From assembly GCA_029977605.1 (NCBI GenBank), contig JAPOKN010000002.1, forward strand, positions 6,925-70,924: DNA of 64,000 nt. The letters are read 5' to 3'. Of the stretch, positions 1 to 64,000 are shown piece by piece. Numbering within the stretch: the stretch's first letter is position 1; each line of letters begins with the position of its first letter. The notes below the pieces were generated by a model, which was not told the origin of the DNA, made no database searches, and saw only the letters and a program-made list of their open reading frames with translations. The position numbers were made by a program, and so were the translations under genes. The stretch is from Methanobacteriota archaeon. GTDB taxonomy: Archaea; Thermoplasmatota; Poseidoniia; MGIII; CG-Epi1.

Positions 1-1212
<1,212 letters not shown>

Positions 1213-1968
1213 TTAATCTCTATCTATTCTAGGCGCAAGTAAAAACTTAACATTACCTTGAGCACCAGTAACATCGTCAACTGCTAAATCTGCGTCAATC
1301 TTAACTGGGAGATCTGAACCTAACATTATGTGAAGTATGCGATCTGCTGGAAGCGAATTAACCATCAAAGAAAAATATTCTAATGAAAATAATGAAGTAC
1401 AATCTTCTGAGGAACTTAACTTTTCGAGCTGGTCGATTCCAAGTGATAAATCTACCCTGTTCTGATTATCACCTTCACATACTAACCTAAAGTTATCTTT
1501 TGAAGTTGAGAGGGCAATGTGATCAGAGACTGCTTTTGAAGCTTTGATTCCCTGCCCTATTTCACCGGAAGCCACACTCACTTTGGCAGGTAAATCGAGC
1601 GAAGGAACCTTTGGATCTGGCATGCCCGAAGTATCAAGTAAAGGCATAGCTCTCGTTAAATTACCAATGTTAACTACTAATCTATTTAGCTCATCATCCT
1701 TCTCAAGGATAACCATTTCATCTTTACCGGCCATAGTTAACACACTCTTAAACTTATCAATATCTAAGCCCATTTGAATATCTGAAACTTCAAAACTATC
1801 AAAAGCAGTTTTCATAAGGTTAGCTTCAATCATCGCTACATGAGAAGGATCTACAGCTTTCACTTGAAGACCGTCTTCACTAACATTTATTTTTGCTTCA
1901 TCGACTAATGATCCTACTGTTCCGATAAATTCTTTCAGGCTATCTGCTTTAATTCTGGCTTTAAACAC
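1213..1968 (-). CDS. pcn: DNA polymerase sliding clamp PCNA
   Basis: 251 aa. The N-terminus MFKARIKADSLKEFIGTVGSLVDEAKINVSEDGLQVKAVDPSHVAMIE follows the archaeal PCNA pattern, and the length fits. Its stop abuts the argF start with no spacer. Confidence 0.88.
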   Translation of the reverse strand: MFKARIKADSLKEFIGTVGSLVDEAKINVSEDGLQVKAVDPSHVAMIEANLMKTAFDSFEVSDIQMGLDIDKFKSVLTMAGKDEMVILEKDDELNRLVVNIGNLTRAMPLLDTSGMPDPKVPSLDLPAKVSVASGEIGQGIKASKAVSDHIALSTSKDNFRLVCEGDNQNRVDLSLGIDQLEKLSSSEDCTSLFSLEYFSLMVNSLPADRILHIMLGSDLPVKIDADLAVDDVTGAQGNVKFLLAPRIDRD

Positions 1969-2077
1969 TACTTACCTCTAGTGTCGATTGGTGACCGATA
2001 TTTAACTATTGTTTATGATTTTACTACTAGCATTAATCTAATATACTTGGTTCCGATGAATCATTAGTTTTACTCGT

Positions 2078-2082
2078 GGAGG
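2078..2082 (+). promoter_or_regulatory. Shine-Dalgarno-like GGAGG 6 nt upstream of the TTG start of psmB
   Basis: The sequence gtGGAGGagtttttTTGtca was read directly. The ORF track start at 2089 is TTG. Confidence 0.4.
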
Positions 2083-2088
2083 AGTTTT

Positions 2089-2715
2089 TTGTCAGAAAAA
2101 GATTTGAAAAAAGGTACAACAACCATAGGATTAGTTTGTAAGGACGGTATTGTGATGGCTACAGAGATGAGGGCTACAATGGGAAACCTGATTGGTCACA
2201 AAACAACAAAGAAGCTTTTCAGAATATCAGATAACATGGGATTAACCGTTGCTGGGTTAGTAGGAGATGCGCAAATGCTTGCAAGATGGCTTTCAGCTGA
2301 AGTCAAACTCTATGAACTTAAAAATGGTACACACATGTCTCTAAAAGCTGCATCAACTTTAATGGCTAACATAATGAATGGAAGAAGATATATGCCGTTT
2401 TGGGTTCAATTATTACTCGGAGGAATAGATTCTGAAGGTGGTCACGTTTACTCACTTGACGCAGCCGGAGGATCGATACCTGATAAGTTCCAGACAACTG
2501 GATCCGGATCACCTTTTGTATATGGTGTTTTAGAAGACAGATTTAAGGAAAATATGTCTGTCAAGGAAGGAAAAGAATTGGGAGTAAGAGCATTAACTGC
2601 AGCTATGAAAAGAGATTCAGCTTCGGGAGATGGCATCTCAATGTGTGTTATTGATTCAAAAGGATACCACAGCGTTTCTTTTGAAGAAATAGAAAAAATT
2701 CAAGCTAACTTGTAG
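2089..2715 (+). CDS. psmB: proteasome beta subunit (short propeptide, catalytic Thr)
   Basis: 208 aa. MSEKDLKKG|TTTIGLVCKDGIVMATE shows the G|T processing site and Ntn-hydrolase beta-subunit pattern. GSGS is present near the C-terminus. Confidence 0.9.
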   Translation: MSEKDLKKGTTTIGLVCKDGIVMATEMRATMGNLIGHKTTKKLFRISDNMGLTVAGLVGDAQMLARWLSAEVKLYELKNGTHMSLKAASTLMANIMNGRRYMPFWVQLLLGGIDSEGGHVYSLDAAGGSIPDKFQTTGSGSPFVYGVLEDRFKENMSVKEGKELGVRALTAAMKRDSASGDGISMCVIDSKGYHSVSFEEIEKIQANL

Positions 2716-2743
2716 ACGAAAGTCAACAATTAAGGAAGGTCAA

Positions 2744-4666
2744 ATGGCCGTAGAGGACGTAATTAAATTAGTAAAGAAAGTCGCAACCGAAGTTATTCCA
2801 GACACTATCACATTCACTGATGTGAAAGTGGAAGCTTCGAACGTAGTACTGTATACACCAAATCTGGAAATATTTTCCGACAATAATGATTTAATCCGGA
2901 AATTAGCCCAGAATGTAAGGAAAAGAATAGTAATCAAAGCTGATTCTAGTGTTAGAAAGCCAATTATAGCTGCTAAACAGAAACTTAAGGAAATATTGCC
3001 AGACGAAGCTGGAATTGTCGATACGAGGTTTGACGAAATAAATGGTGATGTAATTTTAGAAGCTACTAATCCTGGAAGAGCTATTGGAAAACACGGCGTT
3101 GTTTTGAACCAAATTAGAAGAGAAATCGGATGGAATCCAGTCATAATAAGATCATCACCAATGGAGTCACGAACTTTGAAAGACATAAGAAATTATATGT
3201 TAGAAGATAAAGTGGCTGAAGGGCGTAAGAAATTCTTAACAAGGGTTGGCAAAAAAATATTCAGAGATACAATTCCCGGTGAGCAACACGTAAGAGTTAC
3301 AGCTCTTGGAGGATATCGAGAAGTCGGAAGGTCGTGTCATCTTTTGATGACAAAAGACAGTAAAGTTTTGGTAGACTGTGGATTTAACCCTGGCAATGAG
3401 AAAGAACCAAGCCCATTTTTGAGTGCTCCAGAAGTAACTCCTTTGGAAGGAATAGATGCTGTAGTATTAACACATGCACATCTAGATCATTCAGCTCTTT
3501 TACCTATGCTTTTCGTTTATGGTTTCGATGGGCCCATTTACTGCACTCCACCAACAAGAGAATTATCTTCGTTACTACAAAATGATTTTATTAAAATTCA
3601 GAATTCTGAAGGTAAAAAAGTTCCCTACAATACCGAACAAATACGGCAAGCAATAAGAAACACCATACCTCTAAATTATGGAGACACTACTGACGTTTCA
3701 CCGGATTTGAAGTTAACTTTTCATAATTCAGGACATATATTAGGCTCTGCCGCAGCTCATTTTCACGTAGGTGACGGGCAATACAACCTTGTATTTTCAG
3801 GAGACATTAAATTTGAAAATACTTGGCTTTTCGACAGAGCAGTAAATCACTTTCCAAGACTTGAAGGGTTAATTATGGAATCCACATACGGAGGTTACAA
3901 CGATTTCCAACCGGCTAGAGAGGAAGGTTCTCGTACACTATATGAAATAATTAATAGAACCGTTGAGAAAAAAGGTAAAATTTTGATTCCGGTGTTTGCC
4001 GTAGGTAGGTCACAAGAAGTCATGCTTGTTTTGGAAAAGCTTCATTCAGAAGGGAAATTGAAAGATATGCCCGTTTATCTTGACGGAATGATATGGGAAG
4101 CTACTGCCCTACACTCGGCCTATCCAGAATACTTGAATAATAATCTAAGAAATAAAGTTTACCAAAATCAAGACAACCCTTTTAGATCTGAAATTTTTAA
4201 TAAAGTAGAAAGCACCGAAATGAGACAAGAAATATGCGGCAGAGAAGAACCTGCTATTGTATTGGCAACATCTGGCATGGTTAACGGGGGACCTGTAATG
4301 GAATATCTGAGGCATTGGGCACCAGATTTCAATAGCACAATGGTGTTTGTTGGATATCAAGCAGCAGGAACAATGGGTCAAAGAGTGCAGCAAGGTGCAA
4401 AAGAAATACACTTACATGACCGTGAGAAGGGAGGCACTATTCCAGTCAAAGTTAATATGAACATAGAAACTTGTGAAGGATTCTCCGGACACAGCGATAA
4501 GAGACAATTAATGAGATATTTAAGAACAATTCGACCAAGGCCTAAAATTGTTCTATTAAACCACGGAGATCCTCAAAAATGTGAGCAATTTGCCAATGAT
4601 ATTAGAAGAAAGGTAAGGCTTGATGCTAGAGTTCCTAGCAACTTAGAAACTATAAGGTTCATGTAA
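2744..4666 (+). CDS. aCPSF1-type KH-domain / metallo-beta-lactamase / beta-CASP ribonuclease (archaeal termination/cleavage factor family)
   Basis: 640 aa. N-terminal KH-like region (GRAIGKHG), then the metallo-beta-lactamase motif THAHLDHS, then beta-CASP C-terminal motifs (GFSGHSD, LNHGD). Placement next to a proteasome subunit gene is a common archaeal arrangement. Confidence 0.9.
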   Translation: MAVEDVIKLVKKVATEVIPDTITFTDVKVEASNVVLYTPNLEIFSDNNDLIRKLAQNVRKRIVIKADSSVRKPIIAAKQKLKEILPDEAGIVDTRFDEINGDVILEATNPGRAIGKHGVVLNQIRREIGWNPVIIRSSPMESRTLKDIRNYMLEDKVAEGRKKFLTRVGKKIFRDTIPGEQHVRVTALGGYREVGRSCHLLMTKDSKVLVDCGFNPGNEKEPSPFLSAPEVTPLEGIDAVVLTHAHLDHSALLPMLFVYGFDGPIYCTPPTRELSSLLQNDFIKIQNSEGKKVPYNTEQIRQAIRNTIPLNYGDTTDVSPDLKLTFHNSGHILGSAAAHFHVGDGQYNLVFSGDIKFENTWLFDRAVNHFPRLEGLIMESTYGGYNDFQPAREEGSRTLYEIINRTVEKKGKILIPVFAVGRSQEVMLVLEKLHSEGKLKDMPVYLDGMIWEATALHSAYPEYLNNNLRNKVYQNQDNPFRSEIFNKVESTEMRQEICGREEPAIVLATSGMVNGGPVMEYLRHWAPDFNSTMVFVGYQAAGTMGQRVQQGAKEIHLHDREKGGTIPVKVNMNIETCEGFSGHSDKRQLMRYLRTIRPRPKIVLLNHGDPQKCEQFANDIRRKVRLDARVPSNLETIRFM

Positions 4667-4668
4667 AT

Positions 4669-4893
4669 ATGAAAAGTGTCGAGGATAAGATCATTGAAGT
4701 TCTAAATGAATTAGAGAAATGGGAAAATCGTAGAGAAAAAGTAAAAGTACGTTTTGATAGAGGCGATGCCGACAAAACTGAAATAGAAAGAATAAATGAA
4801 CAAATCTCACACTATAAGAATCTTTTAAGCGATATGAAAAAGAAAATGAATAGTACAGACATCTCAAGAACTATAGCTAGAAGTAGTAACTAA
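4669..4893 (+). CDS. hypothetical small coiled-coil protein
   Basis: 74-aa E/K-rich helical ORF. It starts 2 nt after the aCPSF1 stop and has no recognisable motif. Confidence 0.4.
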   Translation: MKSVEDKIIEVLNELEKWENRREKVKVRFDRGDADKTEIERINEQISHYKNLLSDMKKKMNSTDISRTIARSSN

Positions 4894-4927
4894 TAATTAA
4901 TATCCTACCTTTACTGGATAATTATTA

Positions 4928-5004
4928 GGTGAGGTGGCAGAGCCCGGCTATGCACGCGACTGCAGATCGCGACCACGGGAGTTCGAATCTCTCCCTCACC
5001 ACCA
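4928..5004 (+). tRNA. tRNA-Cys (anticodon GCA) with genomically encoded CCA
   Basis: Hand-folded cloverleaf. Acceptor GGTGAGG/CCTCACC; anticodon stem CGCGA/TCGCG with loop CTGCAGA (GCA at positions 34-36); variable loop ACCAC; T-arm GGGAG-TTCGAAT-CTCTC; discriminator A; then CCA at 5002-5004. It is GC-rich against an AT-rich background. Confidence 0.85.
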
Positions 5005-6684
5005 CTACATTCTATCTGGGGCTTCAATTCCCAGAATATCTAATGCATCAAATAAAATTCTTTTAGAAGTGTTTACTAAATTAATTCTAAGAGCTTCATT
5101 AGTATCTCCAATTACCTTACAATCTCGATAAAAATTATTAAATTTAGAAGACAATTGGTGAACATAATTTGGGATTATATGAATTGCAAACTTATCTACT
5201 GCCGATTCAACAGTTTTTGGCCACCTAGCCATTGTTCTAATAAGTTCTATTTCAGACTCAACTAAATCGCTTTCAAGTTTGAAATCAGGAATACTCTCTC
5301 CATATTTACGTAAAATTGAGGACATCCTCGCATGAGAATACATTGCAAAAGGTGCTGAGTCTCCCTGTATACTTAATGCATCATCTATACTAAATGTGAA
5401 GCCTTTCTCAGGTTGAACTTTAAGCACATTGTACCTCAATGAACCGATTCCTATTTTCTCTGAAAGTAAGCGTTTTTGATTATCAGACATATCTACTTCT
5501 TTTAGCCTTTCAAGAGAAGCCCCAACAATTTGGTCCATCATATCATCTAAGTATACAACGCGCCCAGCTCTGGTCGACATCTTTCCTCCTGGAAGGTTAA
5601 CAAATGAATAAAATAAATTGTCAGGCTTATTAGAATCCAATTCTTCAAGTGCTATATTCAATAAATTACTTTGGAGTTTATGATCTTCACCCAAAATGTT
5701 GAGTGCTTTATTGAATCTAGTAAATTTATTGAGATGATAGGCTATATCTCTAGTAGTGTACAAGCTTAAACCATTATTACGTGTAAAGAAAAACTTTTGA
5801 TTCCTGCCTGCAATGTTCTTGCCTTCTAAATTAAGGTAAAAAGCACCTTTTTCTTCAGCACATATGTTACTCTTTTTTAGAGATTTAATCACTACATTAA
5901 CGCTACCATCAAGAATTAAATCTGATTCATGGAAATACGAATCTGCCTCAGCGTTTAATCTCTTAAGTGATGATTTCATACCAGAAAGCATCATTTCTGC
6001 AGCCTCTTTAACTTCCATTAATGCTTCTTTATCTCCGCTTTCGATAAGCTCCATTTTCTTATAAATTTTAGACTTAATGTTTTCATCGCTCTTTAAGGCT
6101 TCAGAGGCCTGCCTATAACATTCGACTAATCTGTGATCTTGTTTATTAGAATCCCCTCCCTTAAAATTTTTAATTCCATAAGCAACTGTAGCGGCTTGCC
6201 TACCTGTATCGTTTACATAATATTCTGTTGAAACTTTATATCCATAATATTTAAGAAGTCTAGAAACACTATCTCCAATAATTGGATTTCGTGCCCTACC
6301 CATATGGAAAGGACCTGTTGCATTAGCTGAAGTGTGCTCTAATAAAATAGAATTTGCCTTTGAGACTCCTCTTCCATATTCACTAAGATTAATATCGGCA
6401 AATATATCTTCCGATAAAAGTTCCCAATCTAGAACTATATTACAGAAAGCCTTAACCACAAAAGTTTCTTTAATTAATTCAATATCATATATCATCTCTG
6501 AAACATTTTTTGCAACTTCTTGAGGACTTTTCTTTAAAGCTTGAGCCCCAGGAAAGCAAATTATGGAGATATCGCCTTGAATAGGATTCTCATCTATGGG
6601 AAGTATAGGGTAATTATTCTCCTTAAATATTTTATTTATGTCTGAAATTACTGAAAATTTAGCTTCCTCTAAATTTCTGCTCAC
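5005..6684 (-). CDS. argS: arginyl-tRNA synthetase
   Basis: 559 aa. Class I HIGH-type motif (SANATGPFHMGRARN), the ArgRS layout, and a C-terminal anticodon-binding (DALR-like) region. Confidence 0.9.
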   Translation of the reverse strand: MSRNLEEAKFSVISDINKIFKENNYPILPIDENPIQGDISIICFPGAQALKKSPQEVAKNVSEMIYDIELIKETFVVKAFCNIVLDWELLSEDIFADINLSEYGRGVSKANSILLEHTSANATGPFHMGRARNPIIGDSVSRLLKYYGYKVSTEYYVNDTGRQAATVAYGIKNFKGGDSNKQDHRLVECYRQASEALKSDENIKSKIYKKMELIESGDKEALMEVKEAAEMMLSGMKSSLKRLNAEADSYFHESDLILDGSVNVVIKSLKKSNICAEEKGAFYLNLEGKNIAGRNQKFFFTRNNGLSLYTTRDIAYHLNKFTRFNKALNILGEDHKLQSNLLNIALEELDSNKPDNLFYSFVNLPGGKMSTRAGRVVYLDDMMDQIVGASLERLKEVDMSDNQKRLLSEKIGIGSLRYNVLKVQPEKGFTFSIDDALSIQGDSAPFAMYSHARMSSILRKYGESIPDFKLESDLVESEIELIRTMARWPKTVESAVDKFAIHIIPNYVHQLSSKFNNFYRDCKVIGDTNEALRINLVNTSKRILFDALDILGIEAPDRM

Positions 6685-6714
6685 GATTATGTGTAAATAT
6701 ATGTTGTTTTAAAC

Positions 6715-7473
6715 TTATCCAATATATCTTGGAATTGAATTGTTAGTATCTGATGGCACTTGTTCAGTCACTTTCTGTAACTCTTTTTCAAGAGAAGCTG
6801 CTTCCTCAAGGAGGGGCTTTGGATCTAAGTCAATCTCTAATAATAATTTATCTATTGCCTCAATAATCTTGGAAGCTGCAAGAGCATCTGGAATATCTTC
6901 TTCAACTTCAGCAAGAAGACCCAAAACGTTTACCGAGCGTAATCTGCCCTGATTCAACATAACTCCAGTGAAACCACCAATCGTTCCAAATTCAAAAGGA
7001 GTTACTTTAGCATTACTTATCCAATCTTTTGAAGCTTCCGTAGAACTTACTCCGTAAACAATACTTTCCTTATTCTCAACTTTCTGGGGAATTGAAAATC
7101 CTTCGCCAATTATAAAGCTCGTACATCCTTTTTCTTTGGCCCAATCAAATATACAGTCAACCAATTCTTTTGTTGCAGAAACAGGTGGAACAAAATCGCT
7201 GACACATATGACTATTTGGTTACATTTCCCATTGTTGCAAATCTGCTCACCAGCGTAAAGCCTCATAGGATGATTAGGAATGCCCTCTTTAACTACAGAT
7301 ATCGAAGGGAATGCTGCACCATCTATAATTCCTACTTGCTCTAGCTTAAGATTATTAACCAAAAAGTTTGCTACTATATTACCAACTAAGCCAACACCAG
7401 GTAAACCACAAATAAATGTAGAGCCCTTGAAATTTTTCCCAGATGTTTGGTGTATTATTATATCGCTACTCAT
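6715..7473 (-). CDS. PAC2-family protein (proteasome assembly chaperone-like, COG1938-type)
   Basis: 252 aa. The N-terminal FICGLPGVGLVGNIVANFLV pattern is typical of archaeal PAC2/PbaA-B-like proteins. Confidence 0.65.
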   Translation of the reverse strand: MSSDIIIHQTSGKNFKGSTFICGLPGVGLVGNIVANFLVNNLKLEQVGIIDGAAFPSISVVKEGIPNHPMRLYAGEQICNNGKCNQIVICVSDFVPPVSATKELVDCIFDWAKEKGCTSFIIGEGFSIPQKVENKESIVYGVSSTEASKDWISNAKVTPFEFGTIGGFTGVMLNQGRLRSVNVLGLLAEVEEDIPDALAASKIIEAIDKLLLEIDLDPKPLLEEAASLEKELQKVTEQVPSDTNNSIPRYIG

Positions 7474-7814
7474 AGAAGTTCATCTAAATCTGCATCTTCT
7501 TCAAGATCAGGTAAATCAGAATCATCATCTAACAAGTCGCCCAAGTCATCGTCGATTTCCTCTTCATCATCAGAATCATTAAAATCTTCTTTTAATGAGC
7601 CTCCACCAACAACTTTCAACCTTGTCCAAAGTGAAAATTCAGTAATATCGCTGCGACTTGCAAATCTTTTCGCATCACTTACTGTTCTAAATTTTCCAAG
7701 AACGGGGTCACCTTCACCTGGCTCTGCAGGTAACATTACGTATCTCTCTTTATTTACGATGTCGCCAACAAGAAGACGGACTGCTTTGAGAACTTCGGGA
7801 TTCGATTCAGACAT
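7470..7814 (-). CDS. hypothetical protein with extremely acidic C-terminal tail
   Basis: 114 aa. A ~75-aa globular N-terminal part is followed by DSDDEEEIDDDLGDLLDDDSDLPDLEEDADLDELL. Its 3' end overlaps the downstream PAC2-like gene by 4 nt. Confidence 0.5.
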   Translation of the reverse strand: MSESNPEVLKAVRLLVGDIVNKERYVMLPAEPGEGDPVLGKFRTVSDAKRFASRSDITEFSLWTRLKVVGGGSLKEDFNDSDDEEEIDDDLGDLLDDDSDLPDLEEDADLDELL

Positions 7815-7890
7815 ATTAACTCTAACATACCTATCTAACCACGTTTAAATACTTTTTTGGTAGCCTATGAGAAACCAAAGCAGTTAATTA

Positions 7891-8934
7891 ATGGCTTGTT
7901 TCGGTATAAATATGTCTGAACGTAAGTCACTTGTAATGAGAGGAGTTTCAGAATGTGTTACCGAAGATGAATTAGATAATTTGCTTGCAAATAAAGAAAC
8001 TCCAAGAGCTTACGTCGGATTTGAGCCCTCAGGATTATTGCATGCTGGGTCTCTAGTTCCCATGCTAAAATGTAAAGAACTTGTTGATGCTGGTTTTGAA
8101 GTCACAATACTTTTAGCTGATTGGCACGGATACATTAATGATAAACTCGGAGGTAGTTGGGATAACTTGAATGCAGGTGTAGAGTATCAAAGACAAATGT
8201 TTTCCATATTTTGCCCAGGGGTTAAGTTCAAAACTGCAAGTGAAGTCGTTAACCAAGATGGTTACTGGGAAATGGTTCTTCGTGTTTCTAAAGTAAGTAG
8301 CTTGAAAAGAATGCGTAGAGCGCTATCGATAATGGGAAGAGACGAAAAAGAAGGTGATAAAGACATGTCTAAATTTTTCTATCCAGCTATGCAAGCTACT
8401 GACATCTACGCTTTAGATGCGGATTTGGCACTTGGAGGGATGGATCAAAGACACGCACACATGTTGGCAAGAGATGCTGCTGATAAATTGAAACTGCGAA
8501 AACCTGTTGCACTCCATACACCACTTCTTGGTTCGCTATCTGGACCTGGTAGAATGGATACCGATGTTAAAATGTCTAAATCAGACCCAACAGGAACCTT
8601 GTTAATTCACGATAATAAGAAAAAGCTAACTAAGAAATTGTCTAAGGCATACTGCCCCCCTGAAAGAAAAGGAAATCCAGTTCTAGATCTCTGGCAACAT
8701 TTACTAGAACCAGCACTTGGTAACATAGTAATTGAAAGGCCTGAAAAGTTTGGAGGAAATTTAAGTTTTGAATCATATGAAAAATTAGAGTTGGCTTATA
8801 CATCCGGCTCATTGCACCCTCTCGATTTAAAAAATGGAACTGCAGCAGCTCTTTTCCAACTGGTAAAGCCATTGCAGGATTCCTGTGCAGCAGAACCTGA
8901 AAACTACGAAAACTTACTATCTGCAATTCAATAA
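7891..8934 (+). CDS. tyrS: tyrosyl-tRNA synthetase (archaeal type)
   Basis: It aligns by eye along its length with M. jannaschii TyrRS: YVGFEPSG..H.G, ILLADWHGYIN, GGMDQRHAHMLARD, KMSKS, KAYCP, ERPEKFGGNL, LHPLDLKN. The true start may be the ATG at 7912 (MSERK...). Confidence 0.9.
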   Translation: MACFGINMSERKSLVMRGVSECVTEDELDNLLANKETPRAYVGFEPSGLLHAGSLVPMLKCKELVDAGFEVTILLADWHGYINDKLGGSWDNLNAGVEYQRQMFSIFCPGVKFKTASEVVNQDGYWEMVLRVSKVSSLKRMRRALSIMGRDEKEGDKDMSKFFYPAMQATDIYALDADLALGGMDQRHAHMLARDAADKLKLRKPVALHTPLLGSLSGPGRMDTDVKMSKSDPTGTLLIHDNKKKLTKKLSKAYCPPERKGNPVLDLWQHLLEPALGNIVIERPEKFGGNLSFESYEKLELAYTSGSLHPLDLKNGTAAALFQLVKPLQDSCAAEPENYENLLSAIQ

Positions 8935-9291
8935 TTTAGGAGGCACTTTACTTGAAATTCCTGAAATATCTAAAGCATTTGGGACTGACAAAATCATTTC
9001 AGCAATCCATTCCCTAAGTTCTATTAAATTAATTTTTCTGTAATCTTCTGGAAATGTATGCAATAACTCAGGTAACTGCCTCATTAATCTTTGAGCTGCA
9101 CCCAAATTTCCAGTTTCAATGTGCACAGCGAGAGCATCTACTTGAGCTAATGTTTGAACTATATCTTTCTCGTCACGATTATCTAATTCAAGCCAAATAT
9201 CTTCGAATATTTCATGAGCTTCATGATAATTTTCCCTATTATGTTCTTTTATCGCCCTTTCCCAAAGTTTGTTTATTAATTCAGACATCAA
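8917..9291 (-). CDS. DUF309-like helical protein
   Basis: 124 aa with the YHEAHEIFEDIW motif characteristic of DUF309. Its 3' end overlaps tyrS convergently by 18 nt. Confidence 0.55.
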   Translation of the reverse strand: MMSELINKLWERAIKEHNRENYHEAHEIFEDIWLELDNRDEKDIVQTLAQVDALAVHIETGNLGAAQRLMRQLPELLHTFPEDYRKINLIELREWIAEMILSVPNALDISGISSKVPPKLLNCR

Positions 9292-9870
9292 TTAATGCCA
9301 GCGATGATATGCAGGATGGCCTTCTTTTACTGCAACAAATAAGCCCCGACCTGTAGCACATGTCTTACCGTCTGCTTTCAACTCAATTATAACTTCGGCC
9401 CGGTCCTCCTGTAAAGCTAAAACTCTACTGTTTAGTTTTAACTTTATTCCTAGAGGTGTTGGCCTCTTTAACTTAATTTCATACTGAGCCGTTACAGTGC
9501 ATTGTGGTTTTTCCCAATTATTCTTATCCATTATTGCAATTGCTGCGGTCCAGTTTCCATGACAGTCAATCAGCGAACCTATAATGCCACCATTAATCAC
9601 TCCTGGAAAAGCTTGATGTTTTTCCTCACACTCAAACTCTGCAATAAGGCCGCCTTTAGAACGATAAGACTTGATCTGTAAACCGTCTTTGTTCGAAGGA
9701 CCGCAGCCGAAACATATAGAATTAGGTGCAAATTCGTCTTGAACTGGAAGTCCGCTCAAAATTGAATTTTTATTATCTGTCTTGATTTGTATATCTGCCT
9801 TATTTGATGGACTGCAATTAGAACAGCTGTGATCTGAGGAAAAAGAATCTTCAACAGTATGATCGCTCAT
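9292..9870 (-). CDS. hotdog-fold (PaaI-like) thioesterase with Cys-rich N-terminal extension
   Basis: 192 aa. CFGCGPSNKDGLQIK and GVINGGIIGSLIDCHGNW are typical of PaaI/4HBT-type thioesterases. Confidence 0.6.
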   Translation of the reverse strand: MSDHTVEDSFSSDHSCSNCSPSNKADIQIKTDNKNSILSGLPVQDEFAPNSICFGCGPSNKDGLQIKSYRSKGGLIAEFECEEKHQAFPGVINGGIIGSLIDCHGNWTAAIAIMDKNNWEKPQCTVTAQYEIKLKRPTPLGIKLKLNSRVLALQEDRAEVIIELKADGKTCATGRGLFVAVKEGHPAYHRWH

Positions 9871-11570
9871 GACAATTCCTTAATCTGTTCCTCTATTAAA
9901 CTTGCTGCGTACTCTAGAGTCTTATCATCGAATCTAAATTTAGCTCCTGCAGCTTCATATAAATCTGGAAGTGTTGCATTGCCACCAAGACCTAATGCAG
10001 CTTTGTAGTCTTCAATAGCTTTATTTTCATCCTCCAAGGAATTACCCCATATTTGTATTGCACCTAGCTGAGCCATTCCATATTCAACATAATAGAATGG
10101 AACATGGTAAATGTGTAACTTGTTGTGCCAACCTGTAGCAATTATGTCATCACATCCACTATAATCTATGTGCTCAGACATTTGAAATCTTTTCCAAAGG
10201 TTAGTCCATTCCTCGTCGCAATTATTTGGATCTAACGCATCTTCGGGGTTGGTATAGGCCCAGTGCTGAAATGCATCTACAACTGCCATATATGGCCAAA
10301 ACATAATGACTTTTTCTAAATGTTCAATTCTTGCCCTTGCAGAGTCTTGTTCAGAGTAGAAACCTCCATCTTTCTTAGTCAAGAAGGGAGAAGCTAGAAG
10401 TTCCATAGCCATTGATGCAACCTCAGCAAATTCCATTCCAACATCTCTTTGGCTGTTGTAGGGTAAATCCGCAGATTCAAAGACATGGAACGCGTGACCG
10501 CCCTCATGAATCATCGTCTGAACATCGCTATGTGTTCCAACGGCATTCATAAAGATGAAAGGTAGACGTTGATAGGGATATTCAGTACAATAACCACCGG
10601 GAGCTTTGCCCTTACGATTGCCTAAATCCAATAAGCCCTTCTTTCTCATTATCCCAAAATGATTGCCTAAGTCAGAATCTACTGAGCTAAATATATTATG
10701 ACATTTTTCTTCTAATTCACTAGCATTTTCAAAAGGAACAAGAGCCTCTCTTCCAAATATATCTACACTTAAGTCCCATGGTTTTAGTTTGTCGAGACCA
10801 AGTGCTTCCTTACGCTTTTGAAGTAATTTATTTGCTAAAGGTACAATGATCTTCTCGATAGAATCATGAAATGTTAAGCAATCATCAGGAGTGTAATCAA
10901 ATCTTTTCAAATATTCCCATCTCCAAGCTCTGTAGTCGTCATAACCTGAATTCTTAGCAATTGACATACGAATCTTGAGAATCTGCTTCCAAATTTGGTT
11001 TATCTCATCCCTATCCTTAAGTCTCCTGGCTGAAGCTAATTTCCAAGCTTTTTCACGTTCATTTCTATCTGTTTCTAGCATGACAGGAGATAATCGAGTT
11101 AACGTAACCTCTTCATCGTCCCAATTTACTGTTTGGGAACCTATAATCGCATCATATTCTTTTGATAGCTTCGCGTCGGAAGTGTGAAGAGGAAGATTAT
11201 CTTTTGAAAATAACTCCACTTCACTTTTCATTCCTCTCAAGGGAATTTCAAAATTGTCGGGTGATAATTCGGACTCTAAAAATTTTATTTTGAGTGTTTG
11301 GTTTCTAGAACTTACATTTTCACTTATGTCTTCAAGAAATCTGTGATACCTAGACTTAGCTTCTTCGTCTGCAGTGTCCACAGTAGTAGAAACATATACT
11401 GAGGTTCCAACTTCCCCAATTAGTTCAGATAAATCAGACCAATACTTCATCCAGTCTGAAATGTTTTCTGAAGTTAAACCTGAATTCTCCAAATAATCGA
11501 AAAAAGGAATATATTTATCCCAGGACCAATCCATCATTTGGCTGCTATCTTTTGGTAAGACATGATTCAT
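9867..11570 (-). CDS. pepF: M3-family oligoendopeptidase F-like metallopeptidase
   Basis: 567 aa. Zinc motif HEGGHAFH with a downstream EFAEVASM glutamate, and M3B length. Confidence 0.82.
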   Translation of the reverse strand: MNHVLPKDSSQMMDWSWDKYIPFFDYLENSGLTSENISDWMKYWSDLSELIGEVGTSVYVSTTVDTADEEAKSRYHRFLEDISENVSSRNQTLKIKFLESELSPDNFEIPLRGMKSEVELFSKDNLPLHTSDAKLSKEYDAIIGSQTVNWDDEEVTLTRLSPVMLETDRNEREKAWKLASARRLKDRDEINQIWKQILKIRMSIAKNSGYDDYRAWRWEYLKRFDYTPDDCLTFHDSIEKIIVPLANKLLQKRKEALGLDKLKPWDLSVDIFGREALVPFENASELEEKCHNIFSSVDSDLGNHFGIMRKKGLLDLGNRKGKAPGGYCTEYPYQRLPFIFMNAVGTHSDVQTMIHEGGHAFHVFESADLPYNSQRDVGMEFAEVASMAMELLASPFLTKKDGGFYSEQDSARARIEHLEKVIMFWPYMAVVDAFQHWAYTNPEDALDPNNCDEEWTNLWKRFQMSEHIDYSGCDDIIATGWHNKLHIYHVPFYYVEYGMAQLGAIQIWGNSLEDENKAIEDYKAALGLGGNATLPDLYEAAGAKFRFDDKTLEYAASLIEEQIKELS

Positions 11571-11606
11571 ACCACGTCAAAAAGAATGCTCTATTTTAGA
11601 ATCACT

Positions 11607-13976
11607 TTAATTGACTTTAAGAACTTTAAAAGTTGTTGGGCCTACTTTTACTTCATCGCCTTCTTTTGAACCCTCGAGTGATTTACCTATAGGGTTTGAC
11701 AACGGTATTTTCCCTTGCGGAATATTTGCATCTTCTTGGTTAACTAATTCAAAAGTGTGTTCTGTTTCCTTTGTCAAATTTTTAACAACTAGGCTAGTTC
11801 CTACAGAAGCTCCTGTCGATGAAGATGATTCAGCTTCTACAGGCTTATTCAAACTTTCAATACGTGCTTCCTTTATTTTATCTTCCAATTCTTTGTTACT
11901 ATCCGAAAGACTCTGAACCTCTGCATTCATTTCGTCAGCCATTTCTCTTTCTTTCGGTATTTCAATTTCCATCGCCTTAATCTTTCGCTCAGTATCTTCT
12001 TCACTGCCTATAGTTGTTCCTCGAAGGAATTCTAAATCTTCTTTTAGCTTTTCATGCTCTGTCTTCTCAGCCTCTAGCAATCTCTCTGCCTTATTTCTCT
12101 CATCAATGCTAATGTTTAGTTCCGCTTTGGCATCCTCAAATTGTTTCTTGAGTGTTTGCATAACTTTACTCACTTGTTGTGATGCATTTTCTAAAGCTGC
12201 TAAATCTTTCTGAGTCTTTTCTTTACTCCTAACTTCAATCTTTAATTCATCATCAATTTTCTTATTAGATTCTTTTTGATTGTCAACCTGCTCTTGTAAT
12301 TCCTTAAGCGAATCAGTCATACTAAGTATTTCATTTTCTTTTTGCCTGAATTGTTCACTACTTTGCTCGAGTTCAATTATTGTTTGCCTTTCAATATCTA
12401 ATTCATTCATCGTTAATGATGCCTTTTCTCTTGCGTCATTAAGTTCTTTCTTTGCCTTTTCTAAGTTTGTAGTCAATGTCGTAAATTTATCATTAATTCT
12501 TTTCTTATTTTTTTCCATTAATTTGACCTCTCTATCCAATTCTTTTCTTCTATTGATAGCCTCATTTCTTTCTGCAAGGGCCGATTTTTCCCTTTCATTA
12601 GCTTCTAAAGTATGTTGTTCCAATTCCATAATCTCTTTTTCTAAATTGTTCTTTTCTTGAACCGTTTTATCATATGAAGCTTTAACTGAATCATAAGACT
12701 CCAAAGCATTAACTGTATCTGGTTTCTCTAATTTCAATTTCCTCTCAGCGTCAACGGCTTTAGTTTCTGCGTCGTCACTCATGGTCCTTAGAGATCCTAT
12801 TTCTCTGGTCATCCTATCGCTAAGACGCATATCGTTTTCGTGTTTAGCTCTCAAATCTTCAATTTCTTTTTCAAGATTACTCTTTGCGGAAAGATCATCT
12901 AGCAACTCTTTCTCGGCCATTCTAGCTCTCTTCTCAACTTCAGATGTTGCAATTCTTGCAGTTTTCAATTTAGATTCTAGAGAACTATTAAGTGTATTCA
13001 CACTCTGATTTAAGGCTGTAATACGATCTAATTCGTTTTCTAAGTCATCAATACCGTCATAATCTATGTCACTGGTTGAAGCACGAACATCTTCAATTCT
13101 TTTTTCGGCCTCTTTCAACCTTTCTTCAGTATCTTCAAATTCTTGCATTAATTCTTTGCTTTTTTCTAACTCTCCGTCGTGGATTTTTTGCTGTCTTTCA
13201 ATTAGTTCCTGCTTTTTCAAAATCGCTTGCCATTCTTCATCGATATTTCCTAGTATGTAGAGCGTTCCTCCCCCAGTAAGAGCAGTACCTATCAAAACAA
13301 TAAAGAAACCTATTCCTGGACTCCAGGAAACTGGCCCTAATCTTCCAGTGATTCTATCAGCTTCCCCTGCTTGTAGCTGAACATATTCTTCACAATTTCC
13401 CTCGCCATAAAAAGTAAGTAAATTTTTGATACAACCCAGCTCTTTATTCGAATCCGAACCTTCAGTATTTGTTGAAGAAAGTGCTACTTCATCTTGTATT
13501 AATGCATCTGACCAAGTGGTGTAAAACAAAAAGGTTGACAAAAATCCTACTATGAGGACAATAATTGCAAAATATTTCAGATTCTTCAGCGCACTCCTCA
13601 AAGTATTCTGATGTAGACTACTAACTGCATTATTTGCCATGTAAGCAACTACCAAAGCTAAAAGGCCTGCTGCGTACGCAGTCATTTTAGCATTATTGGC
13701 GGAATCTACTTTGTTGAGACAATAAATACAGTCTTGACTATCGTAAGTAACTGAGTTACTATTTCCAGTAGTATCTGTCAGTAAATATGATTCCAAATAA
13801 TAGTGATACTGGAATGTATTATATTGAGTAACATTTCCAGTTACAGGATCTACGGTTTCTCTTGCTCCGTCAATTACAAACCATTTCCCGTAATCTCCAG
13901 TACTATTCACTGAAATTAGAATGCAAAGAAATGTAACAACTGCTACCGCTTGTATTTGTTGTAATTGCTCTTTCAT
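11607..13976 (-). CDS. membrane-anchored (about 4 TM) long coiled-coil protein with GreA/GreB-type C-terminal domain
   Basis: 789 aa. Hydrophobic segments lie in the first ~245 aa. About 450 aa are E/K/L/R-rich and helical. The last ~60 aa, HTFELVNQEDANIPQGKIPLSNPIGKSLEGSKEGDEVKV..FKVLKV, align by eye with the E. coli GreA C-terminus. Confidence 0.75.
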   Translation of the reverse strand: MKEQLQQIQAVAVVTFLCILISVNSTGDYGKWFVIDGARETVDPVTGNVTQYNTFQYHYYLESYLLTDTTGNSNSVTYDSQDCIYCLNKVDSANNAKMTAYAAGLLALVVAYMANNAVSSLHQNTLRSALKNLKYFAIIVLIVGFLSTFLFYTTWSDALIQDEVALSSTNTEGSDSNKELGCIKNLLTFYGEGNCEEYVQLQAGEADRITGRLGPVSWSPGIGFFIVLIGTALTGGGTLYILGNIDEEWQAILKKQELIERQQKIHDGELEKSKELMQEFEDTEERLKEAEKRIEDVRASTSDIDYDGIDDLENELDRITALNQSVNTLNSSLESKLKTARIATSEVEKRARMAEKELLDDLSAKSNLEKEIEDLRAKHENDMRLSDRMTREIGSLRTMSDDAETKAVDAERKLKLEKPDTVNALESYDSVKASYDKTVQEKNNLEKEIMELEQHTLEANEREKSALAERNEAINRRKELDREVKLMEKNKKRINDKFTTLTTNLEKAKKELNDAREKASLTMNELDIERQTIIELEQSSEQFRQKENEILSMTDSLKELQEQVDNQKESNKKIDDELKIEVRSKEKTQKDLAALENASQQVSKVMQTLKKQFEDAKAELNISIDERNKAERLLEAEKTEHEKLKEDLEFLRGTTIGSEEDTERKIKAMEIEIPKEREMADEMNAEVQSLSDSNKELEDKIKEARIESLNKPVEAESSSSTGASVGTSLVVKNLTKETEHTFELVNQEDANIPQGKIPLSNPIGKSLEGSKEGDEVKVGPTTFKVLKVN

Positions 13977-13999
13977 AGAGTTGATTTTACCAGACCTTC

Positions 14000-14007
14000 T
14001 ATTTAAA
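14000..14007 (-). promoter_or_regulatory. TATA box candidate (TTTAAATA on minus strand) 24 nt upstream of the ATG at 13976
   Basis: Exact match to the archaeal TTTAWATA consensus. The spacing implies a leaderless or near-leaderless mRNA. The same geometry occurs at 24941-24948 and 48335-48342. Confidence 0.4.
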
Positions 14008-14083
14008 GTTTTTGATTTTCACTGAGTACTAGTGTGAACAAAGCTATGAGATAACATTTTAATGGAGTAGTCTGTGAACGGCT

Positions 14084-17000
14084 ATGAAGGTCTGCCCAGT
14101 ATGTGAAATGGAAGAAGAGGATAGTGCTCTTTCATGTAGCATGTGTGGTTCTGATTTTGAACCTTCTGTTAAAGAGACTCCACAACAAGAATCGCCGGTC
14201 GACGTTCCCGAAGATATTTCTTCTGATATTGCTGAAATGAGTTTAGGTGATGTAGAAAAAACCGAACCTGAATCAGAAGTGACAAATGAATTAAGTGAAG
14301 AAGAAAAATTATTGGAAGAGACTCTAAGCGCTACTGAAACTGGAGCTTCAGAAGAAAAGTCTGAAAGTAGTTTCACAAAATTTACTGAACAGTTCTCAGA
14401 CATGGGAAAAATATTTGGCGACTTAAACAAAAGACTCGATGGAATATTCCTATCAAAAGGAGAATTGAATTACATTGCACCCTTAACTATAGTTGTACTT
14501 TCAATTTTATTACTTTCAGGAGTAATTGGATTGGCCGTATCTAGTGTACCTGGAACTGACCAAGAATCTTCAGATGGTTACAAACCTACTACACCCTACA
14601 ATAAGGAAATAAATGGAATTACTGTACTAATTGGAAGGGGAGTTGCTGAACCTTTCTCTGGAGAAGCATTCAACTGTGAAATTTGGGATAGTCAAATTTA
14701 CGAAGAGTTTCAAGAAGTTAACGATGAAGGATATTATATTCAATTAACTGACCGTAACGAAAATGGTACTGTCGATGATGAAGAAAGATACGGTTGTCCA
14801 GTCAACATGAAATTTATTAGTACTTTTTCATTTATTATTCTTAATCTTATACTGTTGACTACTGCATTTTACATTTACAACAAAGTTTCAAACACTGCAA
14901 TTATCATACCAGTTATAGGTTTCGCAGTTGTTGAAACTATTTTATTTGCAATATATGGCGGATTATTGAATAACGTTATTTTTGCATTACCTCTAACTAT
15001 TGGCCTCGTATGTACTGTAGGATTGATTGTAGCTTCAGGAGTTTTACTAATAAGAACCTCATTAGGACGTTCACTAAATGATCCTCCTAGTCTTACTTTC
15101 TACATATTTATCATAGCTGCAGCATTATTGTTTTCATCTGTTTTCTATAATTACTCACTTGGCCCTTACGCTATTTGTGACGGAGAATATACTCCCTCTG
15201 AGCTTCTCGATTTAAAAAATAATGTCCCAGAAGATTTAAGAACAGAATGTCAAAATAAAGGATATAAGAATTTGCAAGCCGTACCATTTGACTTAGGAAA
15301 TGGAAGTAACATGATACTACTACTATCTGCAACCTTCCTTTTCTTAGGAGTTGCTAATTCGCTAATTTCTAATACTAAGATTAATGATATTGACGAAGCA
15401 AAATACTTCTCCATGATTCTTTCTGGCCTTGGTCTACAATTTCTCATACTAGTTTTCAATGTAGTAACTAGTGAGGACGGGGGTTTGGGATTTGATGAAA
15501 ATGATACTGCACTAACTATCATGGCTCTTGGAGTAGCAACGATTGGAATGGTTTCATTTTATCGTAAAAGAAGAGGTGAAGCTGGATCAATGGGTGTTGC
15601 CTATTTCGTAATTTTTGCATCCGGAATTTTTGCTCTCTTCGGAACATTTATTGCCCCAGTAGTTCTTGGAGGCAATGACATTGAATGGCCTGAGGACGGG
15701 GATGAGCAATTTAATCTCGTCTTATCTGCTTTAGTTACAGCTGTAGGTTTCTGGCTAAGCTACAGATTTGGATCACAAAAATTGCGTGAACTTTCAATTG
15801 CTAGTGATGCAGCAATGCCTAATCGTCAGGATGCCTTTGCACCATCTGTTCCAGGGGAACAAAAGGCAATGCCCGAGTGGACTGTTGACTCAGCTATGGA
15901 GTTTTTAATGAACGAATATGGCGATGAATTCCAAGTTGAACTTAAACACACTACAGAACACACACCTGATCTCGAATTAGTTGAAAAAACAATGATGGAT
16001 ACTGTGGATCAATCGGTTGAAATCAGACAGGCAATAGAAGTTGACTACGATGTAGATTTCCATGAAATAGCTGAAGCATACTCTACTACGCAAGAAACTG
16101 TTGATGAAGTAATAACTCATTTAACTTCTGGTAAGAACATTATGCTTTTCGGAGAACCTGGAACTGGTAAAACTGCACTATCAAACATATTATTGACAAA
16201 ATTGTGTGGTGAAATTGAGCAACCAAATGGTAGCATGGCTCCAAATTACACTATTGTTACAGCGAATGCAGAATGGTCTAATTTCGATGTTATTGGCGGT
16301 ATCTCACCTGATGACTCTGGAGGATACTACTTCAAAGATGGATATGTAGCTGAAGCTGCAAAATTATGTGAAAAATCAATTCGTGAAAGAGGTAAACCTC
16401 ACTATCTTGTAATTGATGAGTTTAATCGAGCGAATATTGATGAAGCATTTGGTAAATTGTTTACTGTTTTCGAGTATAGAGATAAGCAACCTTTACTAAC
16501 GCACAAAGAAACTGGAGGAGCTCCATTCATGATGCCACCAGAGTTCCGTATTATAGGAACTATGAATACTCAGGATAAAAATACATTATTCAACGTTGGT
16601 TTTGCTCTAATGCGACGTTTTGCTTTTGTTGAAATTGGATTGCCTCTCCCTGAAGATGAATACCACCGTATGCCTGTTTTTGTTTACTTTAAGCTCAAAA
16701 AGCTTGGACTAGTTCCAGACAGACCGGATGGTGATGGTTTATGGAAATTTGGAGAAAAATGCCGACACTTCCCACAAAAGAAATTTGACTTCTACGACGA
16801 TGATGGAAACATGTACGCTTGTCACGAGAAACTGGTTAAATTTTTGGCACCCGGCGAACCACCTAAACGAGGCGACGAAACCCCTCTTGGAGTACGTACC
16901 TTTAGAAAAATTGGACCCGCATTACTTATCGATTCAATGGTTACTATATTTAATTCAATTAAGAAATATGGCCCAGAATTAGCCTTGGACAGAGTCATTA

Positions 17001-17149
17001 GATCCAACATAATGCCTTCACTTGAGGGTTTGGAAAGAAATGAAATAAGGTGCATGTTCTTACATGCGAAAGAAGTGCTTGGCCCTACTTCAATAGTTAC
17101 GGAAACTCTAGACAGAATGGCTAATTCAGACAGTCTAAGTTTATTCTAG
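14084..17149 (+). CDS. zinc-ribbon / acidic linker / ~10-TM / McrB-family (AAA_5-like) NTPase fusion protein
   Basis: 1021 aa. N-terminal CPVCx12CSMC. About 90 aa of D/E/S-rich linker. About 10 hydrophobic helices (aa ~128-565). Walker A GEPGTGKT (nt 16151-16174), Walker B LVIDEFNRANIDEAFGKLF, and IIGTMNTQDKN....ALMRRFAFVEI, which are the McrB-family signatures. Confidence 0.8.
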   Translation: MKVCPVCEMEEEDSALSCSMCGSDFEPSVKETPQQESPVDVPEDISSDIAEMSLGDVEKTEPESEVTNELSEEEKLLEETLSATETGASEEKSESSFTKFTEQFSDMGKIFGDLNKRLDGIFLSKGELNYIAPLTIVVLSILLLSGVIGLAVSSVPGTDQESSDGYKPTTPYNKEINGITVLIGRGVAEPFSGEAFNCEIWDSQIYEEFQEVNDEGYYIQLTDRNENGTVDDEERYGCPVNMKFISTFSFIILNLILLTTAFYIYNKVSNTAIIIPVIGFAVVETILFAIYGGLLNNVIFALPLTIGLVCTVGLIVASGVLLIRTSLGRSLNDPPSLTFYIFIIAAALLFSSVFYNYSLGPYAICDGEYTPSELLDLKNNVPEDLRTECQNKGYKNLQAVPFDLGNGSNMILLLSATFLFLGVANSLISNTKINDIDEAKYFSMILSGLGLQFLILVFNVVTSEDGGLGFDENDTALTIMALGVATIGMVSFYRKRRGEAGSMGVAYFVIFASGIFALFGTFIAPVVLGGNDIEWPEDGDEQFNLVLSALVTAVGFWLSYRFGSQKLRELSIASDAAMPNRQDAFAPSVPGEQKAMPEWTVDSAMEFLMNEYGDEFQVELKHTTEHTPDLELVEKTMMDTVDQSVEIRQAIEVDYDVDFHEIAEAYSTTQETVDEVITHLTSGKNIMLFGEPGTGKTALSNILLTKLCGEIEQPNGSMAPNYTIVTANAEWSNFDVIGGISPDDSGGYYFKDGYVAEAAKLCEKSIRERGKPHYLVIDEFNRANIDEAFGKLFTVFEYRDKQPLLTHKETGGAPFMMPPEFRIIGTMNTQDKNTLFNVGFALMRRFAFVEIGLPLPEDEYHRMPVFVYFKLKKLGLVPDRPDGDGLWKFGEKCRHFPQKKFDFYDDDGNMYACHEKLVKFLAPGEPPKRGDETPLGVRTFRKIGPALLIDSMVTIFNSIKKYGPELALDRVIRSNIMPSLEGLERNEIRCMFLHAKEVLGPTSIVTETLDRMANSDSLSLF

Positions 17150-17164
17150 GATTAAGATTATAGA

Positions 17165-17629
17165 CTAACTAAGTGATTGTGCAAAAGAAACTATCTCGTC
17201 ATAATCGGGTTCTACACCAGGATTCTCAGCTACCCATCTGTGTCTAACTATACCTTCTTTATCAATAACTACAACTACTCTGTTAGCACTTTCGTAACCT
17301 TCAATACCACCTAGACCGACAAATTTTGCATCATATGCTTCAACAACTTCCCTGTCTATATCAGACAATAATTCAAATTTAAGATTATACTTAGAGGCAA
17401 ACTCAGCATTAGCCCATGGAGAATCAACGCTTATGCCAATTACATCAGAATTAGATTCATTTAGCTTTGACAAATTATCTTGAAATGAACACATTTCAGT
17501 ATCGCAAACACCTGTGAATGCACCTGGATAAAATGCTAAAATGACAGTTTTTCCTGCATAATCTGCCAGTGATACATCTTCCTTAGATGTATTTTTCAAT
17601 GTAAAATTAGGTGCAGACTCACCAATCAT
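17165..17629 (-). CDS. peroxiredoxin (AhpC/TSA, Bcp-like)
   Basis: 154 aa. FYPGAFTGVCDTEMC is the peroxidatic Cys context in a thioredoxin-fold-length protein. Confidence 0.82.
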   Translation of the reverse strand: MIGESAPNFTLKNTSKEDVSLADYAGKTVILAFYPGAFTGVCDTEMCSFQDNLSKLNESNSDVIGISVDSPWANAEFASKYNLKFELLSDIDREVVEAYDAKFVGLGGIEGYESANRVVVVIDKEGIVRHRWVAENPGVEPDYDEIVSFAQSLS

Positions 17630-17714
17630 AGGACATCACTTCTTTTGATATTAATGTGTTGTAACATAATATATTACCAAGATAGTTACTTATAAAATAT
17701 TCACAAACAACTTT

Positions 17715-18638
17715 TTACCCACTCATTAAGCTTTCAATATATCTTTTTTTGAACTTAAAACCATTCTCCTTCGCAAGTTTTAAGATTGCTTTATCAAATC
17801 CACTTCCATATTGAGCACCCTTCTTCTTGCGATTCGAAAATTCCTTTGGTATCCCCAAGTCCAAAGCTATATTTCGAAGAATCTTTTTATTGCTTAATGA
17901 ATCAATCTTCTGATAATTTCCCATATTCATAGCCTGAATAATTACGTCATCCGCTAAGTAAGGAGCTAATAATGATTTTGAGATGTGAGAAGAAATTAAC
18001 TTATCTCTCTCAAAAACAAGATTGTACATTCTCTTAAGTCCACTTATGCTTTCATCTTTCAGATCTCCAATTCTCATGCCTCTCCAAGTGCCTCCTCCTT
18101 TGACAGCTTTCGAATGTCTTTCGTATCCTGCAAAAAGTTCTTCAGCTCCAATTCCAGACAAGAACAACTCTTCACTACCAAGCCTCATAGAACCTAAGTT
18201 GACTGCGGAAACAGTAAGCTTGACGATGTATTCAATGTAATTATCTTCCTCTATAGCTGGTATCGGCAGAACATCAATCACTTCTTTTAGCAATAACTCT
18301 ACCTCACCTAAAGAATATTCTTTAACAACTAAATCTAGACTAAAGTAATCTGAAACTTTTCGGGCGTGAAAAATATCTTTTGAACCACTGATACCAACAC
18401 AAAAACATCGAAACTCTCTACCCAAGTCTTTGCATATCTTAGCTATAATGGAGGAATCAACCCCTCCTGATAAAAGAACTCCAAAATTAACGCCTTCTGT
18501 CTTTTCAGAAATTTTCCTTTTTAATGATAAATATAGGTTCTTTTTTGTTGGAATTATTTTGTGATTATTAATCAAATAATCTATGTGTTCATCCCAATCA
18601 ACTTTAGATATATCCTGGCTGAAACTAGATAGGGTCAT
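17715..18638 (-). CDS. PP-loop ATP pyrophosphatase, asparagine-synthase-domain-like (no glutaminase domain)
   Basis: 307 aa with the PP-loop VLLSGGVDSS and an AsnB C-domain-like layout. It starts 3 nt after the Elp3 stop. Confidence 0.65.
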   Translation of the reverse strand: MTLSSFSQDISKVDWDEHIDYLINNHKIIPTKKNLYLSLKRKISEKTEGVNFGVLLSGGVDSSIIAKICKDLGREFRCFCVGISGSKDIFHARKVSDYFSLDLVVKEYSLGEVELLLKEVIDVLPIPAIEEDNYIEYIVKLTVSAVNLGSMRLGSEELFLSGIGAEELFAGYERHSKAVKGGGTWRGMRIGDLKDESISGLKRMYNLVFERDKLISSHISKSLLAPYLADDVIIQAMNMGNYQKIDSLSNKKILRNIALDLGIPKEFSNRKKKGAQYGSGFDKAILKLAKENGFKFKKRYIESLMSG

Positions 18639-18641
18639 AAA

Positions 18642-20141
18642 TTAAGGCAAGTCTTTAACCATGTAATAATCTTGCAATTCATACCCTAATTTTTCATAAT
18701 ATAGTCTCGTACCTGGCCCATGTGTTACTCGAATTTTTGAATAAGCTGCAGCTTTTTCTTCAGCTATCTTCATTAACTTACTACCTAGCCCCATATGCTG
18801 GACGCCAGTCCCTGTTTTACCTATATTTGCCGCCTGCCCGGTAACTTTTAACTCACGAACTGTAGCATTTTCATCTAATCTCAAACGCAGATATCCCAAT
18901 AGTTTGGCACCTGATTCGAAAGACAAGAAATATTCGTCACCTCCACTAGACCTGTACTTAATCTCTTTTAATTCAGCAGTTGAAGGATCTATCTGGGCTC
19001 TCCATAACTCTCTACAATTAATACAATTACATTTCTTGCCTCTTGCTTTCAACTCTCTTCTTGCATATTGCCGTAAATTCGAATTCATAACTCCTGCAAT
19101 AATCTGAGGCTTAGGAATATCTCTTTGAATTCTTTGTATTCTAACATACGGAGGAACTATCTCTTTAAGGTCTGCAATTAAACTGGCTGCTGTTTCAGTA
19201 TCGTAAGGAACGAAATCACCAGGATCACGAGCCAAAGCAGAGCCTTTGACCAAAAGAGTAGGATACAATTTTAGCATATCTGGTTGAAACTCTTCTTCTT
19301 CAAATAATCTTTTAAAATCTCTTAAATCTTTTTCAGGATTCATACCTGGCAACCCTGGCATTAAATGATAGACGACTTTCAAACCGGCTTCTTTTAGCAA
19401 TTTAGTAGCCTTAACTACATCTTCAACAAGCTGTTTTCGATTTAATTTACTGTGTACTTCATCATCAAGACACTGGACACCAATCTCAACTCGTGTGGCT
19501 CCCTGCTTTCGCATTTGAAAAACAGACCATGGTGTGCATTCTGTTGGCCTAGTTTCAATTGTCAGAGCTACACATTTATGTTTAGCATTTCCATTTACTT
19601 GAAGTGCCTCTTCAAGAGGCAATTCTTTACCATTAAGTGTTGAAAAGGCACCCTTTAAAAATTCGTCTTGATAGTCAGGGGCTCTTGATGTAAAAGTACC
19701 TCCCATCACTATTATTTCTATTTTATCTGTAGGGTGCCCGTTTCTAATGTATTGCTCTAATCTTGATTCAACCTGTGACTTAGAATTATAGTTGTGCCTT
19801 TTACCTCTTCTCGCTGCAGGTTCGTGTCCTGTGTATGATTGAGGGCTATCATTCTTTGGCCCTCCAGGACAAAAAGTACATGTACCATGTGGGCAAGGGG
19901 CTGGCGAAGTCATAATTGCAACGGGAGTGACTCCTGCACTTGTACGCATTGGTTTTACTCTTAATAGTTTAGCTAACTCAGGCTCTTCTTTAGGATCTAT
20001 TTCAGCTAGAAGTTGATTATTTGGAGGTATTGCATCGAATTTTTCTTCTCTTGCAACTTCCAACTTAATTAGTTGTATATCTTGTCTAGTCTTTGGCTTC
20101 TTTTCAAGAAGTCTTTTAACAACCAAACTTGCGGCTGACAC
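18642..20141 (-). CDS. elp3: Elp3-type radical SAM / GNAT tRNA uridine(34) modification enzyme
   Basis: 499 aa. Cys cluster CPHGTCTFCPGG, a radical-SAM TIM region, and a C-terminal GNAT (QHMGLGSKLM). Confidence 0.88.
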   Translation of the reverse strand: MSAASLVVKRLLEKKPKTRQDIQLIKLEVAREEKFDAIPPNNQLLAEIDPKEEPELAKLLRVKPMRTSAGVTPVAIMTSPAPCPHGTCTFCPGGPKNDSPQSYTGHEPAARRGKRHNYNSKSQVESRLEQYIRNGHPTDKIEIIVMGGTFTSRAPDYQDEFLKGAFSTLNGKELPLEEALQVNGNAKHKCVALTIETRPTECTPWSVFQMRKQGATRVEIGVQCLDDEVHSKLNRKQLVEDVVKATKLLKEAGLKVVYHLMPGLPGMNPEKDLRDFKRLFEEEEFQPDMLKLYPTLLVKGSALARDPGDFVPYDTETAASLIADLKEIVPPYVRIQRIQRDIPKPQIIAGVMNSNLRQYARRELKARGKKCNCINCRELWRAQIDPSTAELKEIKYRSSGGDEYFLSFESGAKLLGYLRLRLDENATVRELKVTGQAANIGKTGTGVQHMGLGSKLMKIAEEKAAAYSKIRVTHGPGTRLYYEKLGYELQDYYMVKDLP

Positions 20142-21238
20142 TAATATATCTCCTTTTTAGCCTTAGTTAAAACGATAGGATGAGAACCGTGAGGCAAAAC
20201 GTCGTCTTCTATACGAATACCGCCTTTCCCTGGAATATAAATGCCGGGCTCAATAGTAACCGCCATTGAATTTTCAATTTTAACTCTAGATTTGTAAGTT
20301 ATAGAAGGATATTCGTGAATCTCTAATCCAAAGCCATGTCCCGTGCCATGTACAAAATTAGCTCCATATCCTTTCTTTCTAATGAAATCCCGTCCTGCTT
20401 TGTCTACTTTATGACCTGTGCTGCCTTCAATCAAAGCTTCAGTAGATCTCTTATTAGCTTCCATAACAATATTATATATTTTATTCCACTCTTCAGATGG
20501 AGAGCCTCCAACAAAATAAGTCCTAGTTATATCTGAACAGTATCCGTCCCAAAAAACTCCAAAATCACAGATAACGGGATCTCCCAATTCAAATTTTCGA
20601 TCTGTATTTGAATGATGAGAATGTGCTGAGTTAGGGCCCGAAGCTACTATGGTACCAAATGAATTCTCTTGTATTCCCTTTCTTGCCATAAAATAATCTA
20701 TCTCAGAACTAACCTCTTTCTCTGTAAGGCCCTCACCTGACTCGACCAAATTATGTGCAAAGGATTGCCCGGAATCTGAATGCTTAATAGCTTTCTTAAT
20801 TCTATCAAGCTCTTCTTTAGATTTGATTGATCTTAATTCATTTATTTTTGAACTAACTGAAATACCAATAGATCTACCTAGTTTTATCTTAGTATCCGCA
20901 TATATTTTTTTAGCCTTAATATCCGAAAGTGTTGATTTAAGAACATCTAAAGAACTTTTACCGTCGGATTCAATATCTGGGTAAGTGGTCCAACATCTTA
21001 TGTCTTTCACGGAAGACTCATGCCTACATCTATGTTCTTCAAGTGATGAGGTTATAGCTATGGGCTCTCCTTTCTTTGGAATAACAACGTAATTCATTGT
21101 TGAACTGGGAGGGCTGCCTGGAGGAGAATCAGAATTAGCTAAATATCTTGTATTGCCAGGTAGTGCAGATACAAATGCATCCATTTCGCCAAGATTAGTT
21201 CGAATATTATCCCATCGGTTTTTGTAATTAATCTTCAT
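20141..21238 (-). CDS. M24-family Xaa-Pro aminopeptidase / prolidase
   Basis: 365 aa. DxGxxxxGYxSDITRT, HGTGHGFGLEIHE and EPGIY..G..GIRIED are the pita-bread metal ligands. Confidence 0.85.
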   Translation of the reverse strand: MKINYKNRWDNIRTNLGEMDAFVSALPGNTRYLANSDSPPGSPPSSTMNYVVIPKKGEPIAITSSLEEHRCRHESSVKDIRCWTTYPDIESDGKSSLDVLKSTLSDIKAKKIYADTKIKLGRSIGISVSSKINELRSIKSKEELDRIKKAIKHSDSGQSFAHNLVESGEGLTEKEVSSEIDYFMARKGIQENSFGTIVASGPNSAHSHHSNTDRKFELGDPVICDFGVFWDGYCSDITRTYFVGGSPSEEWNKIYNIVMEANKRSTEALIEGSTGHKVDKAGRDFIRKKGYGANFVHGTGHGFGLEIHEYPSITYKSRVKIENSMAVTIEPGIYIPGKGGIRIEDDVLPHGSHPIVLTKAKKEIY

Positions 21239-21395
21239 GCTTCACCATCAATGATATCGCTAATTTATAGCCTGGCAACATATTGCCAAGAATCAATAAG
21301 GAAGCTATGATATAATAATTATTTAAGTAAAATGCAATTGAGCAAATAATCAGTACTGTGTACAAAATTCCAATATAAAATTTAGTGAATTCCAT
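21228..21395 (-). CDS. possible 55-aa two-helix membrane peptide (below ORF-track cutoff)
   Basis: Own translation: MEFTKFYIGILYTVLIICSIAFYLNNYYIIASLLILGNMLPGYKLAISLMVKHED. The ATG follows the upstream stop (21396-21398) directly. Its stop overlaps the first codons of the M24 peptidase gene, so it fills the only gap in the operon. Confidence 0.35.
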   Translation of the reverse strand: MEFTKFYIGILYTVLIICSIAFYLNNYYIIASLLILGNMLPGYKLAISLMVKHED

Positions 21396-21983
21396 TTAGT
21401 CACTCCCTAGAGAAACTGGTAACTCTGGACCTAATCCAGACACATAAAAAATTGTCATAATTAGTATAGGGAAAATTTGCATTAACAAATCATCGTCTAA
21501 CCATTTGAATTTAGGTCTTTCAACTAAAACTGCCACTAGCCCACCTATTAGCGAATAGAATAAAGATCCAATAATTAGTTGATAAATTAACACACTAGCA
21601 ATAAATCCTGCGAAAAAACCCTGTAAGTTTCCATATTTTTTGTTACATTCTCCAATCAGAGGATCAACGAGTGAAGCCATTATGATAGTTGAAACTGCAA
21701 ATATTTCAGGGAAAACGCCAATTTCGTAAAAAAATAAGACAGTACAAGTTCCAGTAGCAAACCAAACGAAACCGGCAACCCTGTTACTTTCATACTCTCT
21801 CATCCCATCCAATGCGAAGACTCCAGACAGCCTAAAATATTCAATTAATACAATACTAAGCCAAAACACAATAACAAGATATAATCTATCAACACCAAAT
21901 ATATGTTCTGGAAAAAGAAAATATATTACAAAACAAGAAGCAACAGTATGATTGAAACGTCTGTAGATAGCTTGGTCAATCAT
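21396..21983 (-). CDS. polytopic membrane protein, possibly CTP-dependent polyprenol/dolichol kinase-like
   Basis: 195 aa with ~6 hydrophobic helices. The LVDPLIGECNKKYG segment resembles the D..A..G...G motif of the DolK / phytol kinase / CdsA superfamily. The functional assignment is weak. Confidence 0.4.
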   Translation of the reverse strand: MIDQAIYRRFNHTVASCFVIYFLFPEHIFGVDRLYLVIVFWLSIVLIEYFRLSGVFALDGMREYESNRVAGFVWFATGTCTVLFFYEIGVFPEIFAVSTIIMASLVDPLIGECNKKYGNLQGFFAGFIASVLIYQLIIGSLFYSLIGGLVAVLVERPKFKWLDDDLLMQIFPILIMTIFYVSGLGPELPVSLGSD

Positions 21984-21987
21984 TAAA

Positions 21988-22923
21988 TTAGATATGTATA
22001 TCTATGTTCAAAAATTGTGCCATTTCCTTATATCTGCTTCTAATTGTAACTTCGGTTAAATCTGCCGCTCTTGCAACATCTTTCTGCTTTCTTCTTTCAT
22101 TATTTACAATAGATGCTATGTAAACTGCTGCAGCTGCAAGGGAAATTGGAACTGAGTTGGTCAGTGGAACATCTTGTGCTGCCCTTAATAAATCTCTAGC
22201 AGCCCCTTCAACTTTTGGAGACAATTCTAATTTAGAACAAATACGAGGTAAGTAATCTTCTGGTAAAGGCGGCATCGAATGCATTTTCAAAGCTTTAACC
22301 ATTACCTGATATGTTCTAGAAATTTCTTTTCTTGAATAACGACTGTGCCTACTAATTTCGGTAAGAGTTCTAGGAACTCCTTCCTGCCTACATGCTGCAT
22401 ATAGTGCCGCACAGGCAACCATTTCAATTGCCCTACCGCTCAAAGATTGTTCTTGTATGGCTCTTCTGTAGATGAAAGCAGCAGTCTCTTGAATCCTTCT
22501 TGGTAGCTTCAAATTCGTGGCTACAGCCTGCATTTCACGCATAGCTACTGCCATGTTTCTCTCTGCAGACTTAGATGCGCGAGCTCTTCTTTGCCATTTT
22601 CTCATTCTGAAAAGCATTGACTGATTCTTATTCGAAATGGATCTTCCATAATAATCTCTATTAGTTGGGGAAATTTCAGTTGACAATCCTTTATCTGGAA
22701 GTGTAGTTGACATTGGAGGTCCAGCCCTTGCAAGAGCATTTTCTTGTTGCATGTCAAATGCTCTCCACTCAGGACCTGTGTCAACAATATTATCTTCTAA
22801 AACCAAACCACAATCTGCACAGACAATTTCTGCATGATCATAATCGCGTTTCAAATGTGTTCCCTTACAATCTGGACAAGCTGTTATTTCGTCAACACTA
22901 CCGTCTTCGTTTTTGTCTGCCAT
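21988..22923 (-). CDS. tfb: transcription initiation factor TFB (TFIIB), full-length
   Basis: 311 aa. Zn ribbon CPDCx..CADCG, B-reader GPEWRAF, and two cyclin repeats. Confidence 0.92.
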   Translation of the reverse strand: MADKNEDGSVDEITACPDCKGTHLKRDYDHAEIVCADCGLVLEDNIVDTGPEWRAFDMQQENALARAGPPMSTTLPDKGLSTEISPTNRDYYGRSISNKNQSMLFRMRKWQRRARASKSAERNMAVAMREMQAVATNLKLPRRIQETAAFIYRRAIQEQSLSGRAIEMVACAALYAACRQEGVPRTLTEISRHSRYSRKEISRTYQVMVKALKMHSMPPLPEDYLPRICSKLELSPKVEGAARDLLRAAQDVPLTNSVPISLAAAAVYIASIVNNERRKQKDVARAADLTEVTIRSRYKEMAQFLNIDIHI

Positions 22924-22994
22924 GGTTAGTTCCCTCGATGGGAGTCTCGTTGATTTAGGGGTGTATAAAAAGATTTGCTTAATCTTGAGTGTAG

Positions 22995-23426
22995 CTAAAT
23001 TTGCTTCTCCATTACTATTCCGTCACAGCCATCTTGATAATAACATGGTAAAACATCTACACTAGAAAAATTTAATTTACGGTAAAAATAAATTGCAGAC
23101 GAATCTTTTCTTACTTCAAGTGTTACCTTCTTTACACCATAGCTAAGACTTCTTTCAATCATCATATTTAAAAGTTTACGACCGTAACCTTTCCTCCTAA
23201 AATCTTTTGCCAGAGCTATAATTAGAATCCTGAGCTTAGAGTTAGGCTGGATAGCACCACAAGCTACTCCAACTATATTATCGTCAGATCTCATAACCAA
23301 AAAACCTTCTGGCCATCGTTTCTTGATTGTAAGAAATACTCCCTTTTCATAGTTTTCAGTTATATTATCATCTAAAAATCGCATCAAATTGTCCAAATCC
23401 CCTTCTAAAAATCTATTAACTATCAT
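22995..23426 (-). CDS. GNAT N-acetyltransferase (RimI-like)
   Basis: 143 aa. FRRKGYGRKLL is the acetyl-CoA binding motif. It overlaps the upstream gene by 4 nt. Confidence 0.78.
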   Translation of the reverse strand: MIVNRFLEGDLDNLMRFLDDNITENYEKGVFLTIKKRWPEGFLVMRSDDNIVGVACGAIQPNSKLRILIIALAKDFRRKGYGRKLLNMMIERSLSYGVKKVTLEVRKDSSAIYFYRKLNFSSVDVLPCYYQDGCDGIVMEKQI

Positions 23427-24643
23427 AATTCTAGATCGAGGTCTGTTAGCTTAATCTCTCCTTGGACTTCGCACTGAGAAACATATGAATTCTCTAAATA
23501 AGTTGCCTGTGAATTGATTCCTTTGCTGCTAAAAAGATAATAGTATGAATCTAAGTCATCTCCATTACCATTATCCACCCAATCTGATATTCGGTATGGA
23601 GGTAGCCACATGAAATATGAATTAGCAAGATCAATGTTCACAACTGTAAAGGTCCCGTCATTCAGAGGTACAACTGCATTAACCCAGGCATGCCCACCCC
23701 AATCTCTCAAATCACAGCCTGAACTTGCATCAATAAATGCTGGAATTATTCCAAGTTCAAGCCAAGCAGGGATGCCTGCAGCTCTGGCTATAGAGCTGAA
23801 GAGAATCGAAAAATCATCGCAATCACCTACTTTTCCTACAATTGTGTCTGGACAACTTTTAGGAACTGAGGATTTTTGGTACTTGTAATTATTTTCAATG
23901 TAATCAAAAATATTTTTTAATATCATTATCACATTTCCATCAGTTCCGTTAGATAATTGCAATGCCAATTGCTGAACCTGTTCGTTACTAGGTTCAATTA
24001 ACCACTCATCTTCCAAATAGTTGTCAAACTCAGCAGGAATATCACTCACTTTACCTGAATTAGAAATCTTAATATCTGGACGTATAAGATTAATTGTAGC
24101 TGTATATTCCAAACTAATGTAGTCTCGTTCAGAACCTGTCAAATTATTCCTCCATTCCATTCTCCCCTCTGGAGTAAGATTATACATTGGACTAACTTGT
24201 AAGTTATCTATGATTTGCCAATCTGTTGTATCGTACTGAGAACCGGAGGGACGGCTTTCTGGAACACTAAGTGTTAAGGTATATTCTGCTTCATCGCCTT
24301 CATCTAAGAAGACTTCAAAATTTCTTACGTAAGTCAATGTTATCTGCTCTGGTATTGTGTAGTATGGAGTATTAATTTCATCCCAGTAATCCATTCCATC
24401 ACTTAACAAAACTTGGGTTTGCGGTGAAGCAAAAAGACCAACAACAAGTAACAGAGCTATTAGCTTCTTTGGAATGTAACTAAAGATACTTCGAGATGGT
24501 AATGATGATTTAGACTCCTGAGTTGATATTTCAACTTTAGGAGGAGTAAACATCGCCTCTCTTCCAGGAATCATCATTCTACAATTAGAACACTTTGCAT
24601 CTTGCTCTTTAATTACAAAACCACAAAAATCACAAAGCTTCAT
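23423..24643 (-). CDS. zinc-ribbon / single TM / extracytoplasmic transglutaminase-like cysteine protease-fold protein
   Basis: 406 aa. N-terminal CDFCx12CSNC and one TM (LIALLLVVGLFA). Transglutaminase core GDCDDFSILFSSIARAAGIPAW ... GGHAWVNAV ... D. Confidence 0.72.
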   Translation of the reverse strand: MKLCDFCGFVIKEQDAKCSNCRMMIPGREAMFTPPKVEISTQESKSSLPSRSIFSYIPKKLIALLLVVGLFASPQTQVLLSDGMDYWDEINTPYYTIPEQITLTYVRNFEVFLDEGDEAEYTLTLSVPESRPSGSQYDTTDWQIIDNLQVSPMYNLTPEGRMEWRNNLTGSERDYISLEYTATINLIRPDIKISNSGKVSDIPAEFDNYLEDEWLIEPSNEQVQQLALQLSNGTDGNVIMILKNIFDYIENNYKYQKSSVPKSCPDTIVGKVGDCDDFSILFSSIARAAGIPAWLELGIIPAFIDASSGCDLRDWGGHAWVNAVVPLNDGTFTVVNIDLANSYFMWLPPYRISDWVDNGNGDDLDSYYYLFSSKGINSQATYLENSYVSQCEVQGEIKLTDLDLEL

Positions 24644-24673
24644 AATTACTAATTTAGAAAAACGTTAATAAAA

Positions 24674-24919
24674 TTATACAGAACCTGAACGGCTATTTCT
24701 TATCTCGTTTAAAATCAAAACAACCACACCAACAGCAAGTACGTATGCACTTGTTTCTCGACCAACTGCCTCGGCCAACTCCACAACAATTATTGCCAAT
24801 AAACACGCAAGCATAACTCCCCATCTAGAGATTTGAATGGCATTACTGTCTTCTGCGTCAAAGTATCGAATAAGTCCTGCTGCAGACTGAAAACCTTGTG
24901 TCTTCTTTTCTTTTGCCAT
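24674..24919 (-). CDS. preprotein translocase Sec61-beta (archaeal SecG) homologue, extended
   Basis: 81 aa. MAKEKKTQGFQSAAGLIRYFD matches the archaeal Sec-beta SAGLIRY motif followed by a TM helix. An exact TTTAAATA (minus strand, 24941-24948) lies 22 nt upstream of the ATG. Confidence 0.7.
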   Translation of the reverse strand: MAKEKKTQGFQSAAGLIRYFDAEDSNAIQISRWGVMLACLLAIIVVELAEAVGRETSAYVLAVGVVVLILNEIRNSRSGSV

Positions 24920-25000
24920 AATTTTTCGACTCGATAGTCTTATTTAAAATTAATCAGCATAACTATAATACCACATTTCCAATAAAACATACGGTATAAG

Positions 25001-25255
25001 ATGTATTGTAGAATGTGTATCGATGTTCATGGATTAACTCCAACTAAATTAAATCAGCCTTCCGAAGCTGAGTTTTTGGTATCACACTGTTATGAAGGTG
25101 ATCTAAGACACAAGCATGATGAAAACCAAGGTTTCATACAACCAATGTGTGGTTCATGCGTTGAAAGAATAAAGAAAAATCCTGATTTATTTATTTTTTC
25201 GGTATACGACATAAATCTTAAAGAAAAGAATACTGTAGAGGAAGATAATGAGTGA
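25001..25255 (+). CDS. hypothetical small 4-Cys (CxxC...CxxC) protein
   Basis: 84 aa. CRMC at the N-terminus and CGSC at ~aa 50 suggest a zinc-ribbon-like fold. No family recognised. Confidence 0.4.
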   Translation: MYCRMCIDVHGLTPTKLNQPSEAEFLVSHCYEGDLRHKHDENQGFIQPMCGSCVERIKKNPDLFIFSVYDINLKEKNTVEEDNE

Positions 25256-25538
25256 TTTCAAAGAAAATGTTGAAAAATTAAATGTTAGAGGTATAGTATT
25301 GTCATCTGTAATGACTGCTTTTGGTCTCGTAGTCGCTTTGGTCTGGAAAGACACAATAATTGCAACTGTAGAGTATTTGCTACCCAACACTGACGATGGA
25401 ACTCTGCAAGGAATGTACATAAGTGCAATTGCTGTAACTGTATTGGTAATGGCCTTAGCTAAATTTGCAATAACTTTGAATGAAAGAGTCGAAAAAGAAA
25501 TTGATAGGGTACAATCTTATTTTGATGATGAAGATTAA
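25248..25538 (+). CDS. small two-TM membrane protein
   Basis: 96 aa with two hydrophobic helices and an acidic C-terminus. The N-terminal FKENVEKLNVRG...VW.D resembles the start of MscL only loosely. It overlaps the previous ORF by 8 nt. Confidence 0.45.
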   Translation: MSDFKENVEKLNVRGIVLSSVMTAFGLVVALVWKDTIIATVEYLLPNTDDGTLQGMYISAIAVTVLVMALAKFAITLNERVEKEIDRVQSYFDDED

Positions 25539-25549
25539 ACCAAATAATC

Positions 25550-29685
<4,136 letters not shown>

Positions 29686-29758
29686 AGTAACTGTTATGCA
29701 TTAAAGAGGTGATAATAAATAGTTCTTCTCATGTAAATATCAAGCCCTTATTGTAGAT

Positions 29759-32700
29759 ATGTACATGATTCGAGACGTAAAATGGAAAAAAAACTTTGTT
29801 ACTTTGGCGATTTTAGCCTTAGCAATTACAGTTTATATGCCAACTTCTGAAGCTCAGGAAGACCCTTATATTGAAAATGTCATTTACTCAAAAGGATCAG
29901 AGGAGAGCTCCACAATTGTTCTAAGTGGGAGAGATAATGCTACATTTTACAGATATTTGATTTTAGACGACTACTCACAAGCGCCCACAAACTGGTTTGA
30001 ATCTGATTTTAACGATTCTACATGGAGTTTTGGTGCAGCTCCTTTCGGCGATAGATCAGTCAGCGGAGTTGAACCCAATTTAATTTGGAATACTCAGGGA
30101 AATTCTCCTTATGAGGATGATGTCATATTAGTCCGTCACAAATTCCAAATGAGTGGAATCGTAACATCTGCACAAATTGATGTGGCTTTTGCAAACTACT
30201 GTACACCATACCTAAACGGAAACATAATTTATGAGGAGAGAGGAGACAATAACCACGCACAAGAATATTGGAATGATGACGGAACAGAAGAAATAAGTGC
30301 TTCATCCTTTGAAATGGGCCAAAATGTATTGGCAGTTTATGCCAGAGATACAGGTCAAGGTACATGGGGTAATAGCAATAGACAATGGGTTGATCTTCAA
30401 ATAACTGCCAGTGTTTTCCAACCTACTAATGATTCTATTATTTTTGGAGATAGTGTAACTGTTGCCGTGAAAGGAGGAAATAAAGGCAACGTAAGCGCAG
30501 AAGAAGTGATCATTCAATCTTTCACAAATGAAACCACTATCAGTTCCACAAATTTGGCTATAACAGACCCAGGTTTTGAAGACTTAATTTTCTTCACGTG
30601 GACTCCAGATTACATAGGTGAAAATAGTCTTATTTTGCATATTTCGTGCAATTGCAGTGATGCAAATTTATCAAATAATAATTTGACTCTAAATATTACA
30701 ACAAAAATTTACCGTCTGAAAACTGAAATTGAAAATAATTTACAATATGTAAATCAAAGTCGAAATTTAGTGAAAATAGTTAGTATCACAAACAATGGTG
30801 GATTAACAGACAATGTAACTCTAATTCCATCCAATGGGGAAATTAATTCTCAGCTAACATTTAGTCCTAACAATTTCATTCTTAATCCAGGAGAATCAAA
30901 AAACGTTACCATAAGTGCACAATTACCGCTATCAATTGAAGATGGCTTTCATAATATTTCATTCGAGGTAAAGACTCAGCATGACTATACAATAAGCGAA
31001 TATCTAGTTAATAACGGGATAAATACTGAAGTTGCCTGGAAATGGATAGAATCCGATGGTTATGAAGAACTATATGGTAATGCTAACTGGACTACTCTTG
31101 GATTTAATGATACCAATTGGTTAAATGCTAGTACACCTTTTGGAGATAGTTCTGTCGATGGAGTTAATTACAGAACTTTGTGGGATGAAGATAATTATGC
31201 TTACTTTAGATATATTTTGAACATAAATGATATTGGAGTTTATAAAAATGGCATAATGAACATTAATGTTGCCAGCAATAATTTTGGTGACCACTATATC
31301 AATGGAATATTTGTTTTTGGAGATATGGATGAAGGTAATGGACATGGTGCAGAATACTGGAATGATGAGGTACAAGTTTTCACAAATTATCTTTTGGAAG
31401 GGGAAAATGTTATTGCAAGCGTAATTGGAAATCCGCAAAATAGTCAATGGTTTGACCAAGAAATAATAGTTACATTTCCACAAGCTAACCTATGGAACTA
31501 TGAAGATATTACATACAACGTCCCTATATTTGTTGATACAACAGCTCCTTCAACTAAAGTAAATGAAAATGGATTCTATAAAAATTCAACAAATATACCT
31601 CTAACGTGGAAAGAAATATCTGATGATGGTGATCTCGAAGGATTTTACTTGTACTATCAAATGAAAGATGGAACTTCACTAGGAGATTGGATGCTTTACG
31701 GTTATTATGATACAATATTTGCTACTAACTTTTCAGCAGAAAATGGAATGATTTATCGATTTAGGACTATTGGTATCGATGTGTACGGAAACAAAGAGAT
31801 AAAGGGAACTTACGATACAGAAGTTAAAATTGATATGGATTTACCTAGATCGGAACTTTGGCTAAGTGAAGGGGATATTCAATATACAAACCTAGATGGA
31901 GTAACAATAAATTGGAAAGAAAATGAAACTTCAGACATTCAAGGATATTTCATAGAATACAAAAATATTGATGAGACTTCTTGGGAGAACTATGGACTAT
32001 TTACTGGAATCGGCGAATATTGGTTCGAGCCTGAATCTGATGGAACATACCTAATCAGATCCAGGAGTATTGACTATTCGGGAAATAAAGAGCTAAAAGA
32101 AGTTCCTGACATAACGATAACGTTTGACAGAATGAAGCCTTTAGTAAGTTTAAATCATATCAATATCTTAAGAGATACAGGAGAATTAACACTATCAATT
32201 AAAGAAAAGTCCGAAAATTTATCTTCACTGGATATTGAGTTTGCCAGACTAGATGAGAATAACGAAGATATATTAGATTGGAAGTCGTTCGACGAGGAAT
32301 GGCTGAATGAGGAGTTCATAATCAGAAATCTTGTTGACGGATATACTTATTATTTTAGAATAAACCCTGAAGATTACGCCGGAAACAATTATCCTAGAGA
32401 GGAATTTGAATTTATATTCAATTATGAAGATAATAATACTAAAGAAATACTACTTCCAACAATACCCCTTAAACCTGTAATGACAGGTAAAATAAAAAAT
32501 GTTGAAATTACTGTAGACGAAAATTTAAACGGAATTTACGATAAGATTCTTCAAGAGTACAACGGTAATGATTTGTCTGGAATGAAAGCAAATCAATATT
32601 GGATTGATTATGAAGAAGGTAAACTAGTATTTGGGAATGGAGATGTTGGCTACCTACCACCTGTAAACTCATCTATATCTATAATCTACTCAGGATATGA

Positions 32701-33391
32701 CTTGGTCACTACTATCGATAACAATCCTCCAATGCCAGTTCAAAACGTAGAATACCTAATCAGTGACGAAAACAATGTAACTATAGAGTGGAATGAGCCT
32801 GAAGATGCAGTTTCTTATATTATTGAGAGTAGAGATAACTTTTCGAGACCATGGGAAATATTAGAGATTATTGACTACACAAAAAATAAGATGGTTTATG
32901 AGATTTCCAATCTCAGTGGAGGATTTCATTATTACAGAATTATTTCTGTCGATCGAATGGGGTATCAGAATGCTGACATGGAAGATGAATTTCTCGAAAT
33001 ATTTATAGAATATGAAAATATTAACAGCGCTACAAGTGGAGGCAGTAGTTCTACTGTAATTAACAATTACATAATTGTTACGAGTCTTCTAGTTTTGACT
33101 GCTATTGCCTCAGCTGCTTATGTTTTCAGAAATAAAAACGAAGAAGTCACAATTAATGTAGATAATTCAAGTATTCTTGTTCCTGTTGAATTGCTTAATG
33201 AAGAACAAATTAATTCTGCTGAAGAGGAAAAGCCTACCTTTAGCGTTGTTCAAGGAAGCCAATTTTCTCGTACCACTGTTTTCGTGTGTATTGGAGGATG
33301 TCAAAGTAAATTTGAAAATGTGAACGACGGTGACGATGGAAATGAAATTATGTGCCCACATTGTGGATTAATCGGAGATTCACCAATTTAG
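29759..33391 (+). CDS. giant cell-surface protein: signal peptide, two jelly-roll-like modules, CARDB/FN3-like repeats, C-terminal TM and cytoplasmic zinc ribbon
   Basis: 1210 aa. N-terminal hydrophobic signal. Duplicated module (W..SDFNDSTWSFGAAPFGD.. / W..GFNDTNWLNASTPFGD..). At least four FN3-like units (..W.E..D..GY.I.Y.. YRFRT.G.D..GN). TM IIVTSLLVLTAIASAAYVF. Terminal Cx3C...CPHCG. Confidence 0.78.
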   Translation: MYMIRDVKWKKNFVTLAILALAITVYMPTSEAQEDPYIENVIYSKGSEESSTIVLSGRDNATFYRYLILDDYSQAPTNWFESDFNDSTWSFGAAPFGDRSVSGVEPNLIWNTQGNSPYEDDVILVRHKFQMSGIVTSAQIDVAFANYCTPYLNGNIIYEERGDNNHAQEYWNDDGTEEISASSFEMGQNVLAVYARDTGQGTWGNSNRQWVDLQITASVFQPTNDSIIFGDSVTVAVKGGNKGNVSAEEVIIQSFTNETTISSTNLAITDPGFEDLIFFTWTPDYIGENSLILHISCNCSDANLSNNNLTLNITTKIYRLKTEIENNLQYVNQSRNLVKIVSITNNGGLTDNVTLIPSNGEINSQLTFSPNNFILNPGESKNVTISAQLPLSIEDGFHNISFEVKTQHDYTISEYLVNNGINTEVAWKWIESDGYEELYGNANWTTLGFNDTNWLNASTPFGDSSVDGVNYRTLWDEDNYAYFRYILNINDIGVYKNGIMNINVASNNFGDHYINGIFVFGDMDEGNGHGAEYWNDEVQVFTNYLLEGENVIASVIGNPQNSQWFDQEIIVTFPQANLWNYEDITYNVPIFVDTTAPSTKVNENGFYKNSTNIPLTWKEISDDGDLEGFYLYYQMKDGTSLGDWMLYGYYDTIFATNFSAENGMIYRFRTIGIDVYGNKEIKGTYDTEVKIDMDLPRSELWLSEGDIQYTNLDGVTINWKENETSDIQGYFIEYKNIDETSWENYGLFTGIGEYWFEPESDGTYLIRSRSIDYSGNKELKEVPDITITFDRMKPLVSLNHINILRDTGELTLSIKEKSENLSSLDIEFARLDENNEDILDWKSFDEEWLNEEFIIRNLVDGYTYYFRINPEDYAGNNYPREEFEFIFNYEDNNTKEILLPTIPLKPVMTGKIKNVEITVDENLNGIYDKILQEYNGNDLSGMKANQYWIDYEEGKLVFGNGDVGYLPPVNSSISIIYSGYDLVTTIDNNPPMPVQNVEYLISDENNVTIEWNEPEDAVSYIIESRDNFSRPWEILEIIDYTKNKMVYEISNLSGGFHYYRIISVDRMGYQNADMEDEFLEIFIEYENINSATSGGSSSTVINNYIIVTSLLVLTAIASAAYVFRNKNEEVTINVDNSSILVPVELLNEEQINSAEEEKPTFSVVQGSQFSRTTVFVCIGGCQSKFENVNDGDDGNEIMCPHCGLIGDSPI

Positions 33392-33428
33392 AACCAGTTA
33401 TCTTTAATTTGTACTCCTTTAACCATAC

Positions 33429-34703
33429 ATGACTAAAAGCTCAGAAGCTCCAGGTTTTTACAAAAAAGACCCATCTGAAAGATTAGATTTTGTTAAGAAC
33501 TTTGCAAACTTAACAGAAGACGAAATGAAAACAATTAGCGGATACGGAGCTCTTGGAAAGGACACTGCAAATCGAATGATTGAAAACGTAGTCGGCACAT
33601 TTCCACTACCTCTAGGTTTTGCTCCAAATTTTCAAATTAATGGTAAGGACTACATCGTACCTATGGCAGTAGAAGAACCATCAGTTGTTGCTGCAGCTAC
33701 ACATATGGCAAAAGGTGCACGTAAAATGGGAGGAATATCTGCGAGTTCTGATGAACCTGTAATGATTGGCCAAATTCAACTTGTAAATCTTAAAGATCCT
33801 TTCAAGGCAAAAGAAGATATATTAAATAAAAAAGATGAAATCGTTAAACTTGCAAACGAACAAGACCCTATCTTAGTAAAATTTGGTGGAGGATGTAAGG
33901 GGATTGAAGTAAGAGTTTTAGATTCACAAACTGGACCTATGGTGATAACGCATTTATTAGTTGATTGTAGAGATGCAATGGGTGCTAATGCGGTGAATAC
34001 AATGGCTGAAGCTGTTGCTCCAAGGTTAGAAACCATAACCGGTGGAAGAGTTTACTTACGAATTATTTCGAACTTAGCTATACATCGTAAGACTAAGGCC
34101 ACAGCAATTTGGCCAGCTGAATTTTTAGGTGGAGAAGAAATTGTTGATGGAATTATAGAAGCTTTTGCGTTTGCTTGCGCAGATCCATTCCGTGTAGCTA
34201 CCCACAATAAAGGCATAATGAATGGAATAGATCCTGTTGTAATTGCCACTGGAAATGATTGGAGAGCTATTGAGGCTGGTGCACACACATACTCGAATTG
34301 GAAAGAAGGACATTCTTCTTTTACTGATTGGGAAAAAACTGAAGATGGAGACTTAAGAGGAACAATCGAAATTCCTATGGCTATTGGATTAGTTGGTGGT
34401 GCGACTGCAACACATCCAACGGCTAAAACTTGCGTGAAAATATTAGACGTTAAAATTCCTGGAGGTGCAGCTGAGTTATCTCAGGTAATCTGCGCAGTAG
34501 GATTATGTCAAAACCTTGGTGCACTTAGGGCCCTTGCATCCGAAGGAATTCAGAGAGGGCACATGGGATTACATGCAAGAAACTTAGCAGTGCAAGCTGG
34601 AGCTGAAGGAAAGGAAATTGATATCCTTGCAGAAAAACTAAAGCAATCCGGAAAAGTAAGGGCTGATATAGCAGAAAAACTATTAACTGAAATAAGAAAA
34701 TAA
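33429..34703 (+). CDS. hmgA: HMG-CoA reductase (class II-like)
   Basis: 424 aa. MAVEEPSVVAAATH, DAMGANAVNTMAE and GIQRGHMGLHARN are catalytic-region motifs of HMGR. Confidence 0.9.
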   Translation: MTKSSEAPGFYKKDPSERLDFVKNFANLTEDEMKTISGYGALGKDTANRMIENVVGTFPLPLGFAPNFQINGKDYIVPMAVEEPSVVAAATHMAKGARKMGGISASSDEPVMIGQIQLVNLKDPFKAKEDILNKKDEIVKLANEQDPILVKFGGGCKGIEVRVLDSQTGPMVITHLLVDCRDAMGANAVNTMAEAVAPRLETITGGRVYLRIISNLAIHRKTKATAIWPAEFLGGEEIVDGIIEAFAFACADPFRVATHNKGIMNGIDPVVIATGNDWRAIEAGAHTYSNWKEGHSSFTDWEKTEDGDLRGTIEIPMAIGLVGGATATHPTAKTCVKILDVKIPGGAAELSQVICAVGLCQNLGALRALASEGIQRGHMGLHARNLAVQAGAEGKEIDILAEKLKQSGKVRADIAEKLLTEIRK

Positions 34704-35182
34704 TGACAGTCCTCTCCGATAGAAGTATTATCAAATTAATTGCTGATAAAGAAATTACTATTGAACCGTTTAAAGAAACAAATCTCACTCCAAATGGATA
34801 TGATTTAACTGTCTGTGAAATAGAGATTCCCGATAAAAAAAAAATATCCAAAGGCCATCTTAGTATACCACCTAATAATAGATTTGCAATTTCAACAAAA
34901 GAAATTATTTCTTGTGGAAAGAATCACTGTGCACAATTATGGCTAAGGACGAGTTGGGCTCGGAAAGGAATAATTTGCAGTTTTGGAAAGATAGATTCTG
35001 GTTTCAAAGGTAATTTAACTCTTCTAGGACTAAATTCGAGCAAGAACGAGGTAAATATCCAAATTGGCAATACATTTGCACAAATTGTCTTTGAAAAACT
35101 ATCCTCACCTGCTGAAGAATTATATTCAGATAGAAGTGGAAATTATCAAAACCAAAAAGGCATTACTTGGTCGAAAGAATAA
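34703..35182 (+). CDS. dCTP deaminase / dUTPase-family protein (short, probably dUTP diphosphatase)
   Basis: 159 aa. M.VLSDRSII....I.I.P.....TPNGYDLT is the N-terminal pattern of the Dcd/archaeal Dut family. Its ATG shares one base with the hmgA stop. Confidence 0.7.
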   Translation: MTVLSDRSIIKLIADKEITIEPFKETNLTPNGYDLTVCEIEIPDKKKISKGHLSIPPNNRFAISTKEIISCGKNHCAQLWLRTSWARKGIICSFGKIDSGFKGNLTLLGLNSSKNEVNIQIGNTFAQIVFEKLSSPAEELYSDRSGNYQNQKGITWSKE

Positions 35183-35933
35183 AATTTACTAAATCTTCAA
35201 AACCTTGATTGCCGTCTCTCTCAGTCACATATGAGGGATAATCTTGCATAAAATCTGAATAGTTTAAAACAGATTTGACACCAACAGAAAGTGGAAATTT
35301 TCTAAACATTGGCGAATCGTTTGGTGAATCTCCCACATATGCACACTCATCAATTTTTATATTCCAATTATCCAGAATTTTTAAAGCCATATCACACTTT
35401 GTATAGTTACCATACCATATATTCAAATGTATATTGGAAATAGCTGCATTAGCGCCTTTACTTATGCAAAAATCATAGATTTCACGAACTTTATTTGGAG
35501 AAATGCTATTCTCCTCAGAAATATCTAAAGCTAAATCCCACTGCCTGAAGGGTTGATCTGCAGCTAAACAAATCTCTCCAAAATTTGCTTTAATCTTAAT
35601 TAAAAGGGAATCTAAAAGTTCCTTAGATTTCTCCAAACTGACAGATTTATCAAAAACTTGTCTATCCATCTTACCATTTAGCATTGAGTAAGACAACGCG
35701 CCATTTTCGCCAATCACTGAATTAACTGGCCACCATCTGGCGATTAGGTCACACCAACCTGCAGGTCTACCTGTCACAACCACTGTTTTAATTTTATTAT
35801 CTCTTAATTTTTCTAAATATCTGTATGTCGAAGATTTAAGACTATCATTACTTATAAATGTCCCATCTAAATCAAACATTAAAATTTTAATTTTTCTCAA
35901 ATGTTTTTCTTTCAGTTCCGACAGTGGTTTCAT
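35163..35933 (-). CDS. HAD-IIB (Cof / sugar-phosphate phosphatase-like) hydrolase
   Basis: Motif I is MFDLDGTF and motif IV is GDSPNDSPMF. The ORF track extends to 36008, but the ATG at 35933 (MKPLSELKEK...) avoids overlap with the divergent gene and is the likelier start. Confidence 0.7.
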   Translation of the reverse strand: MKPLSELKEKHLRKIKILMFDLDGTFISNDSLKSSTYRYLEKLRDNKIKTVVVTGRPAGWCDLIARWWPVNSVIGENGALSYSMLNGKMDRQVFDKSVSLEKSKELLDSLLIKIKANFGEICLAADQPFRQWDLALDISEENSISPNKVREIYDFCISKGANAAISNIHLNIWYGNYTKCDMALKILDNWNIKIDECAYVGDSPNDSPMFRKFPLSVGVKSVLNYSDFMQDYPSYVTERDGNQGFEDLVNFILSTK

Positions 35934-35998
35934 CAAACTTCCAAAAAACCTAATTTTAAATACGCTTCGGCAAATTACGAAGTCCCAAAAAGGTAAAC

Positions 35999-37015
35999 AT
36001 GCCATCACTATACGGAGCAGTCAAAAGCAAAACTGGAGAGCTTTTACAAGATAGTATGGAATATTGTAAAGGGGCATTGCAGTCTGTCTCTAGATCGTTT
36101 GCCTTGACTATCCCATTAGTTGAAGAAAATATTCTTGGCCCAATAATGGTAGGCTACCTAGAAGCTAGAATTTTGGACACATTTGAAGATGATATTGGAA
36201 GAAGAGAAATAACATTAGAAGAAAGAATCGAAGCCATGAATATGTTGATGGAAATTTTAGAAAATCCTAACTCTGAAAGTACAAAAGAAAAGATTGAAAT
36301 TTTAACCGGTTCTGCTGATGAAATGGTTCAAAATCCAAAATATAGAGATTTGGTCAAAAATATGAAAAGTGTCTTGGCTGTCCACAGTAGTTTTGATGAA
36401 GCTACAAAAGAGTGTATGGTTAGATGGCTAAAAGAGATGAATTTTGGAATGCAAAAATTTCTTAAACAAGAAGTCTATTCATTCGATGATTTAGATGAAT
36501 ATTGTTACTATGTTGCTGGTACCCCATCAGGATTCTTAACTGAACTCATTAGGAAAAGGTCAAAAAATTTATCTGAAGAAAATTCATCAATCCTGAAAGA
36601 AAATGAAAGGGATTTTGGATTATTCCTTCAAAAAGTAAACATTATTCGAGATTTCAGAGAAGATATACTAGATAATGAAAAGATATTCTGGCCAGGTTTC
36701 CTGTTTGAAAAGTATCAAGTTATGCCTGAAAAACTACTTGATGAAGCTAACAAAGAAAAGTCAATGGAAATACTTGAATATATGCTAGATAATGCATGTA
36801 AACATATTGAGCCTGTGAAGGCATATCTAAACTCAATACCAGATGAATACGCTGGCTTCCGTGCAGGAGCAGCAGTTAATTTTGCGATGGGAGTAGCTAC
36901 TCTCGATACTATGAGAAACAATAGTGAAGTATTTTTTGGAGATAAACCAGTTAAAATTTCTCATGAGTCAAGAGATAATATAATCTCAGACCCTCTGGGT
37001 TTTGTTTCAAACTGA
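35999..37015 (+). CDS. squalene/phytoene synthase-family (trans-isoprenyl diphosphate synthase, head-to-head) protein
   Basis: 338 aa. SRSFALTI, LDTFEDD (first Asp-rich motif), YCYYVAGTPSGFL and NIIRDFREDI (second Asp-rich region). Confidence 0.72.
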   Translation: MPSLYGAVKSKTGELLQDSMEYCKGALQSVSRSFALTIPLVEENILGPIMVGYLEARILDTFEDDIGRREITLEERIEAMNMLMEILENPNSESTKEKIEILTGSADEMVQNPKYRDLVKNMKSVLAVHSSFDEATKECMVRWLKEMNFGMQKFLKQEVYSFDDLDEYCYYVAGTPSGFLTELIRKRSKNLSEENSSILKENERDFGLFLQKVNIIRDFREDILDNEKIFWPGFLFEKYQVMPEKLLDEANKEKSMEILEYMLDNACKHIEPVKAYLNSIPDEYAGFRAGAAVNFAMGVATLDTMRNNSEVFFGDKPVKISHESRDNIISDPLGFVSN

Positions 37016-37047
37016 AGTTTAATATCTAAGCCATTAATTACCTCTGT

Positions 37048-40000
37048 GTGAATGTAAGGTATTTATCTGGAATTGGAATTTTATTTTTAGCAATAATTGC
37101 AGTTAATTCAGCAAGTGCTGCTCCCACTAGTGGCAACATAAGTGTAGCTTTCATCATGGCTGGATTTGAAGATCAAGACTTTCAAGAAGAATATAATAAG
37201 GATTATTTTGAAGACACTGCCTTTGCAAGTACTAACTCCATGTGGGACTATTTTGATGAAGTTTCCAAAGGAGCCCTGAACATTGAAGGAAGTGTTTATG
37301 GCCCATATACTCTCGATGGAAACGCCGCAGATTATTCTAGCGGTTCAAGCTTTGTTAGAGATAGTGTAGAGATTGCTGATGATGATATTTATTTTCCTGA
37401 TTATGATGCTGTTGTAGCAATACACTCTGGTCCCGGAGGAGAGTCTTCTGGTAACAGTAACGACATTTGGTCAGCACACTGGCCAACTTTAACAATTAGT
37501 ACTAATGATGAAGATGAAAACGGCAATGATCACTTTGTAGATGGAATAAGTCAAGTTCCTGAATATCAGCTATCAAATGGAGAAAAAAACCCATTGGGAG
37601 TTTGGTGCCATGAGTTTGGTCATGAATTAGGTCTGCCAGATTACTATGATACAGACGGAAGTTCAGAGGGCGTAGGTAATTGGGCTGTAATGGCTGCCGG
37701 CTCCTGGGGAAATAATGGTGAAACACCTGTTTACTTTAGTGCTTATTCACGATATTGGTTGGGTTGGGATGAACCTGTACTTGTGCAAGGTGATATCGCC
37801 AATCTTGTTATCGAGCCAGTTTCAGAAGGCGGTAAAATCTACAAGCTACCTATACCAGGTAACTGGACAAACTCAGAACAATATTTCTTACTAGAAAATA
37901 GACAACAAACAAAATATGACACTTATTTGCCCGGTGAAGGGCTATTAATCTGGCACATCGATGAAGAAGTAATGTTTTCCAAATGGAGCTCAAATACTGT
38001 TAACAATGATGAGGAACATAAAGGAATGGATTTGGAGGAAGCTGACGGTGATGATGACCTAGACTCTGGAGCAAACAGAGGGGACAGTGGCGATCCTTAT
38101 AGATCAGGGTCATTTACTAAAGATACATACCCTAATTCCTTAGCATATAATGGATCGGAATCTGGTTGGAAAATATACAATATTGAAGTAGACGGCGATA
38201 ACATTATTGTGGACATTAGCTTTCTATCAAAACCTCACGCAATAGCAGACGCTGATGAAGCTGTAGTAGCTGAGGGGGAGGCTTTACAGTTCTACGGAAA
38301 TGAATCATGGGACGAAGACGGGCAAATTGTAAATTATACTTGGAATTTTGGAGATGGTACATACAACTATACTGACAACCCAATCCACACATTTACTGAA
38401 AACGGTGAATACAATGTAACGCTAACAGTAAGAGATAATAATGGACTTGAAGATACATACATTCTCAATATATTTGTCAATAAGGCACCTATTGCTAGTG
38501 TAAGCATTTCCAAAACTATAGTTATGCTTGGTGAAAGTATAACATTTGATGCAACAGATTCATATGATTTAGATGGCGAAATTGATTTTTATTATTGGAA
38601 TTTTGACGATGGAAGAACATCTAACCAAATGGTAAAGGAACACACCTACAGCGATTCTGGCATATTCAATGTATCTTTGAAATTAATAGACAATCTGAAT
38701 GACATAAGTACTACATATTACACAATTGAGGTGATTAATTCATTACCTGAAATAACATTTGATGTGAGTCCAGTTGAGGGCAATACACTTACCTTATTTG
38801 AGTTTATTGATTCATCAACTGACTCAGATGGAGAAATCGAAGAGTGGCTTTGGTTGTTTGGCGATGGAAACTCGTCGAATGAGGTTAATCCTAGCCACTA
38901 TTATTCATTTCCTGGATACTACAATATAACGCTAACATTAACTGATGATCAAAATGGTATTAATTCATCAACTTTAATGATTTTTGTTAATAATTCCCCA
39001 CCAAATCCTGATATATTTATTGAAGAAGGAATTATAGCAGGAGAAAATCAATGGATAATTCCCACAAGTCGAGAAGTACGTATTGATGCTGGTGTATCAT
39101 TAGATAACGATAATACAGTACTTACATATCAGTGGGAATATGACTCAGCAACTTACTATGGACAACATTTAGATCTTTTGTTTGCAGAGGGCGAACACAA
39201 CATAGAATTAACTGTAAGTGATCCAAGGGGAGCAAACACAACTGAAACGTTTATTTTGACTGGAACAAATTTACCTATACTTAACTTAAATTATGAAGAA
39301 ATCAATCTTGTTGTTAACCAAGATGCTGAAATAATCACATCTACTTTCGGGGAAGTTAATCTTTATGAATGGAAAATATACCAAGTCAGTTCATCTAATT
39401 GGATCTTACTTTCTGACGAAATAAATGTGAACTTATCTAAAACTATCAAATTTAATGAACGCGGAGATTACAAGTTAATTGCTAGTTCCAGAGATTCGGA
39501 AAGTAATTTATGGACAAATGATGTTGAATTAGATATAACTGTGTACGACAAACCAACTGCTTACTTTGAGTTTGACAGTGACATTAACGAAGATACGTGG
39601 ATTGGCTTCAATGGCAGTAAGTCTACTGGATTAGGCTTGAATTATGTATGGAAACTAGATGGGAATGTTTTAGATAGCAATAATGCTATAATTTCAACAT
39701 TTATCGACACTGGAGGGTATCATGTTATGAACCTAACAGTTGAACAAGAGCCAGTAGGCATTGCATATTATGAATCTGAAATCTATCTTAATTCAAAACC
39801 AACGGGAGTTTTGCAAACCAGTCCTACAACTCCTCAAGTTGGAGAAGATTTTGAAATTTATCTAAATGCATTTGACATCGAAACTGACGCTAATATAGAA
39901 TATCTTAAAATTAAGATAATAGACAATAAAGGAAATGAAAGAGCTGAATTTGAATACATTGATCAAGGCGCCAATTTCAATTTAATATTTGAAGTTGAAT

Positions 40001-40515
40001 ACGCTGGAGTAATAAACTTAGAGTATTCACTAATTGATGAAAGTGGAAACAAGAATCAAAGTAATAGCACTGTTAATGTCATAGGCTGGGCTGATATATA
40101 CATTAGCGACATCAAAATAAGTGGCTCAAAAGAAAAGGGAGCAAAACATCAAATTGAAACCATTTTAACTAATTACAATGAGACGTACAATAGTACAAAC
40201 TATAACGGATATACTGCTACAGGTTACTACGAACTTTTCATAGACTCTGAACTAGTACACACCTCCTCATTCAGTATAGAGCCAGAAAATAGTGAGAGTT
40301 TCAAGTTCGAGTGGACAGCCACAGGCAATTACCATGAGTTTAATGTCAAAGCTTACGTTAACGACGGTGAAATTAATAAGGAAAACAATGAGTATACTAA
40401 GGAGCAAGTTTTTGAATCTGAAAGAAAGAGTGGATTCCTACCAAGCTTATCATTATTATCCTGTATTGTTGTTATGTGTATTATTGTTTCATTCAACCGT
40501 AGCAAACCTAATTAA
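37048..40515 (+). CDS. M6 (immune inhibitor A-like) metalloprotease with multiple PKD-like repeats and C-terminal membrane anchor
   Basis: 1155 aa with a GTG start and a signal peptide. Zinc motif HEFGHELGLPDYYD. At least four PKD-like units (WNFGDGT...H.Y...G.Y.V.L.V.D). C-terminal hydrophobic helix + RSKPN. Confidence 0.82.
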   Translation: MNVRYLSGIGILFLAIIAVNSASAAPTSGNISVAFIMAGFEDQDFQEEYNKDYFEDTAFASTNSMWDYFDEVSKGALNIEGSVYGPYTLDGNAADYSSGSSFVRDSVEIADDDIYFPDYDAVVAIHSGPGGESSGNSNDIWSAHWPTLTISTNDEDENGNDHFVDGISQVPEYQLSNGEKNPLGVWCHEFGHELGLPDYYDTDGSSEGVGNWAVMAAGSWGNNGETPVYFSAYSRYWLGWDEPVLVQGDIANLVIEPVSEGGKIYKLPIPGNWTNSEQYFLLENRQQTKYDTYLPGEGLLIWHIDEEVMFSKWSSNTVNNDEEHKGMDLEEADGDDDLDSGANRGDSGDPYRSGSFTKDTYPNSLAYNGSESGWKIYNIEVDGDNIIVDISFLSKPHAIADADEAVVAEGEALQFYGNESWDEDGQIVNYTWNFGDGTYNYTDNPIHTFTENGEYNVTLTVRDNNGLEDTYILNIFVNKAPIASVSISKTIVMLGESITFDATDSYDLDGEIDFYYWNFDDGRTSNQMVKEHTYSDSGIFNVSLKLIDNLNDISTTYYTIEVINSLPEITFDVSPVEGNTLTLFEFIDSSTDSDGEIEEWLWLFGDGNSSNEVNPSHYYSFPGYYNITLTLTDDQNGINSSTLMIFVNNSPPNPDIFIEEGIIAGENQWIIPTSREVRIDAGVSLDNDNTVLTYQWEYDSATYYGQHLDLLFAEGEHNIELTVSDPRGANTTETFILTGTNLPILNLNYEEINLVVNQDAEIITSTFGEVNLYEWKIYQVSSSNWILLSDEINVNLSKTIKFNERGDYKLIASSRDSESNLWTNDVELDITVYDKPTAYFEFDSDINEDTWIGFNGSKSTGLGLNYVWKLDGNVLDSNNAIISTFIDTGGYHVMNLTVEQEPVGIAYYESEIYLNSKPTGVLQTSPTTPQVGEDFEIYLNAFDIETDANIEYLKIKIIDNKGNERAEFEYIDQGANFNLIFEVEYAGVINLEYSLIDESGNKNQSNSTVNVIGWADIYISDIKISGSKEKGAKHQIETILTNYNETYNSTNYNGYTATGYYELFIDSELVHTSSFSIEPENSESFKFEWTATGNYHEFNVKAYVNDGEINKENNEYTKEQVFESERKSGFLPSLSLLSCIVVMCIIVSFNRSKPN

Positions 40516-40535
40516 CATACATTGAATAAGAACAC

Positions 40536-40892
40536 ATGAGCGCAGCACCACCGCAAATGAGACGGATTCCTGATGAACAGTTTTTTGATTTAAGAAGTTG
40601 GAGTGCGGATAAAGCCGAAGATTACGGTGAGAAAGCATCAATGATAGTTCATACCATTTTACTAAGTAAAAGAGACCAAGTAAATCGAATAACCTCAGAA
40701 CTACATGACGGTAACATAGTTCTAATTGATTTTACACCATTAACCTCAGATCAAGAGACTTTACACAAGGTTTTAGCCGAATTAGAGAGAGCTATTGCCG
40801 ACATTGATGGAGATTTAGTTGGTGTGAGTCAAAAATGGATACTAGCAACACCCAATGGTGTAAGAGTCTCTAGAGAAAAATTAAAAGTTTAA
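40536..40892 (+). CDS. sepF: cell division protein SepF homologue
   Basis: 118 aa. The C-terminal block GNIVLIDFTPL......L....I.GDLVGVS...ILATP..V.V is typical of SepF/DUF552. Confidence 0.7.
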   Translation: MSAAPPQMRRIPDEQFFDLRSWSADKAEDYGEKASMIVHTILLSKRDQVNRITSELHDGNIVLIDFTPLTSDQETLHKVLAELERAIADIDGDLVGVSQKWILATPNGVRVSREKLKV

Positions 40893-42022
40893 TGAACATT
40901 GCAGTAATAGGAACTGGAATGGTAGGAAGATTGATTGCAGTTGAATTATCTAAAAATCATCAAGTTTATGCCATTGATAATAATTCAGAGAATTTGAATT
41001 TATTAAGTAAATACAATCCTAAGATAATTACGAAGGAAATTGACATCCTTAAACAAGATTTTTTAGCAGATTCAAATGCTGATCTAATTGTTAATTGCGT
41101 CCCAGGTTTTATGGGATTTGATACTTCCAAAAAAATACTAAAAGAAAAAACATGTGTGGATATCTCATTTATGCCTGAAGACTGTTACGAGTTGGAGGAT
41201 TACGCTAATAAGGCTAAGACTGCGCTATATCCAGATGCTGGAGTTGCCCCTGGATTAAGTAACATAATTGTAGGAAATCTAATTTCTAATTATGATATCG
41301 ACGAAATAAAAATAATGGTAGGGGGGTTGCCTAAAGAAAAAAATCCCCCTTGGAATTATAAAGCCCCTTTTTCGCCAATTGATGTAATTGAGGAATATAC
41401 AAGGCCCGCAAGAATCAAAGAGAATGGTCAAACTAAAACTGTAAAAGCTCTTACTGGAAAAATTGACTTTGAAGTAGAAGAAATTGGCAAACTAGAAGCT
41501 TTTTTAACAGATGGTCTAAGAACTTTACTAGATTCAGAATTAACGAGTGACATACCAACTTTGTTAGAATATACAATTAGATATCCTGGACATTCTAGTA
41601 TGATTTCAGAGTTGATTGATAGTGGTAAACTAGAAAATACTACAATATCTCACAATGGAAAAATAGTAAATCAAAGGGAAATTACCACTAAAAAATTATT
41701 CAAGGAATGGAAATTAGCCGACGTGGACAAGGAATTCACACTTTTAATAATTACAGCTAAAACCATGGACTCTAAAGAGGTTTCTTGCGTTGTTTATGAT
41801 GAATGGAAAGATGGATGGAGTAGTATGTCAAGAACAACTGGATTAACAGCATGTGCTATCGTGAATCTTATTTTAGAAAAAGGAATAAAAAATAGAGGAA
41901 TTATTCCTCCTGAACAATTGGGTTCTAATCAATATTACTTTGATTACATAATTAATTATCTTAAAGAAAAGGAAATAAGCATCAGTTTTTCAAATGAGAA
42001 AAATCCTTTAATGATAGAATAA
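40892..42022 (+). CDS. saccharopine dehydrogenase-like NAD(P)-binding oxidoreductase
   Basis: 376 aa. N-terminal IAVIGTGMVGRLIA Rossmann, GVAPGLSNI and the Sacchrp_dh C-terminal layout. TAATG coupling with sepF. Confidence 0.75.
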   Translation: MNIAVIGTGMVGRLIAVELSKNHQVYAIDNNSENLNLLSKYNPKIITKEIDILKQDFLADSNADLIVNCVPGFMGFDTSKKILKEKTCVDISFMPEDCYELEDYANKAKTALYPDAGVAPGLSNIIVGNLISNYDIDEIKIMVGGLPKEKNPPWNYKAPFSPIDVIEEYTRPARIKENGQTKTVKALTGKIDFEVEEIGKLEAFLTDGLRTLLDSELTSDIPTLLEYTIRYPGHSSMISELIDSGKLENTTISHNGKIVNQREITTKKLFKEWKLADVDKEFTLLIITAKTMDSKEVSCVVYDEWKDGWSSMSRTTGLTACAIVNLILEKGIKNRGIIPPEQLGSNQYYFDYIINYLKEKEISISFSNEKNPLMIE

Positions 42023-43151
42023 AAGCAATTGAAGCAATTAAAGCTCCAAAAAGAAATACTTGCTGCTCATCATACTTAAGCAATAATTCACCTACAATTA
42101 AACTTCCAAGTCCACTGCCAAGCAGACTAAAAGAGCTAAGCAACCCCATCATTCTTGCCCTTAAATCATAAGGTACCGTATCAGCTACAATAGTCCTAGC
42201 CCCAAGAAAGAAAGTCATGTAGATCGGAATTGTAAATACTAAGGTTATAGCATAGAGATTTACTGTGAAAGAATAAGCTAACATTGAAAAAATTACAAAT
42301 AATGATGCAATGCGAATGGCTGTCTCTCTTGGATATTTATCAATTAAATTTCCGGCATAAGGGGCTGTTATAGCATGTATAAGACCACTACACAAAACAA
42401 TCCAACCCATTCTGTTGCTTGAGCCTGCAATGTCTGTCAAATAAACTGGTGAGATTGTTAGGAAAAATATATAGCCCATAAATAGAATAAATGTAATAAT
42501 AAACAATCGAGATAATCTTTTAAAATAGAAGAAGAAATCGTCTTTGACCTTTACCATTTCCCTTTTCTTTTCGGTAGAAGACATGTAACCAATTACCGAA
42601 ATTAATCCTAGAAAAGCTGTAAAGAAAAAGGAAAAAACTACAGGACCGCTACCAAGGCCATAATCCTCTTCACTTACAAGGTATGCACCTGCAAAGGCAC
42701 CTACACCCCATCCCAAGCCCAGTACGGCTTCTAGGCGTCCCATAAACGAACCTCTAGCAGATGAATCTAATTCTGAAAACATCGTAGCAATTTGAACCAT
42801 ACCGCCAAGAAAAAACGACTGAATTGTACGTACTAATACTAATTCTAGTGGACCTAACCAGGGTAAAGGAAGATATAACAAAGCAGTAATAATAGAACAA
42901 AGAACAACTACATTTTTTCTACTTCTCCATTTATCAGCTACATATCCCCAGAAAGCTGAACCTGCAACCAATGCAAAATTGGGTAAGCCTACAACTAATC
43001 CCAATGTACGGAAATCTCCCAAAAAATTTGCTTGAAGACGGATTAAAGTAAAAGAAAGACCTTGAGTTAAATTATAGCAAAAAGCACCTAGAAGAGCAAG
43101 TTTGATTTTGTTATCCACAACTGCCACAAAATTCCCTATATAATTACGCAC
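41982..43151 (-). CDS. MFS transporter
   Basis: 389 aa with ~12 TM and a D-K-W-R-S-R-K loop between TM2 and TM3 (MFS signature-like). Its 3' end overlaps the convergent gene by 41 nt. Confidence 0.78.
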   Translation of the reverse strand: MRNYIGNFVAVVDNKIKLALLGAFCYNLTQGLSFTLIRLQANFLGDFRTLGLVVGLPNFALVAGSAFWGYVADKWRSRKNVVVLCSIITALLYLPLPWLGPLELVLVRTIQSFFLGGMVQIATMFSELDSSARGSFMGRLEAVLGLGWGVGAFAGAYLVSEEDYGLGSGPVVFSFFFTAFLGLISVIGYMSSTEKKREMVKVKDDFFFYFKRLSRLFIITFILFMGYIFFLTISPVYLTDIAGSSNRMGWIVLCSGLIHAITAPYAGNLIDKYPRETAIRIASLFVIFSMLAYSFTVNLYAITLVFTIPIYMTFFLGARTIVADTVPYDLRARMMGLLSSFSLLGSGLGSLIVGELLLKYDEQQVFLFGALIASIAFILSLKDFSHLKN

Positions 43152-43184
43152 TGTACCTTTTTGTGTGCCAAGCTATGGAATGTC

Positions 43185-43967
43185 ATGGCAGATGAGCTCA
43201 TATTGATGAAATTGGGAGGTTCAGTTATTACCAATAAAAAAAGTCAAACACCTAAATGCCGTAAAGGAAATATTACTAAAATAGCTGAAATTATTTCAAA
43301 ATCTAAAGAAAAAATCATTATTGTACATGGCGCTGGATCTTATGCCCATCCCCTTGCTAAAAAATATAAAATTAGTAACGGTTTAGATGGAACTAATGAA
43401 CAATTAGAGGCCATCAAAAAAGCTAGAAAACAAATGAGAGAATTGAATCAATTATTATGCAAATCCATATCTGAGGCAGGTCTTGATTGTGAAAGTATTG
43501 TCCCTTCAATATCAATGAAGATAAACCGGGAAAATGAACCTATAGATTTTCCTAAAAGAAAATTTGATCAAATACTTTCTAACGGGAAAATAGCTGTAAC
43601 ATTTGGCGATATAGTTGATACAAAAGAAAATAACGTAGGAATACTGAGTGGAGATACCCTTTTGCTGAGATTAGCTGAATTATATAAGCCTAAGATGACA
43701 TTTTTTGTGATGGACTATCCTGGTGTAGTCAAGGGAAGTTTAGATGCAGATTTAATTGAAATACATGACAAAATCAACTCAAAATTTGTTAATAATGTAT
43801 CTATTCACAAGGAGGGAGGTAGGCCTGACGTAACTGGAGGTCTGCTTAACAAAATTAAATGTGCCCTTGAAATTTCAAATAATAGTGAATGTTGGATTAG
43901 TGGCCTAGATAATCTCGATGATTGTGTGAACGGAATGCCTAAAGGAACAAGAGTGATTAATGATTAA
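43185..43967 (+). CDS. isopentenyl phosphate kinase (amino-acid-kinase fold)
   Basis: LMKLGGSVITNK, VHGAGSYAH and ILSGD are IPK motifs. The ORF track opens at TTG 43161. The ATG at 43185 (MADELIL...) is the likelier start. Confidence 0.78.
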   Translation: MADELILMKLGGSVITNKKSQTPKCRKGNITKIAEIISKSKEKIIIVHGAGSYAHPLAKKYKISNGLDGTNEQLEAIKKARKQMRELNQLLCKSISEAGLDCESIVPSISMKINRENEPIDFPKRKFDQILSNGKIAVTFGDIVDTKENNVGILSGDTLLLRLAELYKPKMTFFVMDYPGVVKGSLDADLIEIHDKINSKFVNNVSIHKEGGRPDVTGGLLNKIKCALEISNNSECWISGLDNLDDCVNGMPKGTRVIND

Positions 43968-44658
43968 TGATGATGAAAAAAGTGTAGGGATTCTATTCCT
44001 ATCAATATTGGATTCTAAATCAACCATTAAAGACTGTATGAACAAGAGTGGTTTGACTGCAGACAAAATTTCTACCATTATTTCCATTCCTAAATTTAAT
44101 AGATATTTTGAAAAAAAAACCGATGAAGGACTTCACATTACATGTAAAATTGATTGGATAGGTGATGAAATAGGTAATCGGATTAAAATAAGTGATTCTG
44201 AATCTGAAATTTTAAAAGAAACTATAGAGAATAAATTCATCAATCATGTAATTAAATATTGGGATGAAAACGGAGAAACCAAGCGTGATTTTGAAATTAA
44301 AAACTTACCAGAATGGATTATTAGTGAATATGTTTTTCTATCGGGTTTTGCGATGTGGTTTAGAGAAAAAGAAAAAAATAAAGGGACTGATCTGTCTGGC
44401 CTTTTATCTAGCGCTACAGGAGAAGACGTTGAGGCTTCAGCAAGTATTGAATTTGACCAAGAGAGACTTAATTTAGTCAGTGAAATTCCTACACAAATTC
44501 TTGAAAAAATAATGAATATTACTCCTGCTGGAAAGATAGCATATCGTAGTTTAGACATGGCAGTAATGAAAGCAATGTCAGAAGGTAATCCTGAGCTTGC
44601 TAAAAAAATGAAAAATGAAACTGTGAGAGCCAAAAAATCATGGTGGAAATTCTGGTAA
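43960..44658 (+). CDS. hypothetical protein (possible N-terminal wHTH)
   Basis: 232 aa with no recognised motif. It overlaps the IPK 3' end by 8 nt and ends in KKSWWKFW. Confidence 0.45.
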   Translation: MINDDEKSVGILFLSILDSKSTIKDCMNKSGLTADKISTIISIPKFNRYFEKKTDEGLHITCKIDWIGDEIGNRIKISDSESEILKETIENKFINHVIKYWDENGETKRDFEIKNLPEWIISEYVFLSGFAMWFREKEKNKGTDLSGLLSSATGEDVEASASIEFDQERLNLVSEIPTQILEKIMNITPAGKIAYRSLDMAVMKAMSEGNPELAKKMKNETVRAKKSWWKFW

Positions 44659-44659
44659 C

Positions 44660-44911
44660 TTATTTTACGGTTTGTGTTCCTGGCTTAAACAATTCTTTAG
44701 TTTCAACGTCTCTTTCTTGAGGATTAATCCTTCTTGCTAAATCTCCGTTAACGTCAATAAAATAAAGATAACCCCTCTCTCTCTCATTTGAACCCTCGGA
44801 AATCAATTCCTTGTGTCCTCCCTTATGCTTCCAAACAGAACAATCATCCTCAACAAAATAAAGAAAACCATCTGGCTTAGGTAATTTTAATTTCTTAACT
44901 AATTCAGCCAT
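44660..44911 (-). CDS. hypothetical small protein with internal G[FY]LYF[VI][ED]D repeat
   Basis: 83 aa. It contains DGFLYFVEDD and RGYLYFIDVNGD. Its start shares 1 nt with the uL16 stop. Confidence 0.45.
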   Translation of the reverse strand: MAELVKKLKLPKPDGFLYFVEDDCSVWKHKGGHKELISEGSNERERGYLYFIDVNGDLARRINPQERDVETKELFKPGTQTVK

Positions 44912-45414
44912 TATTTTTGATTTACCACAATATTACACGGTGTTGGAAGCTTATGAGAAGATTTACGTAATGCTTCTTTAGCTTCTAAAACAAACTCATC
45001 TGAAGTTCTGAGTGTAATAAGCTTTTGACCGGATTTAACTCGGGCTGCAGTTCCTACGGTTCTACCAAATGATTTACGCATACCCATGGAAACTCGATCT
45101 GCACCTGCACCTTGAGCAATTTTATTATGCCTCAATACGTGATGAGGATAAGTTCGTACCTTTAGGTGATAACCATCTCTGCCTGCATGTGTTTGAATGT
45201 AACGATTAGCCGTAACCCTTGCAGACTCCAATGCATTATGCCTTACGAGACATTCCTCTTTAGCTGAAAGTGTAACTTCGACTGAAAAATCTGCTATTTT
45301 ATCTCCAACGTCAAATTGAGTAATACGACTAGCTGGAACTCCTCCAATGTATTCTTTTCGTGTGTAAGCTCTCTTCTTTCCACGAAACATATGTGCTGGA
45401 TTTTTCTTTGCCAT
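44911..45414 (-). CDS. rpl10e: 50S ribosomal protein uL16 (L10e)
   Basis: MAKKNPAHMFRGKKRAYTRKEYIGGVP.SRI..FD.G is the canonical L10e N-terminus. The ORF track extends to 45468, but the ATG at 45414 is the likely start. Confidence 0.9.
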   Translation of the reverse strand: MAKKNPAHMFRGKKRAYTRKEYIGGVPASRITQFDVGDKIADFSVEVTLSAKEECLVRHNALESARVTANRYIQTHAGRDGYHLKVRTYPHHVLRHNKIAQGAGADRVSMGMRKSFGRTVGTAARVKSGQKLITLRTSDEFVLEAKEALRKSSHKLPTPCNIVVNQK

Positions 45415-45514
45415 AATTAACCTACTATTGGCGCCAGATTGAGTTCTATTTAAATGTTTACATAGCAAATATTATGGCTTAGAGTATTAAACCCCAATCT
45501 GTGTGTAACAAAAT

Positions 45515-46684
45515 ATGAACATTCATGAGTATCAAGCAAAACAGCTTTTTAAAAATTACAATGTGAAAACTTTAGAAGGTGTCGTTGCAACAAATGCTAG
45601 TGAAGCTGCAAATGCGTGCAAAACTCTGGGGGGACATATTTGGGTTGTAAAAGCACAAGTGCATGCAGGAGGTAGAGGTAAAGGTGGAGGAATAATTCTT
45701 TGTAAAACTACTGATGAAGTTTATGAAGCCGCTGATAAATTGATAGGTTCTAACTTAGTAACTCCTCAAACCACCTCTGATGGAGTAATGGTTAGGAAAG
45801 TTTACGTTGAAGAAGGATGTGACATCGCAAAAGAACTTTACCTAGGAATCGTGCTTGATAGAGAACGGGACCTACCTGTTGTGATGGCATCTATTGAGGG
45901 TGGAGTAGAGATCGAAGAAATTGCAATCAAAGAACCTGAGAAAATTCTAAAGGTTTACGCGGACCCAATAACTGGTATCGGAAATTGGCAAGCAAGAAAA
46001 ATTGCATTCGGATTGGGTCTTGAAGGTAAGCAGGTTAGCTCCTGTTGCAAGTTTATTATTAGTCTGTATGAATTATTTATGAAACTTGATTGCTCAATTG
46101 TTGAAATAAATCCCTTAGTAGTAACTTCTGATGATGAAATAATTGCACTTGATGCGAAGATAAATTTCGATAGCTCAGCTCTGTTTAGACATGCAGATAT
46201 TGAGAAATTAAGAGACTTGGATGAAGAGGAACCACTAGAATCACAAGCAACGAAAGCTGGATTGAATTACATCAAATTAGATGGAGATATTGGTTGTATG
46301 GTAAATGGAGCTGGTTTAGCTATGTCTACTATGGATATAATCAAATTACATGGTGGTGAGCCTGCAAATTTCTTAGATGTAGGAGGTGGAGCCACTGCAG
46401 AGCAAGTAGCTGAAGGATTCAGAATTATTCTATCTGACCCTGAAGTAAAAGCTATTTTTGTAAATATTTTTGGAGGTATTATGAGGTGTGATTTTATTGC
46501 TGAAGGTATTATAACTGCCGCAAAAGAAATTGAATTAGATATCCCTTTAATAGTTAGATTAGCTGGAACTAATGTTGATTTGGGAAAGAAGATGTTATCT
46601 GAATCAGGCTTGGACTTAATTACTGCAGATGATATGGATAGTGGAGCAAGAAAATCTGTGAGTGCCATAGGAGGTAAATCATGA
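45515..46684 (+). CDS. sucC: succinyl-CoA synthetase beta subunit
   Basis: 389 aa. [11 protein letters not shown], the ATP-grasp [14 protein letters not shown], and [14 protein letters not shown]. Confidence 0.93.
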
Positions 46685-47544
46685 GTATTTGGTTGAATTC
46701 AAAGAGTAAAGTCATAGTTCAGGGTATCACTGGGAAAAATGGCCAATTTCATACAAAACAAATGTTAGATTATGGAACTAAGGTAATAGGTGGAGTAACT
46801 CCCGGCAAAGGTGGTCAAGAGACGCTTGGAGTCCCTATCTGGAATACTGTAAACGAGGCCGTAGATAATGGAGCAAATGTATCGTGTATTTTTGTGCCGC
46901 CACCGTTTGCTGCTGATGCGATTATGGAATCTGCAGACGCAGGTGTTGAATTAATTGTAGCAATAACTGAGGGAATTCCCGCATTAGACATGGTTAAGGT
47001 AAAGAAATATTTAGAACCTATTGAAACCAGATTAATTGGTCCGAACTGTCCTGGACTGATAACTCCTGGTGAAAGCAAAGTAGGAATAATGCCGGGTCAC
47101 ATTCATAGAAAGGGTGATGTTGGTATAATCTCTAGATCTGGTACTTTAACATATGAAGCAGTAAATCAAGTAACCGAGAAGGGACTAGGCCAATCAACTT
47201 GTGTTGGCATAGGTGGCGATCCAGTTAATGGAACTGACTTTATCGATTGTTTAGAAGCCTTTGAGAATGATTCACAAACAAAATCTATGATAATGATTGG
47301 AGAAATTGGCGGAACTGCAGAGGAACTAGCTTCTGAATATGTTAAAGAATACGTTACAAAACCAATTGTTGGCTTTATAGCTGGTAGAACTGCACCACCA
47401 GGAAAAAGAATGGGACATGCTGGAGCTATAATTTCTGGAGGCAAAGGTACTGCAAGAGAAAAAATGAGAGCAATGGAGAGAGCAGGCATACATGTTACTG
47501 ATAATCCTGCTAAACTTGGAGATACTCTAGAAGAAATTATCTAG
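46681..47544 (+). CDS. sucD: succinyl-CoA synthetase alpha subunit
   Basis: 287 aa. [19 protein letters not shown], and GHAGAI, which contains the phosphohistidine. Confidence 0.93.
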
Positions 47545-48318
47545 TTGATGAATAAATTTGCTAATTTATTTAGAATAGCATATCACGGAGGTGCCTTTCA
47601 CGGATCTCAAGTTCAACCAGACGTAATAACCGTAGAAGGTGTGGTAAAAAACATTCTAAAAAATCTAGGTTCTTCAAACCCTATATTCGCAAGTCGAACT
47701 GATAAAGGTGTGAATGCCACTTGTAATGTCATAACTACAAGTTCTAATAAAAGATGTAAAGAATATGTTGGAGACTTTATTGAAAGACTTGAAGAATACC
47801 CTATATGGATAACTGGATTTTCGGATGTTGAAACAGACTTTAATCCTAGAATTGCCAAAGAAAGAGAATACAGATATTACGTATTTAATGAAAAAAAGAA
47901 AAAGCTATTTAATGAAGCAATGCAACTATTTGTTGGAAAACATGATTTCAGAAACTTTGCGCGAATTTTAGATACTGATATTGTAGATACAAGAAGAACT
48001 GTAGAGCAAATAGATGTTACTTCTAAAGGAGAAGTAGTTATATGTCAAATTAGAGGCATCTCCTTTCTTTGGCATCAAGTTAGAAAAATGATAGGTGCAG
48101 CTTCAGATGTTACAAACGGAAGGAAAGATCTGAGCGACATTGAAAAAGCACTCAATGGCGATAAAATAGACTTTACTATGGCTAAAGCTGAGTTTCTAAC
48201 ATTAAGCAACATAAAATACGATAATATAGAAATTGAAAAAATCAGAAATGAGAGAAATATGAGGATAAAATATGAATTATCCAAAAGTGATAACTTCTTC
48301 TGGAAAGAATTCTTATAA
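47545..48318 (+). CDS. truA: tRNA pseudouridine synthase A (TruA/Pus1 family)
   Basis: 257 aa. YHGGAFHGSQ.QP, the catalytic RTDKGVNA, and HQVR. Confidence 0.8.
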   Translation: MMNKFANLFRIAYHGGAFHGSQVQPDVITVEGVVKNILKNLGSSNPIFASRTDKGVNATCNVITTSSNKRCKEYVGDFIERLEEYPIWITGFSDVETDFNPRIAKEREYRYYVFNEKKKKLFNEAMQLFVGKHDFRNFARILDTDIVDTRRTVEQIDVTSKGEVVICQIRGISFLWHQVRKMIGAASDVTNGRKDLSDIEKALNGDKIDFTMAKAEFLTLSNIKYDNIEIEKIRNERNMRIKYELSKSDNFFWKEFL

Positions 48319-48334
48319 TATCAAAAACATAAAC

Positions 48335-48342
48335 TTTAAATA
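48335..48342 (+). promoter_or_regulatory. TATA box candidate TTTAAATA 22 nt upstream of the gar1 ATG
   Basis: Exact consensus octamer read directly. The spacing implies a leaderless transcript. Confidence 0.4.
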
Positions 48343-48363
48343 CTAGTTTTAAAAAGGAATATA

Positions 48364-48588
48364 ATGAAGTGTGTTGGACGGGTGTCACATTTGAACTCGA
48401 GAAATCTTGCGATTGTGAACACAGACAAGAAGGTTCCAAAGAACACTAAAATTTATGATTCTGAAAAAAGAATTATTGGAAGAGTTGTTAATATTTTTGG
48501 GCCTGTGAGCGATCCATATCTAGCCATAGCGCCGAATAAAGGTATGCGAATAACTAAGATTATTGGCAGAGAGGTTTACAAAAAATGA
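48364..48588 (+). CDS. gar1: H/ACA RNP protein Gar1
   Basis: 74 aa. G.V.H......IV.......P.....V.D......G.V..IFGPV..PY. is the archaeal Gar1 pattern. Confidence 0.75.
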   Translation: MKCVGRVSHLNSRNLAIVNTDKKVPKNTKIYDSEKRIIGRVVNIFGPVSDPYLAIAPNKGMRITKIIGREVYKK

Positions 48589-49370
48589 AATGTCCTGACT
48601 GTGAAAATGAAAAAATAGTTTCTGAGGGCGATGGCATCATGTCATGTAGCTCTTGCAAACTTATTTTTGACTCTGGCCCTCAATGGATGAAATATAAACC
48701 TGGAAAGTCAACTAAGGCAAAAGTCAAAGAGGTAAATGTATCTACGAATTCTCGGACAGTACTAACGTGGCAAAGTGAAGTAAGAACAAGTATTTCTCTA
48801 GGTAAAAATATTCTTTTAGCTTCAGAAGAAATCAACCGAATATCTGAATTACTCAAACTTGACAATAAAATTATGGAATCTGGATTAGAAATCTTTTCTA
48901 GTTCATCTAAAAAAGGCATAGTAAGGGGAAGAAGTACTCAAAAAGTTGCTGCAGCCTCAGTATTTACAGCATGCAGAGTAAATAATCTGCCAATAACTTT
49001 AGATGAAATTGCAAATCTTTGCAGCTTAAACAGGAATGAATTAAGTAAGCTCCACCGTTTAATTAAAAGAAAATTAAAGCTTAAAATTAACATTTCTAGT
49101 AGTGTAACCTTTCTACCCAAATTTACAAAAAGATTAGCACTACCAAAAAATGTAGAAACTGAAGCAAAAGAAATAATTAGATTTGTAGAAGACAGTGAAT
49201 ATAGACAAGGTATTTCACCTATTGCTCTGCTAGGCGCTTCAATATACCTTGCATGCAAAAAAACTAAAGTGAGAAGAAGTCAGCTTGAAATTGCTAAAAC
49301 TCTTGGTACTTCTGAAGTAACACTACGTAATCGAGCTAAGGAAATAAATTCGCTAATTAAATTGTTATAG
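48585..49370 (+). CDS. short TFB/TFIIB paralogue
   Basis: 261 aa. Zn ribbon CPDCx14CSSC, GPQW (B-reader remnant), and two cyclin-like repeats (RGRSTQKVAAASVFTACR / ISPIALLGASIYLACK). It overlaps gar1 by 4 nt. Confidence 0.75.
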   Translation: MKCPDCENEKIVSEGDGIMSCSSCKLIFDSGPQWMKYKPGKSTKAKVKEVNVSTNSRTVLTWQSEVRTSISLGKNILLASEEINRISELLKLDNKIMESGLEIFSSSSKKGIVRGRSTQKVAAASVFTACRVNNLPITLDEIANLCSLNRNELSKLHRLIKRKLKLKINISSSVTFLPKFTKRLALPKNVETEAKEIIRFVEDSEYRQGISPIALLGASIYLACKKTKVRRSQLEIAKTLGTSEVTLRNRAKEINSLIKLL

Positions 49371-50937
49371 AATAAAAATATTCTTCTGGTAATTCTAATT
49401 CTATTGCAAACATAGGGTCTTGATTAGGATCGGTACTATCATGATAGGCAACTACGATACCTCCATCAGGTAAGATTGCCATTGAAGCAAAATCAAACCT
49501 AATATCGTTACCTGCGCCTGAGGTTGAGTCCAAATCTCCTAAACCAATAATAGTTACAGAATCAGCTTCCATACTTTGGCTGTAATCTCGAACATGGAAA
49601 ACTAAATCTACATCACTAGGACTACCATCTCCTGTAAAATTCGAACTTTGAACCCTCATTGATATCACTGCCAAGTCTAAATTGCCATCTGCTTGGAAAT
49701 CCCACTCGAAAGTATTATCGGATACGGCTGCAGACCCAGGCCAACCATGAGTATACTCTGTCCAACTGTAACCTCCATCAAAACTTACACTGTGTGTCAA
49801 GTTGAAAGTTCCATCACAACCTTTGGCTCCAGGGTCAGCTATGTTACATGATACGCTATGCAATGCTCCAGAACTATCTATTACAAGATTTCTTGAAGGT
49901 AAAAGTGAACCATTTGGTAAATTATGCTTATGCCATGTTAGTTCAGTATCTAGAAATAAATTACTTCCATCACTAAACCATCTTGGAAACAATAGCCCTC
50001 CTGTTGGAATAGGGGAAGCTCTCATTTCTCTATGAGGTTGCATAAAATCCCATTCTGGCCCCAAATCCTCGAATAGCAAATCAAATTCAAGATCTTGGCC
50101 ACATCTAGCATATTCTGCGTTACATTCATTTGAAGCGCTATCAGGAATATCTAAAGGACGATAATTCAAACCATCAACGCTTATCTGATAACCTTGCTCA
50201 TTATAACTCCAAAAATTTGAAACAACCATGCTGGCCCAAGGACAATTTGATGAGCATAAATTCGTTGAATGCTCAGGAGGTGGATTTATAGGCCCAACCA
50301 CTGGAACCTGCCAAGACCTATCATAAAATGGTTCTTTATCAAAAGTATTCCAACACCATTGCCAGTCTATTTGATCAGGTGCAGTCTTTTTTCCAAGAAT
50401 TGCGTAGAATTGGTCTGCTCCATCAAAACTAGGATACGGAAACCAAGTCATTGCAAGTATATCTCCGTTAGGTGCCTGAATTATAGAACCTTCACCGAGC
50501 CCTGGATCAAATGTGGGATCTAATTGACCTTCCTCGCATCCCAAATCAGTATTGAATGCAGGAGGCACATATTCATCCCAAGTTAATCCTCTATCTGTAC
50601 TCCACCATGGCCATTCTCCCCCTAAATTATAGATTACTCCATCTTGATCTGTGGTGATATAGTGCTCACAGCAGTTTCCTCCATAATTATGGTCCTCCGC
50701 CAACTCAGTACCATAAACTGCCCATAATCGCTCAGTAGAACCACTTGGCGTAATAACTGTGAAATTACGAATAGGATTATCTGAAAAAGGAAATTGACTT
50801 AGTTGTTCATCTGAAACAATTAGCCTGGTCACTTCAATATCTTCTTCTTCAATTACCGTTCTTTTGTCCTCAGGTCCGAGGCAACCCATAAATGACAGAG
50901 TCACAAACATCATTGACATAATGAAAGGTAATTTCAT
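49357..50937 (-). CDS. secreted/lipoprotein-like BNR (Asp-box) beta-propeller protein, sialidase-fold
   Basis: 526 aa. Signal + Cys (LSFMGC). Asp-boxes STDRGLTW and SFDGGYSW. Confidence 0.6.
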   Translation of the reverse strand: MKLPFIMSMMFVTLSFMGCLGPEDKRTVIEEEDIEVTRLIVSDEQLSQFPFSDNPIRNFTVITPSGSTERLWAVYGTELAEDHNYGGNCCEHYITTDQDGVIYNLGGEWPWWSTDRGLTWDEYVPPAFNTDLGCEEGQLDPTFDPGLGEGSIIQAPNGDILAMTWFPYPSFDGADQFYAILGKKTAPDQIDWQWCWNTFDKEPFYDRSWQVPVVGPINPPPEHSTNLCSSNCPWASMVVSNFWSYNEQGYQISVDGLNYRPLDIPDSASNECNAEYARCGQDLEFDLLFEDLGPEWDFMQPHREMRASPIPTGGLLFPRWFSDGSNLFLDTELTWHKHNLPNGSLLPSRNLVIDSSGALHSVSCNIADPGAKGCDGTFNLTHSVSFDGGYSWTEYTHGWPGSAAVSDNTFEWDFQADGNLDLAVISMRVQSSNFTGDGSPSDVDLVFHVRDYSQSMEADSVTIIGLGDLDSTSGAGNDIRFDFASMAILPDGGIVVAYHDSTDPNQDPMFAIELELPEEYFYSITI

Positions 50938-51021
50938 AATAACATACTACATCTAATGGATAAAATAGTTATTGGCACTTGATGAGTATATTAAAAATAC
51001 CCATTTGCAATTGTGTAGTTA

Positions 51022-51852
51022 TTGAGTACTGACGCACTGGACATACCTCCCTGTTTTGTTCCCGTGGAAAAAAAAGGGTTTTTCGCAACTTTCCGCACAG
51101 ATAAATGGTGGATTCAACCATTATTAATGGGCACCATATTAATCTTGTTTGGAGTTTATACTATATCCGTTCTTTTGATAGAACATGGAGCTATAGGCGA
51201 TTATGAAAATGACTTTATTTATTATAATGAGAACGGCGCTCACTACGTAAGTCCAATTTCTTCCCCTGGCCCTAACGCTATTCCATCAGATATTCTCAGC
51301 TTTTGGCCACTTCCTGCTACACTTTTATTCATTTGGGCTCCTCTAGGATTCCGTGGAACTTGTTACTATGGTAGAAGAGTTTTTTACAGATCGCTATTAG
51401 CAAATCCTGCAGGCTGTGCAGTCGATAAACCAATTAAATCCTACAATGGTGAAAATGCACTTCCATTCATAATTATGAACTCCCACCGATATTTTCTTTA
51501 TTTAGCAATAATACTTGCCATATTGCATTGGTATCATGCATTTGAATCTTATATTTTTGGAAGCAGCGTAGGAGTCGGATTTGGGAGTCTTATCCTAACC
51601 ATCGACGCTTTATTCTTAACATTGTATGTTTCTTCATGTCATTCATTGAGAAACTTAGTTGGAGGTAATGTTGATTGTATTTCATGTACAAATTATGTTA
51701 AGAAGACAGGTAATTCATGGATAAATTCTCTTAACCGCCATCATGGATTATACTTCTGGATATCCTTAGTTACAATAATGATTGCTGATTTCTACATTAG
51801 AATTTACTTAGGACTATTGGGAAATGACGAAATATTTCAATGGGTGATTTAA
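51022..51852 (+). CDS. putative single-subunit membrane anchor of succinate dehydrogenase
   Basis: 276 aa with a TTG start and ~5-6 TM. It lies immediately upstream of, and overlaps, sdhA. Conserved-looking Cys/His motifs are GTCYYGRR, HWYH, SSCHSLRN, DCISC and RHHG. Confidence 0.55.
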   Translation: MSTDALDIPPCFVPVEKKGFFATFRTDKWWIQPLLMGTILILFGVYTISVLLIEHGAIGDYENDFIYYNENGAHYVSPISSPGPNAIPSDILSFWPLPATLLFIWAPLGFRGTCYYGRRVFYRSLLANPAGCAVDKPIKSYNGENALPFIIMNSHRYFLYLAIILAILHWYHAFESYIFGSSVGVGFGSLILTIDALFLTLYVSSCHSLRNLVGGNVDCISCTNYVKKTGNSWINSLNRHHGLYFWISLVTIMIADFYIRIYLGLLGNDEIFQWVI

Positions 51853-53651
51853 TGGACGATATTCAAGAAAAAAAATATGATGTTCTAGTCATAGGCGCTG
51901 GTGCTGCAGGAATGCGAGCTGCAATTGCGGCATCTGATGAAGGTGCAAGTGTTTGTCTTGTATCAAAGTCTTTGCTTGGCAAAGCCCACACTGTTATGGC
52001 TGAAGGTGGGGCTGCTGCAGCTCTAGGAAATGCGGACGAACGAGATAATTGGAAAGTCCATTTTCGAGATACAATTAAGGGCGGAAAGCATCTAAATAAT
52101 TGGAAAATGGCAAAAATACATGCCGAGCAAGCTCCAGAAAGAATCTTGGAGCTAGAAAGATGGGGGGCTGTTTTTGACCGCACAAAAGATGGAAAGATTA
52201 ACCAAAGAAATTTTGGAGGGCACAGGTACCCAAGATTGGCTCACGTTGGTGATCGAACGGGATTAGAAATTATAAGAACTGTACAAGACAAAGTAATTCA
52301 TCAAGATAACATCGATATTTTTATGGAATGTACTGTTGCAACCATAATTACCGAGGACAACCAAGCTGTAGGGGCCCTTGCATACTACCGTAATAATGGA
52401 GAAATAGTTGCAATTCATGCCAAAGCCATAGTTGTAGCAACTGGAGGCATTGGAAAGGCTTACCGAGTCACCTCAAACTCGTGGGAATATACTGGTGATG
52501 GACATTCTTTAGCCTATTTGGCAGGCGCTGATTTACAGGATATGGAATTCATACAATTTCACCCTACTGGAATGGTGTGGCCACCGAGTGTCAAAGGTAC
52601 GCTAGTAACCGAAGGTGTGAGAGGAGAAGGTGGAGTCTTATTGAATAATAAAGGCGAACGATTTATGTTTAATTATATTCCTGAAGCATTTGCTGCTGAA
52701 ACTGCTAAAGATGAAAAAGAAGCTAATGACTGGTTAAAAGGAAAAGAAGGAGCAATGAGACCTCCTGAACTTCTAACTAGAGATGTAGTGGCCAAGGCTA
52801 TTATGAAGGAAGTTAAAGAAGGAAGAGGCAGTCCTCACGGAGGGGCATTTTTAGACATAGCAAATAGACAAGATGCCGATTATATAAAGAAAAAATTACC
52901 TTCAATGTATCACCAATTTAAAGAACTTGGTGATTTGGATATTACTGAAGAACCAATGGAAGTTGGACCAACTACACATTACATGATGGGCGGAATAACT
53001 GTTGATGCTGAAACTGGCGCCTCAAGCCTAAAAGGAATGTATGCTGCAGGGGAAGCTGCCGCCGGACTTCATGGTGCGAATCGTTTAGGAGGAAATTCAT
53101 TATCTGATTTACTTGTCTTTGGAAATATCTCAGGTAGAGCAGCTGCAAATTTCGCACTTAACACAGAAGAAATCTCGTTTAGTAAAAGTAAACTTAAGAA
53201 AGCTGCTAATGAAATTATAGATTGCTTTTCAGATACAAAAACTGAAAACCCTTACCATTTACACCGAGAATTACAAGATATTATGGAAATGCATGCTGGA
53301 ATTGTGAGAGAAGAAGAATCACTAAACGAAGGTATTGAAAAATTAAAAGATTTGAGCAGAAGAGTACAAAATGCAAAGGCAACCGGAGATCGATCTTACA
53401 ACCCAAGCTGGCATCTATGTCTAGACATGAAAAATATGATTATAACTTCTCTAGCCGTAGCTGAGGCTGCTAAAGAAAGGCGTGAAAGTCGTGGAGGACA
53501 TACAAGGTTAGACTATCCAGAATATGACAAAGAATTAGGGACTTTGAACATAATAATTAGAAAAGGGCCAGATGGCTTAAATATTGTTAAATCAGATAAA
53601 AAAATTATGCCAGATGAATTGCAAGACTTTGTTATGAGGGAGGCTGTATGA
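51840..53651 (+). CDS. sdhA: succinate dehydrogenase / fumarate reductase flavoprotein subunit
   Basis: 603 aa. DVLVIGAGAAGMRAA FAD fold, HTVMAEGG (FAD-linking His region), HPTG and RGGHTR. An alternative ATG at 52 (51852) shares a base with the upstream stop. Confidence 0.93.
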   Translation: MGDLMDDIQEKKYDVLVIGAGAAGMRAAIAASDEGASVCLVSKSLLGKAHTVMAEGGAAAALGNADERDNWKVHFRDTIKGGKHLNNWKMAKIHAEQAPERILELERWGAVFDRTKDGKINQRNFGGHRYPRLAHVGDRTGLEIIRTVQDKVIHQDNIDIFMECTVATIITEDNQAVGALAYYRNNGEIVAIHAKAIVVATGGIGKAYRVTSNSWEYTGDGHSLAYLAGADLQDMEFIQFHPTGMVWPPSVKGTLVTEGVRGEGGVLLNNKGERFMFNYIPEAFAAETAKDEKEANDWLKGKEGAMRPPELLTRDVVAKAIMKEVKEGRGSPHGGAFLDIANRQDADYIKKKLPSMYHQFKELGDLDITEEPMEVGPTTHYMMGGITVDAETGASSLKGMYAAGEAAAGLHGANRLGGNSLSDLLVFGNISGRAAANFALNTEEISFSKSKLKKAANEIIDCFSDTKTENPYHLHRELQDIMEMHAGIVREEESLNEGIEKLKDLSRRVQNAKATGDRSYNPSWHLCLDMKNMIITSLAVAEAAKERRESRGGHTRLDYPEYDKELGTLNIIIRKGPDGLNIVKSDKKIMPDELQDFVMREAV

Positions 53652-54382
53652 AAAGAAAGATAATCATTCAAAGAGGTGAAAAAGAGGATTACTTCATGCA
53701 TGAATTTGAAATGGAGAGTGGACCAGGTATGGTAGTTCTTGACGCCATTCACGAGATTCAGGCAAATGATGCTCCTGATTTAGCCGTGCGGTGGAACTGC
53801 AAAGCTGGAAAATGTGGCTCATGCTCAGCTGAAGTTAATGGAGTTCCAAGCCTCATGTGTATGACTCGGATGTCAGACTATGATCCTTCTGAACCCTTAG
53901 TAATTAAACCAATGAAGGCATTTCCTGTAGTTAAAGACTTAGTAACTGATGTTTCTTGGAACTATGAAGTTAACAAGAAAATTTTACCTTACCAACACCC
54001 AGATACAGATGATCCAAGAATGTTGCAGGAAGACGTAGATCGAGTTCAAGAGTTCAGGAAATGCATCGAATGTTTCCTTTGCCAGGACGTTTGTCATGTT
54101 TTAAGAGATAGCGATATGAAATCTGAATATGCTGGACCTCGTTTTTTGATGCGAAATGCAATGCTGGAAATGCACCCATTAGACCAAGGCGATCGTTTAG
54201 AAACTATAAAAAATGATAACGGAATAGGATTGTGTAATATAACAAAATGTTGTACTGAAGTTTGTCCAGAAAATATTGCTATAACTGACAATGCAATAAT
54301 ACCAATGAAAGAAAGAGTTGCAGACGAATACTATGACCCTCTAAAATGGATTTGGAGAAAATTAACTGGAAAAACCAATTAA
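53648..54382 (+). CDS. sdhB: succinate dehydrogenase iron-sulfur subunit
   Basis: 244 aa. CKAGKCGSC (2Fe-2S), CIECFLCQDVC and CNITKCCTEVCP (4Fe-4S/3Fe-4S). Confidence 0.9.
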   Translation: MKRKIIIQRGEKEDYFMHEFEMESGPGMVVLDAIHEIQANDAPDLAVRWNCKAGKCGSCSAEVNGVPSLMCMTRMSDYDPSEPLVIKPMKAFPVVKDLVTDVSWNYEVNKKILPYQHPDTDDPRMLQEDVDRVQEFRKCIECFLCQDVCHVLRDSDMKSEYAGPRFLMRNAMLEMHPLDQGDRLETIKNDNGIGLCNITKCCTEVCPENIAITDNAIIPMKERVADEYYDPLKWIWRKLTGKTN

Positions 54383-54522
54383 TTACAATTGTTTCCTTCA
54401 CAGCAGGCCTCAACTACCGAATGACATTGGGGACATTCTCTGTGTTGTCTAGCCTCGATTGATTCACCTATAAATCCACATGAGCAACGTATGTAATTTG
54501 TATACGTTCTGTGATTTATCAT
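54379..54522 (-). CDS. possible 47-aa Cys-rich (zinc-ribbon-like) protein, below ORF-track cutoff
   Basis: Own translation: MINHRTYTNYIRCSCGFIGESIEARQHRECPQCHSVVEACCEGNNCN, with CxC...CxxC plus 3 more Cys. A TATA-like TTTTAAAT (minus strand, 54543-54550) sits ~20 nt upstream of its ATG, the same geometry as other genes here. Confidence 0.35.
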   Translation of the reverse strand: MINHRTYTNYIRCSCGFIGESIEARQHRECPQCHSVVEACCEGNNCN

Positions 54523-54552
54523 ATTGTTCTAATTAAAATTGAATTTAAAAAT

Positions 54553-54631
54553 GTTGCCGCTCAACCGACAGGTTGGGAGGTGGGAGGGGGCCCGCCGGGA
54601 GCAGCTAACTGTAATCTAACCGGGTTTTTTT
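54553..54631 (+). ncRNA. candidate small structured RNA / G-rich element ending in a T7 tract
   Basis: GTTGCCGCTCAACCGACAGGTTGGGAGGTGGGAGGGGGCCCGCCGGGAGCAGCTAACTGTAATCTAACCGGGTTTTTTT. This is a sharply GC-rich island in AT-rich non-coding DNA. It has a perfect hairpin CAACC-GACA-GGTTG (54562-54575) and possible outer pairing GCCGCTC/GAGCAGC. The oligo-T run is an archaeal terminator-like signal. Confidence 0.3.
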
Positions 54632-54681
54632 AAAATATTCGTAGAAATATATTTAATTTAGAGGGTGTTACAGTATGCGTT

Positions 54682-56328
54682 ATGGTAAAAGCTCCGCACG
54701 GGACTGAAATGAGTTGCAAAGGATGGCTTCAAGAGGCGGCCCTTAGAATGTTAATGAATAATTTAGATCCTGAAGTTGCTGAAAGACCTGAAGATTTGAT
54801 AGTTTACGGAGGTAGGGGAAAAGCTGCACGAAATCTTGAGTGCTATAATGCAATTGTTAAATCCCTACAAGATTTGGAAAATGATGAAACTCTACTTGTA
54901 CAGAGTGGAAAGCCAGTCGGTATTTTCAAAACTCATTCTGACGCACCTCGAGTTTTAATTGCAAATTCGAATTTGGTAGGAAATTGGGCGAATTGGGAAC
55001 ATTTCGATAAATTAGAAAAAGAAGGGCTAATGATGTATGGCCAAATGACTGCGGGGTCTTGGATTTACATTGGCTCACAAGGTATTCTACAAGGAACTTT
55101 TGAAACATTTGCCGAAGCTGCTAGACAACACTTCAATGGAACTTTAGAAGGGAAACTTGTTGTTACAGGAGGTCTAGGTGGAATGGGTGGTGCACAACCA
55201 TTGGCTGCAACAATGAACGGAGGCACTTTTCTAGCTGCTGAGATGGATGAAGAAAGAATTCAAAAGCGCTTGGACACAAAATATTGTGATGAAATGACCG
55301 ATGATATTGACTATGCAATAGACACTGCACTAGAATGGAAAGAAAATAATATAGCTAAATCAATCGCAGTTAAAGCTAATATCATTGATTTGTTAGCAAG
55401 ACTTATAGAAAGAAATGTAACTCCTGATTTGTTAACTGATCAGACTTCTGCACATGACCCACTGATAGGATATATTCCACATGAGCTAACGAATTCAGAG
55501 GCTGACAAGTTACGAATTGAGAATTCTGAAAAATACATTTCACTAAGCTATGAAAGTATGGGAACGCATGTTAAGCATATGCTGACGTTGAAAGATAGAG
55601 GTTCACATACTTTTGACTATGGAAATAATTTAAGAGAAAGAGCAAAAGAAGCTGGAGTCGAAAATGCCTTCGACTTCCCTGGATTTGTCCCTGCATATAT
55701 TAGGCCTTTATTTTGTGAAGGAAAAGGACCATTCAGATGGGCAGCTTTGTCCGGAGATCCAAATGACATCTTGGAAACTGATAAGATTATGCTAGAATTA
55801 TTCCCTGAAGATAAAGCGCTTGCCAAATGGATAAACATGGCTCAAAAGAGAGTTAGTTTTCAAGGACTACCTGCAAGAATTTGCTGGCTTGGATACGGAG
55901 AGAGAAAAAAGGCCGGTCTTGCCTTTAATGAATTAGTAAAAACAGGAAGAGTAAAAGCTCCATTGGTTATTGGCAGAGATCACCTAGATTCTGGATCTGT
56001 AGCCTCACCTAATAGAGAAACTGAAGACATGAAGGACGGAAGTGACGCTGTCGCTGATTGGCCAATACTCAATGCCCTGCTGAATACAGCATCAGGAGCT
56101 TCATGGGTTAGCTTTCATCACGGTGGTGGCGTTGGGATGGGGTACTCACTTCACTCAGGAATGGTGGTCGTTGCAGATGGAACCAAGGAAGCCGATGAAA
56201 GACTTAGCAGAGTTTTAACAACAGATCCTGGTACTGGTGTCATGAGGCATGTAGATGCAGGATATTCGAGAGCAAAACAAGTAGCCAAAGAAAGAAATGT
56301 AAAGGTTGGACTTGTTGAAGGGTTATGA
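54682..56328 (+). CDS. hutU: urocanate hydratase
   Basis: 548 aa. [33 protein letters not shown] and [13 protein letters not shown] (NAD site) are colinear with bacterial HutU. Confidence 0.92.
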
Positions 56329-57167
56329 ATCTAATTATTGCATCAAAAGCTGATTCGGCATCAATCAATTTAAGAGATAGACTATTGGAAATGTCACCAT
56401 GGGAAAAATGTGGGACATTTGATGGAAATGATATGTGGAAAATTACTAAAACGCATGGCCCTTTTTGTGTTGAAGGAACTCGGTTAATTAGTATAAATAA
56501 CATACATATTCACGCAGAAAAAATTGATGAACAATTTGAAAGAGAAAGTAGTTTGAAACTAAGGAATATAATTTTTTTATCGAGGCATAAAGCTGCAAGC
56601 GGAAAGCCTAGCTTAACAGTTCATCCGATTGGAAATTGGGGGGAAGCTAACTATGGAGGAATTATGGGAGAAGTTACGCCAACTTCAGCAGACATAATGA
56701 CATCTCTCTTGAGAGAAATAAAGAAGAATCAGATTAATGGATATGATGTATGCTTTGAGGCTACTCATCACGGACCTTTGTTAAAAACACCTACTATATT
56801 TCTAGAAATTGGTTCTACTGAAAATGAATGGCAGAATGAAGTACCTGCAAGAGTACTGGTTAAATCGCTTCTCGAATTTCAGCTCAAAAAAGGTACAAAT
56901 GTTCTAGGATTTGGTGGTGGGCACTACACACCAAGGTTTACTGAAGCTGCGCTATCTCACAAGGTATCTTTTGGTCACATAGTAGCTAATTATGGAATAC
57001 CTCATTTGACTGAAAATATGCTCATAAGAGCTCTTGAAGCTGGCAAATCTAAAGGTATTTACTTTCATAAAAAAGGTATGAAAAAAAATGAATATCGAAA
57101 ATGGAAACTTTGGGCAGAAAATAACAAAGTTTCAGTCTTCAAACAGTCAGATTATGAGACTCTTTAA
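56325..57167 (+). CDS. dtdA: archaeal-type D-aminoacyl-tRNA deacylase (DTD2/DtdA)
   Basis: 280 aa. N-terminal [23 protein letters not shown], and FEATHHGP. It overlaps hutU by 4 nt. Confidence 0.78.
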
Positions 57168-57234
57168 ACCTGATTAGAAGGCTGAGTTTTACATTCTGAA
57201 ACATCCGGTACATTTAAAAAGAAATCCTCACTTA

Positions 57235-58761
57235 ATGAAGTTTAGGTGTAAACCTATGAGTGACGACGACACAGAAAATAGTGGTACTGAAAACAACATA
57301 TCAGAAGCTCCAGCATCTACTCCAAACGAGGGTATTATGGGGCAAATTGATAACTATTTTGGTATCAGTAAAGCCGGTAGTTCCGTAGAGGGTGAGATTC
57401 GTGCAGGAGTGACAACATTCCTTACGATGGCTTACATCCTCATCGTGAATCCTTTAATGCTGTCAGGTGCTGACATAACATTTACGGATTTCGAAACGGG
57501 AATCCCATTCAATGATGCATTAGTTGCTACAGCTGTAGCTTCTTTTATTGCATGTATAATAATGGGACTTTGGGCCAACTTGCCTTTTGCCCTTGCTCCA
57601 GGAATGGGGCTCAATGCATACTTTTTGTACACTGTATGCTTTGGAATGGGGGTACCTTGGGACATTGCTCTTGCAGCAGTATTCGTAGAGGGTCTACTTT
57701 TCGTTGGACTTTCCTATGCTGGCGCTAGAACTGCAATGATTAATGCAATTCCTAAAGATTTAAAAATTGCAACAATGGCAGGTATTGGTCTATTCCTTAC
57801 AATCATAGGAATGCAAAATGCGGGATGGATTGTAGACAATCCTGCAACTTTAATTGACTTTACTAACGCAGGATCCTGGACTCACGAATCTGGGCAATTC
57901 TGGGCCTTAATTGGACTTATAGCAATGGGTGCATTAATGGCTAGAGAGCAAAAAGGCGCAATTATGATTGGAATCTTAGGTGTTAGTATAATTGGATGGA
58001 TAATTGTACCAGGTTCTGATGCACCTTCCGAATTTTTCTCATCACCAGATAATCCCTCAGATACTGTGGGTGCTGTATTCAGTGCTTTAGGAAACGCTGG
58101 AGACCCAATCGAGGGCTCTACCTACGGAGGATGGGGTTCCTTCCTAATGGTAGTAATTGCATTCTTCTTTGTTGATATTTTCGACACTGCAGGTACTTTG
58201 TATGGAGTTGGCAGAATGGCAGGAAAAGTAAACGACGATGACGAACTTGAGAATGCTGATGAAGCTTTTATGGCTGATGCAGCTGGAACAACAATCGGTG
58301 CAGTTATGGGTACTAGTACAGTAACGACATACATCGAATCAGCTTCTGGAATTGAAGAAGGTGGTAAGACTGGATTAACTGCGGTAGTTGTGGGTTTCCT
58401 ATTCTTACTAGGTGTTTTCTTCTCTGACGTCTTTATAGCAATACCTGCTTACGCAACAGCTCCGGCTCTAATGGTAATTGGAGCAATGATGATGCGTGGA
58501 GTAGGTGACATCAAATGGGATGATATCGAAATCGCCATTCCAGCCTTCTTAACGATTGCATTAATGCCATTCGCATACTCTATTGCAGATGGTATCGCAT
58601 GGGGAGTGATTTCCTATGTAGCAATCAAAGTGGCTGTTGGAAAACACCAAGAAATTCTGAACAACCAAATTTTGATGGCAATAACTGTTCTAATGACAAT
58701 GTTCTACCTTGGACCTGGAGAACAGACAACATTTGATTGGATCCTAGATTTCATTAACTAA
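57235..58761 (+). CDS. NCS2/AzgA-family purine (adenine/guanine/hypoxanthine) permease
   Basis: 508 aa. EIRAGVTTFLTMAYILIVNP and ~12 TM. The start may be the ATG at 57256 (MSDDD...). Confidence 0.85.
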   Translation: MKFRCKPMSDDDTENSGTENNISEAPASTPNEGIMGQIDNYFGISKAGSSVEGEIRAGVTTFLTMAYILIVNPLMLSGADITFTDFETGIPFNDALVATAVASFIACIIMGLWANLPFALAPGMGLNAYFLYTVCFGMGVPWDIALAAVFVEGLLFVGLSYAGARTAMINAIPKDLKIATMAGIGLFLTIIGMQNAGWIVDNPATLIDFTNAGSWTHESGQFWALIGLIAMGALMAREQKGAIMIGILGVSIIGWIIVPGSDAPSEFFSSPDNPSDTVGAVFSALGNAGDPIEGSTYGGWGSFLMVVIAFFFVDIFDTAGTLYGVGRMAGKVNDDDELENADEAFMADAAGTTIGAVMGTSTVTTYIESASGIEEGGKTGLTAVVVGFLFLLGVFFSDVFIAIPAYATAPALMVIGAMMMRGVGDIKWDDIEIAIPAFLTIALMPFAYSIADGIAWGVISYVAIKVAVGKHQEILNNQILMAITVLMTMFYLGPGEQTTFDWILDFIN

Positions 58762-58787
58762 GGAAATAATCTAAAAACAGTTAAAAT

Positions 58788-58811
58788 CCCCTGAGCTTAA
58801 TAACTCAGGGG
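58788..58811. repeat. perfect 8-bp inverted repeat (hairpin) between permease and apt
   Basis: CCCCTGAG-cttaataa-CTCAGGGG read directly. It lies 27 nt after the permease stop and 18 nt before the apt ATG. It is GC-rich relative to its surroundings and is not followed by a T tract. Confidence 0.5.
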
Positions 58812-58829
58812 AAACGCAATTAGCAGAGT

Positions 58830-59363
58830 ATGTCTTCAAAAAATAACATCAAAGCAATCGCAAAAAAGATAAGAGATATACAAGACTTTCCAAAAAAAGG
58901 AATTGTATTCAAAGACATAACTCCCGTTTTATCGGATATAGAGTTATTCCGTTTATCAATTGAGGCTATGGCCAAACCATTCATGAAACAAAACATTGAT
59001 GTCGTCGTTGGTATAGAATCAAGAGGTTTCATATTTGGAACTCCGATAGCTGATAAACTCAATGCGGCATTTGTACCAATTAGAAAGCCAGGTAAATTAC
59101 CATGGAGTACTGAAAATATCGAATATGAACTTGAGTACGGAACTGATACTTTGGAAATACATACAGATGCTATAGATGAAGAGCAGAATATCTTAATTGT
59201 AGATGATTTACTAGCTACAGGTGGGACTGCTGAAGCGGCTTGCAAGTTAGTTTCTAAAGTTAAGGGAACTATTAAGGGGTTGACGGTTTTGGTAGAACTT
59301 GAATTTTTAAATGGCCGAGAAAAACTAAATCCATATAATGTTCATTCAATAGTGAAGTATTAA
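58830..59363 (+). CDS. apt: adenine phosphoribosyltransferase
   Basis: 177 aa. FPKKGIVFKDITP, GIESRGFIFG, and the PRPP motif ILIVDDLLATGGTA. Confidence 0.9.
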   Translation: MSSKNNIKAIAKKIRDIQDFPKKGIVFKDITPVLSDIELFRLSIEAMAKPFMKQNIDVVVGIESRGFIFGTPIADKLNAAFVPIRKPGKLPWSTENIEYELEYGTDTLEIHTDAIDEEQNILIVDDLLATGGTAEAACKLVSKVKGTIKGLTVLVELEFLNGREKLNPYNVHSIVKY

Positions 59364-59365
59364 TT

Positions 59366-59884
59366 ATGAAACTATTAATCTCTGAAAATGATATTCAAAA
59401 ACGTGTTAAATCTTTAGGTAAACAAATTAATGAAGATTATAAAGGTAAAAAACCAATTTTCGTAGGTATTCTAAACGGATGCTATGTTTTCATGGCTGAT
59501 CTCCTTCGAGAAATCAATTTAGATGTTGAAGTTGATTTTGTTAAGATAAGATCCTATGAGGGAAACTCATCAACTGGAACTATTAAATTTAGGAAAGATA
59601 TCTCTGCAAACATTGATGGAAGAGATATAATTATTGTAGAAGATATTATTGACTCTGGATTCACAATTAACTTTCTGGTAAATCGATTAAGAAATTCTGG
59701 ACCTAAATCAGTTTCTGTAGCTACGGCATTATTCAAAAAAGAAGTCGCAAAACTGGACTTTAAAGTTGATTATGTAGGATTTGAGATACCTCCCGAATTT
59801 GTCGTTGGATATGGCTTAGACTACGATGAAAAATACAGGCAACTAAAAAGTGTAATGGTCTTGGAGCCCGAAGATATAAATTAA
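59366..59884 (+). CDS. hpt: hypoxanthine(-guanine) phosphoribosyltransferase
   Basis: 172 aa. The PRPP motif IIIVEDIIDSGFT and VVGYGLDY.E.YR. Confidence 0.88.
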   Translation: MKLLISENDIQKRVKSLGKQINEDYKGKKPIFVGILNGCYVFMADLLREINLDVEVDFVKIRSYEGNSSTGTIKFRKDISANIDGRDIIIVEDIIDSGFTINFLVNRLRNSGPKSVSVATALFKKEVAKLDFKVDYVGFEIPPEFVVGYGLDYDEKYRQLKSVMVLEPEDIN

Positions 59885-59928
59885 GAGCAAACGATTTATA
59901 GGGCTTAATCAAACACAATAGGGGAAAG

Positions 59929-60978
59929 ATGAGAATAGATGACGACCTAAAGCTAACCTTCAGAGATGTTCTGATTCGGCCAAAGCGAAGTACACTAAAA
60001 TCACGTTCTGAAGTTTCATTATCAAGAATCTTTAAATTTAGACATACTGAGCGTGAGTGGAAAGGAATACCTGTTGTTGCTGCAAATATGGATACCACAG
60101 GAACTTTCGAAATAGCTAACGAACTGCAAAAAGATAGATTACTTACCTGTTTACAGAAGTTTTATTCGGTTAAAGAAATAAAAAGTGCAATTCAAAACGG
60201 AATGGATCCTTATCACATTGCCATAACTTCAGGATCTACTGAAGAAAGTATGGAATTGTTAAGGCGAAAAATGGCTATACATGAAAAATTGCAATACATT
60301 TGCCTTGATGTTGCTAATGGTTACAGAGAAGATTTCCTTCAATTTGTTAGGAAAGTAAGAAAAGAATTTGATGACAAAATAATTATTGCTGGTAACGTTG
60401 CAACAAGAGAAATGACTGAAGCTCTTATTTTGGCTGGAGCTGATATTGTAAAAGTAGGAATAGGGCCTGGTTCAGTTTGTACAACACGAAAAGTTGCTGG
60501 AGTAGGATATCCCCAGTTATCTGCAATATCTGAATGCTCAGACGCTGCACATGGACTAGGGGGACATGTTATGTCAGATGGAGGATGTACATCACCTGGA
60601 GATATTGCAAAGGCCTTTGCAGCTGGTGCGGATTTTGTCATGTTAGGAGGTATGTTAGCTGGTCATGCTGAATCTGGAGGTGAACTTATTGAAAATGAGG
60701 ATGGAACAAAAAGTAAGATATTCTATGGAATGAGCTCTGAAAAAGCTATGACTACCTATTTTGGTGAAGTAGCAAAGCATAGGGCTCCCGAAGGTAAAGA
60801 AGTAAGAGTCCCATACAAAGGTAAAGTAGAAAATACTATTCAGTCAATTCTTGGCGGTGTAAGATCTGCGTGTTCATATGTTGGAGCTAGAAGAATCAAA
60901 GATTTACCCAAGTGCACTACTTTCGTAAGAGTTACCATAACTACAAACGAGATATATACTTCTCATGAAGTAAGTTAG
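59929..60978 (+). CDS. guaC: GMP reductase (bacterial GuaC type)
   Basis: 349 aa, colinear with E. coli GuaC as recalled: MRI..DLKL.F.DVLIRPKRSTLKSRS.V, AANMDT.GTF, IKVGIGPGSVCTTR, GYPQLSA..EC.DAAHGLGG, DGGC..PGD.AKAF..GADFVMLGGMLAGH.ESGG. Confidence 0.88.
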   Translation: MRIDDDLKLTFRDVLIRPKRSTLKSRSEVSLSRIFKFRHTEREWKGIPVVAANMDTTGTFEIANELQKDRLLTCLQKFYSVKEIKSAIQNGMDPYHIAITSGSTEESMELLRRKMAIHEKLQYICLDVANGYREDFLQFVRKVRKEFDDKIIIAGNVATREMTEALILAGADIVKVGIGPGSVCTTRKVAGVGYPQLSAISECSDAAHGLGGHVMSDGGCTSPGDIAKAFAAGADFVMLGGMLAGHAESGGELIENEDGTKSKIFYGMSSEKAMTTYFGEVAKHRAPEGKEVRVPYKGKVENTIQSILGGVRSACSYVGARRIKDLPKCTTFVRVTITTNEIYTSHEVS

Positions 60979-61011
60979 ATAGTTTAATAAATCTCCTTAC
61001 AAAGGGAGTAT

Positions 61012-62445
61012 ATGGCTAAGAAAGTAATATTAGAAGCGGGACGAACTTTTAGTGAATTTAGTCTTTTAACCGACTACACGTCAAAAGATTGTAACTTAAA
61101 CAATATTAACTTGAAATCTAATTTAGGTCAATTAAGCCTAGGTATTCCGTTTTTGAGTGCCGCTATGACATCTGTAACTGGATACGAAATGGCTCTTGCG
61201 TTAGGTAAAGAAGGAGGGTTAGGCGTTTTACCTGCTAGACTATCCATAAAGGAGCAAGTTGATATTATCAACAAGATTAAAGGATATGAAATGGGGTTTG
61301 TTGAAGATCCTGTATCTGTAAGGGACAATGCTACTATAGATGAAGCTGTAAGATTAGTTGAAAAGCATGGACACTCAAAAATACCTGTAACTGATAGAAA
61401 TAATGTATTTTTAGGATTATTTAATTTTGATAAGTATTTAGAAAGCAATGAAACTCCTGCTGAAAATATCCTCTCAATTATGACAAGTGTGGATGAATTG
61501 CCTCATACAAAAAACTCAGAAATAACAGTTAAACAGGCAAAAAAGGAATTAGAAGAAAATAATTATTTGATTGTATTAGATGACTTAGGTCGTTTGGAAA
61601 AAATTGCATTCAAAAAGGATGTGGAAAATATAGTAGTAGGTGCTGCAATATCAACACATAAAGGGTGGAAAAAACGCGTAAGAGCTTGCGATGAAGCTGG
61701 TGCTGATATATTTGTCATAGATACTTCAGATGCTTACAATGAATTTACGTCAAAAGTTCTAAAAGATTATGCAAAAATGAAACTCGGTAAACCCATTTGT
61801 GCAGGTAATGTAATTACATATGAAGGTGCTAAATTTCTCATGGAAAGCGGAGCTGATGTAATCAAAGTTGGTATGTCATCTGGTTCAATCTGTACAACAC
61901 AGAGAGAAAAAGCGACCGGACGCGCCCCTATGACTGCTTTAATGGAGGTTGAAAGGGCCAGAGCTGATTACCTAAAGGAATCTGGGAAATATGTTTCAAT
62001 TATAATTGACGGGGGTGTATCAGATGCAGGAAGTATGATTATTGCACTAAGTATTGCTGATGCCGTTATGATGGGAGGATATTTTAATCACTTTTTTGAG
62101 GCTGAAGGCGAAAAGTATGATGCGAATATGCAACAAACAACGCACGAGCCTGACATAAAATATGTCGCAACCTGGGGTGAAGGATCATCTCGTGCACGTA
62201 ATTTAGATCGATATGGACATGTAGCTCGAAAAACCTTTTTTGCTGAAGGTGAAGAAGGAACTGTAGAGAATTGGGGAAGATTAAAACCAAAACTAAAGCA
62301 AGACATCCGTAAAATTAAAGCTGCATTAAGCAATACGGGATGCATGAACTTAAAAGATTATCACAAAAAAGCAACCATCGAACTAATGTCGCCTTACACT
62401 CAAAACATAGTAGGCGATACTCATGACATGAAGGTCAAGGAATAA
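61012..62445 (+). CDS. IMP dehydrogenase-family protein with CBS pair (divergent GuaB-like)
   Basis: 477 aa. TIM-barrel start (LGIPFLSAAMTSVT), a CBS-like insert (aa ~95-200), the catalytic-Cys loop GMSSGSICTTQ, DGG(V), and the flap DRYG...AEGEEG. Confidence 0.72.
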   Translation: MAKKVILEAGRTFSEFSLLTDYTSKDCNLNNINLKSNLGQLSLGIPFLSAAMTSVTGYEMALALGKEGGLGVLPARLSIKEQVDIINKIKGYEMGFVEDPVSVRDNATIDEAVRLVEKHGHSKIPVTDRNNVFLGLFNFDKYLESNETPAENILSIMTSVDELPHTKNSEITVKQAKKELEENNYLIVLDDLGRLEKIAFKKDVENIVVGAAISTHKGWKKRVRACDEAGADIFVIDTSDAYNEFTSKVLKDYAKMKLGKPICAGNVITYEGAKFLMESGADVIKVGMSSGSICTTQREKATGRAPMTALMEVERARADYLKESGKYVSIIIDGGVSDAGSMIIALSIADAVMMGGYFNHFFEAEGEKYDANMQQTTHEPDIKYVATWGEGSSRARNLDRYGHVARKTFFAEGEEGTVENWGRLKPKLKQDIRKIKAALSNTGCMNLKDYHKKATIELMSPYTQNIVGDTHDMKVKE

Positions 62446-63400
62446 TCTCTAGCAATTTATCTTTGAAAAAATCAATACCTTCTTCTTTATAGGCAGATAC
62501 TTCAATTGCATCTTCAAAATTAACTTCATTTTCAAAATCTAAATCTTTCTTACTGAATATATCAACCCATTGACAATTAGGATATCTTAGTTTTAATTCA
62601 TCACGCAAATTAGTTTGCATTTCAATTGAGTATCCGGAAGTACCTGTCAAGTCTGTCAAAAAGACAATTATAGGTTCCAAATAATCAAAGGCTGCTATGC
62701 CTTGCTTTTCCATATCATTTCTCTCTGAGTCTGGACGATCTAGCAAACCTGGAGTGTCCATAACTTGCAGTACAGTATATTTTTTCTTAATGTGACCTAG
62801 AGAAACTGCCTTTGTTGTAAAGGGGTAACTTTTCACTTCTGGCTTACCTGAAGAAACAGCACCTATCAAGCTAGATTTACCCACGTTAGGAGCTCCAGCA
62901 AAAACTGCAATTGGTGACTCTGTATCAACATTGGGAAGATTACGAAAAATAGATCTTGCCGAAATTAAAAAATCAAAACTTTTAGATATTTGTCTAACAA
63001 CATTAGTCATCTTAGTATAGGCTTCACTCATAATTTTCATAGTATTATCTGCACTCTTTCTCGCCCTGGCACGAGGCACATACTTAGTCGAAATCATCAA
63101 TATCTCTTTTCTAGCCCAATCAATAGCTCCCAAAGATTTTTTTAGCATATCAACTCCTACTGTAAGATCAATAATCTCCCTGTCAAAAGGGTGAATACTA
63201 TCAAAAGATGGAAATGCTTTAACATAACTAATCATAGGATTAGCCAAATTATCTGCTACTGAGTGAATTTTTCTAACTGCAGTAAGTCTTGCCCTGTAAT
63301 CGGGATTTCTAACCTTTTCTTCAACTTTTGAAGCTCTACGTAGTGCCCTATCAATTAATTCTTCGGAAGTCGCAATATTCTTGATTTCTTGGAGATTCAC
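62435..63400 (-). CDS. NOG1/Nog1-like GTP-binding protein (archaeal ribosome-biogenesis GTPase family)
   Basis: 321 aa. N-terminal NOG1-type helical domain, G1 [10 protein letters not shown]3 DTPG, and a degenerate G4 motif. It overlaps icd by 4 nt. Confidence 0.78.
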
Positions 63401-64000
63401 AGATTTTCAATAATGGCATTACCAAATTCACTACATTTTAACAATTTAGCACCATCCATTAGCCTCTCAAAGTCATATGTGACTGTTTTAGCTCCGATAG
63501 TCTTCTGCATTCCTTCAATAATTAGATCTGCAGCCTCTTTCCAACCAAGATATCTTAGAAGCATTTCACCAGATAAGATGACTGAACCTGGATTTACCTT
63601 ATCCTGCCCGGCATATTTTGGAGCTGTGCCGTGAGTAGCCTCAAACAAGGCATGGCCTGAATCATAATTTATATTTGCACCTGGAGCTATACCAATTCCT
63701 CCTACTTGGGCTGCTAATGCATCGGAAATGTAATCTCCGTTTAGATTTAATGTTGTTATTACATCATACTCAGAAGGTCGAGTCAATATCTGTTGGAGCA
63801 TTGCATCAGCAATTACATCCTTAACAATTACATCCTTACCTGTCTTTGGATTTTTAAAGACGTGCCAAGGACCTCCATCGAGCGGATTAGCTCCAAATTC
63901 TTCTCGTGAAATTTCATATCCCCAATCTCTGAAACCACCTTCAGTAAATTTCATAATATTTCCTTTATGTACTAGAGTAACAGATGATTTATCATTATCA
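63397..64000 (-). CDS. icd: isocitrate dehydrogenase (NADP), C-terminal part; 5' end lies beyond window end
   Basis: The reading frame stays open upstream of the tracked Met: ...[23 protein letters not shown]... Further motifs are [26 protein letters not shown] and [13 protein letters not shown]. Confidence 0.88.

Follow-up and report, generated by a model that had tools for sequence, protein, structure and literature searches.

Marine Group III archaea (MGIII; class Poseidoniia) possess a membrane protein that ends in a Gre-family C-terminal globular domain (Gre-C). We found its gene, hereafter gene A, in the window, that is, the whole 64,000-nucleotide stretch of DNA that was analysed. The combination of a membrane anchor, a long rod of fixed length and a Gre-C head in one polypeptide is a previously undescribed architecture. 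Gre-family domains are regarded as bacterial RNA-polymerase tools, while archaea use TFS. Therefore, a conserved and strongly selected Gre-C throughout an abundant uncultured archaeal order is unexpected. Gene A and its parts map to the window as follows:

11607..13976 including the stop codon, minus strand: gene A, membrane / rod / Gre-C protein, 789 aa (ORF with ATG start)
13242..13976, minus strand: residues 1-245, four-TM domain with an extracellular beta-sheet and a predicted claudin/TARP-like fold (AF2 and Foldseek)
11853..13241, minus strand: residues 246-708, alpha-helical coiled-coil rod of fixed length, continuous with TM4 (composition, heptad periodicity, model helices)
12786..12896, minus strand: residues 361-397 (…HENDMRLSDRMTREIGSLR), where conservation of the rod is highest; possible interaction site
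11805..11852, minus strand: residues 709-724, flexible, length-variable, low-confidence linker (pLDDT <50)
11610..11804, minus strand: residues 725-789, Gre-family C-terminal globular domain (Pfam PF01272, PDB 1grj, Foldseek)

The 789-aa ORF had been proposed in an initial annotation made from the DNA sequence. It has an ATG start, and it is not a chance reading frame, since homology search returned more than 90 clusters of homologues and the dN/dS ratio is ~0.02 in the TM domain, the rod and the head alike. Gene A is thus a real gene under strong purifying selection. The archaeal (Thermoplasmatota) host proposed at the same time turned out to be MGIII, as the window is ~97% identical to the MAG CG-Epi1. 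An exhaustive profile search confined the family to MGIII; among 1.84 billion representatives the full-length family forms only two 50%-identity clusters. The gene is present in one copy, belongs to the core genome and is found across MGIII, and its distant clade (locus L001) is only 32% identical to the main-clade orthologues. A search for which only the Gre-C head was used brought back nothing but fragments of the gene A family, which says nothing about Gre-C proteins of other archaea, and comparison of the gene A model with viral structures (Foldseek) gave no match with an E-value of 1e-3 or better. Nor did we find a characterised protein with such an arrangement, in keeping with the initial annotation: in the library that we searched, no paper describes a membrane-anchored Gre protein, a claudin-fold protein from a prokaryote or a Gre domain from MGII/MGIII. 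Two Ser/Leu/Phe-rich ORFs (11611-11916 and 12280-12660, both on the plus strand) lie antisense within gene A and are most simply read as by-products of its purine-rich coding strand.

By both sequence profile and predicted fold, the C-terminal domain of gene A is Gre-C. Pfam PF01272 (GreA_GreB C-term) matches residues 724-788 with an E-value of 1.4e-9 and 38.3 bits, compared with a gathering score of 26.9; the tail scanned alone reaches 43.6 bits. The single phmmer match of gene A in PDB is E. coli GreA (1grj, E 3e-6), which the family profile also detects (GreA, E 3.2e-8). Foldseek searches with the model returned GreA, GreB, Gfh1 (2f23/3aoh) and Rnk (3bmb). The nearest bacterial GreA proteins mostly carry no taxon label and so point to no donor lineage. 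The resemblance to the Gre C-terminus noted initially is therefore upheld by the profile and structure-database checks. The most conserved helix motif of Gre-C (xPIGxxLxG in GreA/GreB) is retained as well: the NPIGKSLEG helix is conserved in the gene A head and has a counterpart in GreA, with P762, L767 and G769 aligning with GreA P125, L130 and G132. The most defective globular-domain mutants of E. coli GreA are S124L and L130P (PMC7527559).

Apart from this homologous domain, gene A differs from GreA and GreB: it is archaeal, membrane-anchored and five times longer, and it has neither the N-terminal hairpin nor the acidic tip. The Pfam scan gave no match to the Gre N-terminal domain (PF03449). 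The tip motif GDLxENAEY is missing from gene A and not conserved in the family; GreA D41 aligns with a non-conserved position and E44 with M or K. In E. coli GreA these two residues constitute the acidic tip, which acts at the active-site Mg2+ (PMC7527559). Nominally, the family profile can be aligned with GreA residues 12-155. However, when rod residues 632-712 were made into an HMM, its median score was 3.1 bits on GreA N-domains and 2.9 bits on reversed ones, and control HMMs of other rod segments score GreA N-domains about equally. As there is no signal over the coiled-coil background, we rejected the idea that the rod is homologous to the coiled coil at the Gre N-terminus. In the predicted structure the head is preceded by one continuous 51-residue helix (659-709, low confidence) and no hairpin. 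All NCBIfam GreA/GreB equivalog scores fall far below their cut-offs (GreA, 43.5 bits at best versus 145; GreB, 18 bits versus 188 for the tail scanned alone). The initial annotation had seen here a Gre architecture stretched about tenfold, an idea that these results do not bear out: gene A is not a stretched Gre factor, because it lacks the catalytic acidic tip and because homology between its rod and the N-terminal coiled coil of Gre finds no support. Judged by its sequence, it is not a transcript-cleavage factor either, since both the N-terminal hairpin and the tip are absent. The fallback offered at the time, recruitment of Gre-C as a docking module, fits the data better.

There are bacterial precedents for Gre-C domains without cleavage activity. 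Rnk and Gfh1 bind RNA polymerase without stimulating cleavage, but both are small and soluble, and their short coiled coil, which is of the Gre type, reaches into the secondary channel, whereas the gene A head follows a membrane-tied 460-residue rod. The long-form GreA of spirochaetes and chlamydiae (NCBIfam NF011309, ~900 aa), a weak match (E 2e-4), likewise carries its Gre module at the C-terminus of a much larger protein. Long-form GreA has full Gre N- and C-domains and is soluble, and its extension is not a membrane-anchored rod.

The rod, which is probably cytoplasmic, consists of 17.8% E, 12.2% K and 10.4% L (residues 246-708) and contains just two Pro and five Gly (residues 246-705). 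An uninterrupted E/K/L/R-rich helical region of ~450 aa had been described initially; a long helical rod is indeed present, but it is nearly rather than strictly uninterrupted, with AF2 helices at residues 222-300, 307-417, 419-654 and 659-709. Its length is almost invariant, with hardly any indels, between orthologues that are just 32% identical, and in 106 of 112 sequences TM4 and the DMRLSDRM motif are 140 aa apart. Selection on the rod is strong (dN/dS 0.016). Conservation peaks in the block of residues 361-397, which includes invariant alignment columns and may be an interaction site; over residues 361-390, identity to the window sequence reaches 0.88 when all orthologues are counted and 0.68 for those of the 32%-identity clade. 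The linker between rod and head is near-neutral (dN/dS 0.1-0.9) and represents the only indel-rich stretch of the cytoplasmic region. SMC and Rad50 models of NCBIfam match gene A weakly and only in the coil (29.9 bits versus a cut-off of 567), and gene A has no ABC-type ATPase heads or hinge; we rejected an SMC/Rad50 identity. The relationship of gene A to SMC/Rad50/ASRP proteins, as well as to bacterial EzrA, which similarly combines a membrane anchor with a long coiled coil in the cytoplasm, is limited at the sequence level to coiled-coil composition.

For the N-terminal region, the initial annotation had described about four hydrophobic helices and Cys-containing outside loops, both of which are recovered. 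The hydropathy scan detected TM1, TM3 and TM4, with TM2 slightly below the threshold, and AF2 places helices at residues 2-24, 87-119, 126-168 and from 222 onward. In the outside loops, C82/C85 (DCIYC) occur in the main clade only and C182/C195 are invariant; N-x-S/T sequons are found at residues 24 and 48. The order of elements in the model is TM1, four strands, TM2, a short loop, a long TM3, two strands and TM4, so that the extracellular sheet receives four strands from loop 1 and two from loop 2. The pLDDT is ~80 for residues 1-245 in a single model of the whole protein, built from 11 fairly similar sequences and having a pTM of 0.35.

The initial annotation had not noticed the fold that is predicted for this anchor, namely a claudin/TARP-like one. 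Foldseek matched the anchor model to claudins, TARPs and DUOXA1 with a probability of 1.00, E-values from 5e-5 to 1e-3 and TMt up to 0.68 (claudin-9 6ov3_A, E 6.5e-5, TMt 0.62; TARP gamma-7 entry 9s41_I, TMt 0.68). As in claudin/TARP/PMP22 proteins and DUOXA1, the modelled domain has four TM helices with a long TM3, a sheet formed by loop 1 (four strands) and loop 2, and both termini on the cytoplasmic side, with a C-terminal tail that would reach cytoplasmic partners. TARPs and DUOXA1 are auxiliary subunits of polytopic membrane proteins. There are also differences from the claudin superfamily in addition to the archaeal origin. The Pfam scan of the anchor listed no claudin family even with E-values up to 10. 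The superfamily signature, W…GLW…C…C in extracellular loop 1, is absent: loop 1 of gene A has W32 and a CxxC that is missing from the distant clade, while the invariant pair C182/C195 is in loop 2. To our knowledge, the claudin superfamily has been described in eukaryotes only, and literature search gave nothing to the contrary. If the prediction is right, the anchor would bring to archaea a fold that is known from the cell junctions of eukaryotes and from auxiliary subunits of channels.

Gene A is divergently paired with a second membrane protein gene, gene B, and the following features belong to this pair:

13999..14010, minus strand: TATA-like box of gene A, AACTTTAAATAG on the gene strand, ~28 nt upstream of the start codon
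14050..14065, plus strand: TATA-like box of gene B, G[A/T]TAACATTTTAATG, ~25 nt upstream of the start codon
14084..17149, plus strand: gene B, 1021 aa (ORF; divergent neighbour of gene A)
16064..16639, plus strand: residues ~661-852, McrB-family AAA+ domain of gene B (Pfam AAA_5, NCBIfam McrB, PDB McrB)

The two genes are head-to-head and adjacent in all 24 loci with full upstream sequence, a strict pairing that the initial annotation had missed. The surroundings (tRNA synthetase, TFB, FttA, PCNA and proteasome genes) represent a core-genome setting with conserved synteny. The TATA-like box of gene A occurs in the window and, the high-GC distant clade included, at each of the 20 related loci compared, and that of gene B is conserved in main-clade loci; both boxes probably act as promoters. 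It is the gene adjacency, and this only, that points to a possible physical complex of A and B.

Gene B has a zinc ribbon (CPxC…CxxC) at its N-terminus, a disordered stretch rich in acidic residues, 10 TM helices with four Cys that are extracellular and invariant, and a cytoplasmic AAA+ domain. The latter matches Pfam AAA_5 (2e-19), NCBIfam McrB (8.6e-19, below the equivalog cut-off) and PDB McrB structures (6hz4/6ut6, E 1e-19; GEPGTGKT, IDEFNRAN and MNTQDK aligned). Its core, with Walker A GEPGTGKT, Walker B LVIDEFNRAN, the signature MNTQDK and RRF, is nearly invariant across the family. By its motifs and matches, gene B is a bona fide McrB-type GTPase, in agreement with the McrB-like neighbour named initially. 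The gene B profile found only the McrB AAA+ core in PDB; neither the zinc ribbon nor the TM region nor the last 170 residues had a match there. The AF2 model of gene B was kept out of the fold search, because at a pLDDT of 44 any matches would be meaningless.

Genetic coupling of an McrB-type GTPase to a long coiled-coil protein is a property that the pair shares with McrBC/CoCoNuT/CoCoPALM systems. CoCoPALM is a computationally described clade in which the McrB GTPase is fused to an FtsB-like TM-plus-coil domain (PMC11090510). CoCoNuT and CoCoPALM systems are characterized by an NxD-variant motif, an McrC homolog, coiled coils fused to McrB/McrC, and nucleases or pilus-assembly genes (PMC11090510). 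In contrast, gene B has the canonical NxxD signature, and a zinc ribbon with 10 TM helices takes the place of the DNA-binding N-domain of McrB. No McrC or nuclease gene adjoins it in the window or in loci L001-L003, nor are there signal-peptidase neighbours at the loci examined. The pair also differs in belonging to the core genome and in having a partner that ends in Gre-C.

Our preferred reading, which we advance tentatively, is that A may be one half of a two-gene, MGIII-specific membrane module made of a claudin/TARP-like anchor, a fixed rod, a Gre-C docking head and the McrB-type GTPase B. A would assemble in the membrane with the divergently encoded 10-TM GTPase, perhaps in the way the tetraspans TARP and DUOXA1 dock onto polytopic membrane partners. 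The rod would fix how far the head stands from the membrane, which for a fully extended rod would be up to ~70 nm. For the head and the GTPase we infer the following. The head would bind a coiled-coil-type surface; RNA polymerase is the leading candidate, since Gre-C has just one known ligand, the coiled coil at the rim of that enzyme's secondary channel; otherwise the partner would be B itself or some other protein. By hydrolysing GTP, the B ring would then remodel or gate the assembly. Two points speak against this reading: the beta' rim helices to which Gre-C is known to bind are bacterial, and McrB rings normally require McrC, for which no candidate gene is present. If the head still binds RNA polymerase, the module would be a new link between transcription and membrane in archaea; if it does not, the Gre-C fold would have been reused as a general docking module. 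The strict pairing with a 10-TM McrB-type GTPase suggests a non-defence, membrane-embedded context for this ATPase family.

Somewhat unlikely, and the strongest of the alternatives, is an envelope-linked scaffold without a role in transcription: a membrane skeleton, cell-shape or division element resembling EzrA-type rods, in which Gre-C would be a docking knob for B, another A or a cytoskeletal protein. This would suit a rod that is as constrained as a globular domain, fixed in length and provided with a highly conserved internal block, in a single-copy core gene found across MGIII that has lost all Gre catalytic features. The claudin-like anchor would be in line with it too, by analogy with eukaryotic claudin-type tetraspans, whose tails bind scaffolds. 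However, all characterised Gre-C domains (GreA, GreB, Gfh1 and Rnk) bind RNA polymerase, and the loci examined show no cytoskeletal gene such as ftsZ, cetZ or sepF in linkage with A and B.

A more elaborate form of the module is distinctly unlikely. Here, A would be an archaeal membrane-to-transcription tether, with a claudin-fold surface domain, a rigid ~70 nm rod and a horizontally acquired Gre-C head placed on the secondary-channel rim of RNA polymerase, and B would load, release or pull. Were it true, MGIII cells would couple the state of the envelope or surface directly to RNA polymerase location or activity, and the anchor would be the first claudin-fold surface domain seen in a prokaryote.

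More doubtful still is that A and B are neighbours by synteny only, so that A would work by itself as a tether or sensor in the membrane and its position next to B would mean nothing for function. Each gene has its own promoter-like box, the two do not form one operon, and the main clade has also kept much of the gene order around them. Nevertheless, the distant clade keeps A and B head-to-head amid different neighbours, and searches with either gene return only MGIII/Poseidoniia-type marine contigs (a few records are labelled SAR202 or Chloroflexi).

We consider it very improbable that the pair is an anti-virus defence, that is, a nuclease-less McrBC or CoCoNuT-like system that senses infection and acts at the membrane. 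Membership of gene B in the McrB family and the computationally known coupling of McrB GTPases to long coiled-coil proteins, the CoCoPALM clade included (PMC11090510), are compatible with defence. Yet PADLOC models gave no significant match (the best were coil or P-loop fragments with E 1e-4 or weaker), McrC and nuclease genes are absent from the loci examined, the signature is not the CoCoNuT variant, and CoCoNuTs are nearly absent from archaea (PMC11090510). The pair, moreover, is single-copy and under extreme purifying selection in a housekeeping region of conserved synteny. Defence islands are usually variable.

Finally, it is scarcely credible that A is a working Gre-like elongation/cleavage factor that acts in the secondary channel of archaeal RNA polymerase and is special only in its membrane anchor: despite the genuine Gre-C domain, the nominal alignment to GreA and a database label, this possibility is already largely refuted by the missing N-domain and tip, the rod scores at the reversed-control level, the equivalog scores (43.5 bits versus 145 or more), the single helix instead of a hairpin, and TFS, which fills the Gre-type role in archaea (PMC7026648). 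The label in question, 'GreA/GreB family elongation factor', is the existing name of the gene A protein in some database records; it is misleading, and its propagation is inadvisable.

The membrane-tethered protein under study is the product of gene A, a 789-aa open reading frame with an ATG start. The features of the window referred to throughout are the following:

9292-9870 (-), thioesterase-like gene
9867-11570 (-), M3-family oligoendopeptidase gene
11607-13976 (-), gene A
12786-12896 (-), residues 361-397 of A, mid-rod
13242-13976 (-), residues 1-245 of A, membrane anchor
13977-14083, 107-bp spacer between A and B
14084-17149 (+), gene B, 1021 aa, divergent from A

Homologues of A were found over an identity range of 32-97%. 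Comparison with close orthologues gives dN/dS values of about 0.02 for the membrane domain, 0.016 for the rod and 0.03-0.06 for the C-terminal head, and the 16-residue linker preceding the head (709-724) is near-neutral (0.1-0.9). Judged by these homologues and the low dN/dS, A is a genuine gene. In its product, a membrane anchor is followed by a rod of fixed length, a flexible linker and finally a Gre-C head; the gene is strongly constrained and has a core-genome location. The initial annotation, which described the ORF, hydrophobic helices, cysteine-containing loops, an E/K/L-rich helical rod and a Gre-C tail, was accurate on each of these points.

Residues 724-788 match the Pfam GreA_GreB C-terminal family (PF01272; E 1.4e-9, 38.3 bits, gathering score 26.9), so that the Gre C-terminal domain proposed initially is confirmed by profile search. 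Scanned alone, the tail scores 43.6 bits, and among all PDB sequences its sole match is E. coli GreA (1grj, E 3e-6). Foldseek matches to the head region of the predicted model include GreA, GreB, Gfh1 and Rnk. The best-conserved Gre-C helix motif is also retained, with NPIGKSLEG aligning to its GreA counterpart. The nearest functional analogues of the head are Rnk and Gfh1, non-cleaving relatives of Gre factors.

Gre factors themselves are defined by an N-terminal hairpin, in which D41 and E44 at the tip act at the catalytic Mg2+, and their globular domain binds the rim helices of beta' (PMC7527559). The Pfam scan of A detected no Gre N-domain family. The GDLxENAEY motif is missing, the aligned positions being variable within the family, and A scores far under the cut-offs of the NCBIfam GreA and GreB equivalog models. 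Since the A family profile aligns nominally to GreA residues 12-155, we examined the coil on its own. An HMM built from residues 632-712 gave a median of 3.1 bits against 51 GreA N-domains and 2.9 bits against the same domains reversed; unrelated rod segments gave 1.9-2.8 bits. Homology of the coil to the Gre N-domain was rejected, as its score lies at the level of the coiled-coil background. Sequence comparison thus supports homology to Gre factors for Gre-C only: the head belongs to the Gre C-terminal domain family, but the protein as a whole is no Gre factor, and the earlier picture of a Gre architecture stretched tenfold has to be abandoned.

The anchor has four hydrophobic helices, of which TM1, TM3 and TM4 pass the hydropathy scan and TM2 falls marginally below the threshold. 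In the AlphaFold2 model they span residues 2-24, 87-119, 126-168 and 222 onward, TM3 being abnormally long, and carry an extracellular sheet (domain pLDDT ~80) with strands from loop 1 (33-42, 49-59, 63-67, 73-77) and loop 2 (191-199, 208-220). Among the outside cysteines, C182 and C195 are invariant; C82 and C85 (DCIYC) are restricted to the main clade of low-GC orthologues. A Foldseek search of the PDB matched the anchor to DUOXA1, to a number of TARP gamma subunits and to four claudins (claudin-3, -4, -9 and -19) (probability 1.00, E 5e-5 to 1e-3, target TM-scores up to 0.62-0.68). The Pfam scan of A detected no claudin family, and the claudin loop-1 signature was not found. The resemblance to claudins is therefore one of predicted fold, from a single model with a shallow alignment, and not of family membership. 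We know of no earlier description of a claudin-type fold from archaea.

The rod begins as a direct continuation of TM4. Residues 246-705 are rich in E (17.8%), K (12.2%) and L (10.4%) and include just two prolines and five glycines; they follow a heptad pattern whose register shifts several times, and the modelled helices cover 222-300, 307-417, 419-654 and 659-709. Of 112 sequences, 106 have exactly 140 residues between TM4 and the DMRLSDRM motif (141 in the divergent, 32%-identity clade), and differences in total length among orthologues are confined to the linker. Residues 361-397 (…HENDMRLSDRMTREIGSLR) show the highest conservation of the entire protein between the two clades and look like a candidate binding site rather than a spacer.

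Several minor observations concern the same region. GC skew (-0.23) and AT skew (-0.22) at 12001-14000 are the most negative of the 64 kb, consistent with a purine-rich (GAA/AAA) rod coding strand on the minus strand. This composition would also account for the Ser/Leu/Phe-rich ORFs on the opposite strand inside A (11611-11916 and 12280-12660), which look like its by-products. In one 846-aa database protein (P0092), an Asn/Ile-rich N-terminal region unrelated to A precedes a stretch matching rod residues ~455-655 (74% identity), after which the protein stops abruptly; a chimeric assembly or a truncated gene call is the probable cause.

Gene B encodes, in addition to an acidic disordered stretch, an N-terminal invariant CPxC…CxxCG zinc ribbon (Pfam zinc-ribbon matches are generic and below threshold), ten TM helices with invariant or nearly invariant extracellular cysteines (C198, C238, C365, C389), and a cytoplasmic McrB-type AAA+ domain (Pfam AAA_5 2e-19; NCBIfam McrB 8.6e-19; PDB McrB E 1e-19). 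GEPGTGKT, LVIDEFNRAN, MNTQDK and RRF align with McrB. The AAA+ core (~720-850) is almost invariant, whereas other parts of the family diverge to ~50% identity, and residues 853-1021 have no match in Pfam or the PDB. The predicted structure of B has a pLDDT of 44, too low for interpretation. A word-based homologue search returned this B family only. In the divergent clade, B is better conserved than A (51-53% versus 32-33% identity). The two genes stand head-to-head wherever the locus extends far enough upstream (all 24 loci that include the full gene); B is strictly co-inherited with A. The spacer holds two TATA-like boxes, ~28 nt upstream of the A start codon and ~25 nt upstream of that of B; the former is kept in all loci compared, including the high-GC clade, and the latter in main-clade loci. 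This arrangement suggests back-to-back promoters with very short or absent leaders.

The window is ~97% identical to the MAG 'Marine Group III euryarchaeote CG-Epi1' and contains genes for TFB, PCNA, FttA, HMG-CoA reductase and a proteasome subunit, all hallmarks of archaea. A species-representative scan yielded 29 loci, 28 of which bear the label MGIII, Poseidoniia, Thermoplasmatota or 'uncultured archaeon'; the exception, L030, encodes a normal GreA of Saccharibacteria. We also ran an exhaustive HMM search with the full-length A profile against 1.84 billion representative proteins. The full-length family formed two 50%-identity clusters only, plus fragments of both: the low-GC main clade (contigs of 35-41% GC) and the 32%-identity clade (L001, L027, L028 and L029; 52-62%). 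The next-best matches were ordinary bacterial GreA proteins of ~155 aa, aligned at the C-terminal end only (E 1e-10 to 1e-6). The family thus spans MGIII lineages of differing GC, and none was found outside them in this search, in agreement with the archaeal host assigned initially. Several short divergent-clade contigs are publicly labelled SAR202, Chloroflexi or Dehalococcoidia, probably through binning errors, since longer contigs of this clade carry archaeal genes such as Nre.

How A and B might work together can be outlined tentatively; taken as a whole, the following explanation is plausible, if somewhat short of probable. The loops of A with cysteines and N-x-S/T sequons would lie on the outside and the basic TM2-TM3 loop on the inside, an orientation placing rod and head in the cytoplasm, the side required for the B GTPase domain. 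By analogy with TARP and DUOXA1 tetraspans on their polytopic partners, A may dock laterally onto the TM domain of B. If extended, the rod could set the head up to ~70 nm from the membrane (460 residues x 0.15 nm; model pTM 0.35). The head would bind a coiled-coil-type surface, and the B GTPase ring might remodel the assembly. RNA polymerase is the leading candidate target because every characterised Gre-C domain known to us binds it; even so, we regard it as unlikely, and the head may instead bind B or another protein. An A-B scaffold independent of transcription is possible but doubtful. That A and B are neighbours through synteny alone is improbable: in the distant locus L001 they are still head-to-head, though the remaining neighbours are unrelated. 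Still less probable is a defence module. B is an McrB-family GTPase without the remaining McrBC components, and no McrC-like or nuclease gene adjoins it in the window or in the related loci L001-L003. McrB GTPases are likewise coupled to coiled coils in CoCoNuT and CoCoPALM, systems known from computational work, but these differ from A-B in possessing McrC, nucleases or pilus genes as well as the NxD motif, and are nearly absent from archaea (PMC11090510). A working Gre factor is hardly credible, and the name 'GreA/GreB family elongation factor' in some database entries over-interprets the single Gre-C domain. In the literature searched, neither this architecture nor the gene pair was described; A-B is built from known modules.

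The M3 peptidase and thioesterase-like genes follow A on the same strand in the 23 loci reaching far enough downstream, including high-GC L028 and L029 but not L001, and represent conserved synteny. The genes for FttA (aCPSF1), a transcription termination factor, and for TFB, at 2744-4666 (+) and 21988-22923 (-), flank the A-B pair at ~8 kb or less. Since L001 does not share this arrangement, their proximity is probably a matter of core-genome synteny and not of function. Further along, large envelope or secreted proteins are encoded in a cluster at 26809-40515, in which the HMG-CoA reductase gene (33429-34703) and two smaller ORFs are interspersed. They comprise a membrane protein of the MMPL family (958 aa), a protein of 1210 aa that weakly matches fibronectin-III, and an M6-peptidase protein of 1155 aa containing three PKD domains.

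What the first reader, a model, noticed from the sequence alone, without database searches (positions are those of the whole stretch)
11607..17149. Divergent pair sharing a 107-bp control region: candidate two-component membrane-associated system
Seen in sequence: the two unusual genes above are transcribed divergently from a 107-bp spacer (13977-14083). The spacer contains an exact TTTAAATA (minus strand, 14000-14007) 24 nt from the ATG of the coiled-coil gene. An A/T-rich box (acattttaatgg, ~14054-14065) lies ~20-30 nt from the ATG of the NTPase gene. Both products have predicted cytoplasmic effector parts (coiled coil + Gre-C; AAA+), polytopic anchors, and extracytoplasmic loops with paired cysteines.
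Established knowledge, from memory: McrB-type GTPases associated with long coiled-coil proteins have been noted in bacterial type-IV-restriction-like systems. Those also encode McrC-type nucleases, which are absent here.
Inference: co-regulated partners forming an envelope-anchored NTPase/coiled-coil assembly. Its function is unknown (defence, chromosome or RNAP tethering, or cell-shape apparatus). The flanking genes are housekeeping (pepF, peroxiredoxin), so this does not look like a typical defence island.
Basis: inference. Interest (0 to 1): 0.78.

Follow-up and report, generated by a model that had tools for sequence, protein, structure and literature searches.

The report
Conserved membrane NTPase and coiled-coil pair
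Two back-to-back genes found in every Marine Group III archaeal locus examined encode a membrane-embedded McrB-type NTPase and a membrane-anchored long coiled-coil protein ending in a GreA-like domain; they are always kept together and look like an undescribed cellular machine, not a typical anti-virus system.

Summary
ORF A (11607-13976, minus strand) has 4 TM segments, a ~450-aa coiled coil and a GreA/B C-terminal domain. ORF B (14084-17149, plus strand) has a zinc ribbon, 10 TM helices and a McrB-family AAA+ module. A 107-bp spacer separates them.

The pairing is not chance. All 51 testable A-anchored metagenome loci have a divergent B, and every B1 locus with upstream DNA has A, down to 32% A identity and in an unrelated gene neighbourhood. 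Two TATA-like boxes, each about 21-25 nt from its ATG, are conserved in 63 distinct spacers.

All named sources are marine Poseidoniia, mostly Marine Group III. The pair is absent from viral contigs and has native GC and codon usage. B's NTPase module is 90-93% identical where ELP3 is 84-89%.

These genomes also carry a paralog, B2. It never has A and is always followed by an orphan soluble protein, C2. The NTPase+C2 module also occurs in other Thermoplasmata.

Best reading: A and B1 are dedicated partners in a constitutive envelope-anchored NTPase machine, with A in the slot that C2 fills for B2. A physical complex, co-regulation and function are not shown. It is a new variant of McrB-type systems.

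The parts
11607..13976 (-). Gene A: 789-aa membrane-anchored coiled-coil protein with a GreA/B C-terminal-like domain.
   Evidence: ORF. Pfam and NCBIfam domains. There are 92 homolog clusters, all from marine Poseidoniia/MGIII.
13242..13976 (-). A residues 1-245: four hydrophobic segments (5-23, about 96-116, 133-151, 224-242) with two acidic, cysteine-bearing loops predicted to face outside. TM4 carries an invariant GGGT.YI motif.
   Evidence: Kyte-Doolittle scans and loop charges. C182/C195 and G235-G237 are invariant in alignment A2. The topology is inferred; no dedicated predictor was run.
11877..13229 (-). A residues about 250-700: long heptad-repeat coiled coil. It would span about 67 nm as a single helix. 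Residues 420-652 contain no Pro or Gly, and Pro419 is invariant.
   Evidence: Heptad and helix-breaker analysis; length estimate. This segment is 72-75% identical across MGIII, more than A's own TM or Gre-C parts.
12786..12839 (-). Near-invariant motif ENDMRLSDRMTREIGSLR (A residues 380-397) inside the coiled coil. It is a candidate interaction site.
   Evidence: D382, M383, L385, S386, D387, R388, M389, T390, R391, E392, I393, S395, L396 and R397 are invariant across 13 sequences down to 32% identity. A role in binding is inference.
11613..11807 (-). A residues 724-788: GreA/GreB C-terminal domain.
   Evidence: PF01272, E 1.4e-9, above the gathering score. The A profile matches E. coli GreA (1grj) residues 40-155 at E 2.8e-8.
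13977..14083 (.). 107-bp divergent intergenic spacer holding two back-to-back promoter-like boxes.
   Evidence: Spacer length is 88-124 bp in related loci.
14000..14007 (-). TTTAAATA, the TATA-box candidate for gene A, 23 nt from its ATG. This spacing fits a leaderless transcript.
   Evidence: It sits within the block CTATTTAAAGTTT, conserved in 63 unique spacers. Promoter function is inferred from archaeal promoter geometry, which is established knowledge.
14052..14062 (+). TAACATTTTAA, the TATA-like box candidate for gene B, 21 nt from its ATG.
   Evidence: Two T positions of the T-run (-27 and -26) score 2.0 bits across 63 spacers. The 10-mer occurs once in the window.
14084..17149 (+). Gene B (called B1 here): 1021-aa protein made of a zinc ribbon, an acidic linker, 10 TM helices and a McrB-family AAA+ NTPase.
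14093..14146 (+). B residues 4-21: C4 zinc ribbon (CPVC...CSMC), cytoplasmic.
   Evidence: The cysteines are invariant or nearly invariant. The paralog B2 matches Zn_Ribbon_1 weakly, below the Pfam cut-off (E 0.0028).
14474..15811 (+). B residues about 131-576: 10-TM membrane domain with no detectable relative of known structure.
   Evidence: AF2 model with pTM 0.61 and 10 TM helices. Foldseek against the PDB gives a best E of 0.18 and TM-scores below 0.2. No Pfam hit.
14675..14797 (+). B extracytoplasmic loop 1: invariant C198...C238 enclosing an EF-hand-like loop, TDRNENGTVDDEER (222-235).
   Evidence: Alignments. The sequence fits the EF-hand loop pattern D-x-[DN]-x-[DN]-G-x-[ILV]-[DE]-x-x-[DE], recalled from established knowledge. 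Ca2+ binding was not tested.
15176..15250 (+). B extracytoplasmic loop 2, with invariant C365...C389. In some orthologs this loop holds 130-290-aa Asp-rich insertions.
   Evidence: P0048, P0050.
16064..16648 (+). B residues 661-855: McrB-type AAA+ core. It has Walker A GEPGTGKT, Walker B DEFNRAN, the NxxD signature NTQD, and RR at 844-845.
   Evidence: Alignment to E. coli McrB. Motif definitions come from PMC7680126. All are invariant. The whole cytoplasmic segment 661-1021 is 90-93% identical across MGIII.
16649..17146 (+). B residues 856-1021: C-terminal domain ending in ...LSLF. It is shared with a wider NTPase subfamily.
   Evidence: The whole module 641-1013 is matched by out-group proteins P0278, P0279, P0281, P0282, P0284 and P0285.

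Best explanation
A and B1 are dedicated partners of a vertically inherited, constitutive, membrane-embedded NTPase machine specific to Marine Group III archaea.

Shown:
- The two genes are always adjacent and divergent, and each has its own conserved TATA-like box.
- B1 keeps every catalytic residue of the McrB-type AAA+ active site.
- Both proteins are polytopic membrane proteins whose long loops carry invariant cysteine pairs.
- The locus has native composition and is absent from viral contigs.
- The NTPase module is more conserved than ELP3.

Inferred:
- B1 forms a McrB-like ring under the membrane, held there by 10 TM helices per subunit.
- A, probably as a coiled-coil dimer anchored by 4 TM helices, occupies the partner slot. 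The orphan protein C2 fills that slot for the paralog B2 and for soluble relatives; McrC fills it in classical McrBC.
- A may contact the ring through its invariant DMRLSDRMTREI.SLR segment and contact B1's membrane domain within the bilayer.
- NTP hydrolysis would then be coupled through the long stalk to whatever the terminal Gre-C domain docks on, and through the disulfide- and Ca-stabilised ectodomains to the cell envelope.
- The role would be cellular (envelope or cell organisation), not restriction of foreign DNA.
For: Linkage:
- 51 of 51 testable A-anchored metagenome loci have a divergent B 88-124 bp away, apart from one 33-bp estimate at locus L137.
- Every B1-type locus with upstream DNA has A.
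- The pair persists at 32% A identity and in a locus (L005) with entirely different neighbours.
- Insertions of other genes occur beside the pair but never between the two (window).

Promoters: two conserved boxes sit at fixed distances from each ATG.

Active NTPase: Walker A, Walker B with its Asn, NxxD and the RR pair are invariant.

Core-gene behaviour:
- B's cytoplasmic NTPase segment (661-1021) is 90-93% identical where ELP3 is 84-89% and pepF 68-72%.
- GC, GC3 and codon usage lie within the window's range.
- Neighbours are housekeeping genes.
- Neither gene was found in 2.9 million viral contigs.
- At least 24 of about 35 genomes show both paralogs.

Partner slot:
- B2 is always followed by C2 and never has A.
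- C2 homologs follow the same NTPase module in three other Thermoplasmata-type loci.
- No C2-like ORF lies near A|B1.

Topology: 10 TM helices with N and C termini inside, and acidic outside loops carrying the invariant cysteines.
Against: - No direct evidence of a physical interaction. No multimer prediction could be run.
- Separate TATA boxes and a non-conserved spacer core give no sign of a shared regulator.
- B1 could work with C2 in trans. The B1 and B2 AAA cores are 80% identical.
- The family descends from McrB-type restriction motors, and its nearest soluble relatives carry an EVE domain typical of modification-dependent restriction. A defence role is therefore not excluded.
- Archaea have no known Gre-binding site on RNA polymerase, so the target of the Gre-C domain is unknown.
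- The guanine-stacking aromatic residue after Walker A is Ala here, so nucleotide specificity is uncertain.
- Prevalence across all MGIII genomes could not be computed.
Confidence: 0.55

Rival explanations
1. The pair is a fixed, chromosomally domesticated anti-virus system. It would be a membrane-anchored derivative of McrBC-type restriction that senses infection at the envelope through its ectodomains. It would then act in the cytoplasm, for example by using A's Gre-C domain to interfere with transcription.
For: B1 is a McrB-family NTPase. The closest soluble relatives carry EVE domains. There are weak PADLOC hits to restriction-type ATPases. Coiled-coil partners are a theme of CoCoNuT-type McrBC systems.
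Against: No nuclease or other effector domain is present in A or B. The pair does not lie in an island and has native composition. It is inherited in conserved synteny, and the NTPase is more conserved than ELP3, unlike fast-evolving, patchy defence genes. Neither gene is on viral contigs. PADLOC E-values are weak and cover only the P-loop region.
Confidence: 0.25
2. A is a membrane tether or regulator for RNA polymerase, or another transcription component, acting through its Gre-C domain. B1 would be the NTPase that loads, releases or remodels it.
For: The Gre-C domain is significant and conserved. In bacteria this domain docks Gre factors on RNA polymerase (established knowledge). A related split system sits next to RNA polymerase subunit genes in L151.
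Against: Archaeal RNA polymerase uses TFS, and no Gre-type docking site is known (established knowledge). The Gre N-terminal finger and its acidic tip are not conserved in A. The L151 neighbourhood is a single case and that locus has no A-like gene.
Confidence: 0.12
3. The two genes are functionally unrelated neighbours that stay together only because gene order in this lineage is stable.
For: Much of the surrounding synteny (pepF, ELP3, M24 peptidase, TFB) is also conserved in many loci.
Against: The pair stays intact where the surroundings differ completely (L005). Other genes have been inserted on either side but never between them. Adjacency held in 51 of 51 loci down to 32% identity. Both genes have the same narrow phyletic range.
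Confidence: 0.04

Closest known systems
McrB, the GTPase subunit of McrBC type IV restriction (E. coli, T. gammatolerans; PMC7680126)
   Same: B1 has an AAA+ core of the same family: Walker A, DExxNRAN, the NxxD signature and an adjacent Arg-Arg pair. McrB is the best PDB and NCBIfam match. McrB also works with a dedicated partner encoded next to it.
   Different: B1 has no McrC and no nuclease. Its N-terminal part is a zinc ribbon plus 10 TM helices, not a DNA-binding domain. It has an extra conserved C-terminal domain. The guanine-stacking aromatic residue is missing. Its partner is divergently transcribed, not co-directional. It behaves as a core gene.
CoCoNuT and CoCoPALM systems: coiled-coil-associated McrBC variants (PMC11090510)
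   Same: These also combine a McrB-type NTPase with long coiled coils. CoCoPALM GTPases are fused to a TM plus coiled-coil (FtsB-like) segment. Some have McrC homologs with lost nucleases.
   Different: Those systems have the shortened NxD signature, whereas B1 has NxxD. Their coiled coil is fused to the GTPase or to McrC. They carry HEPN or other nucleases. They are bacterial and nearly absent from archaea.
GreA/GreB transcript-cleavage factors
   Same: A's last ~65 residues are a bona fide GreA/B C-terminal domain preceded by coiled coil.
   Different: A is 789 aa, membrane-anchored and archaeal. It has no GreA_GreB_N hit, and the acidic tip (D41/E44 in E. coli GreA) is not conserved.
The paralogous B2-C2 system of the same genomes, and NTPase-C2 modules of other Thermoplasmata (undescribed; found here)
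   Same: B2 has the same zinc ribbon, TM domain and NTPase architecture, with an 80% identical AAA core. The out-groups share the same C-terminal domain.
   Different: B2's partner is the soluble orphan protein C2, co-directional with an overlapping stop and start. B2 has no A-like gene.

Membership tests
McrB-family AAA+ NTPase | Walker A GxxGxGK[T/S], and Walker B D[D/E]xx followed by the conserved Asn (DEINRAN in E. coli). | tested here: met
   GEPGTGKT (690-697) and DEFNRAN (778-784) are invariant in 13 sequences.
McrB-family AAA+ NTPase | NxxD signature (consensus loop) in place of sensor I. | tested here: met
   N828-T-Q-D831 aligns with E. coli N333-T-A-D336 and is invariant.
McrB-family AAA+ NTPase | Adjacent Arg-Arg acting as trans sensor II and arginine finger. 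| tested here: met
   ALMRRFAF (R844, R845) aligns with E. coli ALRRRFSF.
McrB-family AAA+ NTPase | Aromatic residue after Walker A that stacks on guanine (F209 in E. coli, W223 in T. gammatolerans), giving GTP specificity. | tested here: not met
   B1 reads GKTA where E. coli reads GKTF. Nucleotide preference is unknown.
McrBC type IV restriction system | An adjacent McrC partner (DUF2357 finger plus PD-(D/E)xK nuclease). | tested here: not met
   There is no such gene in the window or next to any B1. The paralog's partner C2 shows no similarity to E. coli McrC (hhalign probability below 1%) or to any PDB chain. The acidic and Lys residues of a candidate nuclease motif are not conserved.
McrBC type IV restriction system | An N-terminal DNA- or modified-base-binding domain on McrB. 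| tested here: not met
   The N-terminus is a zinc ribbon, an acidic linker and 10 TM helices. EVE domains occur only in soluble out-group relatives.
McrB-family AAA+ NTPase | Hexameric ring whose hydrolysis is stimulated by the partner. | not testable with these tools
   This needs biochemistry or multimer modelling.
CoCoNuT / NxD-clade McrBC | Shortened NxD signature; coiled coil fused to the GTPase; tandem nucleases (HEPN and others). | tested here: not met
   B1 has the NxxD motif. The coiled coil is on a separate protein. No nuclease domains are present.
GreA/GreB transcription elongation factors | C-terminal globular domain (PF01272). | tested here: met
   38.3 bits against a cut-off of 26.9, E 1.4e-9. 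The A profile matches 1grj at E 2.8e-8.
GreA/GreB transcription elongation factors | N-terminal antiparallel coiled-coil finger with a conserved acidic tip (D41, E44); a small soluble protein of about 160 aa. | tested here: not met
   There is no GreA_GreB_N Pfam hit. The residue aligned to D41 is not conserved, and E44 aligns to Met. No helix breaker lies between P674 and P712 where a hairpin tip would be. All NCBIfam GreA scores are far below their cut-offs.
MoxR-type AAA+ (the name given by JGI to some homologs) | MoxR (AAA_3) core and a VWA-domain partner. | tested here: not met
   The best matches are AAA_5 and McrB. There is no AAA_3 hit, and no VWA gene in any locus.

The most novel reading that the evidence does not exclude
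A restriction-type McrB motor has been exapted in Marine Group III archaea into an essential transmembrane mechanochemical apparatus. In this reading a ring of B1 under the membrane engages a roughly 30-65 nm coiled-coil/Gre-C protein in place of a nuclease. It would couple NTP hydrolysis to the cell envelope, or to positioning of the transcription or chromosome machinery. It would run alongside a second, equally undescribed NTPase+C2 module shared with other Thermoplasmata.
Probability: 0.3. Interest if true: 0.8.

Novelty: new variant of a known kind. Interest (0 to 1): 0.62.

Why it matters
Marine Group III archaea are uncultured and widespread in the deep and surface ocean, and their cell biology is essentially unknown.

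This is a strictly conserved pair of large membrane proteins, with an NTPase more constrained than a universal tRNA-modification enzyme. That marks a major unrecognised piece of their cell machinery.

It also shows a McrB-type motor working without any nuclease, with a partner of a new kind, and with a membrane domain that has no structural relative.

The work uncovers an unannotated partner family (C2) for this NTPase clade across Thermoplasmata. It also places a GreA-type domain in archaea, which lack Gre factors, raising the question of what that domain binds.

Tried and rejected
- **C2 structure.** The AF2 model of C2 failed (mean pLDDT 40.6), so no fold search was run on it.
- **C2 as McrC.** This is not supported. 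There were no Pfam, NCBIfam or PADLOC hits, even at E 10 for Pfam and NCBIfam. There were no PDB hits with the single sequence or a 9-sequence profile. hhalign against E. coli McrC gave probability below 1%.
- **C2 as a nuclease.** My visual PD-(D/E)xK call (PEIF...FE.KY) is rejected, because the E and K are not conserved in out-group C2 proteins.
- **B's membrane domain.** Foldseek of the AF2 model against the PDB found nothing meaningful.
- **Shared ancestry between partners.** hhalign found no homology between the A and B membrane domains (probability 5.6%) or between A and C2.
- **A's C-terminal 150 aa as a whole GreA.** Rejected: the similarity upstream of the C-terminal domain is coiled-coil bias.
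- **Organism behind L146.** I first guessed that the 5.16-Mb genome was Asgard. The source names it "Thermoplasmata archaeon".
- **Bacterial relative P0289.** Its downstream gene is not C2-like.
- **Viral contigs.** Scans for both A and B were negative.
- **Literature.** Four searches found no description of this pair. One "GreA" hit was the word "greater".
Full report
**Observation**

- Gene A (11607-13976, minus strand, 789 aa) ends in a GreA/GreB C-terminal domain: PF01272, E 1.4e-9, above Pfam's cut-off.
- Gene B (14084-17149, plus strand, 1021 aa) carries an AAA_5 domain. Its best curated and solved relatives are McrB: NCBIfam E 8.6e-19 and PDB 6hz4 E 3.4e-19.
- The flanks are an M3 oligopeptidase and a peroxiredoxin.
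- The rest of the window is ordinary chromosomal housekeeping DNA, including FttA, ArgRS, HMG-CoA reductase, succinate dehydrogenase and urocanase.

**Anatomy of B**

- It starts with an N-terminal C4 zinc ribbon followed by a variable acidic linker.
- An AF2 model of residues 120-640 (pTM 0.61) shows ten TM helices. This places both the zinc ribbon and the NTPase in the cytoplasm.
- The model has no meaningful match in the PDB: best Foldseek E is 0.18 and TM-scores are below 0.2.
- The two long acidic outside loops each hold an invariant cysteine pair, C198/C238 and C365/C389.
- Loop 1 also holds a conserved EF-hand-like loop, TDRNENGTVDDEER. Loop 2 accepts large Asp-rich insertions in some orthologs.
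- The cytoplasmic module keeps Walker A (GEPGTGKT), Walker B with its Asn (DEFNRAN), the McrB NxxD signature (NTQD) and the adjacent Arg-Arg pair. Niu et al. define these as the McrB catalytic machinery.
- The aromatic residue that stacks on guanine is Ala, so GTP specificity is uncertain.

**Anatomy of A**

- It has four hydrophobic segments with two acidic outside loops; C182/C195 are invariant.
- About 450 residues of heptad repeats follow, with almost no helix breakers. Inside them is a near-invariant motif, ENDMRLSDRMTREIGSLR.
- The Gre-C domain closes the protein.
- The phmmer alignment to E. coli GreA runs into GreA's N-terminal finger. However, the acidic tip residues are not conserved, and no hairpin break exists there. 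Only the C-terminal domain is homologous.

**Is the pairing real?**

Yes, from both directions.
- A scan of species-representative genomes with a B profile gave 60 loci from about 35 genomes. Eleven records are explicitly named Marine Group III; the others carry generic archaeal or Poseidoniia labels, and four are labelled Thalassarchaeaceae. The window is 98% identical to MGIII CG-Epi1.
- Every B1-type locus with upstream DNA has A on the opposite strand.
- A metagenome scan with an A profile gave 76 loci. All 51 with enough upstream sequence have a divergent B.
- Spacers are 88-124 bp, apart from one 33-bp estimate at locus L137.
- The pair persists at 32% A identity and in L005, whose neighbours (response regulators, a histidine kinase) are unrelated to those of the window.
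- Other genes have been inserted beside the pair but never inside it. Examples are the peroxiredoxin here and a 2OG-Fe oxygenase, a PAP2 protein and a cupin elsewhere.

**The spacer**

Across 63 distinct spacers only two blocks are conserved.
- CTATTTAAAGTTT reads TTTAAATA on A's strand and lies about 23-25 nt from A's ATG.
- TAACATTTTAA lies about 21 nt from B's ATG.
- The middle of the spacer varies in sequence and length.

This fits two back-to-back archaeal TATA boxes driving leaderless mRNAs, an inference from known archaeal promoter geometry. It does not show a shared regulator.

**Core gene or defence gene?**

The evidence favours a core cellular gene.
- GC, GC3 and codon usage of A and B sit inside the window's distribution.
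- Neither gene occurs in 2.9 million viral contigs.
- B's cytoplasmic NTPase segment (residues 661-1021) is 90-93% identical in genome pairs where ELP3 is 84-89% and pepF 68-72%.
- A's coiled coil (72-75%) is better conserved than A's own membrane or Gre-C parts.
- No nuclease or other effector domain is detectable.

**Unexpected context: a paralog with a different partner**

- At least 24 of the roughly 35 genomes carry a second copy, B2, with the same zinc ribbon, TM domain and NTPase architecture. Against B1 its AAA core is 80% identical and its TM domain 32%.
- B2 never has A. It is always followed, with abutting or overlapping reading frames, by C2, a soluble ~692-aa protein.
- C2 has no Pfam, NCBIfam, PADLOC or PDB match.
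- An exhaustive HMMER search shows that B's whole cytoplasmic module, including its C-terminal domain, defines a wider subfamily.
- In other Thermoplasmata this module is soluble and fused to TPR and EVE domains, or split from separate zinc-ribbon and membrane proteins. There too it is followed by a C2 homolog: hhalign E 9e-47, and hmmsearch E 4e-83, 9e-78 and 4e-51.
- So the ancestral unit appears to be NTPase plus C2.
- C2 could not be shown to be McrC-like. A candidate nuclease motif is not conserved. Its AF2 model failed.

**Interpretation**

The best-supported reading is that B1 and A form a dedicated two-protein membrane machine. After duplication of the NTPase gene, B2 kept C2, while the B1 copy is paired with A and has no C2 gene beside it.

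By analogy with McrBC, where the partner inserts into the asymmetric hexamer and tunes hydrolysis, A may engage the B1 ring through its invariant coiled-coil motif. It may also engage B1's membrane domain in the bilayer. The Gre-C domain, at the far end of the stalk, would bind an unknown target. These steps are inference.

Rivals are a fixed membrane-anchored defence system, an RNA-polymerase tether, and mere synteny. The last is effectively excluded.

**Novelty**

Four literature searches found no description of this pair. The census of McrBC diversity describes coiled-coil and TM-linked variants. Those belong to the NxD clade, carry nucleases and are bacterial. Public records call A "GreA/GreB C-terminal domain-containing" and call B "AAA family ATPase", "MoxR-like" or "hypothetical".

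I class this as a new variant of McrB-type systems, with moderate to high interest.

Noticed in passing
L055 7992-12864 (MGIII CG-Epi1); likewise L035-L068: There is a second, unannotated system in the same genomes. B2 (zinc ribbon, TM domain and McrB-like NTPase, about 930 aa) is followed, with abutting or overlapping reading frames, by C2. C2 is a ~692-aa soluble orphan protein with no Pfam, NCBIfam, PADLOC or PDB match.
   Followed up: partly
L146 8001-12965; L150 1700-6219; L151 3552-9784: Other Thermoplasmata encode the same NTPase module in soluble form, fused to TPR and EVE domains with a degenerate tandem AAA module. In L151 it is split from a TSP3-repeat membrane protein and a zinc-ribbon protein. 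In each case a C2 homolog follows. The L151 operon ends with a 217-aa CxxCxGxG-rich protein.
   Followed up: partly
L055 7239-7925 (minus strand): A 228-aa gene is always divergent from B2, mirroring the A|B1 layout. It has only a weak Gins51_C hit (E 0.017) and may simply be GINS51 kept by synteny.
   Followed up: no
window 17165-17629: The peroxiredoxin downstream of B is absent from the other fetched ortholog loci whose gene tables were examined. Those have a 63-aa ORF or a cupin there. This points to a lineage-specific insertion beside the pair.
   Followed up: no
P0048, P0050 (alignment A1, columns about 440-720); L007 8001-11921: Some B1 orthologs carry 130-290-aa Asp-rich insertions of the DxDGDG / thrombospondin-type-3 kind in extracytoplasmic loop 2. 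This fits an exposed, Ca-binding surface.
   Followed up: no
L004 (GCA_002687335.1); P0059; P0238: Contigs with archaeal genes (TFB, ELP3, Sec61-beta) that carry these systems sit in assemblies labelled Chloroflexi, Dehalococcoidia or SAR86. They are probably mis-binned.
   Followed up: no
L005 4922-7900: The public gene call for B is truncated to 879 aa. The ORF extends to an ATG at 7900, which restores the zinc ribbon and gives a 100-bp spacer.
   Followed up: yes
L148 1682-5552 (Planctomycetota): Bacterial relatives fuse the NTPase module to DUF4340 and lie in an operon with a Poly_export gene. A partial downstream ORF has a weak C2-profile hit (E 5e-7).
   Followed up: no
window 4928-5004: A tRNA-Cys (GCA) is the only RNA gene detected in the window.
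   Followed up: yes

What the first reader, a model, noticed from the sequence alone, without database searches (positions are those of the whole stretch)
14084..17149. McrB-family AAA+ NTPase fused to a zinc ribbon and a ~10-helix membrane domain, with no McrC nuclease
Seen in sequence: the cytoplasmic C-terminal ~350 aa carry the McrB-type signature set. These are GEPGTGKT, LVIDEFNRANIDEAFGKLFTVFE (compare DEINRAN..K.FGE in McrB) and IIGTMNTQDKN...ALMRRFAFVEI (compare MNTADRS...ALRRRF). Upstream are a CPxC...CxxC ribbon, a ~90-aa D/E/S-rich linker and ~10 TM helices, with two large outside loops each carrying a Cys pair.
Established knowledge: McrB GTPases normally work with an adjacent McrC endonuclease and carry an N-terminal DNA-reader domain. 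Here the next gene is a convergent peroxiredoxin and no nuclease-like ORF is present.
Inference: the usual DNA-binding N-terminus has been replaced by a polytopic membrane module. This suggests an NTP-driven machine coupled to the envelope (sensor, transporter-like, or anti-viral) rather than a classical type IV restriction enzyme.
Basis: partly seen in the sequence, partly recalled or inferred. Interest (0 to 1): 0.8.

Follow-up and report, generated by a model that had tools for sequence, protein, structure and literature searches.

The report
Membrane-embedded McrB-type motor, McrC-less paralogue
This gene encodes a restriction-enzyme-type (McrB) molecular motor built into a ten-helix membrane protein. 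It is one of two ancient copies kept by Marine Group III archaea, and only the other copy still sits beside a McrC-like partner, so a defence motor appears to have been rebuilt as a fixed membrane machine of unknown purpose.

Summary
ORF 14084-17149(+) encodes a 1021-aa protein: Zn ribbon, acidic linker, 10 TM helices (N-in/C-in, two outside loops each with an invariant Cys pair), cytoplasmic linker, McrB-clade AAA+ module. E. coli McrB is the only solved AAA+ relative (E 3e-19). Walker A/B, MNTQDKN and the RR pair are invariant, and no MoxR signal appears. The fusion is intact in more than 60 independent assemblies.

New findings:
- The window is Marine Group III (98% to CG-Epi1).
- These genomes carry two sister paralogues.
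- Paralogue B is always followed, in an operon, by an orphan protein "X". Profile-profile comparison shows X to be a remote McrC homologue (87.6%, E 3.5e-6; reversed controls 0.2%). It keeps the GTPase-stimulating K-N-x-R-x-Y finger and an E…ExK nuclease motif.
- The window gene is paralogue A. It never has X. It is always head-to-head with a 4-TM, coiled-coil, GreA-like protein.
- Both loci lie among housekeeping genes.
- The membrane domain has no relatives outside this family among 1.84 billion representatives.

"No McrC" is therefore true of the window but not of the genome. This is a new membrane-integrated variant of McrB/McrBC. Its cellular role is inferred, not shown.

The parts
14084..17149 (+). 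Whole gene: paralogue A of the MGIII membrane McrB-like NTPase (1021 aa plus stop)
   Evidence: ORF. Full-length homologues at 51-91% identity. 98% identical to Marine Group III CG-Epi1 contig MIZA01000020.1.
14084..14158 (+). N-terminal four-Cys zinc ribbon (aa 1-25: CPVC...CSMCG), cytoplasmic
   Evidence: C18 and C21 are invariant; C4 and C7 are at least 90% conserved. The paralogue B equivalent gives a weak Pfam Zn_Ribbon_1 hit.
14159..14458 (+). Acidic D/E/S-rich linker (aa 26-125), mostly disordered. It holds one conserved short acidic helix (aa about 72-82, E78/E79 invariant) and a juxtamembrane helix (97-122). Most of it is absent from paralogue B.
   Evidence: Low conservation and pLDDT below 50, except the helices at 72-82 and 97-122. 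Paralogue B has a 64-residue gap here.
14459..15769 (+). Ten-helix membrane domain (aa 126-562), N-in/C-in. It is an orphan fold or family.
   Evidence: Hydropathy. Positive-inside count. A profile search of 1.84e9 representatives found only 32 hits, all from the same family. Foldseek against PDB gave nothing better than E 0.2.
14543..14803 (+). Outside loop 1 (aa 154-240) with the invariant pair C198/C238
15152..15298 (+). Outside loop 2 (aa 357-405) with the invariant pair C365/C389. In some homologues it is expanded by 120-330 aa of D/N/G-rich repeats.
15770..16087 (+). Cytoplasmic linker or N-linker region (aa 563-668). Strongly conserved within paralogue A, but only 33% identical to paralogue B.
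16088..16639 (+). McrB-clade AAA+ core (aa 669-852)
   Evidence: Pfam AAA_5 at E 2e-19. McrB PRK11331. PDB McrB at E 3e-19. Nearly every residue is invariant in 44 homologues.
16151..16174 (+). Walker A motif GEPGTGKT (aa 690-697). It is followed by A698 instead of the aromatic residue of canonical McrB.
   Evidence: The aromatic residue's role is described in PMC7680126 and in the bioRxiv preprint 10.64898/2026.08.31.748284.
16406..16435 (+). Walker B block LVIDEFNRAN (aa 775-784: D778, E779, N781)
16562..16582 (+). McrB consensus loop MNTQDKN (aa 827-833). N828 is the sensor-1 equivalent. D831 is the residue contacted by the McrC finger.
16613..16618 (+). Arg pair R844-R845 (trans-acting sensor II / arginine finger motif of McrB)
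16640..17146 (+). C-terminal helical, lid-like domain (aa 853-1021), specific to this subfamily. It ends in the conserved tail S-x-x-LS-[LV]-F.
   Evidence: Conserved in paralogue B and in the soluble relatives L068 and L069. Helices predicted.
13977..14083 (.). 107-bp divergent intergenic region with two A/T-rich TATA-like elements, each about 25 bp upstream of one of the two start codons
   Evidence: Read directly from the sequence. Promoter function is inferred only.
11607..13976 (-). Conserved head-to-head neighbour: a 789-aa protein with 4 TM helices, outside loops with Cys pairs, about 440 aa of cytoplasmic coiled coil and a GreA-like C-terminus
   Evidence: Pfam GreA_GreB at E 1.4e-9. 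E. coli GreA 1grj residues 19-155 at E 7.7e-7. TM helices and Cys positions. Present upstream of paralogue A in every locus that has an upstream flank, down to 33% identity, and never next to paralogue B.

Best explanation
SHOWN:
- The gene encodes a full-length, membrane-integrated member of the McrB clade of AAA+ NTPases. Its order is Zn ribbon, acidic linker, 10 TM helices, linker, AAA+ core, lid.
- It is paralogue A of an ancient gene pair found in Marine Group III (Poseidoniia) archaea.
- The sister paralogue B has the same architecture. It forms a tight operon with protein X, a remote homologue of McrC. X has an Ig-like N-domain, a finger domain with the K-N-x-R-x-Y motif, and a PD-(D/E)xK-like domain.
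- The nearest outgroup is a soluble TPR-EVE-2xAAA protein that is also followed by X.
- The family therefore descends from an McrBC-type system whose motor became anchored in the membrane.
- Paralogue A has no adjacent McrC. It is instead invariably paired head-to-head with a 4-TM, coiled-coil, GreA-like protein.
- Both loci lie among housekeeping genes.

INFERRED mechanism:
- Like McrB, the cytoplasmic modules assemble on NTP into a hexameric ring under the membrane, giving about 60 TM helices per ring. The active sites are completed in trans by R844/R845.
- Hydrolysis is gated by a basic finger that repositions N828/D831. For paralogue A the best candidate is X acting in trans, or mixed A/B rings, because A keeps every ring residue unchanged.
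- The ring is coupled to helices TM6-10 through the conserved cytoplasmic loops I-N-D-I-D-E-A-K-Y and F-Y-R-K-R-R.
- The divergent outer half (TM1-5 and the two Cys-pair loops) gives A and B different extracellular specificities.
- The complex is most likely a defence-derived, now fixed, envelope-associated machine that handles nucleic acid at the membrane.
- Nucleotide preference (GTP or ATP) is open.
For: Identity:
- McrB is the only solved AAA+ relative (E 3e-19), with 33% identity to EcMcrB.
- NCBIfam McrB scores 67.6 bits against 18 bits for GvpN.
- Walker A, DExN, MNTQDKN and RR are invariant in 44 sequences. They match the family-defining motifs described in PMC7680126, PMC11090510 and the LlaI preprint.

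The fusion is real: 62 full-length cluster representatives and 66 GTDB loci.

Paralogy:
- 24 genomes carry both copies.
- The two clades are reciprocally monophyletic, with L068 and L069 as outgroups.

X:
- It starts 2-8 nt after paralogue B in 35 of 35 loci.
- It also follows the EVE-2xAAA protein in L068 (30% identity, E 5e-78).
- hhalign of the X profile against a McrC profile gives Prob 87.6%, E 3.5e-6, over nearly the whole of McrC. K157-N-T-R-Y-Y, D244 and D257-A-K259 align with X's (K/R)-N-R-S-Y, E426 and E439-x-K441. Reversed controls give 0.2%.

Coiled-coil neighbour: present in all paralogue A loci and in no paralogue B locus.

Core-genome context.

Coupling loops and domain-wise divergence: AAA core 82%, TM6-10 39%, TM1-5 17-21%.

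No viral homologues were found.
Against: - Nothing shows that paralogue A touches X, paralogue B or the coiled-coil protein. The near-identity of the A and B rings is a property of the whole subfamily, because even the soluble L068 and L069 share it. It therefore does not prove a shared partner.
- Adjacency of the coiled-coil gene could be plain synteny. The M3 peptidase next to it is conserved too.
- X has no Pfam, PADLOC or PDB sequence hit. Foldseek with its model found only Ig-like domains.
- Each X subfamily alone gives only 2-4% hhalign probability.
- The nuclease Lys of X is kept in only 10 of 30 sequences.
- The aromatic residue that stacks on guanine in McrB is Ala here.
- The AF2 model of the AAA+ part is poor, with pLDDT below 50. 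No oligomer was modelled.
- Universal, syntenic, slowly evolving genes are atypical for defence systems.
Confidence: 0.6

Rival explanations
1. Paralogue A works independently of B and X. Together with its head-to-head coiled-coil GreA-like membrane partner it forms a housekeeping envelope or membrane-organising motor or sensor, with no nuclease and no nucleic-acid role. The McrB ring has simply been re-used as a switch.
For: - Paralogue A never has X next to it, and no McrC-like gene lies in the 64 kb.
- The coiled-coil gene is its only neighbour that is conserved and specific to A.
- The context is core genome and the gene is under strong purifying selection.
- The A-specific acidic linker carries a conserved helix that could be a docking site.
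Against: - The coiled-coil protein shows no similarity to McrC or X (hhalign 0.1-0.2%) and has no K-N-x-R-x-Y finger.
- Paralogue A keeps D831 and the whole consensus loop that canonical McrB uses to receive the McrC finger.
- Adjacency may be mere synteny.
Confidence: 0.22
2. It is a bona fide antiviral type IV restriction system whose motor is anchored in the membrane to meet incoming viral DNA. A and B are two receptor-specific versions that share the nuclease X.
For: - The family descends from McrBC, and its outgroup carries an EVE modified-base reader.
- X in the window's lineage keeps E...E-x-K.
- The extracellular loops are the fastest-evolving parts, and loop 2 carries lineage-specific repeat expansions.
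Against: - The genes sit at fixed syntenic positions among housekeeping genes, not in defence islands.
- Both copies occur in most MGIII genomes.
- There are no meaningful PADLOC hits.
- No reader domain is present.
- The nuclease Lys is lost in two thirds of the X sequences.
Confidence: 0.13
3. It is a MoxR/RavA-type AAA+ chaperone, as some JGI annotations say, fused to a membrane anchor.
For: JGI labels three homologues 'MoxR-like ATPase'. Pfam AAA_5 is shared by several helix-2-insert AAA+ groups.
Against: - No MoxR, RavA, CbbQ or NorQ chain appears at E<1 in PDB, whereas McrB scores 3e-19.
- There is no AAA_3 hit.
- The McrB-specific MNxxD[R/K] loop and DEFNRAN block are present.
- No VWA partner lies nearby.
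Confidence: 0.03
4. The fusion is an assembly or gene-calling artefact that joins a membrane protein to an ATPase.
For: None found.
Against: The same uninterrupted architecture appears in 62 cluster representatives from ENA, JGI, NCBI and Logan, and in 66 GTDB loci that include single-cell genomes. Paralogue B repeats it independently.
Confidence: 0.01

Closest known systems
McrB of the McrBC type IV restriction system (E. coli 6HZ4/6UT6; T. gammatolerans 6UT3)
   Same: - Same AAA+ clade and the only solved relative (E 3e-19).
- It shares Walker A, the DExN Walker B block, the MNxxD[R/K] consensus loop and the trans RR pair.
- The sister paralogue has a McrC homologue immediately downstream, as in mcrBC.
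   Different: - There is no DNA-reader N-domain. A Zn ribbon plus a 10-TM domain takes its place.
- No McrC is adjacent to this copy.
- Ala replaces the aromatic residue after the P-loop.
- The lid domain is longer and specific to the subfamily.
- The gene is a fixed core-genome gene rather than a mobile defence gene.
CoCoNuT-like 'CoCoPALM' McrB GTPases fused to an FtsB-like TM helix plus coiled coil (Bell et al., eLife 2024, PMC11090510)
   Same: These are McrB-family GTPases tied to the membrane and to long coiled coils, with non-canonical partners.
   Different: - Those have an NxD signature, a single TM helix, coiled coils in cis, and McrC plus pilus-assembly neighbours.
- This protein has NxxD (N828-T-Q-D831) and a polytopic 10-TM domain.
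- Its coiled coil lies on a separate, divergently transcribed protein.
LlaI.R2 / BsuMI.R2 reader-less McrB homologues (bioRxiv 10.64898/2026.08.31.748284)
   Same: These are McrB motors that lack a fused DNA reader and the N-linker guanine determinants. They show that the family can be nucleotide-promiscuous.
   Different: Those are soluble, work with a separate DNA-binding R1 protein and a McrC, and are plasmid-borne defence genes.
FtsK/SpoIIIE and FtsH (architectural analogues only; from general knowledge, not tested here)
   Same: An N-terminal membrane anchor and a linker, followed by a cytoplasmic hexameric P-loop motor.
   Different: These are unrelated motor families (RecA-like FtsK; classic-clade AAA+ with a protease in FtsH). 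No sequence or fold similarity was found.
Soluble TPR-EVE-2xAAA_5 protein plus X in Thermoplasmata bin33 (CP070751.1; locus L068)
   Same: It is the closest non-MGIII relative of the AAA+/lid module (46% identity, same C-terminal tail) and is followed by the same McrC-like X.
   Different: It is soluble and carries an EVE reader and a degenerate first AAA+ domain. Its version of X lacks the nuclease Lys.

Membership tests
McrB-like AAA+ GTPase family | Significant sequence similarity to characterised McrB, stronger than to any other AAA+ group | tested here: met
   - PDB phmmer gives EcMcrB at E 3.4e-19 and TgMcrB at 1e-14. No other AAA+ reaches E<0.9.
- NCBIfam McrB scores 67.6 bits. That is far below the equivalog cut-off of 637, so the protein is not an orthologue of EcMcrB.
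McrB-like AAA+ GTPase family | Walker A GxxGxGK[T/S] and a Walker B D-[DE] followed by the catalytic Asn (DEINRAN block) | tested here: met
   G690-EPGTGKT-697 and D778-E779-F-N781-RAN are both present and invariant in 44 sequences.
McrB-like AAA+ GTPase family | Consensus loop MNxxD[R/K] (NxxD signature) in place of sensor 1 | tested here: met
   M827-N-T-Q-D831-K-N is invariant. The motif definition comes from PMC7680126, PMC11090510 and the LlaI preprint.
McrB-like AAA+ GTPase family | Adjacent trans-acting Arg pair (sensor II / arginine finger) on the helix after the consensus loop | tested here: met
   R844-R845 in ALMRRF is invariant and aligns with EcMcrB ALRRRF.
McrB-like AAA+ GTPase family | Aromatic residue right after the P-loop that stacks on the guanine base (Ec F209, Tg W223) | tested here: not met
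   The position is A698 and is invariant. It is K or R in the soluble relatives. GTP preference is therefore uncertain.
McrB-like AAA+ GTPase family | Nucleotide-dependent hexamer with GTPase activity stimulated by McrC | not testable with these tools
   This needs biochemistry or multimer modelling. The monomer AF2 model of the AAA+ part is of low confidence.
McrBC type IV restriction system | McrC (finger domain plus PD-(D/E)xK nuclease) encoded next to the McrB gene | tested here: not met
   - No McrC or X homologue is adjacent or anywhere in the window, or in any paralogue A locus.
- The feature is met for the sister paralogue B: X is present in 35 of 35 loci, with hhalign to McrC at Prob 87.6%.
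McrBC type IV restriction system | N-terminal nucleic-acid reader domain on McrB (DUF3578/ADAM, EVE, YTH and similar) | tested here: not met
   Only a Zn ribbon, an acidic linker and 10 TM helices lie upstream of the AAA+ module, and no reader domain appears in Pfam. The soluble outgroup does have EVE.
McrBC type IV restriction system | Defence-gene behaviour: patchy distribution, defence-island context, hits to defence models | tested here: not met
   - The gene holds a syntenic position among ArgRS, Elp3, TFB and an M24 peptidase.
- It is present in most MGIII genomes.
- PADLOC gives only P-loop-level noise.
MoxR/RavA AAA+ chaperones | MoxR-type AAA (Pfam AAA_3) with similarity to RavA/CbbQ/NorQ, usually with a VWA-domain partner | tested here: not met
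   There is no AAA_3 hit, no MoxR-class PDB hit at E<1 and no VWA gene within 10 kb on either side in related loci.
McrC family (tested for protein X, partner of paralogue B; not in the window) | Finger domain with the basic GTPase-stimulating residue, plus a C-terminal PD-(D/E)xK core | tested here: inconclusive
   For:
- hhalign gives Prob 87.6%, E 3.5e-6, over McrC 8-363, with K157-N-T-R-Y-Y, D244 and D257-x-K259 aligned. Controls give 0.2%.
- The predicted alpha-beta-beta-beta-alpha-beta order fits the fold.

Against:
- There are no Pfam or PDB sequence hits.
- Foldseek returns only Ig-domain matches.
- The Lys is kept in 10 of 30 sequences.

The most novel reading that the evidence does not exclude
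Marine Group III archaea have domesticated a McrBC restriction system into a fixed, lineage-wide membrane machine. Two paralogous 10-TM McrB motors (A and B, perhaps in mixed rings) share one McrC-derived regulator or nuclease (X). Paralogue A is additionally wired to a membrane-anchored, GreA-like coiled-coil protein. Together they would couple events at the cell surface to NTP-driven handling of nucleic acid at the inner face of the membrane, for example DNA uptake, export or segregation, or transcription-linked surveillance. That would make it a housekeeping function new for the McrB family.
Probability: 0.2. Interest if true: 0.85.

Novelty: new variant of a known kind. Interest (0 to 1): 0.62.

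Why it matters
McrB is the only GTP-using AAA+ motor, and it is known almost entirely as a soluble, mobile antiviral restriction component.

Here the same motor, with all catalytic motifs intact, is welded to an orphan ten-helix membrane domain. It has been duplicated and kept at fixed core-genome positions across a whole uncultivated, globally distributed marine archaeal lineage. One copy retains a highly diverged McrC. The other has swapped that neighbour for a membrane-anchored GreA-like coiled-coil protein.

If the inferred assembly is right, this is a clear case of a defence system being recruited into a conserved envelope machine. It also gives a concrete, testable four-gene set (A, B, X and the coiled-coil protein) for studying Marine Group III cell biology, about which very little is known.

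On the practical side, it corrects database labels ('MoxR-like ATPase', 'hypothetical protein') and identifies a McrC family that Pfam and PADLOC models miss.

Tried and rejected
1. Looking up the exact window protein in the assembly index found nothing on record.
2. The full-length AF2 model had a mean pLDDT of 56.8. The AAA+ part fell below 50, probably because the alignment is almost invariant there. Foldseek against PDB gave no hit better than E 0.2, so no fold could be assigned to the membrane domain.
3. Attempts to identify X all failed:
   - Pfam at E up to 1 and at E up to 10 on 30 members
   - PADLOC
   - phmmer against PDB
   - a profile search against PDB
   - hhalign against the single E. 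coli McrC sequence, which gave 0.8%
   - Foldseek with the X model, which was dominated by the N-terminal Ig-like domain
   Only a profile built from 14 diverse McrC sequences gave a signal.
5. The idea that the coiled-coil neighbour is a cryptic McrC was rejected. hhalign gave 0.1-0.2% and the finger motif is absent.
6. No internal repeat was found in the TM domain, and no similarity between the TM domains of paralogue A and the coiled-coil protein. blastp gave nothing significant.
7. The D/N/G-rich loop-2 inserts have no Pfam assignment.
8. A second GTDB scan with the AAA module returned the same loci as the first.
9. A viral-contig scan found no relatives.
10. The literature search found no description of this architecture.

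Full report
**Observation**

All the quoted motifs are present.

- Pfam finds AAA_5 at aa 685-846 (E 2e-19).
- The best NCBIfam model is E. coli McrB (PRK11331, E 8.6e-19, 67.6 bits). The next AAA+ model, GvpN, scores 18 bits.
- Against all PDB sequences, the only AAA+ matches are McrB chains: 6hz4/6ut6/7vsr at E about 3e-19, and T. gammatolerans 6ut3 at 1e-14. Nothing of the MoxR/RavA class appears even at E<1.
- E. coli McrB matches only this ORF in the window (33% over 187 aa, E 1.4e-20).

Hydropathy gives ten TM segments between aa 131 and 561. The short predicted inside loops carry 8 K/R in 35 residues, and the short outside loops carry none in 29. The four loop cysteines (C198, C238, C365, C389) all lie in the two large outside loops. 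These four cysteines, and C18/C21 of the N-terminal CPxC...CxxC ribbon, are invariant in 44 homologues. The downstream gene is a convergent AhpC/TSA peroxiredoxin.

**The fusion is real, and the source organism**

A search of 5.8 billion proteins returned 62 cluster representatives. Almost all are full-length (985-1052 aa) at 51-91% identity, and they come from ENA, JGI, NCBI and Logan assemblies. A scan of one genome per GTDB species found 66 loci. The best (98% identity) lies on Marine Group III euryarchaeote CG-Epi1 contig MIZA01000020.1. Contigs labelled Chloroflexi or Dehalococcoidia carry TFB and Elp3 genes, so they are mis-binned archaeal DNA. A frameshift or assembly artefact is excluded.

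**Family membership of the motor**

The defining features of McrB-like GTPases are set out in PMC7680126, PMC11090510 and the LlaI preprint.

| Feature | State in this protein |
|---|---|
| Walker A | GEPGTGKT 690-697, invariant |
| Walker B block D-E-x-N | D778, E779, N781, invariant |
| Consensus loop MNxxD[R/K] replacing sensor 1 | MNTQDKN 827-833, invariant |
| Trans-acting Arg pair | R844-R845, invariant |
| Aromatic residue after the P-loop that stacks on guanine (Ec F209, Tg W223) | Not met: Ala698 |

LlaI.R2 and BsuMI.R2 show that McrB homologues can be nucleotide-promiscuous. I therefore call the protein an NTPase of the McrB clade and leave GTP versus ATP open. The MoxR reading, which appears as a JGI label, is rejected.

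**The membrane domain is an orphan**

A profile of aa 105-585 was searched with HMMER against 1.84 billion representative proteins. It found only 32 hits. All were fragments or members of the same family, including a diverged full-length form of 876-899 aa. The full-length AF2 model is confident only for TM1-5 and the loops (pLDDT 70-89). Foldseek against PDB gave nothing better than E 0.2.

Some homologues (1137-1306 aa) carry 120-330 extra residues of D/N/G-rich repeats inside loop 2. This fits an exposed, evolvable outside loop. Pfam does not recognise these repeats.

**Two paralogues**

The GTDB scan shows two hits per genome. One is the window type, paralogue A (L005-L030). The other, paralogue B (L031-L064), is 41-50% identical. 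I count 24 genomes with both, 2 with A only and 11 with B only, and MAG incompleteness is likely. CG-Epi1 itself has B on another contig (L051). B has the same architecture: Zn ribbon, shorter linker, TM domain, AAA+ module.

Identity between A and B from the same genome, by region:

| Region | Identity |
|---|---|
| AAA core | 82% |
| Lid | 52% |
| TM6-10 | 39% |
| TM1-5 and outside loops | 17-21% |

An NJ tree of the AAA+/lid module gives two reciprocally monophyletic clades, A and B. A Thermoplasmata protein (L068) and a Planctomycetales protein (L069) are the outgroups.

**Paralogue B has a McrC-like partner**

In 35 of 35 paralogue B loci with downstream sequence, a gene of about 690 aa, here called "X", starts 2-8 nt after B on the same strand. 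It is never found beside A and is absent from the window.

A homologue of X (30% identity, E 5e-78) also follows the closest non-MGIII relative of the motor. That relative is a soluble 1090-aa protein with TPR repeats, an EVE modified-base reader and two AAA_5 domains. EVE-McrB fusions are the commonest EVE architecture in prokaryotes (PMC10542128).

Direct searches with X were uninformative:

- X has no Pfam, PADLOC or PDB sequence hit.
- Its AF2 model (pLDDT 67) shows an N-terminal Ig-like sandwich, a helical middle part and a C-terminal alpha-beta-beta-beta-alpha-beta unit.
- Foldseek saw only the Ig-like domain.

I then built a McrC profile from E. coli McrC and 13 diverse plasmid McrC homologues and compared it with the X profile. 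hhalign gave Prob 87.6%, E 3.5e-6, over X 114-519 and McrC 8-363. Reversed-sequence controls gave 0.2%.

The alignment pairs these elements:

| X | E. coli McrC |
|---|---|
| IRGAVRWQKT | IKGRIEFAKT |
| (K/R)-N-R-[SA]-Y | K157-N-T-R-Y-Y |
| P425-E426 | D244 |
| E439-x-K441 | D257-A-K259 |
| VYKVLAYM...GGIIYPG | LYQLMNYL...GGLLIYP |

K157 is the residue that stimulates McrB GTPase (PMC7680126).

I therefore regard X as a remote McrC homologue. Three caveats apply:

- Each X subfamily alone gives only 2-4% probability.
- The nuclease Lys is kept in only 10 of 30 sequences.
- It is intact (E-T-K) in the CG-Epi1 lineage.

**What is specific to the window gene (paralogue A)**

Its only conserved and A-specific neighbour is the divergently transcribed gene at 11607-13976 (- strand), separated by 107 bp. 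That gene encodes:

- 4 TM helices, with Cys pairs in the outside loops;
- about 440 aa of coiled coil;
- a C-terminus that matches Pfam GreA_GreB (E 1.4e-9) and aligns with E. coli GreA residues 19-155 (E 7.7e-7).

It is present upstream of A in every locus that has an upstream flank, down to 33% identity, and never beside B. It is not a hidden McrC (hhalign 0.1-0.2%). The neighbouring M3 peptidase is also conserved, so synteny alone could explain the adjacency. The peroxiredoxin is conserved only in close relatives.

Both the A locus (ArgRS, Elp3, TFB, M24 peptidase) and the B-X locus (tRNA-splicing endonuclease, GAPDH, PurB, L15e) lie in housekeeping surroundings. No viral contig carries a relative.

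**Interpretation**

Shown:

- The protein is a membrane-integrated McrB-clade NTPase.
- An ancient A/B duplication exists.
- B is in an operon with a McrC-like X.
- The nearest soluble relative looks like a classical EVE-McrB/McrC pair.
- A lacks an adjacent McrC but keeps every catalytic and consensus-loop residue.

Inferred:

- The modules form hexameric rings beneath the membrane.
- Hydrolysis is gated by a basic finger. The best candidate for A is X acting in trans or in mixed A/B rings.
- The ring couples to TM6-10 through two cytoplasmic loops conserved in both paralogues, I-N-D-I-D-E-A-K-Y and F-Y-R-K-R-R.
- The divergent outer halves give A and B different extracellular specificities.

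The strong conservation of the ring is shared with the soluble relatives, so it does not prove a shared partner. Fixed position, near-universal presence and slow evolution argue against an ordinary defence gene. They favour a domesticated, lineage-specific envelope machine whose cellular task is unknown.

**Verdict**

"No McrC" holds for the window but not for the genome.
- No paper in the searchable library describes this architecture. The nearest described cases are the single-TM, coiled-coil "CoCoPALM" McrB homologues with an NxD motif.
- I rate it a new variant of a known kind, with interest 0.62.

Noticed in passing
window 11607-13976 (- strand): A membrane-anchored GreA homologue in an archaeon. 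It has 4 TM helices, about 440 aa of coiled coil, and a C-terminus that aligns with E. coli GreA residues 19-155 (D41 kept; E44 replaced by Met). Archaea are not known to use Gre factors, so this protein is odd in its own right.
   Followed up: partly
L051 10786-12864 (MGIII CG-Epi1 contig MIZA01000008.1); L068 10389-11987: Protein X is an orphan family of about 530-700 aa. It consists of an Ig-like N-domain, a finger-like helical domain, a PD-(D/E)xK-like domain and, in MGIII, a long acidic tail. It is invisible to Pfam, PADLOC and PDB sequence searches, yet profile-profile comparison shows it to be a remote McrC homologue.
   Followed up: yes
L068 7023-10295 (Thermoplasmata archaeon bin33, CP070751.1): A soluble 1090-aa protein with TPR repeats, an EVE domain and tandem AAA_5 domains. 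The first AAA+ has a degenerate Walker B (IINKMNK) and no MNxxD loop. It is followed by an X homologue that lacks the nuclease Lys.
   Followed up: partly
L069 977-3775 (Planctomycetales bacterium, JAKEIC010000067.1): A bacterial relative of the same AAA+/lid module (42% identity, same C-terminal LSVFG tail), fused to a DUF4340 domain. No X-like gene lies downstream on the short contig.
   Followed up: no
homologues P0037-P0050 (for example P0048 aa about 390-720): Outside loop 2 is expanded by 120-330 aa of D/N/G-rich repeats that look like DxDxDG calcium-binding loops. Pfam does not recognise them.
   Followed up: partly
P0056, P0059, P0191 (source names): Contigs carrying these archaeal genes are deposited in MAGs labelled Chloroflexi, Dehalococcoidia and SAR86. 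The P0056 contig also carries TFB and Elp3, so these are binning errors.
   Followed up: partly
window 9292-9870 and 9867-11570 (- strand): A thioesterase-like ORF with a Cys-rich N-terminal stretch overlaps the stop of the upstream M3 peptidase gene by 4 nt. This suggests the two genes are translationally coupled.
   Followed up: no
window 13977-14083: The 107-bp divergent spacer holds two A/T-rich TATA-like elements (tatttaaag near 14000; cattttaatg near 14055). Each lies about 25 bp from a start codon, which would give leaderless transcripts for both genes.
   Followed up: no
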